Origin: an uncultured Syntrophales bacterium | GTDB lineage: Bacteria; Desulfobacterota; Syntrophia; Syntrophales; JADFWA01 | Length of the DNA: 45,426 nt | Direction: 5' to 3' | Assembly (NCBI GenBank): GCA_964652795.1 | Contig: CAZZBF010000001.1 | Coordinates: 49,593-95,018 of the forward strand | In this document: piece by piece, positions 1 through 45,426 of the stretch | Layout: every line of letters starts with the position of its first letter | Numbering within the stretch: the first letter of the stretch is position 1 | The notes under the pieces: model-generated | The model's database searches: none | Told to the model about the DNA's origin: nothing | What the model saw: the letters and a program-made list of their open reading frames with translations, nothing else | Made by a program: the position numbers and the translations under genes

Positions 1-597
1 GATTTTTTGAATGTCCTGCCCGGCTGAAACCGGAATCCCGGGACACTTCTGTGCCAATTGGGCAAATCCAAGAATATTCCCCAGAGGTTCATTGAGCTCG
101 TGGGCTACACCCGCCGCAAGCATCCCGATGGTAGCCAGCCGGTCGGCATGTCTCAGTTGATCGTGGAGGTTTGTTCGATCCTTCTCTGCCTGCTTGCGTT
201 CGATAATAAGTGCCACCTGCCCGGCCACTGCATCAATCAGTTTACGTTCTTCCTTGAGAAATGGACCCTCATCAAGATCGGGTCTCTCCTCTACATAAAC
301 CAGCTCAACAGTACCTCTCTGCACACCATCCACAATTATCTCAGCCGTCTGTCTTTGGCGGCTATTACGGAAGCCGTGGGTCGTGTAAGAAGTTTCATCT
401 ACGGTTATTCTCGCGAAAGCGATTTCTGGATACTGCCATGCGGGTGGGATAAGTTCTACTATTTGTTGAAGAATTTCTTCTAAGGATATGCCAAACTGTC
501 CGGCTATCTGAGAAATCCCGTAAAGACATGTTAGCTCTTTGACTCGTTCACGTAACGCCACTTCGGTGGATTGTGATAATTGGTTGTCTACCATCGG
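1..597 (-). CDS. Sensor histidine kinase, partial (N-terminal sensor region plus start of HisKA; C-terminus lies beyond the window start)
   Basis: Minus-strand translation from the ATG at 597 gives [35 protein letters not shown]...[37 protein letters not shown]. The phospho-acceptor His sits in a typical HisKA H-box (AHELNxPL). No stop codon occurs before coordinate 1. The listed + ORF 58..483 is antisense to this gene. Confidence 0.6.
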
Positions 598-1037
598 CAT
601 CCTAATAATAAGAAAAATTCTCTTATGAACATCAACTCGTGAAAATTCTCAAAGAATGTAATTTGTCACGATACAATATTGCTATAACAATAAACTCCAG
701 CTCTTACCTAACCCAGTATCACACAAAAAATCGGGCAAAATCAGTAACGGTAAAAGGTCACCATTACAGATTCTCAGTCTTAATCATTTAAAGAATCCAA
801 GATTATTAATATAAAATTTCCAGGAATTTTCTTGCACTTTTAATGAAGTTTGTCAATGGTTTTAAAGAATTGAAATAAAATTTAAAGATATCTCGCCGAA
901 AGTGATTTAGCAGTTACACGAATTCAGGAAATCGACAACTGATTTTTGATACAATAAAGTTATATGCAATTTTCGATTTAAAAATGTTGTTACAATATAA
1001 CGTACCTATCCTCAATGTTAGAACTTTTAATCCTTTG

Positions 1038-1066
1038 TTGACACACAAGGGGAACTTTCTTATACT
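1038..1066 (+). promoter_or_regulatory. Sigma70-like promoter candidate (TTGACA-N17-TATACT) upstream of the ankyrin gene
   Basis: TTGACA at 1038-1043, a 17-nt spacer, then TATACT at 1061-1066. It sits in an AT-rich intergenic stretch of about 540 bp, roughly 70 nt upstream of the ATG at 1137. Confidence 0.35.
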
Positions 1067-1136
1067 TTACCGGTAAATAAACAAGTTCGTAACCATATCA
1101 ATGTAAGGTATATTATCGGAAAGGATAACAATAAAT

Positions 1137-1907
1137 ATGTTGGAAGGTACTGCCGCATATGTGGCTGTTATCGTCATTTTTGGTGTCATTTTTTTCATTT
1201 TTCTAAAAGTGCGGAAAATAATGAAAAAGATGGCTCAAGACGAAGAGGACAGGAGAAAAGCTATGCTTGATCTTGTCGAGTGGGGAAATTTTGATGATAT
1301 TGATGAGAACGGTAAAACTTTATTAATGAGAGCCATTGAAGAAGGATTCGATGACGTTACAAGCAGAATACTCGAGAAAAATCCGAAAGTCAATAAAACT
1401 ACGCCAAGCGGGGCCACAGCTCTCCATTATGCAGCCGCATACGGAAACAATCGAATTGTTGAAAAACTCCTTGAATTAAACGCCGATCCCGACCCAAAAG
1501 ATAATCAGGGACGGAGTCCTCTGTGGGCTGCCGCACAACTGGGTCATTCACAAGTAGTTGAACTTCTTATAAAAAACGGAGCGTACATTGATCAAAAGGA
1601 AGACGTAGAGGGTATGACTCCGCTCATGGGAGCTGCCATAAACGGACGGAGCAGAGTTGTAGAAACACTCCTCAATCATGCGGCAGATGCGCATCTTACC
1701 TCTAACAAAGGTTGGACGGCCTGCAAATATGCCCAGGAGAACGTGGGAAGAAACATGGGACCGTATGAAAAACAAAATGCAGAGTTGAAAAAAATGGTTA
1801 TATTGCTTGAAAGAGTGGAACAGGGTTTGCCGCTCAGGTCTGCTTCAGCTAACAAGAAAAAATATATGGACGAAGCAGCTTATGACGGTGATAATGAAGA
1901 CGATTAA
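1137..1907 (+). CDS. Membrane-anchored ankyrin-repeat protein
   Basis: There is an N-terminal hydrophobic helix (AAYVAVIVIFGVIFFIFL). This is followed by at least four ANK repeats (TLLMRAIEEGFDDV..., TALHYAAAYGNNRIVEKLLELNADPDPKDNQGRSPLWAAAQLGHSQVVELLIKNGA..., TPLMGAAINGRSRVVETLL...). AAGGA lies 12 nt upstream of the ATG. Confidence 0.8.
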   Translation: MLEGTAAYVAVIVIFGVIFFIFLKVRKIMKKMAQDEEDRRKAMLDLVEWGNFDDIDENGKTLLMRAIEEGFDDVTSRILEKNPKVNKTTPSGATALHYAAAYGNNRIVEKLLELNADPDPKDNQGRSPLWAAAQLGHSQVVELLIKNGAYIDQKEDVEGMTPLMGAAINGRSRVVETLLNHAADAHLTSNKGWTACKYAQENVGRNMGPYEKQNAELKKMVILLERVEQGLPLRSASANKKKYMDEAAYDGDNEDD

Positions 1908-1929
1908 TCATCGAAATTGATATAAGCAA

Positions 1930-2442
1930 ATGACAAGAAAAGTCCTCGCATTACTCATAACATTTCAATGTACGTTCATTATTGCCGCAGCCTGTGTTGC
2001 AGTTAGTAAAGTCCCCCCTGATTTTTCGCTTCAGTATACATCGGGACCGGTACACGCAGACAGAGACAGCCATAAATTCATCCGGATTTACCCGTCAGAA
2101 AAGAGAACTTCCGAATTCAGGCTGATCAGCGGAGTCTGGCACGAGTCCTTCAGCATGATCGATAGCCGCCGAAAAAGAGATGAACAAATCCTGAATAATA
2201 TTACCTTAACAAGAGAAGAACTTCTGCCATTTTACAAGGTTGTTGTTCAATCCAGATTTTGGAGATTAAGGGACAAATATTTTAACCGTGACATTCTTGA
2301 TGGTGATTATCAGCGTTTGACAATTCAAGTAGGAACAAAATCTAAGACTGTTGTGTTGATTAACTCTTCGCCGGACAGGGTTAAAAAGATTGTTGCGGCA
2401 CTAAATCGATTGTTTAGCGCCACAATAAAAAAGCAGAATTAA
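1930..2442 (+). CDS. Hypothetical secreted protein or lipoprotein
   Basis: N-terminal signal-like segment MTRKVLALLITFQCTFIIAAAC, with Cys as a possible lipobox residue. It starts 22 nt after the ankyrin gene's stop codon and is followed by a strong terminator. Confidence 0.5.
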   Translation: MTRKVLALLITFQCTFIIAAACVAVSKVPPDFSLQYTSGPVHADRDSHKFIRIYPSEKRTSEFRLISGVWHESFSMIDSRRKRDEQILNNITLTREELLPFYKVVVQSRFWRLRDKYFNRDILDGDYQRLTIQVGTKSKTVVLINSSPDRVKKIVAALNRLFSATIKKQN

Positions 2443-2445
2443 AAA

Positions 2446-2476
2446 GCCGGCCCCAAAGGGGGGCCGGCTTTGATTT
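2446..2476. terminator. Rho-independent terminator, bidirectional between convergent genes
   Basis: GCCGGCCCC-aaag-GGGGGCCGGC hairpin followed by TTTGATTT on the + strand and preceded by AAAAA. It lies between the + gene ending at 2442 and the - gene ending at 2513. Confidence 0.8.
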
Positions 2477-2512
2477 AACTCCCGAAAGGAGATGAAATTA
2501 AAAATAAATCTT

Positions 2513-4459
2513 TCAATTAACCCGTCTATTAACGTCAATTAACCATTGGTATAGATCAAAAGCCCGCTGGGTGGCGACATGGTCAATACCATTTCTCCTC
2601 ATTGAATCCTGATAGCGCTGATATACTTCGCTAATCAATTCTGATAACACATCCTTCTTCATTTTTCCCGTTATAACTTCTCCATCTGGAGGAAGAGAAC
2701 CGCCTGATTGTACATATTCCTGTTTGATCTGATTGTACATTTCAGACAGCAGCAAGTATCTTTCAAAAGCTTGTCCAACCGGATGATCATTGCCAAAACC
2801 ACCAGATTGCGAGCCGCCATATTGCTTGTAAAGGTTTTGATAATTATGATATGTTTCTGCGTATAATTGCTTCAAAACAAGCATCTTTTTCTGTGCATTG
2901 CTCAGTTCGAATGTTGCAACTGTTCCACCGGGAGATGCTCTTGTATTTCTACCGCTTTCTTTATTATAAAGAGCTCGCACCTCATTGTGCGAAATTGCCC
3001 GGTTGTAAATACGGACATCGTCTAATTTGCCCTTAAAATGATGTGTGTTCCCGCTTTCTCCGCTACCGATATAAGTTATTTTCCCGTTGGGTAACTGCTC
3101 CGCCATGTTCTCATTTAAGGTAGTAAGTAAATTCCCGTTAACATAAACAGATGTTTTCAACCGGCTACCTTCTTTTTTCCCAACAATTGCATAATGATAC
3201 CATCTGTCCGTCTTGAATTTAAATTCTCCGTATGCACGATCCAGATGTCTACCCATATCCCAGAAGGGAATAAGACCGGGATCTACCATCATCCTGTAAT
3301 CACAGAAATTGCCGACACTCATCACACCATTGTATCCATTATATCCGGAAGAAATATAAATCCATGCACTCATCGTAAATGCATTTGTATTTGAAAAATT
3401 GAATCCTCCGGCAGGCTGCGGTGCTGTTATAACCGTCTTCCCATCCAGTTCAACCGCTGAATTGATAACACCGTTGACAAATCTGGCTACCCCTCTGGGC
3501 GTACCATTATTTCCATTGCCTGAGTGGTCTTGAAAGTCACCGTCAAAAGGATAGTAAGCGACAAGCCCTATATTATTACCTTTAATAGTGAGAGGTTCCG
3601 AAGGTGTAAGAACGGTGCCGGGTTTGTCCGGTGCGCCGCAGACGACCAGATTTGCCCTGCAGGCTACAGGGTCATATTTTTCGTGAGCGCCATTGATTGA
3701 AACATTGATATGTGTGCAGTTTTTGTCTTTCCTGCAAGGAGCGATGTACTGGCCTACAGGAAACTCCGTTTTGGGTCCCTTGTATATCGTCCGCCAGTAG
3801 CCACCCTGGTAGCGAGCGTGTAAAGTTACGTACGTAAGCCTTCCGGAAACTGCCTCCACTCGAAGGATATCATCGTCACGCAGAGAGTCGAGTCTGATGG
3901 CGGCATAGTTACCCCCAAGTTTCTTTGTGCGGCGGTCACCACTACCGTCGGTATAAACCTGGGACAGAGTACGACAGCCGGATTGTCCGACTTTCGATCC
4001 GGAGATTCCCGGTGGTGTCATAAAACTGCTCGGCTTTTCTTGCGCATAACCGCTGCGTGTCCAAATCAGGTCACCCATGTTACCACGGGAATCACACCAG
4101 GTGCCGGTGAATTTATTCGGGTTAACCATTACAGCACTTATAATTGAATAATATTTAAAGCCGCTTCCAAGAGGATGTTTTTGAACAACGTAAATCAGAT
4201 TTTTCTGTTTGGAAAAACCCTGACCCTCAAAAATACTGGGGTTTCCTTCAGTGTCACCGATATATTTCCCGAAGAATTTGTCCCCTTGACGTGTAAAATT
4301 GACTTTATTGGACAGTATTTTTCCGCTAATAACTCCGTCAATTTTGAAATCACACGTTTTTTCCCAGACACCTTCAAGATAATACCTGTCAACATATTGA
4401 GCAAATGATATCGAGCTGGCTAAAAATAGAAAAATTACGGCTATGATATATTTTCTCAT
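2513..4459 (-). CDS. Secreted protein with a LamG / concanavalin-A-like lectin domain
   Basis: Start reassigned to MRKYIIAVIFLFLASSISFAQ (signal peptide), with GGAAAGGAAA 7 nt upstream of the ATG at 4459. The C-terminal half carries a LamG-type signature (LDGKTVITAP...FTMSAWIY...GKLDDVRIYNRAISHNEVRALY). Confidence 0.7.
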   Translation of the reverse strand: MRKYIIAVIFLFLASSISFAQYVDRYYLEGVWEKTCDFKIDGVISGKILSNKVNFTRQGDKFFGKYIGDTEGNPSIFEGQGFSKQKNLIYVVQKHPLGSGFKYYSIISAVMVNPNKFTGTWCDSRGNMGDLIWTRSGYAQEKPSSFMTPPGISGSKVGQSGCRTLSQVYTDGSGDRRTKKLGGNYAAIRLDSLRDDDILRVEAVSGRLTYVTLHARYQGGYWRTIYKGPKTEFPVGQYIAPCRKDKNCTHINVSINGAHEKYDPVACRANLVVCGAPDKPGTVLTPSEPLTIKGNNIGLVAYYPFDGDFQDHSGNGNNGTPRGVARFVNGVINSAVELDGKTVITAPQPAGGFNFSNTNAFTMSAWIYISSGYNGYNGVMSVGNFCDYRMMVDPGLIPFWDMGRHLDRAYGEFKFKTDRWYHYAIVGKKEGSRLKTSVYVNGNLLTTLNENMAEQLPNGKITYIGSGESGNTHHFKGKLDDVRIYNRAISHNEVRALYNKESGRNTRASPGGTVATFELSNAQKKMLVLKQLYAETYHNYQNLYKQYGGSQSGGFGNDHPVGQAFERYLLLSEMYNQIKQEYVQSGGSLPPDGEVITGKMKKDVLSELISEVYQRYQDSMRRNGIDHVATQRAFDLYQWLIDVNRRVN

Positions 4460-4727
4460 GATTTGTTTCCTTTCCTGGCTAATGATTGTTTTAATAACGA
4501 TAAGAATCATTATCAAACATCATAAGACATAAAATACTTTTCAGGTTTGTGTCTCGTGTTTAATTACTATTGGAATAAGTACCTTCCGAGAATTAAGATT
4601 TTACCTCTTTAACCAACCTGATTTACATGAAACAATTAGCAACAAGTATTTACTATATTCTTAATACACACTTTGGTAATTGTTGTCAATTTTTTGAACT
4701 TCCGGACATTACAAACAACTTGCACGT

Positions 4728-4970
4728 CACCTCGTCTTCAAAACTCGATGAAATAATCCGGAATTCGCCGATTACTTTCGATGAATTTTCATGGGAACCG
4801 ATTCACAGACAGGCATCGTAATCTCCAATTCTGACAATTCTGAGATTATCACCAGCATCGTCAGGCAACCACTCCAGCTTATAATGTTTCTGTGCTTCCT
4901 CTTTGGAAATATACTCTTCGGCGACCGGCATATCGGCCGTAACAACATCATTAACCCGCTTTTCGATTTT
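4728..4970 (-). pseudogene. Duplicated 3' fragment of the AlaX-like gene (about 243 bp, degraded)
   Basis: 4728-4970 aligns without gaps to 5695-5937. It is about 99% identical over the rightmost ~125 bp and about 75% identical over the left ~100 bp. The minus-strand translation EKRVNDVVTADMPVAEEYISKEEAQKHYKLEWLPDDAGDNLRIVRIGDYDACL* lacks the N-terminal ~57 aa and the C-terminal CxxxH motif of the intact copy. Confidence 0.55.
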
Positions 4971-5655
4971 CTTAGCGGGGAGTTTCACTTTTTCCTCGAA
5001 GAGTTATTTTACTCGATTGGCGACCTATATAAGGTACTACGCTTATCAGCACTTCAAATCAGTGGAAGGTACTCTAAAGATTGACCATCACGTGAAAAGT
5101 TTTCTCCCCGCGGTCGAAATGACAAAAGGGAACGATCGAAATGACGGAACACGAACTTGTGAAATTTAAAACCGGTATCGTGTCCGCTGTGTTCCTTGAA
5201 CTTCGATACTCATTCATAAATGCCTCCTGAAGAATTCTTTACCCAATTACGGAAAGTGGACACTTTTTAGACTGAGCAGACTCAATATATTTGGTTTGTT
5301 TAATAAGGATTCAGATTAGTTGCTAACCTTTTGACCATGCTCTATGCCCACGCGAGTCTTTGTTGAGCTCCTAATTTTTTGAAAAGTGAAGAAATAAATT
5401 TCATTGATAACTATTTGGAATGATACATGTTTGTCAATATGATTGTCTTCTTGATTAGAGGAAAAAACAAAGAAAGGGGATAATTCCGTTCCATAAATTG
5501 CATACAGGAAATCAATATCATAATTTCTTTACCAATTTTAAAAGTGTATAGATCTGTTTAATACGCTCAACTGTGCTGACAAATCAAAGAATGTAAATAT
5601 CTTGCTGCTATCAACGACTCCGGCAAAACAAATTGGTCTATTACAAATAACGCTG

Positions 5656-6108
5656 CTATTTTGCCGGCTGGGCGATTTTATATCTTATCCTTAGCACCCC
5701 GTCTTCAAAACTTGATGAAATAATCCGGAATTCGCCGATTTCTTTTGATGAATTCACATGAGAACCAATGCACGGGCAGGCATCATAATCTCCGATTCTT
5801 ATAATTCTCAGGTTATCACCAGCATCGTCAGGCAACCGCTCCAGCTTATAATGTTTCTGTGCTTCCTCTTTGGAAATATACTCTTCGGCGACCGGCATAT
5901 CGGCCGTAACAACATCATTAACCCGCTTTTCGATTTCCCTGATTTCCTTTTCAGATAAAGGCCGATCGAAGTGGTAATCGCATTTCGATTTTTTCTTTTC
6001 TATATGGGCGCTGAAACAGCGGCCGCAGTCGAACATCCTGATCATCGTCTGATTGAGAAGATGCTCCGCCGAGTGCATTCTTGATTTTTGGTCAATTTCC
6101 TTCTTCAT
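5656..6108 (-). CDS. AlaX-like alanyl-tRNA editing protein (AlaX-S, tRNA_SAD-type)
   Basis: Start moved to MKKEIDQ at ATG 6108, with GAGGT upstream. Zn-binding motifs HSAEH (HxxxH) and CIGSH (CxxxH) are present. The size of about 150 aa is typical of free-standing AlaX-S. Confidence 0.6.
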   Translation of the reverse strand: MKKEIDQKSRMHSAEHLLNQTMIRMFDCGRCFSAHIEKKKSKCDYHFDRPLSEKEIREIEKRVNDVVTADMPVAEEYISKEEAQKHYKLERLPDDAGDNLRIIRIGDYDACPCIGSHVNSSKEIGEFRIISSSFEDGVLRIRYKIAQPAK

Positions 6109-6246
6109 AACTATATTATTACCTCGTTTATAGGGTGATTGATGTATCATAAATGTAATTTGTACTTGACACAACCGTCTTTTTCATTTTTATCTCTAAA
6201 GCGCAATTTTTTATTTTCCAATGAGGAGTCGGGTGAAAATCAAGCC

Positions 6247-6921
6247 ATGAAACTGACCGGAATCAAATACGTTATCTTCGATGTAAACGGTGTCTTAATC
6301 GATTCAAATCTGACAAACGCGAAAGCAATGGCCGAGGCGTTTACCGACGATTATGATTTACAGCAGAAAATCGCCCAATTTTATCTTACGCTTACCGGAA
6401 TAGACCGTGGAAGCAAGATTCGCCGGATTCAGGAAGAAGTGATCGGTCGCCCCTTCAGGGAAGGCGAGTTTGAGCTTCGCTGGGAAGGGTTTAAAACAAT
6501 TGGAGGGGCAAGTATGCTCAAAGTCCCCCTGATGCCCGGATGCAAAGAGGTCCTCGATGAATTAGGAAAACGCAACATTGTTAGGATCGCTCTTTCGAAC
6601 ACGCCATTAAAAGAACTGAGAAGATGCCTTTCTGCTCAGAAAATTATTAGAAATCTTGAGGTTATCCGAGGGGGCGGAGACTGGCCCAAGGCGGAATCTC
6701 TTACCCGTCTTCTTGAGGAATTTCAGTACAACCCCGACGAATGCCTCTTTATCGGTGACGGGAAGGGAGACCTCACGGCGGCAAAACACACGGGAGTTTC
6801 CTTTGTCGCGATTGATCCTGATACCGGGGAATTTGACGGTGAAACGGGTTTCGACGGACCCTACACCAATTTAGCCCATTTCGGAAGAGTGATCTTCGGC
6901 ATACAATACACGGACGAATAA
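6247..6921 (+). CDS. HAD-superfamily hydrolase
   Basis: Motif I is FDVNGVL and motif IV is GDGKGD near the C-terminus. Start chosen at MKLTGIKYVIFD (ATG 6247) rather than the upstream extension. Confidence 0.7.
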   Translation: MKLTGIKYVIFDVNGVLIDSNLTNAKAMAEAFTDDYDLQQKIAQFYLTLTGIDRGSKIRRIQEEVIGRPFREGEFELRWEGFKTIGGASMLKVPLMPGCKEVLDELGKRNIVRIALSNTPLKELRRCLSAQKIIRNLEVIRGGGDWPKAESLTRLLEEFQYNPDECLFIGDGKGDLTAAKHTGVSFVAIDPDTGEFDGETGFDGPYTNLAHFGRVIFGIQYTDE

Positions 6922-6938
6922 AACTTAACCGCCATCAG

Positions 6939-8372
6939 CTACTTTTTTTCTGTTTTTTCCGGCCGGGTCACATTCCCTGTCATGACATACTCGTGAATGC
7001 TCGCGGCGGCGGTTTTTCCGGCGCCCATCGCGGAGATTACCGTGGCGGCGCCCGTTACGATATCACCGCCGGCGAAGACGCCTTTTTTGGAAGTTTCGAG
7101 CGTGTCCGGATCACACTCCAGCGTGCCCCAGCGGGTAGTCTTCAGATCCGGCGTGGTCATAGGAATAAGCGGATTCGGAAGGTTGCCGAGCGCGGGGATA
7201 ACCGTGTCACATTCAATGATAAACTCGCTGCCCTCGACGGGTACCGGCCTGCGGCGACCGGAATCGTCCGGCTCACCGAGTTCCATCTTTACGCACTCAA
7301 CGGCTTTTACCCTGCCCTCTTCGTCGCCGATGATCCGTACAGGATTTGTGAGGAGTTTAAATTCAATACCTTCTTCCTCGGCGTGGTGGATTTCCTCATC
7401 ACGTGCCGGCATCTCCTCGCGGCTTCGCCTGTAAACTATCACAGATTCAGCCCCGAGCCTGATGGCGGTCCGGGCCGAGTCCATCGCCACGTTGCCGCCT
7501 CCTATGGTAACGGTTCTCCGGCTCCTGATAGGCGCGGTTCCGTACTCGGGAAACCTGAATGCCTTCATCAGGTTCGATCTTGTGAGGTACTCGTTTGCCG
7601 AATAGACACCGACGAGGTTTTCGCCGGGGATACCCATGAACATGGGAAGTCCGGCGCCGGTAGCTATAAATACGGAATCGTAACCATTTTGAAGAAGTTC
7701 CTCCACGGTGCGCGCTTTGCCGACTACATAATCCGTAATTATCTCAACGCCGAGCCTTTTAAGGTAGTCGATCTCATACTTGACGATTTCCTTGGGCAGG
7801 CGGAATTCGGGGATGCCGTATACCAGAACCCCTCCCGTTTCGTGAAGCGCTTCAAAGACTGTGACGCCATGCCCTAATTTAATAAGATCGCCGGCAACGG
7901 TGAGTCCCGCGGGCCCCGCTCCGATTATAGCCACCTTTTTGCCCGTCGGTTCGGCGATTTCAGGCATTTCAGACTTACCGTTTCTCCGTTCATAATCGGC
8001 GGCAAACCGCTCAAGGCGTCCAATAGCCACCGGTTCACCCTTTTTACCGAGGACGCATTTAATCTCGCACTGAGTTTCCTGGGGGCATACACGGCCGGTA
8101 ACCGCGGGCAGGGCATTCTGTTCTTTCAGCTTCCACGCCGCCTCAATAAATTTGCCTTCCTCGATGAGTTTGATGAAACCCGGGATATCTATGTTCACAG
8201 GACACCCCGTTACGCAAAGAGGTTTCTTGCATTTGATACAGCGCTTTGCTTCCATCACGGCAAGCTCTTCAGTGAAACCGTACGGCACTTCCTCAAAATT
8301 GTGCTTTCGTCTTTTCGGGTCCTGTTCAGGCATTTTCTGCCTGGGAATTTTCTGTCTTTCCTTGGGATCCAT
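6939..8372 (-). CDS. NfnB / SudA / GltD-like FAD- and NAD(P)-binding oxidoreductase with two [4Fe-4S] clusters
   Basis: GltD-type N-terminus (EAKRCIKCKKPLCVTGCPVNIDIPGFIKLI...GRVCPQETQCEIKCV) followed by a Rossmann fold (KVAIIGAGPAGLTVAG). The length of 477 aa fits the family. AGGAA lies 6 nt upstream of the ATG. It is the last gene of the nuoE-F-G/nfnA operon. Confidence 0.8.
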   Translation of the reverse strand: MDPKERQKIPRQKMPEQDPKRRKHNFEEVPYGFTEELAVMEAKRCIKCKKPLCVTGCPVNIDIPGFIKLIEEGKFIEAAWKLKEQNALPAVTGRVCPQETQCEIKCVLGKKGEPVAIGRLERFAADYERRNGKSEMPEIAEPTGKKVAIIGAGPAGLTVAGDLIKLGHGVTVFEALHETGGVLVYGIPEFRLPKEIVKYEIDYLKRLGVEIITDYVVGKARTVEELLQNGYDSVFIATGAGLPMFMGIPGENLVGVYSANEYLTRSNLMKAFRFPEYGTAPIRSRRTVTIGGGNVAMDSARTAIRLGAESVIVYRRSREEMPARDEEIHHAEEEGIEFKLLTNPVRIIGDEEGRVKAVECVKMELGEPDDSGRRRPVPVEGSEFIIECDTVIPALGNLPNPLIPMTTPDLKTTRWGTLECDPDTLETSKKGVFAGGDIVTGAATVISAMGAGKTAAASIHEYVMTGNVTRPEKTEKK

Positions 8373-8399
8373 ATCAATTCCTGATCTTTCTTTTAGCGG

Positions 8400-10910
8400 T
8401 CATATATCCGAGTGCCGGCAGTTATACATTTTGAAAGGCTCCTGGGACAGGGCCTCGACTTCTTCCTTTTTAAACGCGGCCTGCCTCTGCATGAGTTCAA
8501 TCCAGTTAATCTTCAGTCCGTCCAGAAACGGACCATCCACACACGCGAATTTCGTATCCTCCCCGACACTGACACGGCATACCCCGCACATCCCCGTACC
8601 GTCAAGCATCAGAGAGTTCATAGCGGTTTGAGTCGGGATATTGTGCTCCCTGGCGACTTCGGAAACGAGCATCATCATAAACGTACACCCGATTATATAC
8701 GACTGGTCTATCTTTTCACCTCTTTCAACCAGCATCGAAATTACCTCCTGCACGCCACCCTTGATTCCCGTGGAACCGTCTTTTGTAACGATAATCAATT
8801 CATCGCAGTTCCGGGAAAGTTTCTCCTCCCAGTGGAGCAGGTAATGGCTCGATGCCTCCTCTATGCAGATAACCCTGTTGCCGGCTTCTTTCATGGCACG
8901 GGCAATCGGCAGCATCGCGCCGACACCGTAACAGCCTCCGGCACAGACAACAGTGCCGTATTTTTTAACTTCGACAGGGGTTCCGAGCGGCCCGGCAAGG
9001 TGAGCGAGATATTCGCCGGCGTGTGTGTTCGCCATCTCGCGGCTTGACCTGCCGACCTCATGAATTACCATCGTAACGGTACCCTCTTTACGGTTAAAAT
9101 CCGATATGGTGTAAGGAATACGCTCGGATTTCTCGTTCACCATCGCTATAACAAACTGTCCGGGCTGACACTTTTCCGCGATCACCGGCGCGTCTACCGT
9201 TATCATATGGGTATTCGGCACAATCTCCGCCTTTTCAACAATTTTAAACGGCCTTTCTTCCGCGGGCTCGTCATCTGTTAATTTTTCAGCGGTTTCCTCG
9301 AGAGTAAGGCTCCTAAGCGCGCGTACAATATCAGCAAGTTTGTGTCCCCTGTAAAAACGGGGCAGGGCGGCAACGTCATCGAGGGGTGACGGATCGGGTG
9401 GTGCCGGTACATCGTAAACCACGCCCTTTTTAATTAATTCTTCATTGATATCGGCGGTGGATTCGAAATCGAAACTCGAAGCACCCATTTTTTGAGCGAT
9501 ATCGCAGACAATCTTCCAATCAGGAAACAGACTGTAAGGAGGAGTACCCGCGGCGGTCAGTGTTTTAATCTCCCCGGATGAGTTGAGAAACGTGCCGTCA
9601 GTTTCGGCAAGCGCCGCCGCCGCGATCACAACATCTGCCGCTTTTTCGGTTTCGGAGGGAAACATGTCTGCAACGATAATCGTTTCAAGCCTTTGGAGCA
9701 CGGCCGGTTCGAGATAATTGCCGGTAGAGTAGAGAGCTTTGACTGTTCCTTTTTCCATTGCTTCGGCCACCGGACCGGGTTCTATCACAAGAGTTTCACA
9801 GCGGGATGAGGCCACGGCAAAGTTGTCGGATTTCATGACTTCCTTAGCAAATTTTTTCAGCAGATAAATTTCCTCGCGGGTGGCCGACGAATTGGCAATA
9901 AGGGCAAACTGTTCTCCCGAATAGGTCCCGAGTTTTTCCGCGGCCATGGCAACCGCATCCTTATATCCCGCTTTTATCAGGCCGTCTTCGATACGCACCT
10001 GGTGTGAAACCATTCTCAAAGGGTTGTCCAAAAGCTGCGGCAGCACGAACCGCCCCACCGCGCAGATACGATCGTCTCTCGTAAATCCTGTCATTCCTGA
10101 ACCGATCACCCGCCCGTTTTTGAGCTTGAGGCGAATTGAACATCCGTGAGGACAAACCACGCATGTGGAGTCTTCCGTCGAAGCCGCGGCTCCGTACCAT
10201 TTTGCAAACCTGTCGGACAAAGCGCCCGTCGGACAGATATCAATGCACGCTCCGCAAAACTGGCAGTCCGTTTCAGTATGATCCCTGTGGAATGCCGTCC
10301 CGATGCGGGCATCCTTGCCGCGGTTGATAAAATCAATTGTCCCTTTTCCGTGGATCTTTTCGCAGATGCGGGCACACCGACCGCAAAGGACACAGAGATT
10401 GTAATCTCTGTCCATAAACGGATCGTTCCGCTCAATATCAAGATCTCTGTAGATTATCGGGACTTCAAATTCATTTATCTGGTATTCATCAGCGAGTTTT
10501 CTCAGTTCGCAGTTAGCCACGTTACTGCAAAAGATACAGCGCGTGGCTTTGCCGGTCTTGAAGGGAAGCGGCCGGTACTTCTCGCACAACTCGCGGTGAT
10601 AACAGGCGAGACATGGGCTGGTGTGGCCGCTGAGCATCAGTTTTATCACATTTCTGCGGAGTTCAATGATTTCAGGCGACGTCGTTTTGACGACCATCCC
10701 GTCGACGGACGGCGTGGTGCACGAGGTCGGAAATCCCCGCATTCCTTCGATTTCAACAATACACAACCGACACGCCCCGTATGGTTCAAGCGCCGGGTGA
10801 GCGCAGAGAGTGGGAATTTCTATTCTCCCCTTCCGGGCGGCTTCGAGTACCGTATCGCCTTTTTCGGCCTCTATTTTTTTTCCATCTATCGTAAGTATTA
10901 TCTTGCCCAT
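8400..10910 (-). CDS. Fusion protein: NuoG/HndD-like N-terminal Fe-S module with a truncated molybdopterin-oxidoreductase-like domain, plus a C-terminal NfnA/PyrK/SudB-like FAD-[2Fe-2S] module
   Basis: The N-terminus carries a 2Fe-2S ferredoxin fold (CAHPALEPYGACRLC), a His-ligated cluster, 2x[4Fe-4S] (CVLCGRCARIC, CQFCGACIDICP) and CVVCPHGC. The C-terminal ~285 aa (from about nt 9255) carry an FNR-like RIPYTIS motif and a PyrK-type terminal cluster motif CGVCRVSVGEDTKFACVDGP. Confidence 0.75.
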   Translation of the reverse strand: MGKIILTIDGKKIEAEKGDTVLEAARKGRIEIPTLCAHPALEPYGACRLCIVEIEGMRGFPTSCTTPSVDGMVVKTTSPEIIELRRNVIKLMLSGHTSPCLACYHRELCEKYRPLPFKTGKATRCIFCSNVANCELRKLADEYQINEFEVPIIYRDLDIERNDPFMDRDYNLCVLCGRCARICEKIHGKGTIDFINRGKDARIGTAFHRDHTETDCQFCGACIDICPTGALSDRFAKWYGAAASTEDSTCVVCPHGCSIRLKLKNGRVIGSGMTGFTRDDRICAVGRFVLPQLLDNPLRMVSHQVRIEDGLIKAGYKDAVAMAAEKLGTYSGEQFALIANSSATREEIYLLKKFAKEVMKSDNFAVASSRCETLVIEPGPVAEAMEKGTVKALYSTGNYLEPAVLQRLETIIVADMFPSETEKAADVVIAAAALAETDGTFLNSSGEIKTLTAAGTPPYSLFPDWKIVCDIAQKMGASSFDFESTADINEELIKKGVVYDVPAPPDPSPLDDVAALPRFYRGHKLADIVRALRSLTLEETAEKLTDDEPAEERPFKIVEKAEIVPNTHMITVDAPVIAEKCQPGQFVIAMVNEKSERIPYTISDFNRKEGTVTMVIHEVGRSSREMANTHAGEYLAHLAGPLGTPVEVKKYGTVVCAGGCYGVGAMLPIARAMKEAGNRVICIEEASSHYLLHWEEKLSRNCDELIIVTKDGSTGIKGGVQEVISMLVERGEKIDQSYIIGCTFMMMLVSEVAREHNIPTQTAMNSLMLDGTGMCGVCRVSVGEDTKFACVDGPFLDGLKINWIELMQRQAAFKKEEVEALSQEPFKMYNCRHSDI

Positions 10911-10968
10911 TATTGTCTTTACTCCTGTTTTTCCGAGCCTGTCTCACACGGGCATATAAACCGGAATA

Positions 10969-12786
10969 TCATTTCCGGCCTGATGTCTTTTGTACCGCGT
11001 CAAAGGGACACACACTGAAGCACATGCCGCAGCGTATACATCTTTCTTCGTGGATGACAAAAGCCTCCGGCGGTTTCACGGAACCTGTAATAGCGTCGGT
11101 CGGACAGTCTTTCTTGCAGAGACCGCATGACTTGCACGTTTCGGCATCGATGGCGTATGTCAAAAGCGCCTTGCACGCAAGAGCGGGACACCGTCCTTCG
11201 GTAATATGAGCTTCGTATTCGTCCCGAAAATGTTCGATAGTTGTAAGTACCGGGTTCGGGGCCGTCTGGCCGAGACCGCAAAGTGAGGCGTCTTTGATAA
11301 CCCCGCACAATTTCTCCAGAGTATCGATGTCATCCGGCCTCCCTTTCCCTTCCGTAATGTCATTCAGAATGCGAAGCACGTGCTGTGTGCCCATTCTGCA
11401 TGGAGTACATTTGCCGCAGGATTCATTTTCCGTAAAGGAAAGGAAGTATCTCGCGATATCAACCATGCAGGAATCCTCGTCCATAACAACCATACCGCCT
11501 GAACCCATGATCGAACCGACCTTCGCGAGCTCATCAAAATCTACCTTCATATCGAGAAATTGAGCCGGAATGCAGCCGCCGGACGGACCGCCTGTCTGCA
11601 CCGCCTTGAATTTTTTGCCGTCCGGGATACCTCCGCCGATTCCGAATATTATTTCGCGAAGGGTTGTTCCCATCGGAACTTCTATCAAGCCGCTGTTCGC
11701 TACTTTTCCGGTAAGGGCGAAGACCGCGGTGCCGGGACTTTTTTCAGTGCCGATACCGGCAAACCAGTCTGCCCCTTTATTAATAATCTCCGGAATGTAT
11801 GACAGGGTTTTTACGTTATTGATTATGGTCGGCCTGCCCCACAGCCCCTTCTGCGCTGGGAAAGGCGGACGTGTACGGGGCATCCCTCTGGATCCTTCGA
11901 TAGAAGCTATCAACCCGGTCTCCTCTCCGCACACAAAAGCTCCCGCGCCCTGGAATATTTTTAAATCGAAGCTGAAATCACTGCCCGCTATGTTGCCGCC
12001 TAAAAATCCTTTCTCCCTGGCCTGTGATACGGCGATGTAAAGGCGCTTGACGGCTAACGGGTATTCCGCGCGCACATATATAAAACCTTTCGTCGCGCCT
12101 ATGGCGTAGCCCGCGATGATCATTCCCTCTATAACCTGATGCGGGTTGGCTTCCAGAATAGACCTGTCCATAAACGCGCCCGGGTCACCTTCATCCGCGT
12201 TACAGATTATGTATTTCTGATCGGCGTTCTCATCCCGGCAAAACTTCCATTTTACGGCCGCCGGAAAACCGGCGCCGCCTCTTCCACGGAGTCCCGATTT
12301 TTTTATCGTTTCGATAACATCTTCCGGGGTCATTTCATGGAGGACTTTTTCGGTCGCCTGATACACCCCCGCGTTAATGGAATCCTCGATTACCTCGGGG
12401 TTGATGTGACCGCAATTTTTAAGGACTATACGTTCCTGTCCCGCGTAAAAAGGAATGTCCCTGTAGCACTTGACCGGTTCGTCAGTTGCGGGATCACGAT
12501 AAAACAGGCGTTCAACCGGTTTATTATTCTTCAGGTGAGACTCGACAATTTCGGGAACATCTTTTTCCTTCACTGCCGAGTAAAAAACACCTTCAGGTTC
12601 AATAATAACTATCGGGCCTCTCTGGCAGAAACCGTGACAGCCCGTAAATTTCACGTTAATTCCCCCGAGGCCGGCCTTCTTAACTTCGGCTTCGATAGCA
12701 CCGTAAATATCAACAGACCCCGAAGACACACAGCCCGTACCCAGGCAAACAAGAACAGTGCGGCCATTGTCATTTGAATTAGTCAT
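10969..12786 (-). CDS. NuoF / HydB / HndC-like NAD(P)H-binding flavoprotein subunit with an N-terminal thioredoxin-like [2Fe-2S] domain and C-terminal 2x[4Fe-4S]
   Basis: Motifs GRGGAGFP and ESCGKCTPCR (NuoF FMN/NADH/4Fe-4S), an N-terminal CLGTGC...CHGFCQRGP, and C-terminal CKSCGLCKKDCP and CIRCGMCFSVCP. The ATGA start/stop overlap couples it to the upstream nuoE-like gene. Confidence 0.85.
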   Translation of the reverse strand: MTNSNDNGRTVLVCLGTGCVSSGSVDIYGAIEAEVKKAGLGGINVKFTGCHGFCQRGPIVIIEPEGVFYSAVKEKDVPEIVESHLKNNKPVERLFYRDPATDEPVKCYRDIPFYAGQERIVLKNCGHINPEVIEDSINAGVYQATEKVLHEMTPEDVIETIKKSGLRGRGGAGFPAAVKWKFCRDENADQKYIICNADEGDPGAFMDRSILEANPHQVIEGMIIAGYAIGATKGFIYVRAEYPLAVKRLYIAVSQAREKGFLGGNIAGSDFSFDLKIFQGAGAFVCGEETGLIASIEGSRGMPRTRPPFPAQKGLWGRPTIINNVKTLSYIPEIINKGADWFAGIGTEKSPGTAVFALTGKVANSGLIEVPMGTTLREIIFGIGGGIPDGKKFKAVQTGGPSGGCIPAQFLDMKVDFDELAKVGSIMGSGGMVVMDEDSCMVDIARYFLSFTENESCGKCTPCRMGTQHVLRILNDITEGKGRPDDIDTLEKLCGVIKDASLCGLGQTAPNPVLTTIEHFRDEYEAHITEGRCPALACKALLTYAIDAETCKSCGLCKKDCPTDAITGSVKPPEAFVIHEERCIRCGMCFSVCPFDAVQKTSGRK

Positions 12787-13268
12787 TTCTTCTTCTCCTT
12801 GCTAATGGCCTTCAATATCTTTGTTGCCTTTTGAGGAGTTAAATGGCCGTGCACTTTCTGGTCAATTGTCATACAGGGAGCCAGAGCACAGCATCCTATG
12901 CATGCCACGGTTTCGAGAGAAAATTTTCCGTCATCGGTCGTTTCACCCTCTTTTATGTTAAGGCGTCTCTTAACTTGTTCGAGTATTTGTTCCGCGCCTC
13001 CGACGTGGCATGCCGTTCCACGGCACAGGCATATTACATGGTCGCCCGGGCGCGTGAATTTGAATTGAGTATAAAATGTGGCCACGCCGTAGATATAGCT
13101 CTGTGAGACATCGAGGTATTTCGCGATGCGCTTTACCGAGTCTTCAGATATATATCCGAATTTTTCCTGCACTCCCTGCAGAATCGGTATTAAGCTGTCC
13201 AGATACCGATTATAAGTTTGAAGTATTTTTTGTAATTCTTCTGAAACGTTCGCCACCGGTATTTTCAA
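12783..13268 (-). CDS. NuoE / HydC-like [2Fe-2S] thioredoxin-like subunit
   Basis: Carries CLCRGTACHVGG and CIGCCALAPCM. The start codon at 13266-13268 is TTG, not ATG, so start confidence is moderate; AGGAAGGA lies about 15 nt upstream. Confidence 0.75.
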   Translation of the reverse strand: MKIPVANVSEELQKILQTYNRYLDSLIPILQGVQEKFGYISEDSVKRIAKYLDVSQSYIYGVATFYTQFKFTRPGDHVICLCRGTACHVGGAEQILEQVKRRLNIKEGETTDDGKFSLETVACIGCCALAPCMTIDQKVHGHLTPQKATKILKAISKEKKK

Positions 13269-13475
13269 TATATCCGATCACATCCTTCCTGTTCTGCGTA
13301 AAATCCCAAAGCCGTCCTGCTTATATCAGCCTCAAATCAAACTAATACGCAGGAATTTAAAGCACGGAAAACTTGAACTTATAAAAATGCTCACGATTTT
13401 TGTCAAGAAAAAAAAGGCGGGTTGAAAGAAAGCAAACCCAGACGAGTTGTTGCCCGGATATCCGGGAGGTCATTT

Positions 13476-15392
13476 TTAGTTAACCTCCTGTCCCTTATTT
13501 CCGCTTTCATAGTTCTTAAGAAAATCAAGTTCTTTCTTTTTCATATAGATAAGCACAGCCACAATTGCCGCCTGGGTAATACCCGGTATTCTTCTTGCCT
13601 GCCCTATGGAAGCGGGTTTTATTACTGACAGTTTCTTTTTCAGCTCATTGGACAAACCGGGTATCGTGAAATAATCCAGTCCCGAGGGTATTTCTTTTTC
13701 CTCCATCTCCTTGAACTTCGCGACAGATTCTTTTTGCCGCTTGATATATCCCTCGTATTTTATCTCGATTTCTATCTGCTTTTTCACCATTTTATCATGA
13801 ACGTCTTCCCATCCCTCAAAGGGTTTCAGGTCGTCATAGGAAAGCTCAGGCCTTTTGAGCAGCTGATAGAAAGTTGTCGGTTTTTTTATATGCGCGGTTC
13901 CGATCCTTGAAAGAACAATGTTCAGGTCCGCGCTCGGATAGAGTTTTTTTGATGACAGTTTTTTTATTCCCGCTTCCACCCGGCGAATCTTCTCCCTCAG
14001 ATCACCGTAATCATCCTTTGAAATCAATCCGAGATCATAGCCTTTCCCCATCAATCTTATGGTGGCGTTATCTTCTCTCAGAATAAGACGGTACTCCGCC
14101 CGTGACGTAAACATCCGATATGGTTCATCAACCCCTGTCGTAACAAGATCATCGATGAGCACCCCCATGTATGCCTCCGATCGGTCTAAAATAAATGGCT
14201 TTCTCCCCTGTATAGCGGAAGCAGCGTTGATCCCCGCCCACATCCCCTGAGCGGCGGCTTCTTCGTAACCGGATGTACCGTTTATCTGCCCGGCGAGAAA
14301 CAAACCGTCAATAAGCTTTGTCTCAAGCGTCCGTTTGAGCTGCGTAGGCTGGACATAATCATATTCTATAGCATAGGCCGATCGCATCATTTCCGCTTCT
14401 TCGAGACCCGGAACACTGTGGACTATCTTTTCCTGAAGCTCAATGGGTAAGCTGTTTCCCAGACCTTTTGAGTAAATCTCTTCCGTCTCAATACCTTCAT
14501 ACTCAAGAACAACCGGATGACTTTCTTTGTCCGTAAAGCGTACCACCTTATCTTCGAGAGAAGGGCAGTAACGGGCGCTTATCCCCTTGATGGCACCTGA
14601 ATAAAGGGGAGATTTCTCTATGTTATCCCTGATAAGTTTATGCGTCTCGGGCGTCGTGTGGGAAAAATACGAGGGAATTCTCTCCTCACGCAACGTTTTC
14701 GTGGTAAAAGAGAAAGGTTCGGGATCAGGATCGCTGTCCTGCCTTTTGAGTACGGAAAAATCGATCGTGGAGGCGCGCAATCTGGGCGGGGTACCGGTCT
14801 TCATACGCCCCATCTCGAAACCTTTTTCCCTTAAAGATTCCGCAAGAGAAATCGATGCTATCTCACCCGCGCGTCCCGCGGATTGACGCGTAGTGCCTAT
14901 ATGTACAAGTCCGTTTAAAAAGGTTCCCGTTGTGATGATAACATTCTTCCCGCCGTAAAAATATCCGGTACTGTCTTTAACTCCCACAACCCTGTTCCCC
15001 TCAACCACAAGCCGCTCAACAAGGGCTTGCCGTATGTGGAGGTTTTTCTCCTTTTCAATGACAGCTTTCATTGCCCGCGTGTACAGCTGTTTATCGCACT
15101 GCACCCGTGAAGACTGGACAGCCGGGCCCTTCGAGGAATTAAGCAGGCGAAAATGAACGGCCGTCTTGTCGGCTATCTTTGCCATCTCCCCACCCAGGGC
15201 ATCAATCTCTTTTACAAGCTGGGCCTTGGCAAGACCTCCGATAGCCGGGTTACATGACATCAGCGCGATGGAATCGAGATTAATATTGAACAAAAGTGTC
15301 TCACACCCCATTCTCGCGGCTGCCAGGGCGGCTTCACACCCCGCGTGACCTCCCCCGACAACGATGACATCATATTTTCTTTCAGAACTCAT
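13476..15392 (-). CDS. mnmG: tRNA uridine 5-carboxymethylaminomethyl modification enzyme MnmG (GidA)
   Basis: [32 protein letters not shown] motif and full-length MnmG architecture. Start reassigned to MSSERKYD (ATG 15392), with GGAG 8 nt upstream. The longer ORF N-terminus is low-complexity. Confidence 0.9.
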
Positions 15393-15478
15393 AGTACGCT
15401 CCAAAACTGAAAGACTTGAACTAAGATTAACAATATAGTAGCATAAAAGGAAAAAATACAACAAAAAAATATAATAAT

Positions 15479-16411
15479 ATGCCAAAGCCTGCTTTCTGGA
15501 ACAATTCCAAAAGATATTATGATTTTAAGAGCTTCCTGATTAACAAATTCGGGTGCAAGGTCTACAAGCTGCAGATTGATGCAGGCTTTACCTGCCCGAA
15601 TCGTGATGGAGCAATCTCAACAGGAGGATGTACATACTGTGACGGCCGTGGTTCACGCCTGAGACAGAAAGGCTCTCTTCCCTCCGTAACCGAACAGATT
15701 GAACAGAGCAAAAAATATTACAGAAAAAAAAGGAGCGCCGCAAAATTCATCGCCTATTTTCAGACCTTCACGAATACTTACGGTCACTACAAAAAACTCA
15801 AGGCACTTTACGACGAGGCACTTGCGCAAAAAGATATGGTAGGCCTTGCCGTCGGAACACGACCCGACTGCGTTCCCGATGAGGTAATCGATCTATTTGA
15901 AGAATACGCGAATGATTATCACGTATGGGTGGAATATGGGCTTCAATCCATTCATGAAAAAACTCTGAAGAGTATCAATCGCGGACATGGACCCGAAGTG
16001 TTTCTTGATGCCGTCCGCAGAACCGCCGGGAAAAATATTAACATCTGTGTTCACATCATTGTCGGACTTCCCGGAGAAAACTACAAAGAGATTCTTGAAA
16101 CAGCGAGGGTTGTTGCCGGTCTGCCGATCAACGGGATCAAGATACATCTTCTTCTAGCCCTTAAGGGAACGGTCATCGGAGATCTATACAAAGAAGATAA
16201 AATAACGATGTTGGACAAGGAGGAATACGTCGGCACCGTCTGCGACATACTCGAGATATTGCCCCCGGAGGTAACGATTCAGAGATTGACGGCTGACGGT
16301 TACAGGGACATTTATTTAGCCCCGCAGTGGGGAATTAACAAGATGGATGTCCTCAATTCCATCGACAGAGAACTCGAAAAGAGAAATTCTTTCCAAGGAG
16401 CAAATTTTTGA
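15479..16411 (+). CDS. Radical SAM protein of the TIGR01212 (YhcC-like) family
   Basis: Carries the [18 protein letters not shown] motif of the CPNRDG-type radical-SAM family. It is divergent from mnmG. Confidence 0.75.
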
Positions 16412-16542
16412 AGCCATTCCTCTCTTTAACTCCATTGCGGATTTTCCGCATAGATGCCTTTATTTATGCTTCTCTAGGGTGTTAAAATCTAAATAAGATT
16501 TATATTTACTAGTTTTTTTACACCTCACTGCAATTTTGCAAT

Positions 16543-16571
16543 TGACAATTGCTTATCTGGGTGATATTAGA
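16543..16571 (+). promoter_or_regulatory. Sigma70-like promoter candidate (TTGACA-N17-TATTAG) overlapped by the inverted repeat GCAATTgacAATTGC
   Basis: TTGACA at 16543-16548 and TATTAG 17 nt downstream. A perfect 6-bp inverted repeat GCAATT-N3-AATTGC, together with a third GCAATT direct repeat, spans the -35 element. This is a possible operator. Confidence 0.3.
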
Positions 16572-16596
16572 TCGGCAAAAGGTTACCGATTGCCAT

Positions 16597-17616
16597 ATGA
16601 ACACCACTTTCCATCCCAACAACGTAGAGAAAAAAACCATAATCATCTTGGAGATTCTGGCTAACGCAGAATGCCCAATGGGGTCTCGATTGATATCAAG
16701 ATGCCTGAAGGATCAAGGCGTGACATTGAGTGAAAGAGCTGTCAGATATCATCTCAAGTTGATGGATGAACGTGGGCTCACAAAGTATATAGACAAGCAT
16801 GTTGGCAGAACTATTACGGAGTTGGGCATTGAGGAGATAGGCAGTGCCAGAGTGCAGGACAAAATAGGATTCGCTATTTCACGAATAGAAAATCTTGCTT
16901 TCAGAACAACCTTTGATCCTCAAAAGGGGCAAGGTCTTCTCCCCGTAAATGTCTCTTTTTTCCTTAAAGAACAATTCAAAGAGGCATTGGAAGCTATGGT
17001 TCCAGCTTTTAATGCTGGCCTTTTCGTAAGCGAACTTGTGGCTTTTGCCGAAGCAGGAAAAAGGCTTGGCGGGATACTTGTTCCGGAAGGCAGGGTCGGA
17101 TTCGCAACCGTCTGCAGTATTGTAATTAATGGTGTGCTTCTGAAAAACGGCGTCCCCCTGGACTCCAAGTTCGGAGGCATCTTGCAGTTAAAGGACGGAA
17201 AACCCCTGCGCTTCGTCGAGCTTATCTATTATTCGGGCTCTTCTCTAGATCCCTCGGAGGCTTTTATACAGGGAAAGATGACTTCCGTCGGGAAGGCATC
17301 GGAAAAGGGAGAAGGAAAAATCGTCGCAAACTTTCGAGATTTTCCTGTTCTTTGTCTAAATACGGTGGAGAAATTAACCTGTGAACTGAAGCGGGTAGGG
17401 ATAGGAGGTGTTCTTTCGATCGGCAAGGTAAGCGAACCGATCTGTCAGATTCTGGTAGATGTGAACAAGGTTGGGATGATCCTTGTGGGAGGAATGAACC
17501 CCGTGGCATGTGCCCAGGAAGCAGGATTCAGTGCGGAGAATTATGCCATGTCAACGGTAATGGATTACGGTGAATTAATTAATTTCCAAGAATTACGTAA
17601 CAAAGAATTATCATAG
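16597..17616 (+). CDS. NrpR-like nitrogen regulatory protein (N-terminal winged HTH plus a DUF128/NrpR-type domain). Assignment is tentative.
   Basis: N-terminal wHTH (KKTIIILEILANAECPMGSRLISRCLKDQGVTLSERAVRYHLKLMDERGL), about 270 aa of glycine-rich alpha/beta domain, and a length of about 340 aa match the single-domain NrpR architecture. It lies immediately upstream of gdhA. Start taken at ATG 16597 (MNTTFHP) rather than the upstream TTG. Confidence 0.45.
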   Translation: MNTTFHPNNVEKKTIIILEILANAECPMGSRLISRCLKDQGVTLSERAVRYHLKLMDERGLTKYIDKHVGRTITELGIEEIGSARVQDKIGFAISRIENLAFRTTFDPQKGQGLLPVNVSFFLKEQFKEALEAMVPAFNAGLFVSELVAFAEAGKRLGGILVPEGRVGFATVCSIVINGVLLKNGVPLDSKFGGILQLKDGKPLRFVELIYYSGSSLDPSEAFIQGKMTSVGKASEKGEGKIVANFRDFPVLCLNTVEKLTCELKRVGIGGVLSIGKVSEPICQILVDVNKVGMILVGGMNPVACAQEAGFSAENYAMSTVMDYGELINFQELRNKELS

Positions 17617-17676
17617 TTAAACAGAAAGATTTCAAAACAGAGGCAGTTGCCAAAAATATAAGAGAAGGAGATAAAA

Positions 17677-19026
17677 ATGAAAGAATTTATCAAAATGTGT
17701 GAGGTGAAAAATCCGGGTCAGCCGGAGTTTATCCAGGCCGTGTCGGAGGTTGCAGAATCGGTTAAACCTGTTTTAGACAAACATCCTGAGTACCGCAAGG
17801 CAAAGATAATGGAGCGGGTGGTTGAACCCGAGAGAACAATTATGTGCCGGGTTTCCTGGCTTGATGATAACGGCGAGGTTCAGGTCAGCAAGGGCTATCG
17901 TATTCAGGTGAATAGTGCCATAGGTCCGTTTAAAGGAGGCTTTCGCTTTCATCCGTCAGTCAATATGAGTATACTTAAGTTTCTCGGCTTTGAGCAGGTC
18001 TTTAAAAACGCACTGACAACCCTTCCAATGGGTGGCGCCAAGGGAGGATCGGATTTCGATCCCAAGGGGAAATCGGATAACGAAGTAATGCGTTTCTGCC
18101 AGAGTTTCATGACCGAAATGTTCAGACATATCGGGCCGGATACCGATGTTCCTGCAGGAGATATTGGAGTGGGTGCTCGTGAAATAGGATACATGTTCGG
18201 TATGTATAAAAAGCTGCAGAATGAATTTACCGGTGTTTTGACCGGTAAAGGTCTTGAATGGGGAGGAAGTCTCATTCGCCCTGAAGCTACCGGTTACGGC
18301 TGTGTCTATTTTGCCTCCGAAATGCTGGCAACAAAAAAAGATACCATGAAAAACAAGCTCTGTCTGGTTTCAGGTTCCGGGAATGTATCTCAGTATACTG
18401 TTGAAAAAATTTTGGAGCTGGGAGGAAAGGTAGTAACACTTTCTGATTCTTCTGGATACATCTACGATGAGAAGGGAATAAACAGGAAAAAACTCGATTT
18501 TGTCATGCACCTTAAAAATGTGGCACGGGGACGCATCAAGGAATATGCGGACAAGTATCCCGAAGCGGTTTATACTCCCATCGATCCCGCTCTTGATTAC
18601 AATCCACTTTGGAATCATAAGGCTGATTGCGCGTTTCCTTCCGCGACGCAGAACGAAATAAATGGCAAGGATGCTCAGAACCTGATCAACAATGGTGTCT
18701 ATGTAGTGGCCGAAGGTGCGAATATGCCCACAGTTCCAGCGGGCATTGACGTCTTTTTGGACAGTAAGATTTTATATGGGCCAGGGAAAGCAGCTAATGC
18801 CGGTGGTGTTTCTGTTTCTGGTCTTGAGATGTCCCAGAACAGCATGCGCTTAAGCTGGTCTCGTGAAGAGGTAGATAAACATCTTCACGACATTATGAGA
18901 AAGATACACAAGGCCTGTGTTGAGGCATCCGAAGAATACGGCACTCCCGGCAATTACGTAAACGGCGCCAATATAGCCGGATTTACAAAGGTTGCTAACG
19001 CAATGATGGCTCAGGGAGTAGTTTAG
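17677..19026 (+). CDS. gdhA: NADP-specific glutamate dehydrogenase
   Basis: Full-length GdhA-type hexameric GDH (KGGFRFHPSVNMSILKFLGFEQVFKNALTTLPMGGAKGGSDFDPKGKSD...). AGGAG RBS is present. Confidence 0.9.
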   Translation: MKEFIKMCEVKNPGQPEFIQAVSEVAESVKPVLDKHPEYRKAKIMERVVEPERTIMCRVSWLDDNGEVQVSKGYRIQVNSAIGPFKGGFRFHPSVNMSILKFLGFEQVFKNALTTLPMGGAKGGSDFDPKGKSDNEVMRFCQSFMTEMFRHIGPDTDVPAGDIGVGAREIGYMFGMYKKLQNEFTGVLTGKGLEWGGSLIRPEATGYGCVYFASEMLATKKDTMKNKLCLVSGSGNVSQYTVEKILELGGKVVTLSDSSGYIYDEKGINRKKLDFVMHLKNVARGRIKEYADKYPEAVYTPIDPALDYNPLWNHKADCAFPSATQNEINGKDAQNLINNGVYVVAEGANMPTVPAGIDVFLDSKILYGPGKAANAGGVSVSGLEMSQNSMRLSWSREEVDKHLHDIMRKIHKACVEASEEYGTPGNYVNGANIAGFTKVANAMMAQGVV

Positions 19027-19050
19027 TCAATCTATCTGACTGAAAACAAT

Positions 19051-19094
19051 AAGCGGTGGTTTCAGATGTAATGATGCCACCGCTTTATTTTATG
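19051..19094. terminator. Hairpin terminator shared by the convergent gdhA and cobQ genes
   Basis: AAGCGGTGG-17nt-CCACCGCTT followed by TATTTTAT on + and by ATTGTTTT on -. It overlaps the cobQ stop codon. Confidence 0.55.
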
Positions 19095-20527
19095 ATCAGG
19101 TAATTTCCCCAGCCACTTTTTCCTATTAATCCGGAAATCCTATCCAGTTCCGAGTCAATAACATCAAGCCAGTCTTCAGCCTTACCATTCCAACCCAATT
19201 GCGCCAAAAATTTCTGGCGGTAGGCAGCATTATCGAAAATACCATGCAGATACACTCCCCGGACATTTCCTTGCTGCCAACCTAAATCTTCTTCTATATA
19301 GGGTTCGGCCGACGGACCGGGCCGTGTAAACCCATGATGGATTTCGTATCCACGCACCAGGCTGCCGTCAACCAGTCGGACTTCACGTTGAACGGTGATT
19401 TTTTCGTGCATCAGGGTAGTCGTAACATCCAGCAATCCTAATCCTTCCTCGGTTCCGCCTTCCAGATCTTCCGGATCAAGCAGTTCCTTCCCCAGGATCT
19501 GCATCCCGCCGCAGATACCCAGTATCGGCAGTCCGTATTGCGCCATACGCATAATCTCCGCAGCAAGACCCGTTTGTCGTAAATATCTTAGACTCTCGAC
19601 AGTATTTTTGCTGCCCGGCAGAAGAATTGCCCTAAAGCTGTCCAGCGACATCATATTATTAACAGGCACAATATTTATGCCGCCTTCATGTATCAGAGAA
19701 TCAAATTCATCCATGTTGCTTGCATAAGGATACATGATCAGGGCGATATTGATCTTTTTCTGATCAAAATCTGAACGGTGAGTGAATGAATCTTCTTCGG
19801 GCAGTACATGCCTTATCATGGGAATAATGGCCACTGTCGGGATACCCGTCCTTTCCTGCAGCCAACCCATCGCATTGCCGAGCAATTTGTCGTCGCCGCG
19901 AAACCGGTTCAAAACAAATCCTTTTATAAGATCCTTTTCCTCTGAAGTCATGCACGACCAGGTACCGAGCAGGTGTGCAAATGATCCGCCACGATCAATA
20001 TCAGAAATAATATAAACGTCTGCTTTGCATTCCAGCGCCACTGACATGTTGACGATATCTTCTCTCCTGAGGTTAATTTCAGCCGGGCTACCCGCACCTT
20101 CAATCACCACCTGCTCAAATTCCCGTATCAGGGCCCATAAAGAGTCTTGAACGGCAGGCCACAATTTTGCTTTCCGGCCCAACCAGGGCAATCCGGTAAT
20201 TTCCGGACTGTACTGACCAAGAACGATGACCTGACTGTGTGTATCAGCACTCGGTTTGAGCAATACGGGGTTCATCCGCACCTGAGGTTCTACCCGCGCA
20301 GCAAGCGCCTGCAAATATTGGGCACGTCCAATCTCAAGGTGATCGGGCGTGACAGCTGCATTATTGCTCATGTTTTGGGCTTTGAAGGGTGCAACACTAA
20401 TCCCTCTGTTAGAGAAATAACGGCACAGTGCCGCAACCAGGAAGGATTTTCCGGAACCGCTCGTACATCCCATGATCATGATTGGCGTTCTGGAGACATT
20501 CAAATCTGATGACATGGTCATATTCAT
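19085..20527 (-). CDS. cobQ: Cobyric acid synthase (CobQ/CbiP), a glutamine amidotransferase
   Basis: N-terminus GCTSGSGKSFLVAALCRYF...APFKAQNMSNNAAVTPD...GRAQYLQA...VRMNPVLLKP is closely CbiP-like. The C-terminal GATase-3 domain carries ILGICGGMQILG. Several in-frame ATGs occur near the 5' end, so the exact start is uncertain. Confidence 0.8.
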   Translation of the reverse strand: MNMTMSSDLNVSRTPIMIMGCTSGSGKSFLVAALCRYFSNRGISVAPFKAQNMSNNAAVTPDHLEIGRAQYLQALAARVEPQVRMNPVLLKPSADTHSQVIVLGQYSPEITGLPWLGRKAKLWPAVQDSLWALIREFEQVVIEGAGSPAEINLRREDIVNMSVALECKADVYIISDIDRGGSFAHLLGTWSCMTSEEKDLIKGFVLNRFRGDDKLLGNAMGWLQERTGIPTVAIIPMIRHVLPEEDSFTHRSDFDQKKINIALIMYPYASNMDEFDSLIHEGGINIVPVNNMMSLDSFRAILLPGSKNTVESLRYLRQTGLAAEIMRMAQYGLPILGICGGMQILGKELLDPEDLEGGTEEGLGLLDVTTTLMHEKITVQREVRLVDGSLVRGYEIHHGFTRPGPSAEPYIEEDLGWQQGNVRGVYLHGIFDNAAYRQKFLAQLGWNGKAEDWLDVIDSELDRISGLIGKSGWGNYLIIK

Positions 20528-20621
20528 ACAAATAACTCAACTTTATGGCTCAGCATTAAATAAAAGAGTGAACACAGCTTACCGGTTTTGTATAATAAAA
20601 ACCCTCTATTCTTACAGATAG

Positions 20622-21401
20622 TTACACAACAGTACGAACCGGAACCCCTTCCTGTTCGAGATAGGACTTGATCTCCTCGACGGTATAGTGTTGGAAATGC
20701 ACCATGGAAGCAATGAGTGCCGCGTCCGCACCTGCTTTTACAAAAACATCCCTGAGATGCTCCGGCCTGCCGGCACCCCCCGAGGCAATGACGGGGATGT
20801 TCACCGCAGAGGATATCAAAGCTGTCAAATTCAGTTCATACCCATCATTTGTTCCGTCGGCATCAATAGAATTGAGACAGATCTCGCCGGTACCCATATC
20901 CCGGGCCTTTTTTGCCCACTCAACCGCATCAACACCCATAGGAGTCCTGCCGCCGTTTATCCAGACCTCGTATCCCGATGGTAGTTCAGCGCTCTTTCCC
21001 ACTTTTTTTGCATCCATCCCCAATACGATACATTGACTTCCGAAAATCTTCGCCCCTTCGGAAATCAGCTCCGGATTCAAAACGGCAGCGGTATTAACGC
21101 TGATTTTTTCAGCCCCGGCTTTTAATACATCATACATATCGGCAAGTGAACTGATACCGCCTCCCACTGAAAAGGGAATAAAGATGTTTTTTGCGACATC
21201 GCTTACTACATCGATTATAATTTTTCTCTTATCCGATGACGCGGTAATATCATAAAATACCAGTTCATCAACACCCTGGTCGTAATATTCCCTGGCCATC
21301 TCAACCGGATCACCGATATCGACATTGCCTTTAAATCTGATTCCTTTTGTTGTTTTGCCTTCTCTTACATCGAGGCAAATAATAATTCTTTTACTGAGCA
21401 T
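20622..21401 (-). CDS. hisF: Imidazole glycerol phosphate synthase cyclase subunit HisF, or a HisF-family paralogue
   Basis: [17 protein letters not shown]...[31 protein letters not shown]...[13 protein letters not shown]. The start ATG at 21401 lies 2 nt after the hisH stop codon. Confidence 0.85.
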
Positions 21402-21403
21402 TG

Positions 21404-22015
21404 TTATGCCGTCCCGTCCCACTCACAAAAATTTTTTAATATCCGAAGGCCGTGTCTTCCGCTTTTTTCAGGGTGAAACTGCATTGCGAGAACGTTCCCC
21501 TTCCCGATGATTGATGCAAACTCAACCCCGTATTCGGCCGTTGCTACGACGTCGTCGCGCCGCTCCGGATCGGGATAATATGAATGGACAAAATAGTATT
21601 GCGCTCTCTCATCAATACCGGCGAGAACGGGATGCGGGCGGACAGCGCTAATATTGTTCCATCCCATGTGGGGAATTTTCAAATTGGCAGTACGAAACTT
21701 TTTCGCACTACCCCGTATCACACCGAGACAGGAAGCGCTATTTTCTTCGCTCCTGTCGAGGACTATCTGAGCACCGAGACATATCCCCAGAAACGGGACT
21801 CCTCCGCCAATCACGTCATATATCACTTGATCGAGACCCGACGTTTTCATGACATCCATCGCGGCACCTGCCGCTCCAACGCCCGGTAATATGACTCTTT
21901 CGGCAGACAGTATTTCCAGCGGCCTGTCGGTTATACGGCACTCCTTACCTATGTGGACAAGGGCCCTCTCAACGGACGTAAGATTTCCCGCTTTGTAATC
22001 AATTATTGCTATCAT
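21404..22015 (-). CDS. hisH: Imidazole glycerol phosphate synthase glutaminase subunit HisH (class I GATase)
   Basis: [19 protein letters not shown]...[11 protein letters not shown]...[11 protein letters not shown]...HSYY. It overlaps the upstream GlmS-like gene's stop by 17 nt. Confidence 0.85.
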
Positions 22016-25000
22016 GCTCGTTCGATGAATCAGTCTCCTTTAATTTCATCATTTTGCCGACAATCATATCGACACCCTCGCCCAAGAGAAATTCAATAGA
22101 AATTTTGTCAAGGTACGTATCGTCCCAGTTAAGGTTATACTCATTGACAAGATTGAAGATTTTATTGAATTTATCTCCGAGAACTTCTTTCTTCTCCGCC
22201 GCCGTCAAATCGTCCCTGAAAACAACATGAAGTAGCAGGATATGTCTGATCCTATGGTTTTTACCCAGGACCGACATGATAATGATCGAAGCTTTATCCA
22301 ACTTCCCAAGTCCCGCATATATTTCTCCGGTTCTTATGATCGTTCGCTTGGTTCCCAGAAGAGCGCGTTTTTCTTCAACCCTCGATTTCATTTCCAGTGA
22401 AATTCCGCCTCTTTCACGAATTGATATAACTGTATCTTCTCCCGGGGTTCCGTCGACATCAAGATTTTCAACGTCATACAGGGTATAACCACGAATTTTG
22501 GATAGTGCCCCTTGGAGCCTTCGCGCGGCGGCCCCATCTTTGGTCGTAAGATTTTCCAGCGAAAATTCGAGATCTTTCAAGAAATCGAAGATGATTCCTT
22601 TGATCATTTCACCCTTTCTGCTTGTACCCACCGTAACGGTTTTCGCCTGGTGCCTGATTGCATCGATGGGGCGTGACAACTCATCGATGGCTTTGCCAAG
22701 ACAGATATCCAGCATGTCGAGAGGAGATGAGGAAATTCTTTTGTCTCTAAATTCTTCCCAGAAGTCCTCCAGCGGCAATTTTCCGATACTATACTTTAAA
22801 AGAAGCGGCATATCTGAGGCAATCTCGGTGCTCAGGGAAGAAAAAAAGCCCTTATTTTTTCTTAAATTAAATGCTTTGGTAAAATCCGCTACGATTTTAT
22901 GGAGTCCAGTGTTTGCAATCTTTTCGAAGAGTGTTTCGTTTCTGGCATCAAGTTCCAGCACCTTGTGTGATAAGGTATTCCTGAAATTCTTAAAAAATTC
23001 CCCTTCTTCATTAATACTGCAGGCCGCGTAATAACCCCATATATGTCCCGCTAACGTATTAAGTATGACCGCTGTAGAGAATGTTGACCTCGGGACGTAA
23101 ATGACCGAATCCGCCACATGATCAAATCTCGTTTCATCTTCGTCTGTAATGACAACAACCGATCCCTCATGAGCTTTAAAGATTGCAGCGTCTTTAACTA
23201 TATCTTCTACAACGGTTTCGGGGGTACCTGCCGCACAGACGATGATAAGCGGTTCGGCGGAAAGGTCTATATGTTTCTTGTTTTCCACTATATCGGACGA
23301 TATGGTCTTGTAACACAGTTCGCTCAACTTTATTCTGATCTCATCGGCGGCAACTTTATTTGAACCGCTCCCGACCACTGCCCAGTATTTCTTTTCTTTT
23401 ACAACGTCCCATGCCGATTCACGTATTTTTTCCTTAATAGCAATGACTCTGTCCATTTTTCCGGGAGCACCCTCCAGGTCGACGAGTTCCCTAGTGATTT
23501 GATCATCCGTCATTGTACCCGATATCTTTGCAAAATAGAGCGCGAGGATGTACCCGGCGATTATCTGAGAGTAAAATGCCTTTGTCGATGCAACGGACAT
23601 TTCTATATCTCTACCATCACTGGTATAAAAAACCCCATCGGTCATGTGGGTAATATCCGACTGTCGCCGGTTCACGATAGCTATGGAATGTGCTCCACGT
23701 TCTATTGCCATTGCAACCGCTCGATTTGTGTCAGTCGTCGTGCCCGATTGCGTAACCGCAATGACTAGGGCATGATCAAATTTGTCCTGGAGGGAAAATC
23801 CGCTTAATTCCGAAGCTGTCTTCGCCTCAATATGCAAGTCTCGACCCCTTAAATATTTTGAAAAAGCCTCAACTATTGCAGCGCCGGCTACAGCGGCCGT
23901 TCCCTGGCCTACGACAAAAATAGTTTTGATATTACCGTTTATAATTGCCTCCGACAATGCAGGGGGTATGATATCATTTCCCAGATTGAAGACAACGTTA
24001 TCAGTCGCTCCGTCCTCTTTATATTTTATATGATATTTGCCGCGCATCGTCTTTTGCGCGGAAAGGGGTGCCTCGAAAATCTCTTTCAACAGATAGTGGG
24101 GATAGCCCTTTCGATCGATATCGCGCGTGGTAATCTCCGCTTTCGCCACACAATTATCAGAAATAGGAAGAGCGTGTCCGTCGTAATACAAGGCCTTGAT
24201 TCCCTGAACACCTCCCCCGGCTTTTCGATCAAGGACAAAAATTTGTCCTTTCGTCGCTTGATCTCCCGGAACTCTTTCCGATTCACCATCCATCTTTATG
24301 AACTTAGATGTTACTTCCATCAGCCCGTATAATTCGGAGGAATACATGAATTGTTCGTCACAAAGGCCTATATAAAGAGACTGGCCGCTTCCGCGGAGCG
24401 CAAGAAATACTTTATCTGGTTCGAGGTCACTGCTCATGGCGATAGCGTGAGACCCTTCAAAATCATTCAGGGCAAGGCGAAAGGCCTCCAGAAGAGAGTG
24501 TCCCGAGGAAAGATACCGCTCGATCTGAAGTGGTACTATCTTCGTATCCGTTTTCACGGTATCGTCTATGAGTGATTGTCCTCCTGTTTCAATCCCCACC
24601 CTTAGTGTAGAGTAATTATCTATATCCCCGTTTAAAGCCGCATTGATTGACCAGTTCCCTTCTCCGTAGTGAGGATAATACTTTAGCGGCAAAAAAGATC
24701 CCGAGTCTTCATCGAATACTTTGTCCAGGGTGAAATTATTGATGGGATGACAATTTTCTTCAGTGATGGACCCCACCGATGCCCATCTTGTATGAGCCAT
24801 ATAGGAATCCATTGCAATCGGTTTATGAATAACCGTCTGGAATATCCGATCATTTCGGATTCGATCTCGCAAATACCTGCCGTTTTCCCCAAGTTCACCG
24901 GTTACCGATGCTTTTTTATACGTAAACGATAGAATGACCGGGATGCCTTCTCTGCCATTTTTTGTTGCGTGGATAGAACCGTCATGTAGATCGCCCGGTT

Positions 25001-25793
25001 CTACCCGGTTCAGCCATTCATCATAGAGATTTTTTGTTTTAAAATTCTCGATTAACGTATCGAGATCCTTCGTTTGCTCCATAGTAAAAGTGATTTGTAT
25101 ACCAGCAGAATCTCTCCCCCTTACCTCTAAATTGTCAATTGCATTTAATAACAGATTGATATTTCTGTATTTTCTAAGACTTTCCCGGGGAATATCCGCT
25201 TTTTTGTCCGTTCCGGCAAGAAAGAAAAATCCGTCAATATTGGCAAGGATGTCTTTTTCGAGGGCCCACGACGCATCTTTCAGACGAATGATCGAATTGT
25301 TAATATGTTCCATCTGTCCGGAGGTGAAACCGAACACATATTTTTCAATAAAGTCTTCTTCTTGTTCTATAAAGGCCTTCAGGTTCTCCGAAAGACGGGA
25401 AATATTTTGTATACCGTCATCCGTAAAAAAAACGTGCTCAAAAGTTGAATCTTCCTTCAAAATCTTGATAGCATTTTCTAAATCATTAAGTGCCGCTGGG
25501 CTTCCAAGGTAATCAACAGTATTCAGCGATTTATTGACTATTTTTTCTATACCGGTCCCCTGAATCACATTACAATTACTGGTAATGCGATTGACGATGT
25601 CATCGTCTCCGGCTGCGGCATCTCCTTTGATCGTAAGGATTCCCGCAAGACCGCACAACAGGGTATCGGGAAGAATAGGAAATAGAAGTATCGAACCGGG
25701 TGGCACAGTTCGAATATCACGCCCGATATAAATGTTTAGATACTTGAAAAAATTCCATATTCTTGCTGAAATTTTTTTGATGGGTTTTAACAT
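21999..25793 (-). CDS. Expanded (1264 aa) GlmS-family class-II glutamine amidotransferase with tandem SIS domains
   Basis: A 46-aa N-terminal leader precedes CGLAGIL (Ntn Cys). A ~190-aa insertion precedes RGRDSAGI, followed by HTRWASVG and NGDIDNY. The GlmS inter-domain linker KGYPHYLLKEIFEAP is present. Two SIS domains follow (GQGTAAVAG, VTQSGTTTDT) and a GlmS-like tail AKTVTVG. After that comes a ~230-aa C-terminal region of unknown nature. Confidence 0.7.
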   Translation of the reverse strand: MLKPIKKISARIWNFFKYLNIYIGRDIRTVPPGSILLFPILPDTLLCGLAGILTIKGDAAAGDDDIVNRITSNCNVIQGTGIEKIVNKSLNTVDYLGSPAALNDLENAIKILKEDSTFEHVFFTDDGIQNISRLSENLKAFIEQEEDFIEKYVFGFTSGQMEHINNSIIRLKDASWALEKDILANIDGFFFLAGTDKKADIPRESLRKYRNINLLLNAIDNLEVRGRDSAGIQITFTMEQTKDLDTLIENFKTKNLYDEWLNRVEPGDLHDGSIHATKNGREGIPVILSFTYKKASVTGELGENGRYLRDRIRNDRIFQTVIHKPIAMDSYMAHTRWASVGSITEENCHPINNFTLDKVFDEDSGSFLPLKYYPHYGEGNWSINAALNGDIDNYSTLRVGIETGGQSLIDDTVKTDTKIVPLQIERYLSSGHSLLEAFRLALNDFEGSHAIAMSSDLEPDKVFLALRGSGQSLYIGLCDEQFMYSSELYGLMEVTSKFIKMDGESERVPGDQATKGQIFVLDRKAGGGVQGIKALYYDGHALPISDNCVAKAEITTRDIDRKGYPHYLLKEIFEAPLSAQKTMRGKYHIKYKEDGATDNVVFNLGNDIIPPALSEAIINGNIKTIFVVGQGTAAVAGAAIVEAFSKYLRGRDLHIEAKTASELSGFSLQDKFDHALVIAVTQSGTTTDTNRAVAMAIERGAHSIAIVNRRQSDITHMTDGVFYTSDGRDIEMSVASTKAFYSQIIAGYILALYFAKISGTMTDDQITRELVDLEGAPGKMDRVIAIKEKIRESAWDVVKEKKYWAVVGSGSNKVAADEIRIKLSELCYKTISSDIVENKKHIDLSAEPLIIVCAAGTPETVVEDIVKDAAIFKAHEGSVVVITDEDETRFDHVADSVIYVPRSTFSTAVILNTLAGHIWGYYAACSINEEGEFFKNFRNTLSHKVLELDARNETLFEKIANTGLHKIVADFTKAFNLRKNKGFFSSLSTEIASDMPLLLKYSIGKLPLEDFWEEFRDKRISSSPLDMLDICLGKAIDELSRPIDAIRHQAKTVTVGTSRKGEMIKGIIFDFLKDLEFSLENLTTKDGAAARRLQGALSKIRGYTLYDVENLDVDGTPGEDTVISIRERGGISLEMKSRVEEKRALLGTKRTIIRTGEIYAGLGKLDKASIIIMSVLGKNHRIRHILLLHVVFRDDLTAAEKKEVLGDKFNKIFNLVNEYNLNWDDTYLDKISIEFLLGEGVDMIVGKMMKLKETDSSNEHDSNN

Positions 25794-25860
25794 TGTGTAA
25801 TTTACTCGTTATTTTTAATACATTAGAATGGATATCGTAGGCCGCACGGTGCGTATCAGC

Positions 25861-27477
<1,617 letters not shown>

Positions 27478-27514
27478 TTAACTTTCAGAATACTTATAAG
27501 ATTAACTTCACATG

Positions 27515-29668
27515 TTACGCTACATCTTCACTAACCAATTCTTCCAGAAATTCTGCCTGAATTGCACCTCGCGGGCAAATATTCACACACGTATAACAGA
27601 GGGAACACCGCGCGGGATCAATTGTGAAGATCTCCCCGTTCCGTGTAATCGCTTCCTGAGGACAGTTGTCGATACATTTATCACAATATATACAGGTACC
27701 GCAACTCATACACCGGTCTATATCTTCCTTCTCATCACCGAAATAAATCAATTGCATTCTCCTGGTCGGAACGAGCCGTTTTTCCGGATACACAAACTTC
27801 TTACCCGTAAGGTTCGCATCGATTTCCATGGCCGCCAGTCGACCCGAGCCAATCGCGTCGGTAAGAATCCCGGGTTTTACTATATCGCCGCATCCGTATA
27901 CTTTCTTGTTACTGCTTTTAGATGATTTATCGGCGGTAATCATGTACCCTCGTTCATCTATGAAGACAGATTCGTGTAAAAATGATGTATCAGGTGCCTC
28001 ACCGATACTGATGAAGACAACATCGGCCTTTTCAGGCTTTCCTTCCGTAAAATATACATTCTCCGAGTCAAGTTTTTTAACAAACTTCGGCCAGAGTATT
28101 TTGGTTCCCCTCTCTTCTGCCAGCATCAGTTCTTTCCCGAAGGCCAGCGGTTTTTGAATATCTACAGCCGTCACCATTTTAGCTCCAAGGCGCCAGGCCT
28201 CACAGGCTATATCCATACCGACATTACCGGCACCGATTATGACAACGTTTTTATCCGAAAGATCCATCGGTCTCCCTTCATTAATATCAATGAGAAACTG
28301 GAGACCCGAAAGTATCCTCTCACCGCCTTCATACGGTATCCTTTTGGTTACCTGTGCTCCAGTGGCTACAACGATGACATCACTTGCATCGTAAATATCC
28401 TGCAAAGATTCCCTGTCAATCTTTACACCCAGGTTAAATTCAATCGGGAGAGTTCTGATCCTTTTTATATCTTTGTCAAGCAATTCATCGGAGAGACGTT
28501 CCTGCGGAATTGCCTTTCTGGCTTTTCCTCCCAGGCTATCCATAGAATCGTAAACCTTGACCTTATACCCTCTCCGGGAAAGCTGCCACGCCGCCGAAAG
28601 TCCCGCAGGTCCGGCACCGATGATCGAAATAGTCTCGTTCTTCTTCCCCTTTATCGTCGGCTTGAAATTCGGATAATATTTCCGGGCAAGCTCCTGTACC
28701 GGGACAGGCCCGTCAATCAAGTTTCTGGTACATGCTTCCATGCATGGGGCAGGACATGTAGTACCACACACCGTCGTGCGGAATGGCGAGAACTCATCCA
28801 TTAAAAGCTGCGCTTCTTTTACTTTCCCGTCTTTTATCAAATTAAAAAATACCGGCGTCGGAATTCCCGTGGGACAGTTGAATGTACATGGAGGTGTCAG
28901 ATTGAAATGTTTCGGCACCTGTGTTTTTATATTCATTCCCGGAGTATATAAACTGGCAAACGGCCGGTGTCCCCGTCTCGTAATTTTCACAAAATCGTTA
29001 ACCGAAATACCGGACAGATCGATATTTATATCTTTCCCGTATTCCATGAGACTTGTCTTAAGGAATCCTGTGTCGTCTTTGTCCATATCCCCGAAGATAG
29101 CACCGGTTCCGAGCTGATATTTCTGCACGTCACCTCTAACATAAATAACACCTCCGTGGATCCCCGTTCCGACGCTGCCACCCACCGGCAATGATTTTCC
29201 TTCAAGATTAAGAACTATTACCCTTCCACCTGCCATATATTCACCGCAGTAATCTTTTGCGGTCCCTCCTATAATAAGCCAGGGAATCTGGTCAAAATAC
29301 TCTTTCATGTGGATGGCGGCCCTGTATTCGACATCTCCTTTAATAAAGACCTTGCCGCCCCGCATAGAATGTCCCGGTATCTCTCCCGCCTTTCCATGAA
29401 TTACTATTTTTCCGGCATTCATTGTATTGGCCAGACCATCCTGGGCGTTTCCGTAAACGATAAGGGTAGGACCATTTAAGAATGCTCCCAGGTCCTGTCC
29501 GGGTGTACCGTATATGTGAAATTCCGCGTTGCCGTCAAGACCGCCGGCGAGGTATCTCTGTCCCAGGACACCCTTGAGGACAATCTCTTTCTCACCCCGT
29601 GAAAGTAATCCCCGTATCTGCCTGTTTAACGTTTTGTAATATAATCCTTTTGCAACGATCGTGATCAT
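27515..29668 (-). CDS. Glutamate synthase GXGXG domain (GltB domain 3) fused to a GltD-like FAD/NAD(P) oxidoreductase and a C-terminal 2x[4Fe-4S] ferredoxin
   Basis: N-terminus GVLGQRYLAGGLDGNAEFHIYGTPGQDLGAFLNGPTLIVYGNAQDGLANTMNAGKIVIHG (GXGXG repeats). The middle carries CPTGIPTPVFFNLIKDGKVKEA...CGTTCPAPCMEAC and IIGAGPAGLSAAWQL (GltD-type). The C-terminus carries CMSCGTCIYCDKCIDNCP and CSLCYTCVNICP. Confidence 0.75.
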   Translation of the reverse strand: MITIVAKGLYYKTLNRQIRGLLSRGEKEIVLKGVLGQRYLAGGLDGNAEFHIYGTPGQDLGAFLNGPTLIVYGNAQDGLANTMNAGKIVIHGKAGEIPGHSMRGGKVFIKGDVEYRAAIHMKEYFDQIPWLIIGGTAKDYCGEYMAGGRVIVLNLEGKSLPVGGSVGTGIHGGVIYVRGDVQKYQLGTGAIFGDMDKDDTGFLKTSLMEYGKDINIDLSGISVNDFVKITRRGHRPFASLYTPGMNIKTQVPKHFNLTPPCTFNCPTGIPTPVFFNLIKDGKVKEAQLLMDEFSPFRTTVCGTTCPAPCMEACTRNLIDGPVPVQELARKYYPNFKPTIKGKKNETISIIGAGPAGLSAAWQLSRRGYKVKVYDSMDSLGGKARKAIPQERLSDELLDKDIKRIRTLPIEFNLGVKIDRESLQDIYDASDVIVVATGAQVTKRIPYEGGERILSGLQFLIDINEGRPMDLSDKNVVIIGAGNVGMDIACEAWRLGAKMVTAVDIQKPLAFGKELMLAEERGTKILWPKFVKKLDSENVYFTEGKPEKADVVFISIGEAPDTSFLHESVFIDERGYMITADKSSKSSNKKVYGCGDIVKPGILTDAIGSGRLAAMEIDANLTGKKFVYPEKRLVPTRRMQLIYFGDEKEDIDRCMSCGTCIYCDKCIDNCPQEAITRNGEIFTIDPARCSLCYTCVNICPRGAIQAEFLEELVSEDVA

Positions 29669-29671
29669 GTA

Positions 29672-31195
29672 TCAATCTCCGGCATGCTTAATTCCGAGAA
29701 TGCGCAATTCCTCGCTGTTCATGCCCACACCTCTCAATCGATTTCTATTTCCCCTTATCGCCTCTATAGCACTGATTCCCATGGACCCCATCAGTTCCTT
29801 GATCTCCTCTCCCCAAGCATGGAGGAGGTTTTTCAATGCCTCTGCCGCCTCACCCACATCGATCCTCTCAGCCAATCCCGGTTTGTTTGTCGTAATTCCG
29901 TACGGACACTTGCCGGTAAAGCACCGCTGGCACATACCGCATCCCAGTGATATGAGAACCGGTGTGGCTACATAAACCGCGTCAGCGCCAAGACAGATAG
30001 CTTTCAAAACATCTGAAGAACTTTGAATCCCTCCCGATGCAACAAGACTGACTTTATTCCTGATACCCTCTTCGGTCAATCGTCTGTCTGCTGCAGAAAT
30101 GGCAAGTTCAATAGGAATCCCCGTATTCTGGCGGATCTGAAGCGGCGTTGCGCCTGTACCGCCTCGAAAACCATCGATGGCGATAATATCCGCCCCGGCT
30201 CGGGCAATACCGCTTGCAATGGGAGCAACATTGTTAACGGCTGAAATCTTTACTGAAACCGGAATCTTGTAGTCAGTTGCCTCTTTTATTGCAAAAATGA
30301 GCTGTCTCAAATCTTCGATCGAATAAATGTCGTGATGAGGTGCCGGCGACAACGCATCGGTGCCTTCCGGGATCATCCGCGTCTGCGATATCGCTTCCGA
30401 GACCTTCTCCCCCGGAAGATGGCCGCCTATCCCAGGCTTTGCTCCCTGCCCTATTTTTATCTCCACTGCCGCAGCCGATTTCAGGTAGTCCTCGCTTACA
30501 CCAAATCGGCCTGACGCTACCTGGACGATTGTATTCTGTCCGTACTGTCTCAGTTTCTGATGAAAACCGCCTTCTCCCGTATTCCAGTAGGTTCCAACTT
30601 CCTTTGTCGCTATTGCTTCCGCTTCCTGGACGCGAAGATTCACGGCCCCAAAACTCATGGCTCCAAACATTATAGGAACTTCAAGCTGAAGCTGCGGACC
30701 AACTTCTCCCCCATAGTGGTCAGATTTGCCTCCAAGATATCGTCGAATCTCCATCGGTTCCCGGAGCGGATCTATCGAAGGGTTCGTTACCTGACAGGCA
30801 TCGAACATCATATGGTCAAAGTATCTCTTTTGAGGGCCTGTAGCCCCGGTTCCAACCAACAAAACGCCGCCTTTCGATCCCGCCTGGCGCCAGATATTGC
30901 TGACATGATGGGGCGTCCAGTACCCATGAGACGTATGCATAGGTTGATTAACAACGTGAATTGCTCGGTGAGGACACATTTTGACACATCTCTGGCATGC
31001 ATTGCAGGCGCTCATATTCGCCCACGGTTGATAGAGGACAGTACCGTTTCTCCCCTTGACAGGTTTCAGCGATATTTCTCCGAAGGAACATTCACCCACA
31101 CAGATCCGGCACCCGTTTTCATAGTCACACCGCAACAGGTCGAACTCTGGATAAAACGAAGGCATTATTTTCCAGTTATTCTTCATGTGAGCCAT
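29672..31195 (-). CDS. Glutamate synthase FMN-binding catalytic domain protein (archaeal-type GltB domain 2) with an N-terminal 2x[4Fe-4S] ferredoxin
   Basis: CRICVGECSFGEI...CNACQRCVKMCP, then a GltB central-domain signature (GAMSFGAVNLRVQEAEAIATKEVGTYWNTGEGG...VKISAVNNVAPIASGIARAGADIIAIDGFRGGTGATP). The ATG shares one nucleotide with the upstream gene's TAA. Confidence 0.85.
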   Translation of the reverse strand: MAHMKNNWKIMPSFYPEFDLLRCDYENGCRICVGECSFGEISLKPVKGRNGTVLYQPWANMSACNACQRCVKMCPHRAIHVVNQPMHTSHGYWTPHHVSNIWRQAGSKGGVLLVGTGATGPQKRYFDHMMFDACQVTNPSIDPLREPMEIRRYLGGKSDHYGGEVGPQLQLEVPIMFGAMSFGAVNLRVQEAEAIATKEVGTYWNTGEGGFHQKLRQYGQNTIVQVASGRFGVSEDYLKSAAAVEIKIGQGAKPGIGGHLPGEKVSEAISQTRMIPEGTDALSPAPHHDIYSIEDLRQLIFAIKEATDYKIPVSVKISAVNNVAPIASGIARAGADIIAIDGFRGGTGATPLQIRQNTGIPIELAISAADRRLTEEGIRNKVSLVASGGIQSSSDVLKAICLGADAVYVATPVLISLGCGMCQRCFTGKCPYGITTNKPGLAERIDVGEAAEALKNLLHAWGEEIKELMGSMGISAIEAIRGNRNRLRGVGMNSEELRILGIKHAGD

Positions 31196-32259
31196 TATGC
31201 TGTCCCTTGATCTGTTTCCTTTTGTATTTCGATGATGACCGGTTCGCCACCTCTGGGTGACCAGAGGCTTTCCACTTCAGGAGATAATAATCTGATACTG
31301 CACTCCTCGGACGATGCATAATAGGTATTGCCCGATCTGGCACAGACAACGGGACGGAGTTTATTCCTGTCATTCAGGACAATCGCACCGTCTTTGTGGG
31401 TCAGGACGATTCCGAACGGACCGTTCACAATAGCAGGACCGTAAATCTGTCGAAGATATCTCTTTTTTTTATCATTCGTCCTGTCTATTTCTTCCCAGAG
31501 CGATGGTGCCATGACATAGCATGCGTCTTCATCTGAGAGCCCATCTTTTCTTGTAAGTTTATCGAAGATGTAAGAAATTACCTCTGTATCCGTCTGCAAC
31601 ATGCAATAGTATCCGTACATCTGAAGCCACCGAAGATTCGTCCCATAACTGGTTATCTCTCCGTTGTGAACCACTGTCTTATCAAGAATCGTAAAGGGAT
31701 GGGCACCACCCCACCAACCAGGTGTATTGGTAGGAAACCTGTTATGAGCTACCCACATATACCCGGCATAATCCTGTATTCCGAAGTAGTCCGCAATATC
31801 TTCGGGATAGCCCACACCCTTGAAAACTCCGAGATCTTTTCCTGACGATACTACAAATACGCCTTCCATCTTGTTGATAGTCATAACGAGATCAACGATG
31901 TAATCCGCTTCGGTCTGTTGAGGTGATAAAAATTCCTTGATAGGTTTTAAAAAGTATCTTTTAAAATACGGTCCCTTCGGAATACGCTCGTTCGGATATA
32001 CGGGAATCTGCTCCGACTGGGTAATGTTCGTCCTGCTTGCCAGGTAATCTTCAACAACCGGTATAACGGAACTATTGCGATCCCCTTCGTACATGACGTG
32101 AAAAGCGTATTTATCCTTGTGATCAGGATAACAGCCATAGACAGCAAAGCCGCCACCAAGGCCGTTTCCCCTTTCCCGCTGGATTCGTATGGCTTCCCTG
32201 ATATGACTTCCATCAATAATCTGCCCATCGGTATTAACAATGCCAACGATTCCGCACAT
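31195..32259 (-). CDS. Glutamate synthase class-II glutamine amidotransferase domain protein (archaeal-type GltB domain 1)
   Basis: MCGIVGIV Ntn-cysteine start. Stand-alone ~354-aa GATase-2 domain. Confidence 0.85.
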   Translation of the reverse strand: MCGIVGIVNTDGQIIDGSHIREAIRIQRERGNGLGGGFAVYGCYPDHKDKYAFHVMYEGDRNSSVIPVVEDYLASRTNITQSEQIPVYPNERIPKGPYFKRYFLKPIKEFLSPQQTEADYIVDLVMTINKMEGVFVVSSGKDLGVFKGVGYPEDIADYFGIQDYAGYMWVAHNRFPTNTPGWWGGAHPFTILDKTVVHNGEITSYGTNLRWLQMYGYYCMLQTDTEVISYIFDKLTRKDGLSDEDACYVMAPSLWEEIDRTNDKKKRYLRQIYGPAIVNGPFGIVLTHKDGAIVLNDRNKLRPVVCARSGNTYYASSEECSIRLLSPEVESLWSPRGGEPVIIEIQKETDQGTA

Positions 32260-32290
32260 TGATGTATCTCCTTAGGTCGTTTTTGTAAAA

Positions 32291-33004
32291 TTACCTGCTT
32301 ACTCCGGTTTTCGAGGACTGACGGCACAAATCCACCAGCCACATGAAGTTTGAATAGATCATTTTTGCCTGGGCAAAAAAATCACGCTCTATTCCTCTAT
32401 ATACATCGATATACTCATGCAGTTCCGGTTTACCGTTAAACCATTCCATCAATATATCAGATGTAATCTCAACGTGGAACTGAAGGCCATACGCGTTACC
32501 ATAACGGAAACCCTGATTAGGACATCCATTTGCGGTTGCGAGTAATAGCCCTCCATGAGGAATTTCAAATGTGTCCTCGTGCCATTGAAACACTTTCATC
32601 ACATCCGGCAGTCCCTGAAAGAGAATATCTTGTTTCCCTTCATCGGTTACGAAGACATTTTTCCAGCCAAGCTCTTGCTCTGAAGCCTTCACTACCCTAG
32701 CGCCACAGACCCTGGCGATCAGCTGAGCACCCAAACAAATTCCAAGGATGGGAATATTGCTCTCTATGGCCTGCTCCAGAAACTCGGCTTCTCTTCGCAA
32801 AAAGGGGTATTTGTCTTCCTCATGAACATTCATCGGTCCGCCCAGAGATATGATGGCATCATATCTCTGGGCGACGGCAGGAATTCTTTCGTCTTTATAC
32901 AGCTTAACCGCTTTGATGCTTGCACCACAATATTTCAGAAACTCTTCAAGAGTACCCGCTCCTTCCGATGCGGCATGAGTAATGACGAGTACTTTTTTTT
33001 TCAT
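32291..33004 (-). CDS. Class-I glutamine amidotransferase (GuaA-N-terminal-like stand-alone GATase1)
   Basis: [12 protein letters not shown] catalytic Cys motif and downstream HED/HVE residues. ATG at 33004, 5 nt after the glnA stop. The listed longer ORF start is TTG. Confidence 0.7.
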   Translation of the reverse strand: MKKKVLVITHAASEGAGTLEEFLKYCGASIKAVKLYKDERIPAVAQRYDAIISLGGPMNVHEEDKYPFLRREAEFLEQAIESNIPILGICLGAQLIARVCGARVVKASEQELGWKNVFVTDEGKQDILFQGLPDVMKVFQWHEDTFEIPHGGLLLATANGCPNQGFRYGNAYGLQFHVEITSDILMEWFNGKPELHEYIDVYRGIERDFFAQAKMIYSNFMWLVDLCRQSSKTGVSR

Positions 33005-33009
33005 TATAA

Positions 33010-34344
33010 TCAAAGAATTGGCAAATATTTTTCCAGTTCATAATCACTGACATGCGTCCTGTATCTGTCCCATTCGATCTTTTTATTCGCAATGAACTTT
33101 CCAAATATATGGTCACCGAGAGCTTCACGAACGAGATCGCTTCCCTCAGTATATTGTATAGCTTCTCCAAGACTTCCCGGTAACGCCTCGATTCCTTTGG
33201 CCTCGCGTTCGGCAGGCGTCATTTCGAAAATATCTTCCTCTATCGGTGCAGGCAGTTCATACCCTTCTTCAATTCCTTTAAGTCCGGCAGCCAGCATGAC
33301 TGAAAAGGCAAGATATGGATTACAGGCAGGATCAGGACAACGAAACTCCATTCGCGTGGCATTTGCCTTACCCGGTTTGTACATGGGAACACGGATAAGA
33401 GCGGATCGATTTCTCCTTGCCCATGATATATAAACCGGCGCCTCGTAGCCCGGCACGAGCCTCTTGTATGAGTTCACCCATTGAGCAACAACTGAAGACA
33501 GTTCAGTCGCATGTTTCAGAAGTCCCGCAATATAACTTTTGCCGATACCTGATAAAAAATATTTATCTTTTTCATCAAAGAAGGCATTATCCGATCCTTT
33601 AAAAAGGGACTGGTGCACGTGCATTCCACTTCCATTTTCACCAAACACCGGTTTTGGCATAAAGGTTGCGTAAACGCCATGCGACATCGCTACTTCCTTG
33701 ACTGTAAGACGATATGTCATAGCCGCATCCGCCATTGAAAGCGCATCCGTGTATCGCAGGTCAATTTCATGCTGGCTGGGAGCCACTTCGTGATGGCTGT
33801 ATTCTACTTGGATTCCCATATCCTCGAGGGTTAAAATTGTGTCTCGCCGGAGATCACTTCCAGCGTCTAAAGGCGTAAGATCAAAATAACCGCCGCGATC
33901 AAGATATTCCGGTTTTCCATAGGCACTCTTGAAATAGAAAAACTCAAGCTCCGGTCCTACATTCATTGTATATCCCATATCAGCAGCCTTTTTTACGTTC
34001 CGTTTCAGAGCATAGCGGGGGTCACCTTCATAGGGGGTACCGTCTGGTTTTAGAACATCACAAAACATACGGGCTACATTCATCTCCTCGCTGGCGCGCC
34101 AGGGAAGAATAACAAAAGTCTCCGGATCAGGTTTTGCCATCATATCACTCTCTTCAATTCTCGCAAATCCCTCAATTGACGACCCATCAAAGCCCATACC
34201 TTCCGCGAAAGCACCTTCCAACTCAGATGGTGAAATAGCGAAGCTCTTTAAAAAACCTAATACATCAGTAAACCATATACGGATAAACTTTACATTTTTG
34301 TCCTTTACTTCTTTCAACACATATTCCACATCTTTTTTTGCCAT
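33010..34344 (-). CDS. glnA: Glutamine synthetase type I-alpha (444 aa, Bacillus-like)
   Basis: MAKKDVEYVLKEVKDKNVKFIRIWFTDVLG...FDGSSIEGFARIEESDMMAKPDPETFVILPW, MHVHQSLF and RVPMYKPGKANATRMEFRCPDPACNPYLAFSVMLAAGL. Its length of 444 aa, versus 473 aa for the second GS in this window, indicates the insertion-free I-alpha form. Confidence 0.85.
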   Translation of the reverse strand: MAKKDVEYVLKEVKDKNVKFIRIWFTDVLGFLKSFAISPSELEGAFAEGMGFDGSSIEGFARIEESDMMAKPDPETFVILPWRASEEMNVARMFCDVLKPDGTPYEGDPRYALKRNVKKAADMGYTMNVGPELEFFYFKSAYGKPEYLDRGGYFDLTPLDAGSDLRRDTILTLEDMGIQVEYSHHEVAPSQHEIDLRYTDALSMADAAMTYRLTVKEVAMSHGVYATFMPKPVFGENGSGMHVHQSLFKGSDNAFFDEKDKYFLSGIGKSYIAGLLKHATELSSVVAQWVNSYKRLVPGYEAPVYISWARRNRSALIRVPMYKPGKANATRMEFRCPDPACNPYLAFSVMLAAGLKGIEEGYELPAPIEEDIFEMTPAEREAKGIEALPGSLGEAIQYTEGSDLVREALGDHIFGKFIANKKIEWDRYRTHVSDYELEKYLPIL

Positions 34345-34489
34345 TTCTAATCTCCTTCAATTTTCAGTATCCGTTAATTCTATTTTCCCGACTACCCTTA
34401 ATCAGGTATAACATCTCTTCGGGACAAATTAGTTGCTTGATTACAATTGAAAATCTCTAAACATAGCTACCTATTCACAGTTTGTAATA

Positions 34490-34505
34490 GGCAACATGTG
34501 TGCCA
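34490..34505 (-). promoter_or_regulatory. Sigma54 (-24/-12) promoter for the GS-GOGAT-amidotransferase operon
   Basis: The minus strand reads TGGCAC-acatg-TTGCC (GG-N10-GC), about 145 nt upstream of the glnA ATG at 34344. Confidence 0.55.
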
Positions 34506-34638
34506 GATGACGAACATAAGATTGAAACAGGTTATCCTATTGATATTTTTACTGATATATTAACGTGATCGGTTGTCTTAGGAAAAATGCCGAGGAAATA
34601 AATTACATTTATGTAGGATTATGCGATGATGTCTACTT

Positions 34639-36210
34639 TTAGGTACGATATCGCTTGGTGTTTATATTAAATTTCTGTATCCGGAGACCGATAATCCTTT
34701 CACTTGTGCCGAGTATTTGTGCCGCCTTTGCTATATTTCCGCGGGTTGTCTTGAGTGCATCCATTATCAAATCTCTCTCCAGTCCCTCCAGCTCACCTTG
34801 AAGGGTACCATAGGGAATTGTACCCGTAGACGTTGATGTCTGAAGCGTTGGCGGGAGGTGGTATCCGTAAATAACACCTTCATTGCTGAGAAGTACGGCA
34901 CGCTCAATACAATTCTCCAGTTCCCGTACATTACCCGGCCAGTGGTAGCTCATAAGCATATCGATCGCGTGAGTACACGTTCGCTGAATCCTCTTATTAT
35001 TCGCTTTAGCGTATCTCTCCACAAAAAAGTCAGTGAGCAGCAATATGTCTGTTTTCCGCTCACGAAGCGGCGGGATATAGATAGGAAAGACATTCAATCG
35101 GTAATATAAATCCTCCCTGAATTTCCCTTCTTCCATCAGCTTTTCAAGGTTTCGATTCGTTGCGGCAATAATTCGTACATCGACTTTTATCGTGGTTGTC
35201 GCACCAACTCTTTCAAATTCCCGTTCCTGAAGCACCCTCAATAACCGTATCTGAACCATGGGTGGAAGATCTCCCACCTCGTCGAGGAAGATGGTGCCTC
35301 CCTGTGCCATTTCAAATCGACCTTTCCTCTCATGCGTTGCACCGGTAAAAGCGCCTTTCTCATGTCCGAATAGTTCGCTTTCCAGGACAGTCTCCGGTAA
35401 GGCCGCACAATTTACCTTTATGAAAGGTTTATTTGCCCTCAGGCTATTATAATGAATCGCGTTTGCTACTAATTCCTTACCGGTTCCACTCTCACCACGA
35501 ATCATAACGGTAGCGTTGCTTTTAGAGACCTGCGCGATAAGGTCATAGACCTCTTTCATACCCTTCGATTTTCCGATGATATTTGATGGTTCAAAGCGTT
35601 CCTTCAGCTCACTTTGCAGGCGCAGATTTTCTTGAATAAGTATTTCACGTTCTTCCTGTATCTCCTGACGAAGCCGTACTGCCTGAGCTACCATTGACGC
35701 AATAATTGAGAGCAGGCGCACATCCTCTTTGAGGGATATGGACCCCTCAAAGAGTCTGTCGGCACTCAGCGTGCCGATCACCTCCGCCCCTATTTTTATC
35801 GGTACACATATAAATGAAATATCCTCTTTTTTGAGGTCTTTACGGGCACCGGTTCTGTCTAAAAACATCGGCTCATTGGAAATGTGCGGAACTATGACGG
35901 GTTGACCCGTCTCCACAACTTTGCCTATAACACCCTCACCTATCTGATATCTTCCTCTTCTTCGCTGTAATTCCGATAGGCCATGAGCCGCTTCCATATA
36001 AATCTCTTCCGTTCTTCGATTAACGAGGGTCAGCGCACCCCGCGCCATGCCCATCCTTTCCGCCAGCGCATTCAATACAGGCCCCACCACTTCACGAAGG
36101 TCCATGCTGCGCCCGAGCGCCTGACTGACCTCCCAGAGAAGTTTAAGCTCCTTGATTTCTCTGTTGGATTTAACTTCCTTCTCTTCTTCAATACTTACCA
36201 TACTTACCAT
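34639..36210 (-). CDS. Sigma54-dependent transcriptional activator with GAF, AAA+ and Fis-type HTH domains (NifA-like architecture)
   Basis: N-terminal GAF ([19 protein letters not shown]...), then an AAA+ sigma54-interaction domain ([35 protein letters not shown]) and a C-terminal HTH ([16 protein letters not shown]). AGGAG RBS lies 9 nt upstream of the ATG at 36210. Confidence 0.85.
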
Positions 36211-36504
36211 AAAGAACTACTCCTTTATGTAAAAACAGTTTTGACACAAAATTCGATGCTGAATAATACCATAATGTAGAACCTGCATCAAATTTATTTT
36301 AGGGAAATCTCAATTAAGTAAGCTTCTATTCTACCGGACCATACAATACTGCCCTCAAACCATCAGACACCACCCTTATACCACAAATATGTTTAATTGA
36401 ACAATTTGTACCACCATTATGTAAGATACTTAGATGGGATAATAAGTGGTAATTTCTCATGTGTTGCTTTACATGTCAGTATGTTACATTTTTAATTGGC
36501 CTAT

Positions 36505-36520
36505 TGGCACCATATTTGCT
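36505..36520 (+). promoter_or_regulatory. Sigma54 (-24/-12) promoter for the amtB-glnB-glnA operon
   Basis: TGGCAC-catat-TTGCT (GG-N10-GC), about 50 nt upstream of the amtB ATG. Imperfect inverted-repeat arms GTACCACCATTAT (36408-36420) and ATAAGTGGTAAT (36442-36453) lie 60-100 bp upstream as a candidate UAS. Confidence 0.6.
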
Positions 36521-36569
36521 TAGCACCAAATTGTAGTATTTGCGATAAATCAATTTGGAGGTTTTTGGA

Positions 36570-37796
36570 ATGAGTTCAGGTAATACAGCATGGGTATTGT
36601 TGTCTTCAGCTTTAGTTCTAATTATGACACCGGGAGTAGCTCTTTTTTACGGAGGTTTGGCGAGAAGAAAGAATATTCTCTCCATTTTAATGCAATGCTT
36701 CTTCATTATTTGTCTTGTCGGACTACAGTGGGTTTTATACGGATATTCTCTGGCTTTTGCCCCCGACGCCGGTCACGGTCTTATAGGAGGCTTACAATGG
36801 GTGGGCTTGACCAATGTTGGTCAACTTCCCGGTCCATACTCAGATAAGATTCCTCATCTTGCCTTCATGATCTTCCAGGCTATGTTTGCGATTATCACAC
36901 CTGCTCTGATGGTCGGGGCATTCGCCGAAAGGATTAAATTCTCCGCTTTTGCCATTATGATGCTCCTCTGGTCAACCTTTGTGTACGATCCGATCGCGCA
37001 CTGGGTATGGGGAGGTGGCTGGCTCGCAAATATTGGTGCCCTTGACTTTGCCGGCGGTATTGTCGTTCACGTCAGTTCCGGTGTATCCGCTCTTGTCATG
37101 GCAATTTTAATCGGGAAGCGTTGCGGTTATGATAAACAGCTGTTCACACCGCATAACTTGCCACTTACAGTACTGGGAGGCGCACTTCTCTGGTTCGGCT
37201 GGTTCGGATTTAATGCCGGCAGTGCCCTCGAAGCAAATGGTCTTGCCGCAAATGCTTTCGTGACAACAAACACTGCGACCGCTGCCGCAGGTCTTACCTG
37301 GGCACTGATAGAATGGCAGAGACATGGTGTTCCCACAGTTCTCGGCATTGTATCAGGAGCGCTCGCCGGACTCGTGGCTATTACCCCTGCATGCGGTTTC
37401 GTAAGTCCCCTTTCTTCAATATTCATCGGAGTTTTTGCGGCTGTCTTCTGCTATATGGCTGTAACAATTTTGAAACCAAAGTTGGGTTACGATGATTCTC
37501 TGGATGTTTTCGGAATCCATGGTGTTGGTGGCATGTGGGGTACGATTGCAACAGGAATATTTGCCAGCATCGCCATTAATGAGGGTGGCGCAAACGGCCT
37601 TCTCTACGGAAACGCCAAGCTATTTATTGTCCAAGGTATATATATGCTTTCATGTATTGTTTATGCAGTTGTCATGACCTGGATTCTTTTTAAATTCGTC
37701 GATGCCCTGTTCGGCATGAGAGTGGAAAAACAGGATGAGTTGATCGGCCTCGATTTAACACAGCACAAGGAAGCTGCATATACCCTTTTGGAATAG
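36570..37796 (+). CDS. amtB: Ammonium transporter AmtB
   Basis: AWVLLSSALVLIMTPGVALFYGGLARRKN... with multiple TM helices. Start placed at ATG 36570, with GGAGG 8 nt upstream. The listed ORF start 36555 is TTG. Confidence 0.9.
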   Translation: MSSGNTAWVLLSSALVLIMTPGVALFYGGLARRKNILSILMQCFFIICLVGLQWVLYGYSLAFAPDAGHGLIGGLQWVGLTNVGQLPGPYSDKIPHLAFMIFQAMFAIITPALMVGAFAERIKFSAFAIMMLLWSTFVYDPIAHWVWGGGWLANIGALDFAGGIVVHVSSGVSALVMAILIGKRCGYDKQLFTPHNLPLTVLGGALLWFGWFGFNAGSALEANGLAANAFVTTNTATAAAGLTWALIEWQRHGVPTVLGIVSGALAGLVAITPACGFVSPLSSIFIGVFAAVFCYMAVTILKPKLGYDDSLDVFGIHGVGGMWGTIATGIFASIAINEGGANGLLYGNAKLFIVQGIYMLSCIVYAVVMTWILFKFVDALFGMRVEKQDELIGLDLTQHKEAAYTLLE

Positions 37797-37807
37797 GAGG
37801 ATTAACA

Positions 37808-38146
37808 ATGAAATATGTCGTCGCAATTATTCAACCCCACAAGTTGGAAGAAGTAAAACAAGCCCTTGAAAATGTGGAAGTTCATTTGATGACCGTATCT
37901 AATGTCCTCGGTAGGGGAAGACAAAAAGGATTTGCCGAGGTTTATCGTAGCGTCAAGGAAGTCGGTCTTCTGAAGAAACTAAAAATCGAGATTGCCATTA
38001 ATGAAGATTTTGTCGAACCAACAATCGATGCAATCACAAAAGGGGCATTTTCCGGAAATCCCGGCGACGGAAAGATATTTGTTCTCGATCTCCATGATGT
38101 CGTTCGTATCGGTACCGGTGAACGGGGCGGAAAAGCAATCGGGTAA
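37808..38146 (+). CDS. glnK: Nitrogen regulatory protein PII (GlnB/GlnK)
   Basis: MKYVVAIIQPHKLEEVKQAL...GRGRQKGFAEVYRSV (T-loop with Tyr)...GDGKIFVLDLHDVVRIGTGE, 112 aa. AGGAGG RBS is present. It is 11 nt after amtB. Confidence 0.9.
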   Translation: MKYVVAIIQPHKLEEVKQALENVEVHLMTVSNVLGRGRQKGFAEVYRSVKEVGLLKKLKIEIAINEDFVEPTIDAITKGAFSGNPGDGKIFVLDLHDVVRIGTGERGGKAIG

Positions 38147-38173
38147 CTTACAAGAATAGAAGGAGTTATGTTT

Positions 38174-39589
38174 ATGGGCGCTAAAGAATTAACAAAATTA
38201 GCAAAAGAAAAGAAGCTGGAATTCATTGATTTGAAGTTTACCGATATTCCCGGCCTGTGGCAGCATATAACCATACCAATTCAAGAACTTGATGAAGGTC
38301 TTTTTATTAATGGTATCGGTTTCGATGGTTCGAGTATCCGTGGGTTCCAACCAATAAACGAAAGCGATATGCTGATTAAACCGGATCCCCAGTCGGCCTT
38401 TATTGACCCGTTTATGGAAGATCCGACATTAAGTATGATTTGCAATGTCTCAGATCCTCTTTCCCATATCCCCTATTCGCGGGATCCACGAAACGTTGCT
38501 AGGAAAGCCGAGCGATACCTGTCGGCCACGGGCATTGCCGATCAGGCATTCTTTGGTCCCGAACCCGAATTTTATGTGTTTGACGATATCCGTTTTGACC
38601 AAACTCATAATACCGGGTATTACGCAATCGACTCGAAAGAAGGTTTCTGGAATTCGGGCAAACGAGAAGAACCAAACCTCGGTTATAAGCCCCGATACAA
38701 GGAAGGATATTTTCCGGTTCCGCCGACAGACAGTCTGCACAACCTCAGGGCAAAGATGTCGAAAGTCATGAACGAAGTCGGTATTGATGTCATACTTCAC
38801 CACCACGAGGTGGCCACTGCTGGACAGTGTGAAATTGGTGTTAATGTTAACACCCTGGTTAACAGTGGGGACATTCTTATGAAATTCAAGTATGTGGTAA
38901 AGAATGTTGCTCTGGCTTACGGTAAGACGGTCACGTTCATGCCTAAACCACTTTTTATGGACAATGGATCTGGAATGCATGTCCATCAGAGCCTATGGAG
39001 AGCGGGGAAAAATAAATTTTATGATCCTGATGGTTATGGTGGATTGAGCCGCATGGGGATTCACTACATCGGCGGATTGCTTCATCATGCGCCATCTCTA
39101 CTTGCTATCACGTCACCAACGACAAATTCTTATCGGAGGCTCGTCCCGGGCTATGAAGCACCGATAAACCTCGTTTATTCAAAGAGAAACCGGAGTGCCT
39201 GTGTTCGAATTCCCATGTACTCACAAAGCGAAAAGTCTAAGAGAATCGAATTTCGCCCGCCGGACTGCTCCTGCAACCCCTATCTGGCACTGGCCGCTAT
39301 GCTTATGGCAGGGCTGGATGGCATTGAAAACGAGATAGAACCCCCCGCTCCCATCGAGACAGATATTTTTGAGCTTTCGGGGGAAGAGAGAAAAGACATG
39401 CAATCCACGCCCGGCTCATTGGAAGAGGCCTTGGATAATCTCGAAAATGACCATGATTATCTTTTGAAGGGCGATGTCTTTACTGAGGATCTTCTTAAAA
39501 TGTGGATAGGATATAAGAGAAAGCGTGAGGTGGATCAGATACGGCTTCGTCCTCACCCATATGAATTTGCCCTTTATTACGATATTTAA
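38174..39589 (+). CDS. glnA: Glutamine synthetase type I-beta
   Basis: [11 protein letters not shown]...FDGSSIRGF...MHVHQSLW...[39 protein letters not shown]. The adenylylation-loop Tyr of the enterobacterial enzyme (NLYDLP) is replaced here by Phe (DIFELS). Start taken at the second ATG, 38174, for better SD spacing. Confidence 0.9.
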
Positions 39590-39619
39590 AAAATTACAAT
39601 AAATCAGGAGGTTAAAATC

Positions 39620-40903
39620 ATGGATATTGGAATGGTCAGTATTTTTGTGGGAGTTATTGCTCTCATGATTATCATCATTTACATAAAAGCAAACATGAAG
39701 ATTTGTTCACCCAACGAGGTTATGATCTTCTCGGGGCGAAAAGCTAAAGATAAGGACAAAGGAATTGCTGGCTACCGCGTTATCAAGGGTGGTCGTGCCC
39801 TGAAGATTCCTCTCGTTGAAACCGTGCATACTATATCCTTGAACACGGTTCCGATTGTGTTGGACGTAACCGGTGCGTTAACAAAAGGCACCATTCCCGT
39901 GAACGTAAAAGCAATGGCAAATGCCAAGGTTGCCGGCTCAATAGAGGAAGGTCTGGGAAACGCAATCGAGAGATTCCTGGGTAAAAGCCCACAAGCCATC
40001 GCGACAACTGCTCGTGAAATAATCGAGGGAACACTGCGGGGCACACTGGCAACGATGGAACCGGAAGAGGCAAACGCCAATCGTATTTCCCTGGCACGTG
40101 ATGTCGCAGAGGAGACACGGGAAGATTTAAAGCGAATGGGATTGATTCTTGATACCTTAAAAATCCAGGAAATTATGGACGATAAAGGATATCTCGAAGC
40201 GATAGCAAGAAAGAAGAACGCTCAGGTTCACCGCGACGCAAGAATTGTAGAGGCCGAATCGAATGCAGTTGCAACCGAAAAGGAATCAGAGGGAAAAAGG
40301 ATAGCTGAAGTAGCAGAAATCGAAGCACGGCGTGCCGTTGTCGAGTCTGAAACATCCTTCCGGGTACAAAAGGCACAGTGGATATCCGAAGTAAACCGGT
40401 CGGAAGAAAAGGCACAACTGGCCGGTGAGATATCCCGAATGGAAGAAATAAAGATACTGGAGAAAAGGAAAGTAGACGCCCATCGCCTTAAATATGAGGC
40501 CGAGGTCATTATTCCTGCTGAAGCGGAGAAGGAAGCACTCTGCATGAAAGCGGCAGGTGAGGCAGCGGCTACCTATGAAGAAGGAAAAGCAAAGGCCGAA
40601 GCTCTCCGTATGTTGCGAGAACAATGGGATAAACAAGACAGCAAAGACCTGTTTATGATCCAGTTACTCCCCGAAATTGTGGAAAAAGTGTCACACGTGA
40701 TTGGGTCCAATCTTAACATTGAAAAACTGACGGTTGTTGACGGAGGAAACGGAGGAGGAAGCGGGATACCTCAACATGTGGGAAGCCTCGCCGGATCGGT
40801 TAATTCCTTCCTCGAACAGATAAAGGCGCTTACAGGTATGGACGTGGTCAAAATTATCGAAGAACGAAGCGGAGGAGGAGACAAAAAGTTAGGTTTGTCA
40901 TAA
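39620..40903 (+). CDS. Flotillin-like SPFH/band-7 domain membrane protein
   Basis: N-terminal TM (VSIFVGVIALMIIIIYI), an SPFH core, a long coiled-coil EA-rich region, and a Gly-rich C-terminus. AGGAGG RBS is present. It starts 30 nt after glnA. Confidence 0.7.
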   Translation: MDIGMVSIFVGVIALMIIIIYIKANMKICSPNEVMIFSGRKAKDKDKGIAGYRVIKGGRALKIPLVETVHTISLNTVPIVLDVTGALTKGTIPVNVKAMANAKVAGSIEEGLGNAIERFLGKSPQAIATTAREIIEGTLRGTLATMEPEEANANRISLARDVAEETREDLKRMGLILDTLKIQEIMDDKGYLEAIARKKNAQVHRDARIVEAESNAVATEKESEGKRIAEVAEIEARRAVVESETSFRVQKAQWISEVNRSEEKAQLAGEISRMEEIKILEKRKVDAHRLKYEAEVIIPAEAEKEALCMKAAGEAAATYEEGKAKAEALRMLREQWDKQDSKDLFMIQLLPEIVEKVSHVIGSNLNIEKLTVVDGGNGGGSGIPQHVGSLAGSVNSFLEQIKALTGMDVVKIIEERSGGGDKKLGLS

Positions 40904-40979
40904 GGTATGTATGAATCGCATCTCATAATTTCGCAGTCAATTTTCAAGGTTACGAAAGCTGCTTAGAAACTAAAATCCG

Positions 40980-41004
40980 AAAAAAAGACAGGCAATCTCT
41001 GTCT
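40980..41004 (-). terminator. Rho-independent terminator, most plausibly for asnB
   Basis: On the minus strand, AGACAG-agattgc-CTGTCT is followed by TTTTTTT. It lies about 150 nt downstream of the asnB stop. Confidence 0.5.
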
Positions 41005-41153
41005 GGAAAATTTGAGATTGATATCGGTGATGTCTTAAAACAAACCTGTATTAACTTTTGGGTTTTAAAATTTTGATCACGATATGATTTGGCTGTCTTA
41101 AATGTTTGATTTGACGCCGTTGCATAAAATCATGTGCCCTCCATCAGTGATAT

Positions 41154-42737
41154 TTAGAACTGGTGTTTCAAGTCTCCATCCACGGTACCCCTGACGCATT
41201 CTCTTTCTTCCGCAAAATCGAAGCCGGTCCAGATTCCGATGGACTTCAGGATACTCTCCTGTGGGTGAAACCGTCTGAAGATCTCAAAGTAATAGGCTGC
41301 TTCCTTGCTGTTTACAACAGCCTGAGGATTTTCATATTTGACACGCTCGTATTGTTCGTCACTCATTTCCGCTTCAGCAAGCTGCTCTCCGAGGCTTTCG
41401 CACCCGGCACCCTGGGTATATTGAACTTTATATCGCCATAAGATTTCCTCGGGCAGATAGTCCGTGCCTTCAAAGGCCTTCCGAAGAATCCACTTCTCGA
41501 TCTTTTCTCCATTGTGCTCACGTATCTTAAACTCGGGCGGTATCTTCATGGCAAGATCGATCATGGCAACATCCAGAAAGGGAACCCTGAGTTCGAGACT
41601 GAACAGCATCCCCATGCGGTCCGCCCGCTGGAGGTTGATATTATGAAGATCGGCAAGCAATCGTCGGACCTCCACGTTTACTGCTTCGAGAGGAAAATTC
41701 TTCATATAATGATACCCAGCAAACACCTCGTCAGCCCCCTCGCCGGTAAGAACAACGGTCACGTGCTCGGCCGCCAGTTTGCAGGTGAAATAGCAGGGAA
41801 CGGCACACCGCACGAGAGAGGGATCATAACTCTCCAATTTTTGTATGACAACAGGCAAAGCTTCGTAATATTCTTCTTCAGTAAAAATCAGTTCATGGTG
41901 AGTAGCGTTAATATGATCGGCGGCAATTCGGGCCGCCTTGATGTCATCGCTCATATCTCCGTCTGGATCCTTCATACCCACGGCAAAGGTATGGAGATGG
42001 GGAATCTCCTCTGCAGCTATAGCAGCAATTATACTGCTGTCCAGGCCACCGCTGCAAAAGGACCCGACCGGGACCGTCGGATCGGCAAGCAACCTTTTTC
42101 TAACCGCTTCGATAAAAGTCTTGCGAATCAAGCGACAGGCTTCCTCGCAGTCGGTAATCAGGGAATCCCGGATTTCGGGAACACGATAGTACTCGACAAA
42201 TCCATCCCCCGGCGTGTAATAGTGCCCCGCCGGAAACTCATGGACTTCACCCACGCCGGCAAGGCTCATGGCTCCTAGTTCAGAGCTGAAATACAGATTA
42301 TCCCGGTGGTAACCGTAATACAGAGGCTTGATGCCAATGGGATCGCGGGCCAGCATGAAATTGTCCCCGTCATAGAGTGCGAAGGCGAACATTCCGTCCA
42401 GTTCGGCAACGCACCCGGGACCTTTTTCCTGAAACAGACGCAAAATGACTTCCGTGTCTGAATTGGTTTGGAAAGGGTATTTTGGAGCTAAAGGCTCTCT
42501 CAGCTTTTGAAAGTTATAAATCTCACCATTACAGATGATCCCTTTCCTGCCGTCCTGTGTCAGAATGGGCTGATGCCCCCGGGCAACATCAACAATAGAT
42601 AATCTGGTATGACCCAGTACCGTTTGCCTGTGGCTGTGAATTCCTCTGTCATTCGGTCCTCGATGTCCGAGTGCATCCAACATTCGTGTAATTGTTATTT
42701 CATCCCTGACGCCAAAGCATCCTGCCAAACCGCACAT
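41154..42737 (-). CDS. asnB: Asparagine synthetase (glutamine-hydrolysing), class-II GATase
   Basis: MCGLAGCFGV Ntn-Cys start, then an asparagine-synthase domain carrying SGGLDSS (PP-loop). Confidence 0.85.
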   Translation of the reverse strand: MCGLAGCFGVRDEITITRMLDALGHRGPNDRGIHSHRQTVLGHTRLSIVDVARGHQPILTQDGRKGIICNGEIYNFQKLREPLAPKYPFQTNSDTEVILRLFQEKGPGCVAELDGMFAFALYDGDNFMLARDPIGIKPLYYGYHRDNLYFSSELGAMSLAGVGEVHEFPAGHYYTPGDGFVEYYRVPEIRDSLITDCEEACRLIRKTFIEAVRKRLLADPTVPVGSFCSGGLDSSIIAAIAAEEIPHLHTFAVGMKDPDGDMSDDIKAARIAADHINATHHELIFTEEEYYEALPVVIQKLESYDPSLVRCAVPCYFTCKLAAEHVTVVLTGEGADEVFAGYHYMKNFPLEAVNVEVRRLLADLHNINLQRADRMGMLFSLELRVPFLDVAMIDLAMKIPPEFKIREHNGEKIEKWILRKAFEGTDYLPEEILWRYKVQYTQGAGCESLGEQLAEAEMSDEQYERVKYENPQAVVNSKEAAYYFEIFRRFHPQESILKSIGIWTGFDFAEERECVRGTVDGDLKHQF

Positions 42738-43724
42738 GATTCACTCCTTTTCCCACTCAATGATTGTGTAAAAGGTTTCGTTCCATCACAACAACTCGAT
42801 ATTACTCACAGCAATAAACATACCATAACGAATGCTTGTGCTAATATTATAATATCTCTAATTATTTGTGCTGAAACCCGGTGAACCATAACTTTAAAAA
42901 TCGCACATTTTTGTAGAACTAGGCAGTTCATCATACATATCCGTATCACCCCACACTCGCAGAACAGCTTCCAGTAAACACAACAAAACAGGTAAAATGT
43001 GTTGGGAGTAAAAAAGGAGAGGACTGTTTGAATAGTGGAATGATGAAGTACAGGCTTTAAAGTTTAAAGATGTTGGCTTCGTAAAAATTCCAACTTCGGC
43101 ACTTCGCTACATCCCTCGTCATTGCTATGTACGCATACGTACTAATCATTCTTCGGGATTTGCGTGTCTTTAATTTGAGTCATTTACAATGCCATACGAA
43201 AATTGAATTTTTGCGACTTTGTCAATATTTAACTTTGCTTGATTCCCTTAATTTGCCGTTAGACTCCAAAGAATCAAAATGGTTTTCGCGGTTATGAACT
43301 GTGGAATTTATATGTATCAATCTCATATCATATTGATCTATGCGTTATTCAATTGTCGATATCTGACAACTATCCAATCTGTGCAGATTGATGACAATAC
43401 GATGGAATGTTGAAAAAACGAAGACCTAAATTTTAGGATACGCGTTTGCTGTATTTAGCAAAAATGTAATTTCGCCGATTGAACACAGCTTGCCACTATC
43501 AATTAACCGGAATAAGTAATTCCTGAGTCAGGAAGCCCCCATTTTTATCTTAAATTCATTCCTTATTTATAAAAAGGTTGATTTCACTTTTACAGGTATT
43601 ATTAAACAAATTCGATGAGGAATGTGTACATGTTCCTTGCTGACTGCCTTAATGGGGAAATATGCCAAGATGCCTACTTCAGGGTCGACAGCGATACTCA
43701 GATTCATAGCGTTTAACGGATCTC

Positions 43725-44178
43725 TCAAAAAAAGAAATTACAGCAGAGCCTTGCCTCTGACCGATAGAGATGGCGAGTCTTACTCCTTGAAATATCTATA
43801 GTTAGACTTGTATTGGTTGTAATAATAAAACTCTGCTTAAAGGTTGCTTCAAAGGCACTGTACCTGTCACCCAGTTCGTAATTGATATCTCTTATAAAAA
43901 AATGAATCTTCCAGAAATCGGTTAACCTTTTGATAAAACCCGCTGAAGCGCCGATACCGGCAGAATGTCGCTTTTCCAGTCTACCACCTAAATTCAGGTC
44001 CGTTTCCATCATGATATACCAGAGCCCAAGGTAGTCGTTCTCATAGGCAAATCCGCCACCGGGATTCAGCTCATAAACCATGTGGTCTTTCTCATCTGCA
44101 AGTATCTTTTGTACCAGGCCGGTTTTTATTTTCCAGGAAATGGGGTGAAAAAAATTGTTGACGTCACCTACGAGTCCT
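43725..44178 (-). other. Start-less open frame with beta-barrel-like alternating pattern (possible gene remnant)
   Basis: The frame is open from the stop at 44179-44181 down to 43725. The only ATG is at 44081. Translation ...NNFFHPISWKIKTGLVQKILADEKDHMVYELNPGGGFAYENDYLGLWYIMMETDLNLGG... shows alternating hydrophobic residues. There is no signal peptide and no RBS. Confidence 0.2.
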
Positions 44179-44469
44179 CAAAATCGTTTCAAGAAAAAAT
44201 CGCTTATTACCGCTTGAAAGTCTTACTGTAATACTTCTTGACAAGGTATCATAATGGCGTTAGTGGTTTAGTGCATTTTTGATCTTGAACGCACTATAAG
44301 TGCTTTTGAACAGATGTAACCTGGGGGGATTATGGCCTGATAATCTACAGTCCTGTTTCTCGAAATGAGTGATAGGGCTTTTGTTTTTTGTGAACAGAAC
44401 TGCTGATTATTGAGACCTAACCCCATAGTTCTGTGTTGACAGGGGGAAAATAAAGTCTGAGGTGATAAG

Positions 44470-45288
44470 GTGACCAATCCCAGTCTTCATTATTGTTATT
44501 TTGAAAAATATCAGCCATTTGAAGATTATTTTGACTCTCAAACTAAATTAGTGTGGGAACTGATTGCACTGTTAGATAAACATGGACGGCCCAAGCGTCT
44601 TAATAAACTAGACGCCTTACTGTTCTCCCTGATCACACATTCAGGATCTATTTCAAAGTTGGTTCACGATGGCTATGTTACAGAGGCTTATTTGGTTACT
44701 CGATCATTCTTTGAGAAATGTGTTAATTTTTGTTATCTTAATATATGTGATGAAAATGAATATAATAATCAATTATCTTGGACTCGCCAGAAGATGTTAA
44801 GAGCCTTGAATACAAGAAAGATGGCATATAAGAACATAGGTCACGAGACACCTCTCCCTGATATATCAGAACTTAAAAAAATTAGTGAAGATCTGAGGAA
44901 GTTCACAGGGAAAAAAGGAGGGGAAAAACATAGTTGGACAGAAGTTTCCTTATATGAGCGTATTCAGATTATTAAAAAGTCTGTAGATGGTTTCCCAATT
45001 GAAATTTATCTGTTGACGATGAACAGATTCTACGAGGATGCATCAGAAGTTATACATGGAACTTTATATGGAGCTTTGTTTTATACTGGAATAATTTGGG
45101 GCCTAAAGGAAAGCCAGAAGGAAAGTGAAGAACGTTTAGTATCTCACTGTCTTGATATCCTTTTTTTTCTAGGTTATTTGATACACGGTATGCTTGAAGT
45201 AGTTTCAACTATCATTCCGGCTGACCAATTATTGAAAAAATCAAAGGATAACCTTGCAAAAATGGACTCTGAGTGGAAAAGAATGTAA
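44470..45288 (+). CDS. Hypothetical protein in an AT-rich segment
   Basis: GTG start with GGTGA 5 nt upstream. 272 aa with no recognisable motif. The local GC content is clearly lower than that of the flanking metabolic genes. Confidence 0.5.
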   Translation: MTNPSLHYCYFEKYQPFEDYFDSQTKLVWELIALLDKHGRPKRLNKLDALLFSLITHSGSISKLVHDGYVTEAYLVTRSFFEKCVNFCYLNICDENEYNNQLSWTRQKMLRALNTRKMAYKNIGHETPLPDISELKKISEDLRKFTGKKGGEKHSWTEVSLYERIQIIKKSVDGFPIEIYLLTMNRFYEDASEVIHGTLYGALFYTGIIWGLKESQKESEERLVSHCLDILFFLGYLIHGMLEVVSTIIPADQLLKKSKDNLAKMDSEWKRM

Positions 45289-45426
45289 TATAAAATAGTG
45301 ACAGCGACTATTTTTCTAATGATTACAGAAAAAATCCTCTACTTTTTCTTCGCTCTTGATTCTATCGACTACAGGAAGAATTGGATTTAAAAATCTCGAA
45401 CATACCAAATTTACAGCAATACCTTC

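What the first reader, a model, noticed from the sequence alone, without database searches (positions are those of the whole stretch)
6939..13268. Operon of NuoE-like, NuoF-like, a NuoG-like::NfnA fusion and NfnB/GltD-like: candidate Bfu/Stn-type electron-bifurcating NAD(P)H-ferredoxin oxidoreductase with a fused NfnA module
The 836-aa protein joins a NuoG/HndD-type Fe-S N-terminus, which keeps only a vestigial molybdopterin-like domain, to a complete NfnA/PyrK-type FAD-[2Fe-2S] module of about 285 aa. An NfnB/GltD-type subunit follows, and NuoE/NuoF homologues precede it with overlapping stop and start codons. Classical Nfn is a two-subunit AB enzyme. HydABC/Bfu enzymes lack NfnA, and Stn (NfnB-like plus NuoF-like plus HydA-like) lacks NuoE and NfnA as far as I recall. 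So this five-module combination would carry two potential bifurcating flavin sites. It lies about 14 kb from a GOGAT whose small-subunit-like module also carries ferredoxin domains. That suggests it may supply NADPH or reduced ferredoxin for nitrogen assimilation.
Basis: partly seen in the sequence, partly recalled or inferred. Interest (0 to 1): 0.7.

Follow-up and report, generated by a model that had tools for sequence, protein, structure and literature searches.

The report
Bifurcating Bfu core joined to NfnAB
A four-gene operon joins two electron-splitting enzyme machineries that the recent literature treats as unrelated families (a HydBC/Bfu core and a complete NfnAB unit), with one subunit of each fused into one protein, and I found no description of this widespread arrangement in the papers I could search.

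Summary
Window 6939-13268 (minus strand) encodes four proteins:
- BfuC/NuoE-like, 161 aa.
- BfuB/NuoF-like, 605 aa.
- An 836-aa fusion: BfuA/NuoG-like Fe-S domain, degenerate molybdopterin remnant, then an NfnA module.
- A canonical NfnB, 477 aa.

BfuB carries every published signature of bifurcating Bfu enzymes. NfnB carries every signature of the bifurcating NfnL subunit.

More than 110 full-length homologues of the fusion occur in at least eight bacterial lineages. The same genes also occur unfused, as NuoE-NuoF-BfuA-NfnA-NfnB, in other bacteria and in archaea.

Three features mark this family:
- NfnA has two invariant cysteines inside its NAD-binding motifs (20 of 20 Bfu-linked, 0 of 25 canonical).
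- BfuA has a 27-residue cysteine insertion at the loop where Stn/NfnABC carries its GltD-like domain.
- BfuA has lost the formate dehydrogenase active site.

Most likely this is an NADP(H)-linked Bfu complex that uses a whole NfnAB unit as its third-substrate module. The wiring and stoichiometry are unknown. I rate it a new variant of a known kind.

The parts
12783..13268 (-). BfuC (NuoE/HydC-like) subunit, 161 aa, with a thioredoxin-like [2Fe-2S] domain
   Evidence: PF01257 scores E 1.4e-51. The best solved relatives are C subunits of bifurcating enzymes: Tsi NfnC 9N5U_C (3e-44), A. mobile HydC 7T2R_C and T. kivui HydC 8A6T_C. The TTG start is uncertain; a GTG lies 12 nt downstream.
10969..12786 (-). 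BfuB (NuoF/HydB-like) subunit, 605 aa: N-terminal 4-Cys [2Fe-2S] domain, FMN/NADH site, B1 cluster, B2 ligands, and a C-terminal 2x[4Fe-4S] ferredoxin-binding domain
   Evidence: Pfam domains are. It aligns over its full length to experimentally bifurcating B subunits: 7T2R_B 831 bits, then 7Q4V_B, 9N5U_B, 9BOV_B, 8A6T_B and 8OH5_B at 700-800 bits. Non-bifurcating Nqo1 gives only 412 bits over the core. The signature residues of Schut 2022 Supp. Figs 9-10 are present: CNADEGDPGAFMDRS, GAGAFVCGEETG, CMVD, and H..CPALAC.
8400..10910 (-). 836-aa fusion protein: BfuA (NuoG/FdhA-type Fe-S wire), degenerate MopB remnant, conserved linker, then the NfnA module
   Evidence: 112 full-length homologues align. 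The AF2 model has pLDDT 87.2 and pTM 0.83.
10509..10625 (-). His-ligated cluster motif split by a 27-residue insertion that adds three Cys (aa 96-134: H96, C100, C103 | C109, K118, C125, C128 | C134)
   Evidence: The insertion is absent from FdsA 6TG9_A, NiFe-HydA 7T2R_A and L024. C109, K118, C125, C128 and C134 are invariant in 112 sequences. Stn/NfnABC has its GltD-like domain inserted in this same loop (Kremp 2020). Two relatives with an FDH active-site motif (L013, L022) have one more Cys here.
10062..10421 (-). Two ferredoxin-type [4Fe-4S] motifs (C173/176/179/183 and C216/219/222/226) and an FS0/A5-type CxxCxxxC..C motif (C250/253/257/283)
   Evidence: Fer4_Nqo3 matches. All these Cys are invariant.
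9411..10043 (-). Degenerate molybdopterin-oxidoreductase remnant (aa 290-500) with no catalytic site
   Evidence: Pfam Molybdopterin matches only profile 251-352 of 353, and there is no Molydop_binding domain. The FDH active-site motif ARL[C/U]H is absent. The residue aligned with FdsA Cys386 is not conserved in the family.
9252..9410 (-). Conserved linker (aa 501-553) with the motif SP..LP.YRGH
   Evidence: P509, P517, R521, G522 and H523 are invariant or nearly so. Mean pLDDT is about 92 for aa 501-530, about 71 for aa 531-540, and below 50 for aa 539-551.
8400..9251 (-). NfnA (NfnS/PyrK-like) module (aa 554-836): FAD motif ERIPYT, Asp+3Cys [2Fe-2S] motif DGTGMCGVCRx10CV, and a remodelled NAD-binding domain (GGC660YGVG, EASSHY, GC742TFMM)
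   Evidence: NF004862 scores 329 bits. 5JCA_S gives E 5e-73 and Foldseek TMt 0.89, rmsd 2.7 A. Cys at positions 660 and 742 occurs in 20 of 20 Bfu-linked and 0 of 25 canonical NfnA.
6939..8372 (-). NfnB (NfnL/SudA/GltD-like) subunit, 477 aa, canonical: two [4Fe-4S] clusters, bifurcating-type FAD site and an NADP(H) site
   Evidence: 4YLF_B gives E 2e-169 and 5JCA_L gives 3e-157. The motifs RCx2Cx4Cx3CPV, GRVCPQExQC, IGRLERF (Glu ligand), PEFRLP (Arg at N5) and YRRS are all present. Only one weak position (V159) separates Bfu-linked from canonical NfnB.
13378..13459 (-). Putative operon boundary: a terminator-like hairpin after mnmG (13459-13436), then a promoter-like TTGACA-17 nt-TATAAG (13406-13378)
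   Evidence: The hairpin was found. I read the promoter-like hexamers by eye; the consensus scan did not report them. This is consensus resemblance only.

Best explanation
The operon encodes one soluble multi-subunit flavo-iron-sulfur complex of the Bfu (HydABC-type) family. Its third-substrate module is a complete NfnAB-type unit, not a hydrogenase, a formate dehydrogenase or an inserted GltD-like domain.

Shown by sequence:
- A BfuBC core with all residues that distinguish bifurcating from non-bifurcating NuoEF homologues.
- A BfuA Fe-S wire descended from an FdhA-type subunit that has lost its pterin site.
- Covalent fusion of that wire to an NfnA module.
- An NfnB that I cannot distinguish from canonical bifurcating NfnL.

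Inferred:
- The complex interconverts NADP(H), NAD(H) and ferredoxin, so it is an Nfn/Stn-like transhydrogenase.
- In vivo it probably runs towards NADPH.
- The two bifurcation centres (BfuB FMN with its clusters, and NfnB FAD) are electronically connected through BfuA.

My preferred wiring is tentative. The NAD pocket of NfnA has been remodelled by the two new cysteines. The extra cysteine-bearing loop of BfuA lies next to it. Electrons would then pass from the BfuA wire to the NfnA FAD and [2Fe-2S] cluster and on to the NfnB FAD.

The stoichiometry depends on the wiring and cannot be derived from sequence. The options are:
- NADH + 2 Fd(red) + 2 NADP+, as in Nfn and Stn.
- 3 NADH + 2 Fd(red) for 4 NADPH.
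- NADH + 6 Fd(red) for 4 NADPH.
For: 1. Bfu core. BfuB aligns over its full length at 700-831 bits to seven structurally characterised bifurcating B subunits, against 412 bits to Nqo1. The signature motifs of Schut 2022 are present in the window and in all related loci.
2. Physical coupling.
- The fusion occurs in 112 or more clusters at 90% identity.
- In L008 and L009 the two halves are separated by a single in-frame stop.
- The gene order NuoE-NuoF-fusion-NfnB is conserved in MAGs labelled Desulfobulbus, Phycisphaerales, Fidelibacterota, Kiritimatiellae and Hydrogenedentes.
- The unfused five-gene version occurs in MAGs labelled Chloroflexi, Bacteroidales, Aminicenantes, Syntrophorhabdus, Thermoplasmatota and Thorarchaeota.
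3. NfnB is canonical, with the Glu ligand, the Arg at N5 and the NADP 2'-phosphate arginines. This contrasts with Stn/NfnABC, where Lys replaces Glu and the FAD does not bifurcate.
4. Co-adaptation of the partners.
- The NfnA Cys pair is present in 20 of 20 Bfu-linked and 0 of 25 canonical sequences.
- It forms one clade.
- It coincides with loss of the ARLCH FDH site in BfuA. Only L013 and L024 keep ARLCH, and both have canonical NfnA.
5. Precedents.
- Pfu NfnII/Xfn has a substitution in the same Gly-rich loop and is reported to lack NAD-dependent activity (Liang 2019).
- Bam-Bfu is proposed to combine a Bfu module with a second bifurcating module (Schut 2022).
6. NADPH direction. gdh, glnA, GOGAT or nrpR lie beside the operon in the window, L005 and L029, and gdh lies beside canonical nfnAB in five loci.
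Against: - There is no biochemical or expression evidence for any member.
- No inter-subunit geometry could be obtained. The structure tool returns no coordinates and takes only single chains, so which Nfn cofactor contacts BfuA is untested.
- If the wire feeds NfnA while NfnB still bifurcates to free ferredoxin, the NADPH-forming stoichiometry wastes ferredoxin and the reverse direction is uphill. Simple thermodynamic bookkeeping therefore does not clearly favour my preferred wiring.
- The remodelled NfnA pocket keeps a Gly-rich loop and gains an acidic residue at the end of beta-2 (E685). That could equally mean it retains NADH binding.
- The nitrogen-assimilation synteny is seen in only 3 of about 28 loci.
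- The NfnB tree does not separate Bfu-linked from canonical forms.
Confidence: 0.62

Rival explanations
1. Tandem (double) bifurcation through the ferredoxin branch. NfnA still binds NAD(H), and the distal [4Fe-4S] cluster of NfnB docks on the extra BfuA cluster, where the homologous GltD-like domain sits in Stn. Low-potential electrons from the NfnB FAD then enter the Bfu wire and are bifurcated a second time. The net reaction is 4 NADPH + 3 NAD+ + 2 Fd(ox) = 4 NADP+ + 3 NADH + 2 Fd(red). This could poise ferredoxin far below -500 mV. In reverse, it could make NADPH with half the usual ferredoxin cost.
For: - The BfuA insertion lies exactly in the loop that holds the NfnB-like domain in Stn/NfnABC.
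- NfnB is fully canonical, including its cluster ligands.
- NfnA keeps a Gly-rich loop and has an acidic residue at the end of beta-2 (E685, invariant), which is typical of NADH sites in this fold (my knowledge).
- By my own arithmetic with the physiological potentials quoted in Schut 2022, the NADPH-oxidising direction is exergonic.
Against: - All three NAD-binding motifs of NfnA changed together with Bfu association. This model does not require such a change.
- NfnII/Xfn, altered in the same loop, is reported to lack NAD-dependent activity.
- No geometry is available.
Confidence: 0.2
2. The NfnA-like module has a new active site. The two cysteines next to the FAD form a redox-active disulfide or metal site. 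The complex then reduces a thiol/disulfide, polysulfide or another acceptor X (Xfn- or sulfide-dehydrogenase-like), and does not act mainly as a transhydrogenase.
For: - The invariant Cys pair lies in what was the nicotinamide pocket.
- The Methanothrix harundinacea relative has four Cys there and no NfnB.
- The Nfn family includes NfnII/Xfn with an unknown partner substrate.
- NCBI names these proteins 'sulfide/dihydroorotate dehydrogenase-like'.
Against: - NfnB with an intact NADP(H) site is retained in nearly all loci.
- No sulfur or thiol metabolism genes are conserved beside the operon.
- Whether the two Cys are close in space is inferred only from knowledge of the fold.
Confidence: 0.1
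3. Two independent enzymes that are merely neighbours or tethered: an ordinary NfnAB, and a BfuABC whose real third substrate is encoded elsewhere.
For: L013 and L024 look like this. They have an FDH-competent BfuA (ARLCH, full MopB) next to a canonical nfnAB. One Cys-pair NfnAB (L033) has no Bfu genes within the 6 kb upstream or about 4.5 kb downstream held in the locus.
Against: - The two are covalently fused in more than 110 sequence clusters.
- BfuA has no catalytic domain left.
- The NfnA signature correlates perfectly with degenerate BfuA.
- The gene order is conserved across phyla.
Confidence: 0.05

Closest known systems
Stn / NfnABC (Nfn-Bfu, Type 1 Bfu): Sporomusa ovata StnABC (8OH5), Caldicellulosiruptor saccharolyticus NfnABC (9BOV), Thermococcus sibiricus NfnABC (9N5U)
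   Same: - It has the same HydBC-type BfuBC core. BfuB scores 702-744 bits and BfuC scores 124-154 bits against these structures.
- It has a NuoG/FdhF-like BfuA with a non-catalytic MopB-type remnant.
- It has an NADP(H)-binding GltD/NfnB-type flavoprotein module.
- The modification sits at the same BfuA loop.
   Different: - Here the NADP(H) module is a separate, canonical NfnB with the Glu cluster ligand. Stn has a domain inserted in BfuA with a Lys ligand.
- The BfuA loop carries only a 27-residue Cys insertion.
- An NfnA module is present and fused to the BfuA C-terminus. By contrast, 'there is no NfnA homologue in Stn' (Kumar 2023).
NfnAB / NfnSL (T. maritima 4YLF, P. furiosus NfnI 5JCA)
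   Same: - NfnB scores E 2e-169 and 3e-157 with all cofactor and bifurcation-site motifs.
- The NfnA module scores E 5e-73, TMt 0.89, with the ERxPxT FAD motif and the Asp-ligated [2Fe-2S] motif.
   Different: - NfnA is the C-terminal module of an 836-aa BfuA.
- Its GGGxGxA, GAR(T/S)K and IGP motifs are replaced by GGCYGxG, EA(S/R)S and IGC.
- HydBC homologues are co-encoded. By contrast, 'there is no HydBC homologue in Nfn'.
Fdh-Bfu and NAD-dependent formate dehydrogenase alpha subunit (R. capsulatus FdsA 6TG9_A)
   Same: The BfuA part aligns contiguously with FdsA residues 25-386. Relatives in the same gene context are full FDH-type subunits: L013 has Cys and L022 has Sec at ARL[C/U]H.
   Different: Most of the MopB domain and the whole Molydop_binding domain are missing, and there is no catalytic Cys/Sec-His. 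FdsA lacks the extra Cys insertion.
P. furiosus NfnII / Xfn (5VJ7)
   Same: Its NfnA-type small subunit has an altered Gly-rich loop at the same position (GAYTG). It is a precedent for an Nfn whose small subunit does not use NAD.
   Different: It has different substitutions (no Cys pair, and it keeps GP) and scores lower (E 5e-47). No Bfu partner is described for it in the papers I read.
Bam-Bfu (BamBCDEFGHI benzoyl-CoA reductase)
   Same: It is a proposed precedent for a Bfu module wired to a second, different bifurcating flavin module in one complex (Schut 2022).
   Different: Its second module is HdrA-type with a tungstopterin catalytic subunit. There are no Nfn components, and the substrate is benzoyl-CoA.

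Membership tests
Bfu (HydABC-type) electron-bifurcating family (Schut et al. 2022) | BfuB NADH/FMN-site signature that separates bifurcating from non-bifurcating NuoF homologues (xCNxDEGDPGAFMDR and GAGAFVxGEE) | tested here: met
   The window has CNADEGDPGAFMDRS and GAGAFVCGEETG, and so do nearly all related loci (L007, and the Y/N variants in L014-L029, differ by one or a few residues).
Bfu (HydABC-type) electron-bifurcating family (Schut et al. 2022) | B2-site ligands (Cys in CMVD, then His and CxxxxC after the B1 motif), conserved in all 1,558 Bfu sequences of the survey | tested here: met
   The window has DSCMVD and EAHITEGRCPALAC.
Bfu (HydABC-type) electron-bifurcating family (Schut et al. 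2022) | BfuB has an N-terminal [2Fe-2S] domain and a C-terminal 2x[4Fe-4S] ferredoxin-interacting domain; BfuC has a [2Fe-2S] cluster | tested here: met
   Pfam 2Fe-2S_thioredx matches aa 7-83 and Fer4 matches aa 546-598 of BfuB. PF01257 matches BfuC. BfuB aligns over its full length to 7T2R_B, residues 8-596.
Bfu (HydABC-type) electron-bifurcating family (Schut et al. 2022) | BfuA carries at least the A1 [2Fe-2S] and A2 clusters that feed the BfuBC core | tested here: met
   C36/47/50/64 and H96/C100/C103/(C109 or C134) are invariant in 112 sequences.
Bfu (HydABC-type) electron-bifurcating family (Schut et al. 2022) | Tightly coupled reduction or oxidation of ferredoxin and NAD(H) with a third substrate | not testable with these tools
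   This needs enzyme assays.
NfnAB / NfnSL transhydrogenase | NfnB motifs RCx2Cx4Cx3CPV and GRVCPQExQCx3C..Gx2ER (Glu-ligated proximal cluster), Arg at FAD N5, and an NADP site | tested here: met
   The window has KRCIKCKKPLCVTGCPV, GRVCPQETQCEIKCV, IGRLERF, PEFRLP and YRRS.
NfnAB / NfnSL transhydrogenase | NfnA FAD motif ERxPxT and [2Fe-2S] motif DGTGMCGxCRx10CV | tested here: met
   The window has ERIPYT and DGTGMCGVCRVSVGEDTKFACV.
NfnAB / NfnSL transhydrogenase | Canonical NAD-binding domain of NfnA (GGGxGxA(P), G(A/G)R(T/S)K, IGPxxMM) | tested here: not met
   The window has GGCYGVG, EASSHY and IGCTFMM. The Cys/Gly/Cys substitutions occur in 20 of 20 (Gly: 19 of 20) Bfu-linked and 0 of 25 canonical sequences. 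Whether NAD(H) still binds is unknown.
NfnAB / NfnSL transhydrogenase | Stand-alone heterodimer (or NfnA-NfnB fusion) without HydBC-type partners | tested here: not met
   NfnA is fused to BfuA, and BfuB and BfuC are in the same operon.
Stn / NfnABC (Nfn-Bfu Type 1) | GltD/NfnL-like FAD domain inserted into BfuA between the HxxxC... and CxxC... motifs | tested here: not met
   Only a 27-residue insertion lies at that loop, and the NfnB homologue is a separate gene.
Stn / NfnABC (Nfn-Bfu Type 1) | Lys-ligated [4Fe-4S] cluster next to a non-bifurcating FAD, and no NfnA homologue | tested here: not met
   NfnB has Glu (IGRLERF), and an NfnA module is present. The Lys form (IRALKRF) occurs instead in the NuoF::GltD variants of related loci.
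Formate dehydrogenase / Fdh-Bfu | Complete MopB plus Molydop_binding domains, with a catalytic Cys/Sec-His | tested here: not met
   Molybdopterin matches only profile 251-352 of 353, and there is no PF01568. There is no ARL[C/U]H motif.
Glutamate synthase small subunit (GltD) | Partnered with a GltB large subunit (amidotransferase, FMN and GXGXG domains) in the same operon | tested here: not met
   No GltB-type gene is in the operon. The window's split GOGAT at 27515-32259 has its own fused GltD-like module. The TIGR01316 'gltA' name is a legacy label for NfnB/SudA-type proteins (my knowledge).

The most novel reading that the evidence does not exclude
The two best-understood, supposedly unrelated bifurcation machineries (the single-FAD NfnSL site and the Bfu FMN/Fe-S 'flavobicluster') are wired in series in one complex. 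The link is a new Fe-S site built from the BfuA cysteine insertion and the cysteine pair that replaced the NAD pocket of NfnA. This would give a tandem bifurcating enzyme with a non-classical NADPH:NADH:ferredoxin stoichiometry. The family would also be the evolutionary intermediate from which Stn/NfnABC arose, when NfnB was captured into the same BfuA loop.
Probability: 0.25. Interest if true: 0.85.

Novelty: new variant of a known kind. Interest (0 to 1): 0.72.

Why it matters
Recent structural papers present NfnSL and BfuABC as phylogenetically unrelated families that catalyse the same reaction. Kremp 2020 found Nfn and Stn almost mutually exclusive in acetogen genomes.

A conserved family present in many phyla that fuses a complete NfnAB unit to a BfuABC core raises three points:
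- The two mechanisms can apparently be coupled in one complex.
- It gives a natural system for asking how two bifurcation sites communicate, and what stoichiometry results.
- It suggests how the Stn-type enzyme may have evolved.

The carriers are mostly uncultured anaerobes: Syntrophales and other Desulfobacterota, Kiritimatiellae, Phycisphaerae, Hydrogenedentes, Fidelibacterota, Aminicenantes, Dehalococcoidia, Thermoplasmatota and Thorarchaeota. In these organisms the cost of NADPH in ferredoxin units directly affects energy budgets. Current annotation calls the protein 'sulfide/dihydroorotate dehydrogenase-like', so metabolic reconstructions probably misread it.

Tried and rejected
- **Literature.** Six of the ten allowed full-text searches found no description of BfuABC with NfnA or NfnAB. 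Neither did reading Schut 2022 with its supplement, Liang 2019, Kremp 2020, Kumar 2023, the two 2025 NfnABC structure papers, and several genome papers. The library holds open-access papers only, so an earlier description elsewhere cannot be excluded.
- **Formate dehydrogenase reading.** Rejected. There is no catalytic motif and the MopB domain is truncated.
- **GOGAT small-subunit reading.** Rejected on gene context.
- **NrpR operator.** GGAA-N6-TTCC has one hit in the window, inside the operon and not at the promoter, at chance level. There is no evidence of NrpR control.
- **Promoter and terminator scan.** Counts were at shuffle level. I noted only a by-eye promoter and one hairpin.
- **Genome scan.** It returned no cultured organism with the fusion.
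- **Organism.** The nearest named relative is a Syntrophales MAG at 88% identity.
- **Fold search.** The afdb50 library was unavailable. Foldseek against PDB only re-found the two halves separately.
- **Geometry.** The AF2 output gives no coordinates, so I could not test whether the Cys insertion and the NfnA Cys pair are close.
- **NfnB signatures.** The search for residues specific to Bfu-linked NfnB found only one weak position (V159).

Full report
**1.

Window 6939-13268 contains four co-directional ORFs on the minus strand, at exactly the stated coordinates. Their Pfam and NCBIfam assignments are as follows.
- The 161-aa protein is a NuoE-type thioredoxin-like [2Fe-2S] protein.
- The 605-aa protein is a NuoF-type flavoprotein. 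It has an extra N-terminal [2Fe-2S] domain and a C-terminal 2x[4Fe-4S] domain.
- The 836-aa protein starts with a NuoG/FdhA-type Fe-S N-terminus. It keeps only the last third of the Molybdopterin profile, at aa 382-473. Its last part, aa 555-823, matches the NfnA/SudB family NF004862 at 329 bits.
- The 477-aa protein is an NfnB/SudA/GltD-type flavoprotein. TIGR01316 scores 619.6 bits against a cut-off of 471.75.

NuoE and NuoF overlap by 4 nt, and the other two junctions are 58 nt and 27 nt. A terminator-like hairpin after mnmG and a TTGACA-17-TATAAG element precede the first gene. The downstream neighbour is convergent. The four genes therefore look like one operon, although this rests on consensus resemblance only.

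**2. The fusion is real and conserved**

A word-indexed search of 5.8 billion proteins listed 120 best hits. Nearly all are 817-865 aa long and cover 98-100% of the query at 46-94% identity. They come from MAGs labelled Syntrophales, Deltaproteobacteria, Desulfobulbus, Fidelibacterota, Kiritimatiellae, Hydrogenedentes, Phycisphaerales and Omnitrophica. Where NCBI names them, the name is 'sulfide/dihydroorotate dehydrogenase-like FAD/NAD-binding protein'.

112 of them align end to end, and all predicted cluster ligands are invariant. An AlphaFold2 model built on that alignment has mean pLDDT 87.2 and pTM 0.83. The NfnA part superposes on P. furiosus NfnS with TM 0.89 and rmsd 2.7 A.

The nearest named relative, at 88% identity, is from a Syntrophales MAG. 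The source organism of the window itself was not identified.

**3. The gene context is conserved, and an unfused version exists**

I fetched contigs for distant homologues. I also ran tblastn with all window proteins against 85 loci. Three classes emerged.
- **Class I** is NuoE-NuoF-fusion-NfnB. It comprises the window, L001-L008, L010, L011 and L085. L009 has the order NuoE-BfuA-NfnA-NfnB-NuoF. In L008 and L009 the short BfuA and NfnA are separated by one in-frame stop codon.
- **Class II** is a five-gene NuoE-NuoF-BfuA-NfnA-NfnB cluster with a longer BfuA of 727-926 aa. It occurs in MAGs labelled Coatesbacteria, Chloroflexi/Dehalococcoidia, Bacteroidales, Syntrophorhabdus, Aminicenantes, Eubacteriales, Desulfocapsaceae, Thermoplasmatota and Thorarchaeota (L012-L029).
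- **Class III** is ordinary nfnAB with no Bfu genes (L030-L084).

The molybdopterin domain of BfuA decays in steps.
- L013 has a full domain: Molybdopterin 275 bits plus Molydop_binding 109 bits.
- L017 has only 61 bits.
- The window has 51 bits, over one sub-domain.

A profile-free search with the remnant plus linker (aa 290-560) found full-length matches in two size groups. One group is fused proteins of about 840 aa. The other is unfused BfuA proteins of about 530-580 aa.

**4. Both halves carry the marks of bifurcating enzymes**

For the Bfu half, the best solved relatives of BfuB are all experimentally bifurcating B subunits, matched over their full length. They are A. mobile NiFe-HydB, A. 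woodii, T. kivui and T. maritima HydB, the T. sibiricus and C. saccharolyticus NfnB subunits of NfnABC, and S. ovata StnB, at 700-831 bits. Non-bifurcating Nqo1 matches only the core, at 412 bits. BfuC behaves the same way.

Schut et al. 2022 list residues that separate bifurcating from non-bifurcating homologues. These are the B2 ligands Cys/His/Cys/Cys and the motifs GDPGAFMDR and GAGAFVCGEE. All are present in the window. Nearly every related locus has them too; L007 and some class II loci differ by one or a few residues.

For the Nfn half, NfnB matches T. maritima NfnB at E 2e-169. It has the published cluster motifs (Liang 2019). It has the Glu ligand in IGRLERF and the Arg of PEFRLP that contacts N5 of the bifurcating FAD. 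In Stn/NfnABC that ligand is Lys and the FAD does not bifurcate. A systematic comparison found essentially no residue that separates Bfu-linked NfnB from canonical NfnB.

**5. What is special about this family**

I found three correlated features.

*(a) NfnA has a remodelled NAD-binding domain.*
- In 20 of 20 Bfu-linked NfnA sequences, the third Gly of GGGxGxA is Cys (C660 in the fusion) and the Pro of IGP is Cys (C742). The Ala of the same motif is Gly in 19 of 20.
- None of these substitutions occurs in 25 canonical NfnA sequences, including the two crystallised ones.
- The GAR(T/S)K motif is replaced by an acidic-residue motif, EASSHY.
- The Cys-pair NfnA sequences form one clade in a neighbour-joining tree.
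- P. furiosus NfnII/Xfn is altered in the same loop (GAYTG). It is reported to lack NAD-dependent activity (Liang 2019).

*(b) BfuA has a 27-residue insertion inside the His-ligated cluster motif.*
- It adds C109, C125 and C128 and an invariant K118.
- FdsA, NiFe-HydA and L024 lack it.
- Two relatives with an FDH active-site motif, L013 and the Sec-containing L022, have one more Cys here. That gives eight ligands, enough for two complete clusters. All degenerate forms have seven ligands.
- Stn/NfnABC carries its inserted GltD/NfnB-like domain in this same loop (Kremp 2020).

*(c) BfuA has lost the FDH active site.*
- Among the class I and II BfuA sequences compared, the motif ARLCH is found only in L013 and L024.
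- These are the only two Bfu-linked loci whose NfnA is canonical.

L013 and L024 are therefore best read as an Fdh-Bfu next to an ordinary nfnAB. The remaining loci form a distinct co-adapted system.

**6. How it most likely works**

Shown:
- The BfuA wire is covalently linked to an NfnA module.
- The BfuBC core and NfnB are conserved partners in the operon.
- BfuA has no other catalytic domain.

Inferred: the NfnAB unit is the third-substrate module of a Bfu enzyme, so the substrates are NADP(H), NAD(H) and ferredoxin.

How the two parts are wired is open. The NAD pocket of NfnA changed together with Bfu association, and a cysteine-bearing BfuA loop is one ligand short. I therefore favour the path BfuA wire, then NfnA FAD and [2Fe-2S], then NfnB FAD. 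I cannot exclude that the distal NfnB cluster docks on BfuA as its homologue does in Stn.

Using the physiological potentials quoted by Schut 2022, my own arithmetic gives three possible overall reactions:
- NADH + 2 Fd(red) + 2 NADP+, which is Nfn-like.
- 3 NADH + 2 Fd(red) + 4 NADP+, if the wire enters through the NfnB clusters and NfnA still uses NADH.
- NADH + 6 Fd(red) + 4 NADP+, if the wire replaces NADH at NfnA and NfnB still takes ferredoxin.

The second reaction, run in reverse, could poise ferredoxin near -680 mV. The third wastes ferredoxin. None can be chosen without geometry or assays.

**7. Physiological context**

The window also holds an NrpR-type regulator (16549-17616) and a glutamate dehydrogenase (17677-19026). 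It holds CTP synthase, a split GOGAT (27515-32259) and glutamine synthetase (33010-34344).

Other loci show similar neighbours.
- The Kiritimatiellae locus L005 has CTP synthase, NrpR and GDH directly upstream, and GltD plus GOGAT downstream.
- L029 has GS upstream.
- Five canonical nfnAB loci sit next to gdh.

This is weak but consistent support for an NADPH-supplying role in ammonium assimilation. A search for the methanogen NrpR operator gave nothing above chance.

**8. Comparison with what is known**

The Bfu survey lists twelve kinds of Bfu enzyme. Its Nfn-Bfu is the Stn type, with the GltD-like domain inside BfuA. None of the twelve has an NfnA component, and seventeen clades were left unassigned.

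The Nfn review lists four architectures, and none includes NuoG, NuoE or NuoF.

Kumar 2023 states that Stn has no NfnA homologue and Nfn has no HydBC homologue. Kremp 2020 found Stn and Nfn almost mutually exclusive in acetogens. The 2025 structure papers call the two families unrelated.

The present system fails defining features of each single family. It has no inserted GltD domain and no Lys ligand, so it is not Stn. It is not a stand-alone NfnAB and lacks a canonical NfnA NAD domain. It has no FDH site. It does meet all testable Bfu-core criteria. I therefore file it as a new variant within the Bfu family, not as a member of Stn or of NfnAB.

**9. Limits**

- All related sequences are from metagenome-assembled or uncultured genomes. 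I found no cultured carrier.
- There are no expression or biochemical data.
- The trees are neighbour-joining without support values.
- The comparison of 3-Cys and 4-Cys insertions rests on only two or three FDH-active sequences.
- The spatial closeness of C660 and C742, and of either to the BfuA insertion, is inferred from general knowledge of the FNR-like fold and was not measured.
- The literature check covers an open-access library only.

Noticed in passing
L002:4907-8008, L005:5060-7984, L007, L008, L010, L024 (NuoF homologues of 974-1043 aa): In a subset of these operons the C-terminal 2x[4Fe-4S] ferredoxin-binding domain of BfuB is replaced by a GltD-like Fer4_20 plus FAD/NADP domain. 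That domain has the Stn-type Lys (IRALKRF) in place of Glu. These complexes would carry an Stn-like NADPH module on BfuB as well as NfnAB on BfuA.
   Followed up: partly
L020:3618-9274 (Methanothrix harundinacea MAG): This NuoE-NuoF-BfuA-NfnA-like cluster has no NfnB. Its NfnA-like protein has the Cys pair plus two more Cys (DGCRGC) in the NAD-pocket motifs. Four Cys there suggests a metal or cluster site where NAD would bind. The two downstream ORFs have no Pfam match.
   Followed up: partly
L022:6001-8760 (Candidatus Kuenenia stuttgartiensis MAG): This FDH-type BfuA has an in-frame TGA at the catalytic position (ARL*H), probably selenocysteine. It carries the 4-Cys version of the insertion and has no Nfn genes downstream.
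   Followed up: no
L008:7590-7620 and L009:3150-3180: A single in-frame stop codon separates the short BfuA from NfnA. These are otherwise collinear with the fused gene. This could be recent fission or fusion, or read-through. I did not check the identity of the stop codon.
   Followed up: partly
window 16549-19026 and 25861-34344; L005:1-3995 and 15085-18532: The window has a nitrogen-assimilation neighbourhood: NrpR-type regulator, GDH, CTP synthase, GS, and a split archaeal-type GOGAT whose GXGXG domain is fused to a GltD-like module and a ferredoxin domain. Part of this neighbourhood is syntenic with the Kiritimatiellae locus.
   Followed up: partly
L051, L052, L068, L070, L071: Canonical nfnAB, or fused nfnAB in Bacteroidales, lies directly next to a glutamate dehydrogenase gene.
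   Followed up: no
window 21999-25793 (-): A 1264-aa ORF has only a SIS domain match (aa 623-752). It lies between hisH/hisF-like genes and CTP synthase. Its function is unclear.
   Followed up: no
window 1137-1907 (+): An ankyrin-repeat protein of 256 aa, with four Ank_2 stretches (E 1e-56), occurs in what appears to be a bacterial MAG.
   Followed up: no
L033:6001-8315 (Aminicenantes MAG): A Cys-pair-type NfnA with NfnB has no Bfu genes within the 6 kb upstream or about 4.5 kb downstream held in the locus. It is the only exception to the link between the signature and Bfu genes. The partner genes may lie elsewhere on the 2.4-Mb scaffold.
   Followed up: no
L024:14-1933: The Dehalococcoidia locus carries, just upstream of its Bfu-Nfn cluster, an SfrB- or StnC-N-terminus-like fusion: a BfuA N-terminal Fe-S domain joined to a GltD-like domain. 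Similar stand-alone fusions occur in L031, L039 and L046.
   Followed up: no

Follow-up and report, generated by a model that had tools for sequence, protein, structure and literature searches.

Which DNA site would a bacterial relative of the archaeal nitrogen repressor NrpR recognise, and which genes would it control from there? This question is raised by a 339-aa open reading frame directly upstream of gdhA in a stretch of 45,426 nucleotides from a Syntrophales bacterium (the window), which also carries two copies of glnA, amt-glnK, GOGAT and asnB. To our knowledge, NrpR has been studied only in methanogens. A literature search yielded no paper linking NrpR to glutamate dehydrogenase (GDH) or describing a bacterial NrpR operator, and no binding, transcription-start or expression data for any bacterial NrpR. 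The features of the locus are compiled in Table 1.

A single-NRD NrpR upstream of gdhA

The original prediction described the protein as an NrpR-like regulator with a winged helix and one large alpha/beta domain. Searches with the corresponding profiles gave significant matches far above the Pfam cut-offs: HTH_12 (PF08461) covered aa 15-81 (E 3.6e-18, 65.7 bits against a cut-off of 21.4), and NRD1_2 (PF01995) covered aa 90-327 with profile positions 1-236 of 238, that is, one full NRD (E 3.4e-81). Moreover, the structure of the MJ0159 NRD (PDB 3NEK) matched the protein with an E of 1.4e-25. Its recognition helix reads SERAVRYHLK, and four archaeal two-NRD NrpRs, one of them from a cluster named Methanosphaera, read GERAVRYHM/L. 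The protein belongs to the NrpR family (COG1693/DUF128) of nitrogen repressors, known from archaea, and is a bacterial representative of it. A profile search against NCBIfam returned noise only and no NrpR model; the family is covered by Pfam and not by NCBIfam.

Relatives of the protein are present in at least 524 species genomes, JGI names several close ones "global nitrogen regulator NrpRI", and thousands of NrpR homologues already carry an NrpR/DUF128 annotation. Therefore, the identification is correct but not new and, as such, routine. To call the dual regulatory layout unusual was an overstatement: a sigma-54 activator with a GAF domain does lie in the neighbourhood, but bacterial NrpR homologues have been on record since 2007 (PMC1852104).

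The position next to gdhA was confirmed. The upstream neighbour, described as a radical-SAM gene in a nitrogen context, has the coordinates given for it but is mnmL/ytqA, a tRNA-modification gene that has mnmG as its partner and no relation to nitrogen. Downstream, the linkage is strongly conserved. Among the 68 Syntrophales-type loci with enough downstream sequence, a gdh gene follows nrpR on the same strand within 400 nt in 55, and in 21 of these it encodes a different GDH type. A gene with a Glu_synthase domain (gltS-like) takes this place in 11 of the 13 remaining loci, so that 66 of the 68 show one or the other arrangement. Both linked enzymes consume 2-oxoglutarate. The nrpR-gdh spacers carry a ribosome-binding site only, and a promoter and terminator scan of the plus strand revealed no promoter-like or terminator-like site in the 60-nt spacer of the window. 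Judged from this arrangement, gdhA is predicted to be the second gene of an operon with nrpR.

Table 1. Features of the nrpR-gdhA locus and of the sigma-54-dependent nitrogen genes (positions in the window; ".", no strand assigned)
Feature	Position	Strand	Remarks
mnmL/ytqA	15479-16411		upstream of nrpR; TIGR01212
T-rich element GCAATTTTGCAA	16530-16541	+	directly 5' of the -35 hexamer; includes the upstream GCAATT copy
Palindrome of the original prediction, GCAATTGACAATTGC	16538-16552	.	present, not conserved; probably not an operator
-35 hexamer TTGACA	16542-16547	+	29-34 nt 5' of the conserved palindrome in 72/75 promoters
Extended -10 TGaTATTAG	16562-16570	+	TG 16562-16563, TATTAG 16565-16570; 17 nt after the -35
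Conserved palindrome TCGGCAA-AAGG-TTACCGA	16572-16589	.	predicted NrpR operator; core GGCAA-N4-TTACC 16574-16587
Third half-site TTGCC	16590-16594	+	right arm repeated in direct orientation, 7 nt further 3'
nrpR	16597-17616	+	ATG at 16597, stop ending at 17616; 339 aa, winged helix and single NRD
nrpR-gdhA spacer	17617-17676	+	60 nt; Shine-Dalgarno AAGGAG at about 17665-17670
gdhA, NADP-specific glutamate dehydrogenase	17677-19026	+	NF006929, 741.7 bits (cut-off 536); Pfam; conserved adjacency
Sigma-54 promoter TGGCACACATGTTGC	34491-34505	-	perfect; upstream of glnA1 (33010-34344)
GAF and sigma-54 activator, NifA-like	34639-36210	-	TIGR01817, 564.5 bits (cut-off 528.85)
Sigma-54 promoter TGGCACCATATTTGC	36505-36519	+	perfect; upstream of amt-glnK-glnA2 (36555-39589)

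Two palindromes in the nrpR promoter

In the model that follows from the original prediction, NrpR would repress its own gene through GCAATT-gac-AATTGC, which lies across the -35 box of a TTGACA-17-TATTAG promoter, with a further GCAATT copy upstream as an auxiliary site. All these hexamers were found (GCAATT at 16530-16535 and 16538-16543, AATTGC at 16547-16552), as was the promoter, and the palindrome overlaps TTGACA. Nevertheless, it is already lost at 91% protein identity, where two relatives (L001 and L002) read GTAATTGACAATTGC in its place, and in 69 unique orthologous promoters its right arm falls into a -35/-10 spacer that is free of information. A count of perfect inverted repeats (arms of 6 bp, spacer of 0-10 nt) gave 177 for the window, 16 of them with a spacer of 3 nt. 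About 0.7 such repeats are expected per 185-nt spacer, and the A/T-rich spacer before nrpR holds four distinct ones. The palindrome is no more than chance. Elsewhere in the window GCAATT-N3-AATTGC had only one match, with two mismatches and inside a gene. GGAA-N6-TTCC matched once, at 10963-10976 across the start of a nuoF-like gene, and this match was discounted because one is the chance expectation; within the window neither motif lies upstream of glnA, amtB or gdhA. Besides, the GCAATT palindrome does not resemble the operator known from archaeal NrpR, GGAAN6TTCC (PMC2723118). We consider it a lineage-specific coincidence, and autorepression through it is highly improbable. The upstream GCAATT copy lies in the T-rich element that corresponds to a conserved aattTTtt tract, which reads ACAATTTTGTA in a subset of relatives. 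In the TTGACA-anchored promoter alignment the columns of this tract are informative and its flanks are variable, and the element is possibly UP-element-like.

The case shows that even a perfect inverted repeat across a -35 box may be coincidental and mask the more likely site 30 nt downstream. In a set of 75 orthologous promoters (74 loci and the window), 72 carry CGGCAA-N4-TTGCCG with at most two mismatches, in a conserved layout of TTGACA, 17 nt, a TAG-type -10, the palindrome and a third half-site TTGCC, which appears as a conserved T-T-G-C-C in columns 18-22 of the site alignment. The palindrome mostly begins 31-33 nt after the start of TTGACA. As it starts 2 nt after the -10 element, it covers the expected transcription start. 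The copy in the window deviates at one position of the right arm (TTACCG); a weight matrix derived from 44 orthologous sites, with the window's own site left out, gave it 26.0 bits. The next best site in the 45 kb reached 14.2 bits, and maxima on shuffled sequence went up to 19.6 bits. Based on these alignments, CGGCAA-N4-TTRCCG plus TTGCC at 16572-16594, downstream of the -10 element, is the most likely candidate for the NrpR operator. Autoregulation of nrpR is therefore likely, but through this site and not through the GCAATT palindrome. A generic promoter scan did not call the nrpR promoter since TATTAG ends in G instead of T; the -10 element is non-canonical in the window as well as in the relatives, which have TAGnnn at this position with a conserved TAG 17 nt after TTGACA.

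Similar sites were found in a sister bacterial clade (57 loci; proteins 52-61% identical), where GGnAA-N4-TTnCC lies upstream of nrpR in 43 loci and begins 30 nt after the start of TTGACA in 30 of these 43. A third half-site follows here as well, in the form TAYTRCC. The exact GGAA-N6-TTCC is present in 28 of the 57 loci, with 26 reading GGAAA-N4-TTTCC. Bacterial and archaeal motifs fit one 14-nt frame; the window site GGCAA-N4-TTACC keeps this frame and the outer GG...CC but departs from the exact consensus. The recognition helix is invariant among 107 bacterial homologues and showed no covariation with the variable third base of the half-site, so that this base is probably not read. In a distant high-GC clade (40-47% identical) the motif is mostly absent. 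For distant relatives the metagenome scan used an alignment of 7 sequences, as one of 20 was too diverse.

Probable autorepression and competing explanations

The reading we favour, and consider probable, is an autorepressed nrpR-gdhA operon. Both genes would be transcribed together from the sigma-70-type promoter TTGACA, 17 nt, TGaTATTAG. We infer that NrpR binds the palindrome GGCAA-N4-TTACC, with the third half-site TTGCC assisting; since the site covers the transcription start, the bound protein would block RNA polymerase and repress nrpR and gdhA. If the protein behaves like its archaeal counterpart, 2-oxoglutarate would be the signal that releases the repressor, and GDH, which consumes it for glutamate synthesis, would then be made when 2-oxoglutarate accumulates. 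That the enzymes linked to nrpR consume 2-oxoglutarate lends this step indirect support. Enterobacteria, however, show the reverse of such an induction of GDH at high 2-oxoglutarate, and the effector of the bacterial NrpR may have changed. Further points against the reading are the non-canonical -10 element, the imperfect right arm of the window site, its departure from the exact archaeal consensus and the scarcity of the motif in the high-GC clade. In this model glnA1 and amt-glnK-glnA2 would be driven separately by their sigma-54 promoters and the NifA-like GAF activator; the weight-matrix scan of the 45-kb window showed no NrpR-type site at glnA1, amt-glnK-glnA2 or GOGAT. Archaeal nrpR genes, including that of Methanococcus maripaludis, were reported not to be nitrogen-regulated (PMC9765008). 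Therefore, the autoregulation predicted for the window would be without precedent among the characterised members.

The palindrome could also act as RNA. It would lie in a short 5' leader, its arms are able to pair, its 4-nt loop is often purine-rich (AGGA, GAGG, AAGG), and its third base differs on both arms between clades (GGAAA/TTTCC, GGCAA/TTGCC, GGTAA/TTACC), as might be expected of a hairpin acting on translation or mRNA stability. This reading was rejected on the pair counts: the 45 unique Syntrophales sites contain 21 uncompensated breaks of inner pairs (C.A 8, A.G 3+5, A.A 5) against one compensated change, and the commonest variant has a fixed C.A mismatch. Moreover, the loop comprises 24 different tetramers and hence no conserved Shine-Dalgarno sequence, and the search of 16300-17800 against Rfam gave no family match and nothing relevant at E <= 1. 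The distance of the site from the -35 is fixed, and the invariant identity of the bases GG, AA, TT and CC fits read-out by a protein, which makes an RNA hairpin a very doubtful alternative. A sigma-54 promoter (GG-N10-GC) hidden in GGCAA-N4-TTGCC is the least credible explanation and close to negligible. The likeness to TGGCAC-N5-TTGC is superficial; it was rejected because the spacing GG-N9-GC is one base short. The sister-clade form GGAAA-N4-TTTCC has no GC element, the genuine perfect sigma-54 promoters of the window look different, and a conserved -35/-10 pair lies directly upstream of the site.

If the site is read by a protein, this might be another transcription factor, with NrpR acting elsewhere in the genome; the flanks covered extend over a few kb. 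However, the site accompanies nrpR in two bacterial clades whatever the neighbouring genes are, one of these clades has the exact archaeal NrpR consensus, and bacterial and archaeal proteins have their recognition helix in common. We regard a different factor as improbable. A further alternative concerns the scope and not the mechanism: the nrpR-gdhA site could be one of many operators of a global regulator, as in methanogens. In archaea, nif, glnA, glnK-amtB and molybdate transport are under NrpR control (PMC2723118), the 45 kb in view leave room for targets elsewhere in the genome such as nif, and the NifA-like activator suggests that nif genes exist. Against this, the window has only one NrpR-type site for all its nitrogen genes, with glnA1 and amt under sigma-54 promoters. 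Of the 131 loose-motif matches in about 1 Mb of related loci, 100 lie at the promoter of nrpR itself, and the other 31 are at about chance level. The only exception among the extra sites is one locus (L096) where a gltS-like gene comes first behind the operator-bearing promoter and nrpR second. A global role thus appears unlikely, though less so than a foreign factor at the palindrome. Two motif matches in another locus (L078) were discarded as an assembly artefact, since they stem from a flank duplicated around a stretch of N.

Relation to known regulators

The prototype of the family, the nif/glnA repressor NrpR of M. maripaludis (MMP0607), shares the recognition helix ERAVRYH and the NRD sensor domain with the protein of the window. 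In both systems the operator, which for the window is a predicted one, coincides with the core promoter or follows it directly, and the targets, likewise predicted for the window, belong to nitrogen assimilation. The M. maripaludis protein has two NRDs and acts at an archaeal TATA/BRE promoter, whereas one NRD and a sigma-70-type promoter are found here. It regulates nif, glnA and glnK-amtB, and the site predicted in the window lies on the operon of nrpR itself, with GDH as the presumed co-transcribed enzyme. The archaeal operator GGAA-N6-TTCC (PMC2723118) and the candidate GGCAA-N4-TTRCC are both inverted repeats in the same 14-nt frame.

With an HTH, one NRD and about 330 aa, NrpRI of Methanosarcina mazei and M. 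acetivorans is described as having the architecture of the window protein; this archaeal regulator acts globally, on glnA1 and nif. NrpRI works together with NrpRII, which lacks the HTH. AmtR in Corynebacterium, NtcA in cyanobacteria and TnrA/GlnR in Bacillus, which control gdh or sense 2-oxoglutarate, likewise tie glutamate-forming enzymes to nitrogen status, but their protein families and operators are not known to be related to those of NrpR. For NrpRI a model of a repressor released by 2-oxoglutarate has been described (bioRxiv 10.1101/2020.05.06.080432).

The comparisons provide a candidate operator and target set of bacterial NrpRs that can be tested: an operon of nrpR with gdh or a gltS-like gene, with a 23-bp site at its transcription start. 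They also suggest a way in which a bacterial promoter came to use a repressor-operator pair from archaea. Tentatively, and with chances we put slightly below even, the NrpRs of Syntrophales and Dehalococcoidia-like bacteria might be self-contained cassettes derived from archaea and not global regulators, each comprising the repressor, a GGnAA-N4-TTnCC operator re-positioned over a sigma-70 start and the gene of a glutamate-forming enzyme that consumes 2-oxoglutarate. If true, this would be a transplant of a repressor-operator pair across domains, and glutamate synthesis would be induced by its substrate in parallel to the native sigma-54 nitrogen circuit. GDH of syntrophic bacteria would be under a control of its own, distinct from that of the sigma-54-driven genes for GS, Amt and PII. 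For Dehalococcoides (Chloroflexota), the bacterial copies of NrpR have been explained by lateral transfer from archaea (PMC1852104). In our sister clade, one locus of which (L080) is labelled Dehalococcoidia, the promoter-operator layout is that of the window, and the exact archaeal operator GGAAA-N4-TTTCC is kept, unlike in the window. There, a hisF paralogue separates nrpR from the gdh or gltS-like gene downstream, and some loci contain two paralogues of nrpR.

Family and architecture of the regulator

The protein encoded upstream of gdhA was originally predicted to be a single-domain NrpR, and the profile searches agree with this. Pfam places HTH_12 (PF08461) at residues 15-81 (E 3.6e-18) and one NrpR regulatory domain, NRD1_2 (PF01995), at residues 90-327, matched over its whole length (E 3.4e-81). 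The NRD of M. jannaschii MJ0159 (3NEK, E 1.4e-25) was the sole relative of solved structure found by sequence. The protein is therefore built as a single-NRD NrpR. No NCBIfam model covers the family. A longer ORF from TTG 16549 would enclose the -35 box within the gene and gains no support from the homologues, which align from residue 1 of the 339-aa form.

Searching 5.8 billion proteins yielded 5769 matches at E <= 1e-10; the best 120 of these show 62-91% identity, all contain both domains and measure 331-408 aa (nearly all 334-355). Clustered at 50%, the whole family comprises only 687 representatives at E <= 1e-3. Relatives are encoded by 524 stretches of the one-genome-per-species data. 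Labels among the best 80 of these are almost exclusively Syntrophales, Syntrophaceae, Smithella or Deltaproteobacteria; two of the 80, at 91% identity, carry a syntenic mnmG-mnmL-nrpR-gdhA-cobQ-hisF block. A Syntrophales bacterium is accordingly the source of the window. The assignment to NrpR is correct, and it is not new, as public annotation already has it. A 2007 paper had already pointed out homologues in Dehalococcoides, proposing lateral transfer as their origin (PMC1852104). In the papers that could be searched we found neither a bacterial NrpR operator nor an NrpR-gdh link. What our analysis adds, with good support, is a prediction of the operator and operon of bacterial NrpRs.

A conserved palindrome in the nrpR promoter

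Autoregulation had been proposed from the palindrome GCAATT-gac-AATTGC (16538-16552) over the -35 box. All hexamers were found in place and the observation is real, but the palindrome singled out in it is coincidental, with three results arguing against a function. The window has 177 inverted repeats whose 6-bp arms match perfectly across spacers of 0-10 nt; a 185-nt spacer should contain about 0.7 of them, and four distinct ones occur in this A/T-rich nrpR spacer. Relatives at 91% identity read ACAATTTTGTAATTGACAATTGC here and have therefore lost the left arm. With 69 unique orthologous promoters lined up at their TTGACA, AATTGC, the right arm, fell into columns with essentially no information and the left arm merely overlapped the conserved T-tract and -35.

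Alignment of the orthologous promoters gives the consensus aattTTtt-n-a-TTGACA, 17 nt, TAG, the last being TATTAG preceded by TG in the window. Among 75 promoters, those of 74 loci and of the window, the sequence CGGCAA-N4-TTGCCG was present with at most two mismatches in 72, 23 promoters being perfect, 45 having one mismatch and 5 having two. In most it begins 31-33 nt downstream of the initial T of TTGACA, and it is followed by a third half-site, (A/T)TTGCC or ATGCC. The window site reached 26.0 bits with a weight matrix derived from 44 unique orthologous sites other than the window's own; the runner-up in 45 kb, within pyrG, reached 14.2 bits and the maxima of 30 shuffles up to 19.6 bits. 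As the palindrome starts 2 nt past the -10 hexamer, it covers the expected transcription start, the classical position for a repressor.

The archaeal NrpR operator consensus, GGAAN6TTCC (PMC2723118), and GGCAA-N4-TTGCC share an identical 14-nt frame. A second set of 80 loci with more distant relatives includes a clade 52-61% identical to the window NrpR; this clade resembles L080, a locus labelled Dehalococcoidia. In 43 of its 57 loci GGnAA-N4-TTnCC occurs in the 150 nt before nrpR. An exact GGAA-N6-TTCC is found in 28 of the 57, and the site has the form GGAAA-N4-TTTCC in 26; in 30 of the 43 the GG stands exactly 30 nt after the TTGACA start and the motif just past a TATTGT-type -10. A third half-site, TAYTRCC, again follows the palindrome, and the third base (C, A, T or G) is the only variable arm position across both clades. 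Whichever base stands third in the half-site, the recognition helix S-E-R-A-V-R-Y-H-L-K is unchanged in 107 bacterial homologues; it is also common to archaeal two-NRD NrpRs, one of them from a cluster named Methanosphaera. Of 131 loose-motif matches in roughly 1 Mb of fetched loci, 100 fall at nrpR's own promoter and the other 31 are at chance level. Two matches in L078 were rejected as spurious, arising from a 60-nt flank duplicated around an N run downstream of nrpR, an assembly or scaffolding artefact.

An RNA hairpin is an unlikely reading of the palindrome: among 45 unique Syntrophales sites, inner pairs are broken uncompensated 21 times versus compensated once, the commonest variant has a fixed C.A mismatch, and the base identities GG, AA, TT and CC are constant. 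An Rfam search of 16300-17800 gave no relevant match at E <= 1. The 4-nt "loop" takes 24 different sequences and is therefore not a conserved Shine-Dalgarno sequence. Read as a sigma-54 promoter, the palindrome has a spacing one base short, its sister-clade counterpart lacks the GC element, and the genuine sigma-54 promoters in the window look unlike it. Because the site travels with nrpR, matches the family operator and faces an unchanged recognition helix, it is most simply NrpR's own predicted operator. We infer that NrpR would bind there, repress and respond to 2-oxoglutarate.

Some promoters also bear a small palindromic T-tract element (ACAATTTTGTA) directly 5' of the -35, which could be an UP-like element or another factor's site. 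A perfect hairpin past the mnmL stop, without a clear T-run, may terminate the mnmL transcript. Some loci of both clades encode a second nrpR paralogue (37-40% identity), transcribed divergently, just upstream of nrpR, recalling the "two homologues" reported for Dehalococcoides.

Coordinates of the features discussed, in the window unless an L number (a locus fetched from another genome encoding an NrpR relative) is given
Feature	Position	Strand	Remark
Hairpin TGCGGA-TTT-TCCGCA	16436-16450		25 nt past mnmL stop
T-tract element GCAATTTTGCA	16530-16541		ACAATTTTGTA in L050, L055, L061, L062, L066, L072, L073, L076, L079, others at the equivalent position
Conserved palindrome TCGGCAAAAGGTTACCGA	16572-16589		orthologue alignment
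Third half-site TTGCC	16590-16594		then ATG 16597
nrpR	ATG 16597, stop 17616	+	339 aa
glnA1	33010-34344	-	perfect TGGCAC-N5-TTGC sigma-54 promoter 34491-34505 (-)
amt-glnK-glnA2	36555-39589		perfect TGGCAC-N5-TTGC sigma-54 promoter 36505-36519 (+)
GAF and sigma-54 activator	34639-36210	-	NifA equivalog model, 564.5 bits (cut-off 528.85)
Split glutamate synthase	27515-32259	-	
GltD-like gene	6939-8372		
1264-aa protein	21999-25793	-	
gdh-replacing 522-529-aa protein	L017:5073-6662, L024, L026, L036, L042, L050, L055, L056, L060, L061, L075; L096:1399-2967		
~410-aa GDH	L009, L010, L012-L015, L018, others		21 loci
HisF paralogue (PF00977)	L099-L160, L080:4988-5758		
Second nrpR paralogue, divergently transcribed	L008:2405-3379, L011:2409-3383, L142:1617-2594, L156:1635-2636 (-)		
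High-GC clade	L081-L095, L097, L098, L102, L104, L105, L108, L110		
Duplicated flank	L078:1058-1290		

Linkage of nrpR to glutamate-forming enzymes

At least 1300 nt is available downstream of nrpR in 68 Syntrophales-type loci. In 55 of these a gene for glutamate dehydrogenase follows on the same strand within 400 nt, and the other neighbours vary freely. The window's gdhA encodes an NADP-specific GDH (NF006929, 741.7 bits). The linked gene is of this GdhA type in 34 loci and encodes a different GDH of ~410 aa, 30-33% identical to window GdhA, in 21. This non-orthologous displacement with retained linkage argues for functional coupling. In 11 of the 13 exceptions a 529-aa Glu_synthase (PF01645)-domain protein occupies the gdh position. 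The conserved unit is therefore nrpR plus an enzyme converting 2-oxoglutarate to glutamate. The pattern fits, but does not prove, 2-oxoglutarate as the inducing signal, whose build-up would lead to substrate induction of nrpR and the linked enzyme.

The nrpR-gdh spacers are short and have only a strong ribosome-binding site in common; no promoter-like or terminator-like site was found on the + strand of the window's 60-nt spacer. In L096 the operator-bearing promoter is followed by the gltS-like gene (the Glu_synthase-domain protein) and then nrpR, so the site marks the operon head wherever nrpR sits. The Dehalococcoidia-like clade has nrpR, a hisF paralogue and then often gdh or the gltS-like gene.

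The PF01645 match of the gdh-replacing protein (MNLRQPNANEATGTFNRS...) is only partial, and the protein may represent a glutamate-synthase-like enzyme of the FMN type that is so far uncharacterised. The HisF paralogue, ~45% identical to window hisF, lies immediately 3' of nrpR, sometimes overlapping it, with gdh, gltS-like or nuoEF often next. A high-GC single-NRD clade (40-47% identity to window NrpR) mostly misses the upstream GGnAA-N4-TTnCC site and has no adjoining gdh; three of its loci (L088, L102, L105) carry a divergent GOGAT amidotransferase-like gene. Its regulatory wiring may be different.

Nitrogen genes of the window and archaeal NrpR

The suggested dual layout of NrpR alongside a sigma-54/GAF activator proved real: the two perfect sigma-54 promoters point outwards with the activator gene between them, and no NrpR-type site was found at glnA1, amt-glnK-glnA2, the split GOGAT or asnB. 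On present evidence this amounts to a division of labour, in which GS, Amt and PII would be driven by sigma-54 together with the activator and NrpR would control GDH and itself. Despite the NifA-model activator, the window holds no nif genes.

The bacterial regulator resembles archaeal NrpR in its domains and recognition helix, and its predicted operator is similar in type and in placement with respect to the core promoter. Four features set it apart from the archaeal system: nrpR has a bacterial promoter with -35 and -10 boxes, the predicted operator belongs to the operon that encodes the regulator, the target linked to it is a gene for GDH or a gltS-like enzyme rather than nif or glnA, and the sites include a conserved third half-site. 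Archaeal nrpR expression was reported to be unresponsive to nitrogen (PMC9765008).

Glutamate synthase is split archaeal-style into three genes, encoding GATase_2, Glu_synthase/FMN with Fe-S motifs, and GXGXG in fusion with a pyridine-nucleotide oxidoreductase. A GltD-like gene is found separately, adjoining NuoEF-like and formate-dehydrogenase-like subunits. The 1264-aa protein, in which Pfam finds only a 130-aa SIS domain, is encoded upstream of hisH-hisF, its gene slightly overlapping hisH.

Follow-up and report, generated by a model that had tools for sequence, protein, structure and literature searches.

A sigma54 promoter element heads a co-directional run of glutamine-making and glutamine-using genes in an uncultured Syntrophales bacterium

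Gene content and spacing of the run

The window analysed here, a stretch of 45,426 nucleotides from an uncultured Syntrophales bacterium, carries on its minus strand ten co-directional genes (19085-34344), which are, from 5' to 3', glnA, a lone class-I glutamine amidotransferase (GATase1) gene, a three-ORF glutamate synthase (GOGAT), pyrG, a GlmS-like gene, hisH, hisF and cobQ. A preliminary description of this DNA had counted eleven genes; the co-directional run stands, whereas the count of eleven requires that the activator gene, located upstream of the promoter, be included.

The first gene, glnA (33010-34344), encodes a type I glutamine synthetase of the short form (444 aa; TIGR00653, 536.7 bits against a cut-off of 429) in which the adenylylation motif is absent. 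Its stop codon is overlapped by the start of the stand-alone GATase1 gene (32291-33013; 240 aa, PF00117), whose translation contains a GICLG nucleophile motif and FHVE; the best NCBIfam match of this protein, PRK07053, lies below its cut-off and no synthase partner was found. The glutamate synthase is distributed over a class-II (Ntn) glutaminase domain with a Met-Cys start (MCGIVG; 31195-32259), an FMN/synthase domain carrying a 2x[4Fe-4S] motif at its N-terminus (29672-31195; PF01645, 8.6e-129) and a third part in which a GXGXG domain, a GltD-like NAD(P)H flavin reductase and, at the C-terminus, a ferredoxin domain are combined (27515-29668; PF01493, Fer4_20, Pyr_redox_2, Fer4). The split into three ORFs had been recognized before, the third being more exactly a GltB-C/GltD fusion, and with PF00310, PF01645, PF01493, Fer4_20 and Pyr_redox_2 present over the three neighbouring ORFs the domain-split enzyme is complete.

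Further downstream lie pyrG for the glutamine-hydrolysing CTP synthase (25861-27468; NF003792, 867 bits against 308), the 1264-aa GlmS-like ORF with an Ntn glutaminase and two SIS domains (21999-25793), and hisH and hisF for the two subunits of imidazole glycerol phosphate synthase. The glutaminase subunit HisH (21404-22015; TIGR01855, 218.6 against 105.4) contains GICLG and FHPE motifs, and the cyclase subunit HisF (20622-21401; TIGR00735, 352.6 against 294.55) retains D11, K19, D130 and the channel-gate residues of T. maritima HisF. The mechanical ORF start of hisF is at 21422, while its true start is probably the ATG at 21401; HisF homologues are 259 aa long. The score with the WbuZ model falls below the cut-off. 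Neither hisA nor hisB is adjacent to hisH and hisF in the window, so this is not the setting of a hisB-H-A-F histidine operon, and in relatives the pair stands behind the GlmS-like gene or behind pyrG. The last gene is cobQ for cobyric acid synthase (19085-20527; NF001989, 522 against 273), a lineage-specific member of the run.

From glnA to cobQ, the intergenic gaps measure -4, 31, -1, 3, 46, 67, -17, -19 and 94 nt, in agreement with the earlier statement that none exceeds 95 nt. Start and stop overlap at four of the junctions, including the 17 nt by which the hisH start overlaps the stop of the GlmS-like gene, which fits translational coupling. The chance of finding six amidotransferase-domain genes among ten consecutive genes is approximately 1e-11 per position, a figure that assumes such genes to make up about 0.6% of the genome, this frequency being our estimate and not a computed value.

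The sigma54 promoter element and the adjacent activator gene

The sigma54 promoter that the preliminary description had placed at the head of the run corresponds to the -24/-12 element TGGCACACATGTTGCC (34490-34505, minus strand), which precedes the glnA ATG by 146 nt and has one mismatch to TGGCAC-N5-TTGCW, with GG at -24, GC at -12 and exact spacing. One such match alone is not significant within the window; its significance stems from its conservation in the same intergenic region of relatives, since an element with at most one mismatch is present in the spacer between activator gene and glnA in all ten relatives re-examined (L001-L005, L086-L088, L091, L092) and likewise in L007.

The adjacent gene (34639-36210, minus strand) encodes the expected GAF-type enhancer-binding protein, consisting of a GAF domain, an AAA+ domain (PF00158, 7.4e-76) with GAFTGA at residue 286 and a Fis-type HTH (HTH_8), and its position is retained in the same ten relatives. 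The protein shares the GAF-AAA+-HTH architecture of NifA and exceeds the equivalog cut-off of the nifA model (TIGR01817, 564.5 bits against 528.85). It differs from NifA in its apparent target, which here comprises glnA/GOGAT and the genes downstream of them, and no nif genes were found in the window or in the 10-kb flanks of the relatives' loci. Some 100 nt ahead of the -24 position, the stop codon of the activator gene is directly followed by a dyad TCCTACA-N3-TGTA (34604-34618, minus strand) that stands out as conserved when the spacers between activator gene and glnA are aligned, with the version TCCTAC-N6-GTAGGT in L003. The dyad is a candidate binding site of the activator, although a search for the pattern across the window did not rise above chance.

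Flanking nitrogen genes

Divergent from the run, a second nitrogen unit on the plus strand (36505-39589) begins with a perfect sigma54 element (36505-36520), followed by amt (36555-37796), glnK (37808-38146) and glnA2 (38168-39589). On the other side, the plus-strand genes for an NrpR-type regulator (16549-17616; PF01995) and an NADP-glutamate dehydrogenase (gdh; 17677-19026) converge on the terminator that follows cobQ, and in Smithellaceae loci an nrpR-gdh pair is found directly 3' of the GlmS-like gene. The nitrogen island also takes in asnB. As amt-glnK-glnA2 (under a sigma54 promoter of its own), nrpR-gdh and asnB all belong to the island, the term "regulon" that had been applied to the run is too narrow. 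The PF01995 protein at the island edge beside gdh recalls the nitrogen repressor NrpR of methanogens; here, however, the host is a bacterium, the protein matches no NCBIfam model, and no GGAA-N6-TTCC operator was found near any of the island promoters.

Predicted transcription boundaries

A single strong hairpin was detected, located immediately after cobQ. This intrinsic terminator (19043-19085, minus strand) consists of the stem AAGCGGUGG/CCACCGCUU followed by the U-tract AUUGUUUU, has a folding energy of -23.2 kcal/mol (z = -5.7) and delimits the run at its 3' end. Minus-strand terminator-like sites are rarer than in shuffled sequence (9 against 16.5) and every one of them lies within coding sequence, so that the internal gaps of the run are free of such sites, as the preliminary description had judged. 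A consensus scan likewise found no sigma70-like sequence on the coding strand in the gaps, which is weak evidence against internal promoters; such promoters may lie in the gaps of 46, 67 and 94 nt or within coding sequence. Among close relatives, the gaps are not clearly better conserved than four-fold degenerate sites.

The double-length GlmS-like protein

The database name of the 1264-aa protein is merely "SIS domain-containing protein", and the family to which it belongs has no name despite being present in at least 584 species. Behind a conserved 46-aa leader lies an invariant Cys47 as the nucleophile, with a helical insert of about 155 aa, the Ntn glutaminase domain and two SIS domains, and these are followed by a second helical insert, a GlmS-type tail motif (AKTVTVG) and, at the C-terminus, a domain of about 200 aa that may be GAF/PAS-like. 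Invariant residues and motifs comprise R225, W337, N388-G389, D416, TQSGTTTDT, VASTKAF, E837/K840/H841 and K1051. The structural model (pLDDT 82) has GFAT-1 and E. coli GlmS as its best Foldseek matches (~2e-26). Catalytic residues and fold agree with the earlier assignment to the GlmS family, yet the curated cut-offs of the NCBIfam glmS models are missed (TIGR01135, 226.5 against 418; NF001484, 249.3 against 381).

With GlmS and eukaryotic GFAT the protein shares the Ntn glutaminase domain and two SIS domains, equivalents of R26, W74, N98-G99 and D123, the SQSGET-type and VASTKAF sugar-phosphate loops, the E488/K485/H-type residues and the Lys603-type tail motif. As in GFAT, the glutaminase domain is interrupted by an insertion, and like glmS the gene often adjoins glmM. 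In contrast to both enzymes, the protein is twice as long, its catalytic Cys is at residue 47 after a conserved leader, the ~155-aa helical insert follows immediately past the nucleophile strand, and the "C-terminal" tail motif is internal and followed by the putative GAF/PAS-like domain. The protein would be a hexosamine-phosphate synthase; in this double-length form it is undescribed. The position of Cys47 suggests that the leader would have to be cleaved to free an N-terminal Cys. In Ntn amidotransferases with a propeptide, such as B. subtilis PurF and GltB, removal of the leader exposes the N-terminal Cys nucleophile, but we know of no description of propeptide removal among GlmS-type enzymes.

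Gene order in relatives

A neighbourhood comparison revealed that the layout is not confined to this strain. The order from glnA to hisF occurs on at least eight other contigs, with identity of the GlmS-like protein as low as 54% and a sigma54 element in all; it is kept in L002/L009, L086-L088, L091 and L092 and partly in L001, L003, L006 and L007. The lone GATase1 was found in L002, L003, L007, L086, L088, L091 and L092. The gene cobQ, present in L086/L087 and missing from L088, sits between hisF and the terminator; the terminator is conserved in L086, and in L088, an 86% relative, hisF directly abuts it.

In other lineages (L004/5, L020, L024, L026, L035, L038) a second order is found, GOGAT-glnA-carA-GlmS-like-(LbH-glmM-nagB-like)-carB-pyrG, in which carA, encoding a glutaminase subunit, adjoins glnA and the GlmS-like gene stands between carA and carB; loci with this order also keep the sigma54 element. 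In L010, L023, L033 and L066, guaA adjoins the GlmS-like gene and pyrG or is placed between carA and carB. The glutamine amide donor had been proposed as the common theme of the run, and the relatives corroborate it by adding other amidotransferases (carA/carB, guaA, cobQ) to the same core, such variation being a prediction of selection on a shared nitrogen donor.

Among the loci with at least 5 kb on either side of the GlmS-like gene, pyrG is present at 29 of 41 GTDB-species loci. At most of the relatives' loci, pyrG and the GlmS-like gene are accompanied by moaC, a gene for a small HTH protein, an LbH protein gene, glmM and a nagB-like gene, and glnA, GOGAT and the sigma54 element are lacking, so that expression of pyrG and the GlmS-like gene can be independent of these. 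Moreover, hisH-hisF is found downstream of pyrG even at loci without the GlmS-like gene, and the genome holding L001 has two pyrG copies, the second of which forms a separate unit with hisH-hisF elsewhere; genes of the run may thus represent additional copies or have promoters within the run. These loci raise the alternative that sigma54 dependence is limited to a unit of glnA, GOGAT and perhaps the lone GATase1, and that pyrG, the GlmS-like gene and hisH-hisF are an older housekeeping module docked behind it, expressed from one or more constitutive promoters of its own with minor read-through, in which case the glutamine theme would be without regulatory meaning. The three largest gaps (46, 67 and 94 nt) lie exactly at the borders of such modules, and since pyrG, like a sole GlmS, would be indispensable, control solely by a nitrogen-limitation promoter would be risky, which speaks for constitutive expression. 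We nevertheless consider this alternative rather unlikely: the gaps between the modules contain neither a terminator nor a coding-strand sigma70-like consensus, the join persists in relatives down to the lowest identity given above, a second and distinct join (glnA-carA-GlmS-like-carB-pyrG) arose in other lineages, cobQ was placed within the terminator boundary, and the recurrent recruitment of amidotransferases and their partners only is hard to square with neutral drift.

The same neighbourhoods could be read as clusters for envelope and nucleotide precursors, organised around the supply of UDP-GlcNAc and nucleotides (GlmS-like, glmM, LbH acetyltransferase-like, pyrG, carAB, guaA), with glnA/GOGAT linked through the known tie between sigma54 and precursors of the envelope. 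The commonest neighbours of the GlmS-like gene (glmM, the LbH protein and nagB-like genes) suit such a reading, as do the nucleotide enzymes encoded by carAB, pyrG and guaA, and sigma54 has been linked with GlmS control and the cell exterior in other bacteria (PMC3162934). However, hisHF, cobQ, the lone GATase1 and GS/GOGAT fall outside this theme while all of them fit that of glutamine, the run in the window is devoid of glmM, the LbH gene and the nagB-like gene, and carA adjoins glnA while being split from carB by the GlmS-like gene, which makes an envelope or nucleotide rationale improbable.

Proposed function of the run

The reading we favour, with a probability of about 0.6, is that the run represents a sigma54-dependent nitrogen-assimilation operon (glnA and split GOGAT) to which genes for the main glutamine-consuming amidotransferases of the cell were added downstream in this lineage, namely those for the lone class-I glutaminase, CTP synthase, the GlmS-like protein, HisHF and cobyric acid synthase, the whole being closed by one conserved terminator. 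The arrangement of genes and signals suggests that the 15-kb run may be co-transcribed, with expression of its downstream genes governed by the sigma54 promoter. Under a shortage of fixed nitrogen, 2-oxoglutarate would be high and glutamine low, and the adjacent NifA-type GAF activator would then open the sigma54 promoter; the assumption that the activator senses this signal follows the analogy of NifA and further GAF activators. The long transcript would raise synthesis of glutamine and glutamate and also the amounts of the enzymes competing for a diminished glutamine pool; the pathways to CTP, amino sugars, histidine/AICAR and corrinoid might thereby keep their flux, which would provide a physiological rationale for the run.

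Comparison with known systems

For the one-component activator DVU1949 of Desulfovibrio vulgaris, the predicted targets are GS, the split GOGAT DVU1823-1821 and further operons of nitrogen metabolism and transport (PMC4641369). The predicted DVU1949 regulon and the enterobacterial glnALG (NtrC) system resemble the island described here in having glnA and/or a split glutamate synthase behind a sigma54 -24/-12 promoter, a nearby gene for a GAFTGA-class AAA+ activator and amt-glnK under a second sigma54 promoter. They differ in that the activator is here a one-component NifA-type GAF protein and not NtrBC, that GS and GOGAT form one unit, and that the run continues into five more amidotransferase systems serving the pyrimidine, amino-sugar, histidine and corrin pathways. 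To our knowledge, none of these five belongs to the described Ntr, DVU1949, TnrA, GlnR, AmtR or NtcA regulons. No published description of such an arrangement was found; what is new here is the placement of the makers of glutamine and glutamate and of five otherwise unrelated glutamine users behind one nitrogen-type promoter, with relatives swapping the users. The aromatic/histidine supraoperon of B. subtilis also unites genes of mixed pathways in one long co-directional unit, but there the link is metabolic neighbourhood, whereas here it is a co-substrate, the amide nitrogen of glutamine, together with the enzymes that make it.

Gene content and junctions

ORF calling places ten consecutive minus-strand genes in the run (19085-34344), and their families, spacing and boundaries confirm the co-directional, glutamine-themed series of the preliminary description. 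That description had counted eleven genes; ten lie there, and the eleventh minus-strand gene is that of the activator, which stands upstream of the promoter. According to Pfam and NCBIfam, the series begins with a type I glutamine synthetase (GS) in the short 444-aa form (glnA) and a stand-alone class-I glutamine amidotransferase of 240 aa (GATase1, 32291-33013). A glutamate synthase (GOGAT) in three ORFs follows, namely a class-II glutaminase with the N-terminus MCGIVG, an FMN domain with Fe-S motifs, and a GXGXG domain fused with a GltD-like flavin reductase and a ferredoxin domain. The remaining genes are pyrG, the gene of a giant GlmS-like protein of 1264 aa that combines an amidotransferase region with SIS domains (21999-25793), hisH, hisF and cobQ. 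Curated NCBIfam cut-offs are passed by glnA, pyrG, hisH, hisF and cobQ, and the junctions from glnA to cobQ measure -4, 31, -1, 3, 46, 67, -17, -19 and 94 nt. HisH and HisF were also considered as sugar-amidation paralogues of the WbuZ/AglZ type, a candidate that was rejected since those models score under their cut-offs while HisF passes its own with catalytic residues intact.

The start of GATase1 and the stop codon of glnA overlap, and relatives with the window's gene order keep GATase1. Unless some partner is fed by it, a glutaminase translationally coupled to GS has the appearance of a futile cycle; as for a PuuD-like gamma-glutamyl hydrolase, the Pfam match of GATase1 to Peptidase_C26 is weak.

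Promoter, activator and terminator

The sigma54 element TGGCACACATGTTGCC lies at 34490-34505 on the minus strand, 146 nt 5' of the glnA ATG. In the window alone the sigma54 pattern has 15 matches against 17 expected, which is not significant, and the site at the head of the run is therefore credible only because it is conserved: among the loci collected from related genomes (L001-L092), the element recurs, with at most one mismatch, inside the same spacer between activator and first gene in L001-L005, L086-L088, L091 and L092, and also in L007. Besides this head promoter, no sigma54 site with at most one mismatch was found within the run. The neighbouring activator (34639-36210, minus strand) has a GAF domain, an AAA+ domain with GAFTGA and an HTH_8 domain and scores above the NifA equivalog cut-off, so that both the promoter and the GAF-type activator proposed earlier for the head of the run hold up. 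By analogy with NifA, the activator may respond to 2-oxoglutarate and/or PII. A conserved dyad, TCCTACA-N3-TGTA, directly 3' of the activator stop codon is a candidate activator binding site; its pattern is not above chance in a search of the whole window.

The claim that the run has no convincing internal terminator is borne out, as the internal gaps contain no terminator-like site; the three matches on the minus strand all fall within coding sequence. A hairpin (AAGCGGUGG/CCACCGCUU, with AUUGUUUU; -23.2 kcal/mol, z = -5.7) lies immediately 3' of the cobQ stop codon and is conserved in the 89% relative L086. In L086, about 118 extra bases with a further GC-rich hairpin (16713-16830) lie between the cobQ stop and this conserved terminator. 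An Rfam scan of the whole window for glutamine, glmS and B12 riboswitches gave no match.

Conservation and layouts in related genomes

Conservation was followed with the GlmS-like protein as anchor, and look-ups together with a scan in which each GTDB species was represented by one genome yielded 92 loci, whose ORFs were called and clustered into four recurrent layouts. Layout A is that of the window (activator, glnA, GATase1, three GOGAT ORFs, pyrG, GlmS-like gene, hisH, hisF). It is found in full order in L002/L009, L086/L087, L088, L091 and L092 and partially in L006, with variants lacking pyrG (L007), glnA (L003) or GATase1 and hisHF (L001), and across this set the identity of the GlmS-like protein to that of the window goes down to 54%. 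The order from glnA to hisF thus recurs in relatives and is not unique to the strain. Layout B runs from activator through three GOGAT ORFs, glnA, carA and the GlmS-like gene, optionally followed by the genes of an LbH protein, glmM and a nagB-like protein, to carB and pyrG, with gaps of 50-110 nt; it occurs in L004/L005, L020, L024, L026, L035 and L038 and partly in L015, L030, L032 and L051, and L004 carries its own sigma54-like element. Layout C (moaC, a small HTH_8 protein, LbH, GlmS-like gene and pyrG, in some cases then glmM and nagB-like) is the majority in Syntrophaceae and Smithella and has no glnA, GOGAT or sigma54 element. Layout D, of the Smithellaceae, reads GlmS-like gene, nrpR, gdh, LbH, glmM, pyrG. 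Of the GTDB-species loci, 41 extend at least 5 kb to either side of the anchor; among these, pyrG is present in 29, three or more amidotransferase genes in 11 and GS/GOGAT in about 8.

A protein of about 104 aa consisting of a Fis-type HTH_8 domain only is conserved just upstream of LbH, the GlmS-like gene and pyrG in L012, L021, L022 and about 25 further loci. It is found in genomes without GS/GOGAT linkage and may be a regulator of the LbH/GlmS-like/pyrG module. A separate observation concerns the window's glnA at 33010-34344, which shares only 45% identity at four-fold degenerate sites with its counterpart in the 86% relative L088 (1456-2793) while the adjoining genes share 70-80%; this suggests that glnA was replaced or recombined inside an otherwise collinear run.

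Glutamine as the shared amide donor

Operons usually group genes of a single pathway; the grouping principle of the run appears to be a shared co-substrate. Conservation of the arrangement is well supported, and so is the shared nitrogen donor proposed as its theme, given lineage-specific swaps of amidotransferases, the placing of carA and the turnover of cobQ. The amidotransferases added to the common core differ, being hisH/F and cobQ in the window, carA/carB in layout B and guaA in L010, L023, L033 and L066. In layout B the glutaminase subunit gene carA adjoins glnA, and the GlmS-like gene and its partners part it from carB. guaA stands between carA and carB in L066 and adjoins the GlmS-like gene and pyrG in the other Syntrophales-like genomes (L010, L023, L033). 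The window and L086/L087 carry cobQ, and L088 does not; in L088 the same terminator hairpin lies directly 3' of hisF. These lineages therefore differ by one amidotransferase gene within the terminator boundary, through either a gain of cobQ in the window lineage or its loss from L088. hisH and hisF lie outside any his operon in these lineages and follow either the GlmS-like gene or, in the genome holding L001, a second pyrG. The non-amidotransferase members in relatives are LbH, glmM and nagB-like only, which are pathway partners of the GlmS-like enzyme.

Makers of glutamine are strung together with its spenders from pyrimidine, amino-sugar, histidine and corrin synthesis, and related lineages bring in synthases of carbamoyl phosphate and GMP instead. 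Should the sigma54 promoter drive all of these genes as one transcript, the run would be natural evidence that cells meet glutamine scarcity by raising consumer enzymes along with supply, and priority allocation of glutamine could then be put to direct test in a syntrophic group marked by slow growth and energy limitation.

Of the documented systems, the predicted DVU1949 nitrogen regulon of D. vulgaris comes closest. It takes in GS, the split GOGAT and further operons for nitrogen metabolism and transport and, unlike the run, contains no other amidotransferases (PMC4641369). The known link between sigma54 and GlmS is indirect, via GlmY/GlmZ (PMC3162934). Full-text literature searches returned no description of a GS/GOGAT operon with several amidotransferases, of a giant GlmS or, for these lineages, of a bacterial NrpR. 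We class the run as a co-substrate-themed supraoperon, a variant of the sigma54 operons for nitrogen assimilation, with an undescribed GlmS variant.

Co-transcription and independent expression

For the run we infer a single transcript and sigma54-dependence of the distal genes. pyrG is essential in bacteria generally, and neither it nor the GlmS-like gene needs the sigma54 promoter to be expressed, as layouts C and D prove. In the genome holding L001 there are two pyrG genes that share 76% identity, and each is 77-78% identical to that of the window; one lies in a GS-GOGAT-pyrG-GlmS-like run (L001) and the other heads a separate pyrG-hisH-hisF unit (L089). Both loci (L001 8374-9984 and L089 3715-6780) share one 2.59-Mb contig. 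The window genome may likewise have second gene copies, or internal promoters. Gap identity is 80-98% between the third GOGAT ORF (gltB3D) and pyrG and 75-84% from pyrG to the GlmS-like gene, which is not clearly above the 70-90% of four-fold degenerate sites in the genes on either side, in a comparison of very close relatives and short gaps.

The giant GlmS-like protein

At least 120 close full-length homologues are among the matches listed in the homologue search, most of them unnamed and the others called SIS domain-containing protein or, in JGI, glucosamine--fructose-6-phosphate aminotransferase. A family-specific C-terminal probe matches at least 584 GTDB species, and the analysis defines an unnamed GlmS-related enzyme family. 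In the homologue alignment Cys47 (LLCGLAGIL) is invariant and preceded by a conserved leader. The GlmS motifs LEVRGRDSAG, HTRWAS, LNGDIDN, TDTK, TQSGTTTDT, VASTKAF and E837/K840/H841 are parted by insertions, and the usually C-terminal tail motif AKTVTVG (K1051) is internal here; their E. coli GlmS equivalents were confirmed by HMMER alignment, and the protein scores under the NCBIfam glmS cut-offs. The structure was modelled in two parts, with the C-terminal domain separate. The AlphaFold model of residues 47-1246 (pLDDT 82, pTM 0.72) matches GFAT-1 and GlmS, and the modelled extras are a helical insert of about 155 residues directly past the nucleophile strand, a helical segment past the second SIS domain and a C-terminal alpha/beta domain.

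In our reading this is a predicted catalytically competent, propeptide-processed and allosterically regulated hexosamine-phosphate synthase. Its gene often adjoins glmM, and it is possibly the organism's own GlmS. Bacteria with this family apparently use no glmS ribozyme here, and the leader peptide and sensor-like domain suggest control of hexosamine synthesis at the protein level. A further reading, improbable at perhaps one chance in ten, would make the run a "glutamine distribution" machine that under nitrogen limitation passes newly made glutamine first to chosen amidotransferases, with the GlmS-like protein as an allosterically gated enzyme or even an assembly hub. The amidotransferases of the run could then be an extra, limitation-specific enzyme set, the helical insert of the GlmS-like protein and its GAF/PAS-like C-terminal domain of residues 1064-1264 would read a nitrogen or amino-sugar metabolite, and the translational couplings of glnA-GATase1 and GlmS-like-hisH-hisF would reflect physical complexes.

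The surrounding nitrogen island

The run is part of a larger nitrogen island. A second nitrogen unit, on the plus strand (36505-39589) and divergent from the activator gene, comprises amt, glnK and a second glnA (glnA2), headed by a perfect sigma54 element, TGGCACCATATTTGCT, at 36505-36520; glnA2 encodes 473 aa without the NLYDLP adenylylation motif. At the other end, plus-strand genes of an NrpR-type regulator (PF01995 and HTH_12) and an NADP-dependent gdh (16549-19026) converge on the run's terminator, and such an nrpR-gdh pair lies directly 3' of the GlmS-like gene in Smithellaceae (L043, L057, L062, L065, L072, L073). To our knowledge, NrpR is otherwise known from methanogens. The window's NrpR-type regulator has no NCBIfam match, and a window search for the methanogen NrpR operator GGAA-N6-TTCC found it near no island promoter, with one match, at 10963, at chance level.

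A glutamine-hydrolysing asparagine synthase gene, asnB (41154-42737, minus strand), lies outside the run past a Band7/SPFH gene and is a seventh amidotransferase gene within 24 kb. Further away on the minus strand (6939-12786), a second GltD-like flavoprotein gene (6939-8372), which BLAST clusters with the GOGAT fusion's reductase part, adjoins an 836-aa ORF and a NuoF-like Fe-S flavoprotein gene (10969-12786). Taken together, the three genes have the look of an NAD(P)H/ferredoxin oxidoreductase complex separate from GOGAT.

Follow-up and report, generated by a model that had tools for sequence, protein, structure and literature searches.

A double-size GlmS-type amidotransferase

Here, we describe a 1264-aa protein from an uncultured Syntrophales bacterium which, judged from its sequence, is probably a long-form glutamine:fructose-6-phosphate amidotransferase (a GlmS-type GlcN6P synthase) belonging to a widespread family, with HisH and HisF, encoded downstream, sharing its regulation without being its functional partners. 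GlmS, a textbook amidotransferase and drug target, catalyzes the committed step to UDP-GlcNAc and from there to peptidoglycan, LPS, and other glycans. The gene lies in a window of 45,426 nt (the whole stretch of DNA analyzed here; assembly GCA_964652795.1, contig CAZZBF010000001.1, positions 49,593 to 95,018), whose relevant features are collected in Table 1, and its product is identical to a database protein (exact match).

Table 1. Position of the long GlmS gene, its domains and neighboring features within the window.
Feature	Coordinates	Strand	Residues	Evidence or remarks
hisF, cyclase subunit	20622..21401	-		TIGR00735, 352.6 vs cut-off 294.55
hisH, glutaminase subunit of imidazole glycerol phosphate synthase	21404..22015	-		TIGR01855, 218.6 vs cut-off 105.4
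Long-form GlmS-family amidotransferase	21999..25793	-		1264-aa ORF
C-terminal alpha/beta domain (~190 aa)	22044..22616	-	1060-1250	pLDDT 80-91
Catalytic tail RPIDAIRHQAKTVTVGTSR, holding K1051	22617..22673	-	1041-1059	family column identity 0.98
Insert 4 (~110 aa), four-helix bundle ahead of catalytic tail	22674..23015	-	927-1040	
Linker and isomerase module, two SIS subdomains	23016..24113	-	561-926	Pfam SIS match 623-752
Class-II (Ntn) glutaminase domain including inserts	24159..25655	-	47 to ~545	
Insert 3	24660..24740	-	~352-378	alignment; lower pLDDT, 57-74
Insert 2	24858..25085	-	~237-312	E. coli GlmS alignment
Insert 1 (~155 aa), long-helix bundle within glutaminase domain	25158..25622	-	~58-212	
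Leader, putative propeptide ending directly before Cys47	25656..25793	-	1-46	
pyrG (CTP synthase), 67 nt upstream of long GlmS	25861..27468	-		Pfam CTP_synth_N and GATase
Sigma-54-type promoter-like site upstream of glnA1	34490..34505	-		one mismatch to TGGCAC-N5-TTGCW; match count alone not above chance

The preliminary description, of a GlmS-family enzyme that is twice the usual size and retains its catalytic landmarks, was confirmed by the open reading frame, the motif positions, and alignment with E. coli GlmS (1jxa), which the protein matched at 3e-22 in phmmer. Its scores against the NCBIfam GlmS models fell below the cut-offs (PRK00331, 249.3 versus 381; TIGR01135, 226.5 versus 418.05), partly because of the inserts that it carries. 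The alignment places the nucleophile Cys47 within CGLAGI, and with RGRDSAG at residue 225, HTRWAS at 334, NG at 388-389, and D416, all of the glutamine-site residues (E. coli R26, D29, R73, W74, N98, G99, and D123) are kept, as is the Ntn glutaminase fold. The linker motif RKGYPHYLLKEI stands at residue 561, at the head of a module that aligns to residues 243-588 of E. coli GlmS and contains TQSGTTTDT at 681 and VASTKAF at 734. Its two-SIS architecture retains the phosphate loop (T681-Q682-S683-G-T-T686), and T681-Q682-S683-T686, V734-K738, K822, E825, and H841 are conserved; the last three correspond to E. coli K485, E488, and H504, and K1051, within QAKTVTV at 1049, corresponds to K603. The position of E. 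coli S303 is occupied by Ala (GQGTAA). Across close and distant family alignments, and across phyla, the catalytic residues of both active sites are invariant.

The additional segments are conserved and predicted to fold

Column identity across homologues is 0.5-0.7 in the extra segments, which are not low-complexity, and their AlphaFold models reach a pLDDT of about 80-90, with a pTM of 0.82 for the N-terminal half. By alignment and model, then, these segments, four or five in number and specific to the family, are conserved folded domains, as had been supposed, and the low-complexity linkers envisaged as the alternative are ruled out by the same conservation and pLDDT values. The architecture differs in detail from that first proposed. 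An insertion of ~190 aa had been described in the N-terminal part; insertion there is real, but it consists of three separate inserts (inserts 1 to 3 in Table 1), the second of which is modeled as helices and strands with a pLDDT of 75-92. Insert 4, previously overlooked, follows the second SIS domain and precedes the KTVTV tail, and structure matches of its four-helix bundle were generic.

The catalytic tail itself is invariant in alignments A1 and A3 and appeared disordered in the model built without the isomerase domain. KTVTV (residues 1051-1055) is internal to the protein: a C-terminal extension follows as described, though of 209 aa rather than ~230, comprising the folded alpha/beta domain and a short, unconserved tail. 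The best Foldseek PDB matches of this domain were PAS, LOV, GAF, and IclR-C sensor folds, every one of them nonsignificant (E of at least 0.05), and the modeled fold hints at a PAS/GAF-like, sensor-like domain. Its invariant polar residues include Y1106, R1138, K1149, D1166, and E1218. All full-length matches to the domain lie at the C-terminus of GlmS-type proteins, bar two spurious matches to repeat proteins.

A conserved leader precedes the nucleophile

The 46 residues ahead of Cys47 had been likened to a propeptide, and comparison with relatives strengthens that reading. The leader is conserved at the amino acid level, G24 and P39 being invariant and F38 nearly so, and AlphaFold models it as a helix (residues 2-17) and two short strands leading to a linker (38-46) that is predicted to be flexible, with a pLDDT below 50. 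In a sample of 254 family members, 165 carry a leader (median Cys position, 46) and 79 lack it, starting directly with Met-Cys. At position -1 most members have C, F, P, S, or N, and seldom a residue that a start codon could encode; internal initiation therefore does not explain the leader. GltS subunit 1 and AsnB, the window's other two class-II amidotransferases, both begin with MCG. Taken together, the Met-Cys relatives, the -1 residues, and these MCG starts indicate that the leader is probably a propeptide.

A conserved leader would also suit a catalytically silent sensor or scaffold, in which an uncleaved leader keeps the glutaminase off while the protein binds glutamine or sugar phosphates and regulates neighbors such as PyrG; the sensor-like add-on domains and the persistent adjacency of pyrG agree with this. 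We regard such a role as extremely improbable, given that invariance of every catalytic residue of both active sites across phyla is unexpected in a nonenzyme, and that one third of the family is leaderless, with the Met-Cys start of active GlmS enzymes.

A widespread family in a hexosamine and nitrogen context

The search for homologues yielded more than 120 full-length proteins. They belong to a large family, with members of 1140 to 1290 aa, that extends over Thermodesulfobacteriota, Planctomycetota, Eremiobacterota, Myxococcota, and others. These proteins are currently annotated as "SIS domain-containing protein" and nothing more; the family is widespread and uncharacterized, and appears to be unstudied. 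Its most widely conserved neighbor is pyrG, which adjoins the long GlmS gene on either side in 36 of the 53 loci with both flanks available. Neighboring genes among relatives further include one resembling the GlmU acetyltransferase (30 loci), glmM (12 loci; a representative scored 578 with TIGR01455, cut-off 447.55), and one resembling nagB (8 loci), and these neighbors point to GlcN6P synthesis; within the window itself, neither glmM nor a glmU-like gene was found.

It is conceivable that a canonical glmS elsewhere performs the housekeeping reaction and that the long form is a specialized paralogue, aminating a ketose phosphate other than fructose-6-phosphate or making an amino sugar for a special envelope or secondary product. 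The scores below the GlmS family cut-offs, the large lineage-specific domains, and the S303-to-Ala change would all fit. We nevertheless consider this unlikely: all other fructose-6-phosphate-contact and catalytic residues are kept (TQSGxT, VASTK, K822, E825, H841, and K1051), the neighbors in relatives are core hexosamine genes, no second glmS was found in about 1.4 Mb of related loci, and in other phyla the gene lies within unrelated housekeeping contexts.

A conserved gene order runs from a sigma-54 activator through glnA, gltS (three genes), and pyrG to the long GlmS; gdhA, cobQ, asnB, amt, glnK, a second glnA, and an NrpR-like gene are present elsewhere in the window. We conclude that the window is a nitrogen island of glutamine-dependent enzymes under nitrogen control. 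The sigma-54-type site upstream of glnA1 is intergenic and correctly oriented, and possibly marks the start of a long operon running from glnA to hisF. No glmS ribozyme was found upstream of the long GlmS gene.

HisH and HisF as neighbors rather than partners

The tight coupling of hisH-hisF to the long GlmS gene that was noted at the outset is plain from the junctions: the hisH ATG at 22015 gives a 17-nt overlap with the long GlmS frame (stop at 21999-22001), and the hisF ATG at 21401 lies 2 nt past the hisH stop, with an alternative in-frame GTG at 21422 that would produce a 19-nt overlap. The accompanying statement that the window contains no other his genes was likewise upheld by tblastn with the E. 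coli His proteins, and hisG, hisD, hisC, hisB, hisA, and hisI were absent from 92 related loci as well. Dispersed his genes are common, however, and a lack of his neighbors is weak evidence.

These features had led to the suggestion that HisHF might serve the enzyme or a sugar-amidation step. As dedicated partners, the two proteins would supply ammonia or carry out a joint sugar amidation in the manner of WbuY/WbuZ-type paralogues, instead of making histidine; the overlapping or abutting junctions, the missing hisA and other his genes, and the presence of hisH directly downstream in 26 of the 43 loci whose long GlmS shares at least 54% identity with that of the window are in line with this. 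The proteins themselves argue otherwise, with both exceeding their curated equivalog cut-offs (Table 1) and HisF falling below those for sugar amidation (WbuZ TIGR03572, 258.9 versus 299.7; AglZ/HisF2 NF038364, 211.8 versus 310). Linkage to hisH-hisF was seen in 26 of 86 related loci, all of them within the clade at least 54% identical, and none of the 43 loci that make up the more distant half of the sample showed it; the linkage is missing even from some close relatives, such as loci L015 (73% identical) and L010, and leaderless family members of other phyla have no hisHF nearby. Better conserved as neighbors are pyrG, the glmU-like gene, glmM, and the nagB-like gene. Moreover, the long GlmS itself has a glutaminase site that is invariant, and no sugar-nucleotide or glycan-modification genes were found near hisHF. 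A dedicated partnership is thus not supported and, in our view, very unlikely. From their sequences, HisH and HisF look like ordinary histidine (IGP synthase) proteins, linked to the long GlmS in a clade-restricted and facultative manner, and the clustering of glutamine enzymes under nitrogen control explains their co-location without any enzymatic partnership.

Proposed mechanism and significance

We propose that maturation cuts off the 46-aa leader, probably by autocatalysis as in PurF and GltB, which would leave Cys47 as the N-terminal nucleophile. Glutamine would then be hydrolyzed and the ammonia channeled to the isomerase site, where K1051, E825, and H841 would turn fructose-6-phosphate into GlcN6P. 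The Lys tail would be held between the four-helix bundle and the PAS/GAF-like alpha/beta domain, and the most likely role of the add-on domains would be that of an allosteric sensor or oligomerization module gating the tail and so providing protein-level control. Together with glnA, the split gltS, pyrG, and hisHF, the gene would be co-transcribed as part of a nitrogen-regulated operon whose enzymes produce or consume glutamine, and in which HisH and HisF would be ordinary IGP synthase subunits, co-regulated with the long GlmS and without functional coupling to it.

In other bacteria, glmS is under riboswitch or small-RNA control. A more speculative possibility, which we hold to be somewhat unlikely, is that the long GlmS regulates itself through a protein-level substitute for such control: the propeptide would time glutaminase maturation, while the helix-bundle and PAS/GAF-like module around the Lys tail would be the sensor of a metabolite (with UDP-GlcNAc, GlcN6P, glutamine, and 2-oxoglutarate as candidates) and gate closure, and the pairing with pyrG could reflect hexosamine-CTP coordination or physical coupling. 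The double-size form appears to be the GlmS version used in several poorly studied phyla. If its add-on domains do sense metabolites, they would represent a new mode of regulating hexosamine flux and a natural test case for the control of lid closure and ammonia channeling. The locus, where most of the glutamine-dependent amidotransferases are gathered in one compact nitrogen island, is also useful for the study of nitrogen regulation in syntrophic Thermodesulfobacteriota.

Comparison with known systems

The WbuY/WbuZ and AglZ/HisF2 paralogues of HisH/HisF resemble the present arrangement in that hisH and hisF are adjacent, without hisA, beside a sugar-related amidotransferase gene; the HisF described here differs in scoring below their cut-offs and above that of true hisF, with no glycan-modification genes around it. 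In the propeptide-bearing Ntn amidotransferases B. subtilis PurF and GltB (the large subunit of glutamate synthase), an extension directly before the nucleophile Cys is removed in the mature enzyme. The leader of the long GlmS stands at the corresponding place and is probably removed as well; it has a conserved motif and predicted secondary structure of its own and occurs in only about two thirds of the family. We know of no propeptide described for GlmS. Eukaryotic GFAT1/GFAT2 (e.g., PDB 6r4e) are about 680-700 aa long, with a C-terminal tail and without leader, four-helix bundle, or C-terminal domain, and their inserts occupy different positions and show no homology to those of the long GlmS as far as tested. 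Closest in its core is bacterial GlmS (E. coli, EC 2.6.1.16; PDB 1jxa, 4amv, and 1xff), which has in common with the long GlmS the linker KGxYxHxxxKEI, the two-SIS module, and the catalytic residues C1, R26, D29, R73, W74, N98, G99, D123, S/T347-Q348-S349-T352, K485, E488, H504, and K603. To the 609 aa of the E. coli enzyme, the 1264-aa form adds the 46-aa leader, three glutaminase inserts, the pre-tail four-helix bundle, and 209 aa after the tail; in all characterized GlmS the Lys tail is C-terminal, closing the active site in the ordinary enzyme, whereas in the long GlmS that tail is internal.

Catalytic core and added segments of the giant GlmS-family protein

The 1,264-residue product of the giant gene is identical to the database protein P0001, encoded on a 146.7-kb NCBI contig, and its alignment with E. 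coli GlmS and about 40 homologues located every GlmS landmark that the preliminary description had claimed. Residues 385 to 924 align to residues 95 to 588 of E. coli GlmS (phmmer, E = 3e-22), which together with the landmarks supports the assignment to the GlmS family, while the curated GlmS models match the protein below their cut-offs (249 versus 381 bits and 226 versus 418 bits). Conserved chemistry, a GlmS-like fold and recurrent hexosamine-pathway neighbors point to a long-form GlmS with predicted glucosamine-6-phosphate (GlcN6P) synthase activity.

Positions of features in the window (nt) and in the giant protein (aa)
Feature	Position	Strand	Remark
Ankyrin-repeat protein	1137-1907 nt	+	lower-GC window edge
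Laminin_G_3/ConA-like lectin domain protein	2513-4516 nt	-	667 aa; lower-GC window edge
Four-gene NuoE/F/G-like and GltD-like set	6939-13268 nt	-	
Nitrogen island	16549-42737 nt		
NrpR-like repressor	16549-17616 nt	+	Pfam NRD1_2 (2.3e-81) and HTH_12
hisF start region	21401-21422 nt	-	ATG 21401; GTG 21422
hisH ATG	22015 nt		
Giant gene	21999-25793 nt	-	1,264 aa
L46 TTG codon, ahead of Cys47	25653-25658 nt	-	possible start
Sigma-54 promoter-like match	34490-34505 nt	-	upstream of glnA (glnA1); one mismatch
Sigma-54 promoter-like match	36505-36520 nt	+	upstream of amt; exact
Putative PII (GlnK/GlnB-like) ORF	37808-38146 nt	+	112 aa
Leader	1-46 aa		
Nucleophile	Cys47		in CGLAGI; alignment with E. 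coli GlmS
Insert 1	about 58-212 aa		within glutaminase region
RGRDSAG motif	225 aa		
Insert 2	about 237-312 aa		
HTRWAS motif	334 aa		
Insert 3	about 352-378 aa		
N-G pair	N388-G389		
Asp landmark	D416		
Inter-domain motif	561 aa		RKGYPHYLLKEI
Phosphate loop	681 aa		TQSGTTTDT
VASTKAF motif	734 aa		
Isomerase residues	K822, E825		E. coli K485, E488
Isomerase His	H841		E. coli H504
Insert 4	927-1040 aa		four-helix bundle, between second SIS domain and catalytic tail
Lys-bearing tail	1049 aa		QAKTVTV; K1051 = E. coli K603
C-terminal extension	beyond KTVTV		209 residues

The extra length first described as a leader, one internal insertion and a C-terminal extension is real, but it is spread over more pieces than that, insert 4 having gone unnoticed. 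None of these segments is of low complexity, so they are not the featureless linkers that had been considered as an alternative. Mean column identity, computed over about 115 homologues, is 0.4 to 0.7 for the inserts and reaches 0.98 for the tail. Pfam and NCBIfam searches with the whole protein returned matches to GlmS, SIS and GATase models and none to the add-ons, and a profile of residues 927 to 1250 found no match below E = 0.24 among PDB sequences.

In an AlphaFold model of residues 1 to 565 (pTM 0.82), insert 1 is predicted to form a bundle of long helices (pLDDT about 90) and the leader a helix (residues 2 to 17) with two short strands, while the linker directly ahead of Cys47 (residues 38 to 46) has pLDDT below 50. 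When residues 927 to 1250 were modeled alone, the tail (residues 1042 to 1063) was disordered, as a segment docking on the isomerase site would be, and the final ~190 residues formed an alpha/beta domain (pLDDT 80 to 91) in which the polar residues Y1106, R1138, K1149, D1166 and E1218 are invariant. The top Foldseek matches of this domain in the PDB are PAS, LOV, GAF and IclR-C sensor folds, and since every E value is 0.05 or higher, the modeled likeness to a sensor fold is only a hint.

Leader, a probable propeptide

A leader of 20 residues or more is present in 165 of the 254 full-length family members sampled (median Cys position 46), and 148 of these 165 share the leader motif G..P followed by hydrophobic-hydrophobic-x-F/L-P. 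Another 79 of the 254 begin with Met-Cys as canonical GlmS does; in them insert 1, the four-helix bundle and the C-terminal domain are all retained, and full-length identity with the window protein is 36 to 40%. The other class-II amidotransferases of the window, GltS subunit 1 and AsnB, also begin MCG.

A translation start inside the ORF, at the TTG that encodes L46, was ruled out as an account of the leader: the leader is conserved as protein, and relatives mostly have C, F, P, S or N ahead of the Cys. The TTG is thus probably a coincidence, given the mostly non-start residues of the relatives, though a minor leaderless isoform may exist in this organism. In Ntn amidotransferases it is the free alpha-amino group of Cys1 that serves as general base, and propeptides of this kind are removed from PurF and GltB. 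By analogy with that mechanism and precedent, we infer that the leader serves as a propeptide and would be cleaved off; the conservation of the leader and the Met-Cys start of 79 relatives agree with its earlier description as propeptide-like.

Nitrogen island and the hisH-hisF pair

The giant gene lies in a nitrogen island whose order, following the NrpR-like gene, is gdhA, cobQ, hisF, hisH, the giant gene, pyrG, a three-gene split glutamate synthase, a class-I GATase, glnA, a GAF/sigma-54 NifA-like activator, amt, glnK, a second glnA and asnB. The island thereby groups two copies of glnA, gdhA, amt-glnK and the split glutamate synthase with most glutamine-dependent amidotransferases, namely pyrG, the long GlmS, hisHF, cobQ, asnB and the stand-alone class-I GATase. 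The putative PII ORF, recognized from its sequence alone, separates amt from the second glnA. This bacterial homologue of the archaeal-type nitrogen repressor NrpR adjoins gdhA, and the pair recurs in four related loci (L001, L007, L009 and L014); the NrpR operator GGAA-N6-TTCC was not found near the nitrogen genes of the window. Within the window, the sigma-54 consensus TGGCAC-N5-TTGCW is matched best by the two sites upstream of glnA1 and amt, both correctly oriented, although the number of matches by itself does not exceed chance expectation.

As described earlier, the giant gene, hisH and hisF are tightly joined, with hisH overlapping the giant ORF by 17 nt and the hisF ATG lying 2 nt past the hisH stop. 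The mechanically called hisF ORF starts at the GTG, which creates a 19-nt overlap with hisH; initiation at the ATG, which yields the canonical N-terminus MLSKRII, is more likely. The absence of other his genes from the window was also borne out, and none was found in any related locus. On these grounds it had been suggested that HisHF may serve the giant enzyme or a sugar-amidation step. This suggestion is not supported: both proteins score as true subunits of IGP synthase and fail the models of sugar-amidation paralogues. The linkage itself is restricted: of 86 loci, 26 have hisH directly downstream of the giant gene, namely 26 of the 43 with a giant protein at least 54% identical to that of the window and 0 of the 43 below that level. 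It is missing even in some close relatives, such as L015 (73% identity) and L010. The pair is best explained as co-regulated glutamine consumers in a nitrogen-controlled operon and not as partners of the giant protein.

Elsewhere in the window, the four-gene set at 6939-13268 encodes NuoE-like, NuoF-like and NuoG/molybdopterin-like proteins and a GltD-like NADPH oxidoreductase; in syntrophs, electron-bifurcating or confurcating complexes typically have this composition. An ankyrin-repeat protein and a lectin-domain protein are encoded at the lower-GC edge.

Neighbors in related loci

The comparison covered 92 related loci, of which 80 came from metagenomes and the other 12 from genomes and from contigs that encode single homologues. 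The order activator, glnA, gltS, pyrG and giant gene is kept in Mb-scale contigs, and pyrG stands immediately beside the giant gene, on either side, in 36 of the 53 loci with both flanks, upstream in the clade of the window and downstream in a clade of ~50% identity. In 12 loci glmM lies no more than six genes from the giant gene (TIGR01455, 578 bits, above cut-off). Of the related loci, 8 have a nagB-like gene nearby and 11 have guaA. Leaderless members of other phyla have unrelated gene contexts. A separate canonical glmS was found neither in the window nor in any of the related loci.

In the ~50%-identity clade, a conserved 424-residue protein kin to the acetyltransferase half of GlmU adjoins the long GlmS in 30 loci (L069, positions 5982 to 7256, and 29 others). 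It matches the NCBIfam GlmU model (E = 3e-9) and residues about 240 to 450 of E. coli GlmU; the likeness of its N-terminal ~230 residues is limited to the left-handed beta-helix acetyltransferase half, the ~190-residue region that follows has no database match, and neither a uridylyltransferase domain nor a Pfam match was found. This protein is a candidate stand-alone GlcN-1-P acetyltransferase.

The long-GlmS family

A first search recovered more than 120 full-length homologues of 1,220 to 1,290 residues and 52 to 89% identity from Syntrophales, Syntrophobacterales, Desulfobacterales and Desulfomonilia MAGs, the close relatives coming from Syntrophales MAGs; their sole label is "SIS domain-containing protein", or GlmS in JGI annotation. 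When the C-terminal domain by itself was searched exhaustively, 150 cluster representatives were returned, and in full-length matches this domain was always C-terminal on a GlmS-type protein, apart from two spurious matches to TPR/PPR repeat proteins (P0253 and P0271), discarded as repeat artifacts. A profile of distant members retrieved relatives from Planctomycetota, Eremiobacterota/Xenobia, Myxococcota, Riflebacteria and Elusimicrobiota. The C-terminal-domain search also returned a few strongly divergent forms, 1,150 to 1,540 residues long, that remain recognizable to the GlmS isomerase model: P0245, P0279 and P0282 (about 1,540 residues) and P0254 (1,152 residues) combine a weak isomerase-domain match with the same C-terminal domain and have N-terminal regions of ~400 to 600 residues that match no database entry; P0254 begins MCG and the 1,540-residue forms do not.

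In the literature searched, which was incomplete, there was no description of this family and nothing relevant on long GlmS, on glmS in Syntrophus or Planctomycetes, or on glmS-pyrG linkage. Neither a glmS ribozyme nor any other Rfam element was found in the window, and we hypothesize that the add-on domains could provide control at the protein level where the ribozyme is absent. The four-helix bundle and C-terminal domain might gate the tail allosterically, or might organize the oligomer. GlmS is a very well-known enzyme, and the giant protein belongs to an uncharacterized form of it that occurs widely in uncultured lineages. In characterized GlmS the Lys-bearing tail ends the chain and closes the isomerase site, whereas here it is internal, lying between the four-helix bundle and a folded alpha/beta domain, and this position is the most distinctive structural fact of the giant protein.

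Follow-up and report, generated by a model that had tools for sequence, protein, structure and literature searches.

The locus described here raises the question of how a glutamate synthase (GOGAT) that is divided over separate genes is supplied with electrons, when one of its parts is continuous with a flavoprotein module and a ferredoxin domain. The window, that is the whole stretch of 45,426 nucleotides that was analysed, comes from an uncultured anaerobe of the Syntrophales, and five tightly packed ORFs on its minus strand fill positions 27515-34344, the two ends being the stop codon of the last ORF and the start codon of the first. The gene order is glnA, a class-I amidotransferase gene, gltB1, gltB2 and the gltB3 fusion. 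Spacing throughout is that of an operon: gltB1 and gltB2 overlap by 1 nt, gltB2 and gltB3 lie 3 nt apart, and glnA and the amidotransferase gene adjoin or overlap. A scan of the coding strand found no terminator-like sites between the five genes, and searches of the window for Rfam families and tRNA genes gave no matches. We think it fairly probable that this is an operon for ammonium assimilation controlled by σ54 and an enhancer-binding protein (EBP), encoding a glutamine synthetase (GS) of type I-alpha and a glutamate synthase of three subunits that contains its own, NADH-dependent pyridine-nucleotide reductase. An earlier note on this DNA had seen the large subunit as divided over three ORFs, and the Pfam annotation that it proposed as a check agrees, with matches to GATase_2, Glu_synthase, GXGXG, Pyr_redox_2 and Fer4. 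The split form is already known in bacteria, and the note's term 'archaeal-type' is therefore a label for the organisation of the genes, which is indeed of that kind, and not for their origin. It had also seen a complete GS-GOGAT cycle in one operon; the genes for GS and for the split GOGAT are there, while the place that it gave the stand-alone amidotransferase in this cycle finds no support.

The first gene, glnA (33010..34344, minus strand), encodes 444 residues and matches Gln-synt_C with 437 bits and TIGR00653 with 537 bits (cutoff 429). It passes the model for type-I GlnA and fails that for type III, and its best full-length PDB matches are the GSI-alpha enzymes of M. mazei and B. subtilis, so that family models and structures both uphold the assignment to GSI-alpha proposed earlier. 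The amidotransferase gene (32291..33004, minus strand) scores 88 bits with Pfam GATase. Its product has 237 residues from an ATG at 33004, the more likely start, or 240 from a TTG at 33013; the nucleophile elbow GICLG and the FHVE motif are both present, and the best PDB match is TM1158 (1o1y). Relatives of the locus keep the gene in position with only 30-56% identity, and it has no known part in the GS-GOGAT cycle.

The glutamate synthase proper begins with gltB1 (31195..32259, minus strand), a class II (Ntn) glutaminase subunit (GATase_2, E=1.9e-13) that starts with MCGIVG and thus presents the catalytic Cys1 of a GltS glutaminase; its identity is 74-98% across 12 loci. GltB2 (29672..31195, minus strand; 507 residues) is the FMN synthase subunit, with 430 bits for Glu_synthase (PF01645). 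Aligned to the GltS of B. subtilis (7mfm_G) and Synechocystis (1llw_A), it conserves QGAKPG.GG.LPG.KV and SP.PHHDIYSIEDL, as a synthase domain should. Its cluster motif, C419-x2-C422-x2-C425-x4-C430-P, consists of the canonical 3Fe-4S triad and a fourth cysteine: C419, C425 and C430 align with C-x5-C-x4-C, and the extra C422 gives CxxCxxCxxxxCP, a form also found in two other loci (L012 and L022). The ferredoxin domain that the earlier note had placed at the N-terminus of this ORF is found there (30974..31129; Fer4_9, Fer4_7); the Fer4 score is borderline at 27.4 against a cutoff of 27, and eight cysteines (C23, C29, C32 and C36; C64, C67, C70 and C74) are positioned for a predicted 2x[4Fe-4S] domain. 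The GltB central domain, PF04898, is absent as a separate domain, a weak match overlapping the FMN barrel, and it is not separate in the unfused split cluster L022 either.

The third subunit is a protein of 717 residues (27515-29668, minus strand), in which Pfam finds just the order read earlier from the letters, GXGXG, then a GltD-like module, then ferredoxin, in one polypeptide. Residues 1-243 (28940..29668) form the GXGXG beta-helix (PF01493, 106 bits at residues 13-183), which corresponds to the C-terminal domain of GltS and is 40-50% identical to many stand-alone GXGXG proteins of 245-260 residues. A Fer4_20 cluster domain follows (residues 258-329, 28682..28897; 32 bits), then the FAD and NAD(P)H Rossmann domains (residues 340-622, 27803..28651; Pyr_redox_2, 103 bits at 347-603) and, last, the C-terminal ferredoxin domain (residues 650-705, 27554..27721; Fer4/Fer4_9 at 658-704). 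The Fer4_20 domain has six invariant cysteines (C261, C265, C301, C305, C309 and C313) and lacks the N-terminal CxxC that in NfnB provides two ligands of the distal cluster; Ala328 stands at the position of NfnB Glu117, so that the module lacks this Glu as a ligand for its proximal cluster (ligand map of NfnB from PMC7596348). The terminal domain, on the other hand, carries ten invariant cysteines, CxxCxxCxxCxxCxxxCP ... CxxCxxCxxxCP, and in almost all stand-alone relatives the extra CxxC at this end (C653/C656) occurs together with the missing CxxC at the N-terminus. C653/C656, or else H254, may complete the distal cluster; position 659 is Gly in three relatives. Both nucleotide motifs, GAGPAG for FAD and GAGNVG for NAD(P)H, are present, and their GxGxxG pattern is invariant together with R391. 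In alignments D503-I504-Q505 occupies the position of the NADPH-binding YRR of NfnB, which a canonical NfnB/GltD-like paralogue from the same window retains.

What kind of reductase is this? The earlier note had called the module GltD/NfnB-type, and of this the NfnB-like part stands, its nearest relatives being the NfnABC, StnC and NfnB modules, in an architecture like that of DsrL. Canonical GltD does not fit, with scores far below the model cutoffs (TIGR01317, 125 bits against 448; TIGR01316, 124 against 472), six of the eight cluster cysteines and DIQ in place of YRR. Neither is the module NfnB itself: no gene of the operon is NfnA-like, and the module has Ala328 where NfnB has Glu117 and lacks YRR. 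It resembles the DsrL/PRK12771 type in having an N-terminal cluster domain, an FAD domain into which an NAD(P) domain is inserted, then a linker and a terminal 2x[4Fe-4S] domain, and in the loss of the cysteines at the NfnB C39/C42 positions. However, its linker is about 30 residues long against about 100 in DsrL, it is joined to a GXGXG domain, and it scores 292 bits with the PRK12771 model NF009410 (cutoff 516). The DsrL definition of PMC7596348 does not apply, because none of the ORFs annotated in the window is a dsr gene, and the short linker likewise speaks against DsrL. The same paper describes NADH-type NfnB-like variants that lack YRR. Asp503 replaces YRR here, and NADH rather than NADPH is therefore the predicted donor, by a single sequence rule.

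The domain content, the motifs for ligands and nucleotides with their conservation, the conserved synteny and the promoter are direct observations; from them we infer an active, NADH-preferring glutamate synthase complex, with its clusters in the following order. GltB1 would hydrolyse glutamine at Cys1, and the ammonia would pass to GltB2, where it would add to 2-oxoglutarate in front of the FMN. Single electrons would reach the FMN over a wire of Fe-S clusters, beginning with the FAD of the GltD/NfnB-type module that follows the beta-helix of GltB3, and this beta-helix would anchor the reductase to the synthase. The putative path leads from NADH to FAD, to the proximal and distal [4Fe-4S] clusters of the Fer4_20 domain and to the C-terminal dicluster domain, and from there over the N-terminal dicluster domain and the four-Cys cluster of GltB2 to FMN and 2-iminoglutarate. 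Several points count against this reading. The module falls far short of the GltD and PRK12771 cutoffs, the N-terminal domain lacks two ligands for the distal cluster, and the seven predicted clusters exceed what a linear wire needs. The AF2 model of the fusion protein, in which the GXGXG domain reaches a pLDDT of about 80-95, has a pTM of 0.58 and a pLDDT below 50 in both linkers, and leaves the packing of the domains at low confidence; pLDDT is below 50 also for residues 639-655, around C653/C656.

Comparison with known systems places these features. First of all, the classical bacterial split GOGAT, of the Thermotoga/Clostridium type (C. thermocellum Clo1313_2030-2036, G. sulfurreducens GSU1235-1239 and, here, L022), shares with the operon the separate GltB1, GltB2 (with N-terminal Fer4 and CxxCxxCxxxxCP) and GltB3. 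Both operons also encode a flavoprotein of NAD(P)H type and additional Fe-S clusters, and in Geobacter there is a σ54 promoter. L022 differs in having five genes, in the order B1, B2, a Fer4 protein, a Pyr_redox_2/Rubredoxin_C reductase and B3. This reductase lacks Fer4_20 and is non-homologous: in BLAST it aligns to the fused module only locally, with 26 bits. In the fusion, the GltD/NfnB-type module with its terminal ferredoxin stands for both L022 genes and is joined to the C-terminus of B3; the two L022 genes lie between GltB2 and GltB3, and the same three functions are therefore together there and fused here. Second, the archaeal-type split GOGAT likewise has three ORFs and an N-terminal ferredoxin domain in GltB2, whereas GltB3 does not stand alone here. 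Third, eukaryotic GltS is an alpha-beta fusion with NADH as donor (PMC8097209), in which the beta-helix is followed directly by a GltD-type Fe-S/FAD/NAD module, an alpha-beta junction in the same order as in the fusion. NADH is known as donor for the eukaryotic enzyme and predicted for the fusion, which, unlike its eukaryotic counterpart, joins the beta-helix alone and leaves glutaminase and synthase as separate proteins, lacks the central domain and the distal-cluster CxxC, and adds two ferredoxin-like dicluster domains. Fourth, the bacterial NADPH-GltS (GltB/GltD) shares the chemistry, the conserved motifs of the synthase site and the cofactor logic of FAD, two [4Fe-4S] clusters, synthase cluster and FMN; the operon departs from it in the three-way split of the large subunit, in lacking the NADPH motif and in having a four-Cys rather than a three-Cys cluster motif. 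Finally, DPD/PreTA is a structural match to the fused module and resembles the path proposed here, with a GltD-type FAD module, four [4Fe-4S] clusters (two of Fer4_20 type and two of ferredoxin type) and a TIM-barrel FMN domain, but its FMN barrel family and substrate are different and it has no amidotransferase.

The surplus of clusters suggests another donor. It exceeds the need of the canonical enzyme, and the electrons may in nature come from reduced ferredoxin, by way of either of the two ferredoxin-like domains, with the FAD module as an alternative entry or a link between ferredoxin and NAD(P). The dicluster domain of GltB2, which archaeal forms also possess where no reductase gene lies nearby, the strictly anaerobic hosts and the database name 'ferredoxin-dependent glutamate synthase' on Clo1313_2035 would suit such a donor. 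We nevertheless consider this unlikely: in five phyla the polypeptide includes an FAD/NAD(P) module of its own, covalently joined and invariant, the classical operon too encodes a pyridine-nucleotide reductase, and no ferredoxin-dependent activity of such enzymes was found in the literature.

The same surplus could serve as the second branch of a flavin-based electron-bifurcating (or dual-donor) glutamate synthase, in which NADH would deliver electrons at the NfnB-like FAD, one going downhill to FMN and iminoglutarate and the other uphill, over a ferredoxin-like domain, to an external ferredoxin. By textbook potentials the glutamate synthase reaction with NADH is strongly exergonic, which counts for this possibility, as do the energy-limited, syntrophic hosts and the fact that every one of the module's closest relatives with a solved structure belongs to a bifurcating complex (NfnABC, 9bov and 9n5u; StnC, 8oh5; NfnB, 4ylf). 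It is resemblance, however, that speaks here, and the homologous FAD in StnC does not bifurcate (PMC10482914). The proximal-cluster Glu of NfnB is Ala328 in the fusion, whose site may be all-Cys like that of GltD, and the operon holds no NfnA-like partner, all of which makes bifurcation very improbable. If it were true, the exergonic reduction of iminoglutarate by NADH would drive ferredoxin reduction through the surplus dicluster domain, and nitrogen assimilation would supply an energy-limited syntroph with low-potential electrons.

A different amidotransferase of the same fold could also be envisaged, on the model of N-methylglutamate synthase, whose subunits MgsA, MgsB and MgsC are homologues of GltB1, GltB3 and GltB2 and adjoin a GS-like gene (PMC6237917), and which works with a GS-like gamma-glutamylmethylamide synthetase (GmaS). 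This is extremely unlikely. The GS is of type I and not type III by model, and is far closer to true GS (E=1e-155) than to glutamate-methylamine ligase (3e-66). Gene order and sizes differ, the Mgs proteins being shorter (MgsC, 442 residues against 507 in GltB2; MgsB, 225 residues and stand-alone) and no reductase gene being listed for the mgs operon (PMC6237917). No mgd genes are found among the annotated ORFs, and the locus stands with amtB-glnK under σ54. On GS type, gene order and domain content we reject N-methylglutamate synthase with GmaS.

That the ORF boundaries or the fusion might be frameshift or assembly artefacts of a conventional gltB or gltD, which the earlier note had named as what would overturn its reading, can be dismissed. 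Nothing speaks in its favour, fusion and split boundaries recur in other genomes, with identical boundaries and full-length fusions in assemblies made independently from numerous samples and covering many phyla, and the missing central domain and the extra ferredoxin domains are foreign to conventional gltBD. When proteins are clustered at 90% identity, the full-length fusion is found in more than 100 clusters, and at 50% in 8 or more, in five phyla, with carriers among Syntrophales, Desulfobacterales, Spirochaetota, Nitrospirota and Bacillota. Many genomes hold full-length orthologues of 60-95% identity with the same gene boundaries, and fusion and boundaries recur in about 15 MAG loci. Twelve loci keep the triad of GltB1, GltB2 and GltB3 fusion, and those of the Syntrophales type have GS and EBP upstream of it. 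The fusion comes in forms with a short linker (717-738 residues) and with a long one (781-801 residues); a cultured carrier, a Veillonellaceae genome, has an orthologue of 782 residues (P0293). The fusion is thus real, widespread and unnamed, yet a variant of a known enzyme. DVU1821 of D. vulgaris may be the same fusion. In the literature, D. vulgaris DVU1823-1821 is a three-gene operon.

The preferred reading, of an NADH-dependent three-subunit glutamate synthase, gives the fusion some wider meaning. The 'archaeal-type' split glutamate synthases appear in the review of Vanoni (2021) as open reading frames only, and our literature search yielded no assay of a GOGAT in split or fused form. The natural fusion of GltB3 with a reductase is Rosetta-stone evidence that the beta-helix docks the electron-input module and that a nicotinamide cofactor, probably NADH, is the donor in these anaerobes; the split enzyme has also acquired its reductase from two unrelated families, and the compact three-gene system is suited to expression and cryo-EM. 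Public databases name the fusion 'FAD-dependent oxidoreductase', '4Fe-4S ferredoxin' or 'putative selenate reductase', and GOGAT can therefore be missed in metabolic reconstructions from Syntrophales, Desulfobacterales, Spirochaetota and Nitrospirota MAGs.

The surroundings of the operon are those of nitrogen control. A σ54 promoter (-24/-12), TGGCACacatgTTGC, lies at 34491..34505 on the minus strand, about 146 nt upstream of glnA, and matches the consensus exactly, as do sites that likewise lie between EBP and GS in L001, L010, L011, L012 and L014. Upstream of it, an EBP with GAF, σ54 AAA+ and HTH_8 domains (34639..36210, minus strand) is NifA-like (TIGR01817, 565 bits; cutoff 529) and is the probable activator of the operon; it is kept upstream of GS in L001, L002 and L010-L014. 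A divergent σ54 promoter that matches the consensus exactly (36505-36519, plus strand) and, like that of glnA, is conserved in relatives precedes amtB (36555-37796), which is followed on the plus strand by glnK/PII (37808-38146) and a second GS of 473 residues (38168-39589), the whole divergent cluster covering 36505..39589. The amtB, glnK and second GS genes probably belong to the same nitrogen regulon as the operon; homologous split operons, Geobacter GSU1235-1239 and D. vulgaris DVU1823-1821, likewise lie within σ54 nitrogen regulons.

The five ORFs called at 27515-34344 on the minus strand form an operon in which neighbouring genes overlap or are separated by a few bases, and a scan of the coding strand found no terminator-like site between them. 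They encode, in order, a glutamine synthetase (GS, glnA; 444 aa), a class-I amidotransferase (GATase1; ~237 aa), the glutaminase part of a split glutamate synthase (GOGAT), GltB1 (354 aa; GATase_2, N-terminus MCGIVG), its synthase part, GltB2 (507 aa; an eight-Cys ferredoxin-like N-terminus and a Glu_synthase FMN barrel, 430 bits), and a 717-aa fusion protein comprising a GXGXG beta-helix (GltB3, residues 1-243), Fer4_20 (258-329), an FAD/NAD(P) Rossmann module (340-622) and a C-terminal dicluster ferredoxin (650-705). The domain searches agree with an earlier note, which had described the separate GltB ORFs, the three-part fusion and the N-terminal ferredoxin of GltB2. Its GSI-alpha assignment also holds: the GS scores 537 bits with the type-I GlnA model, whose cutoff is 429, and among solved structures it aligns best over its full length with the GSI-alpha enzymes of Methanosarcina mazei, Bacillus subtilis and relatives, GSI-beta structures aligning in part only.

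The fusion is genuine. Its more than 100 full-length homologue clusters, 60-95% identical, come from MAGs of Syntrophales, Desulfobacterales, 'Deltaproteobacteria' and Spirochaetota; at 50% clustering the family makes up at least eight clusters, within which are long-linker fusions of 781-801 aa from Nitrospirota, Desulfobacterales and Veillonellaceae/Bacillota. Uncultured Syntrophales MAGs among the species-representative genomes searched are 94-95% identical to the window. Mapping by tblastn of loci fetched from other genomes gave two patterns of gene order. Loci L001, L002 and L010-L014 carry, wholly or partly, amtB (divergent), a sigma-54 enhancer-binding protein (EBP), GS, GATase1, GltB1, GltB2, the fusion, pyrG and a long glmS-like gene, while four Spirochaetota loci hold the GltB1-GltB2-fusion triad alone. 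Because fusion and synteny recur in these clusters and loci, the frameshift or assembly artefact that the earlier note had set as a test is excluded.

The reductase module had been called GltD-like. An FAD-NAD(P) module is indeed present, but it falls below the curated thresholds for both canonical GltD and PRK12771, and its nearest solved relatives, by sequence and predicted fold, are the GltD-like parts of bifurcating NfnABC (9bov, 9n5u) and StnC (8oh5), followed by NfnB/NfnL (4ylf, 5jca) and then by GltS beta subunits and DPD. When aligned to T. maritima NfnB, with the ligand list of PMC7596348, C265, C305 and C309 of the fusion occupy proximal-cluster Cys positions and C261 and C313 two of the distal-cluster positions; Cys counterparts of distal ligands C39 and C42 are absent from the alignment, and that stretch holds the invariant H254 and N256. 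Ala328 stands at the position of NfnB Glu117 (Lys170 in StnC), and the invariant C301 could give a GltD-like, all-Cys proximal cluster site. The C-terminal domain has ten invariant Cys where eight would suffice, and nearly all stand-alone relatives (~550 aa) pair the identical six-Cys motif with the identical absence of the N-terminal CxxC; the sequences are compatible with the extra C-terminal CxxC completing the distal cluster. The AF2 model of the fusion gives no confident domain packing (pTM 0.58; mean pLDDT 81, with less than 50 in both linkers). Where NfnB has the NADPH-binding YRR, the fusion has D503-I-Q, which at least 90% of its orthologues share; an acidic residue ending this beta-strand classically marks NAD(H) binding. 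DsrL enzymes lacking YRR use NAD(H) (PMC7596348). As an internal control, a second, canonical NfnB/GltD-like protein in the window (6939-8372) retains both CxxCxxxxCxxxCP and the NADPH YRR. A more divergent copy of the three-gene system occupies 4221-9392 of L017, a Nitrospirae MAG, where the fusion (801 aa) has a far longer GXGXG-reductase linker with identical Cys patterns and D-I-Q motif.

Conserved GltS signature motifs and a conserved cluster triad give a firm prediction of glutamate synthase chemistry; the activity itself, cluster order, complex architecture and electron donor are what we infer beyond it. Glutamine supplied by GS would be hydrolysed by GltB1, and the ammonia would pass to GltB2, where 2-iminoglutarate would form and be reduced by FMN. 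NADH would recharge the FMN via the FAD of the fusion and then a cluster chain running from the proximal and distal clusters of Fer4_20 through the C-terminal dicluster domain to the N-terminal dicluster domain of GltB2 and finally its CxxCxxCxxxxCP cluster. The main alternative is that reduced ferredoxin, not NADH, is the true donor, which the two ferredoxin-like domains would permit. Kinship of the module with proteins of bifurcating complexes suggests flavin-based electron bifurcation; however, the module lacks NfnB-specific features, and the homologous StnC does not bifurcate (PMC10482914). An N-methylglutamate synthase, likewise a split GltB-like enzyme with an adjoining GS-like gene (PMC6237917), is rejected on GS type, domain content and context. 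The proposed NADH-linked wiring, from FAD through four [4Fe-4S] clusters to the FMN barrel, resembles that of DPD, and beta-helix and GltD-type module follow each other as at the alpha-beta junction of eukaryotic NADH-GOGAT (PMC8097209).

A classical unfused cluster, L022, was reached via a stand-alone GXGXG relative. Its five genes run GATase_2, Fer4+Glu_synthase, a Fer4 protein (149 aa), a Pyr_redox_2/Rubredoxin_C flavoprotein (416 aa) and GXGXG, and it is a split GOGAT cluster of the Thermotoga/Clostridium type, known as Clo1313_2030-2036 in C. thermocellum (PMC4676874) and as GSU1235-1239, with an RpoN promoter, in Geobacter (PMC2725144). By this domain content and gene order, GltB1 and GltB2 of both systems come with a beta-helix, a flavin reductase and extra ferredoxin clusters. 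The window's operon, on the other hand, has recruited a different reductase family and placed all three functions on one polypeptide: the L022 reductase lacks Fer4_20 and matches the fused module only locally (26 bits by BLAST), inside the common Pyr_redox_2 nucleotide-binding fold. Split GOGAT, its presence in bacteria and its sigma-54 control are all already known, and the fused operon is no new type of system. Databases contain the fusion in abundance, but its names there are generic or wrong, and no paper describing or assaying it was found in the literature searched outside subscription journals. It offers a Rosetta-stone clue to the electron donor of split GOGATs and is useful for correcting database annotation.

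Upstream of glnA, at a distance of 146 nt, is an exact sigma-54 -24/-12 element (TGGCAC-N5-TTGC), which is kept exactly in five of the EBP-GS loci (L001, L010, L011, L012 and L014); a second precedes the divergent amtB-glnK-glnA2 operon, and the gene for a GAF-type sigma-54 activator sits between the two promoters. This arrangement fits the regulation of D. vulgaris DVU1823-1821, three genes in one operon that belongs to the nitrogen sigma-54 regulon governed by a single-component activator of GAF type. The divergent unit spans 36505-39589 on the plus strand, with its exact promoter at 36505-36519 followed by amtB (413 aa), PII/GlnK (37808-38146, 112 aa) and a second GS (38168-39589, 473 aa), so that two GS genes of differing length classes diverge around a single activator. 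That activator (34639-36210, minus strand) passes the NCBIfam 'nif-specific NifA' equivalog model (565 bits against 529); none of the annotated window ORFs was found to be a nif gene, and its conserved place is before glnA-GOGAT and opposite amtB. A role as a general activator of nitrogen assimilation, like that of D. vulgaris DVU1949, is more likely than a nif-specific one.

The earlier note had seen a complete GS-GOGAT cycle that included GATase1; GS and the GltB parts do share one operon, but GATase1 is no known component of the cycle. Both the nucleophile elbow and the His-Glu pair of the protein are intact, and it resembles the uncharacterised TM1158; its place between GS and GltB1 is kept in relatives, yet it is only 30-56% identical, far below its neighbours. 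The mechanical ORF begins at a TTG overlapping the GS stop codon (33004-33013, minus strand), and a start at the in-frame ATG (MKKKVLVITH...), three codons further on, is more plausible. Glutamine-using enzymes are unusually concentrated around both GS genes at 19085-42737; they include, besides GATase1 and GltB1, a CobB/CobQ-like amidotransferase (19085-20527), HisF-like and HisH-like proteins (20622-22015), CTP synthase (25861-27468), asparagine synthase (41154-42737) and a 1264-aa GlmS-like protein (21999-25793, minus strand). The latter is about double the normal length, with weak GATase_6/7 matches, a SIS domain and a long C-terminal extension, and its Cys motif, normally N-terminal, lies inside the chain ('LCGLAGI' near residue 47). 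It is 49-89% identical in the loci where its gene lies downstream of pyrG (L002, L003, L010-L012 and L014-L016) or, in L013, directly 3' of the fusion gene.

A second electron-transfer cluster, of four minus-strand genes at 6939-13268, encodes NuoE/HydC-like (12783-13268, 161 aa), NuoF/HydB-like (10969-12786, 605 aa) and NuoG-like (8400-10910, 836 aa; Fer2_4, Fer4_Nqo3, a Molybdopterin fragment and DHODB_Fe-S_bind) proteins together with the canonical NfnB/GltD-like protein (477 aa). Together the four resemble an NfnABC/Stn-type bifurcating transhydrogenase with its large subunit split in two, and the GC content of the stretch is 0.51 against 0.39-0.46 in the flanks.
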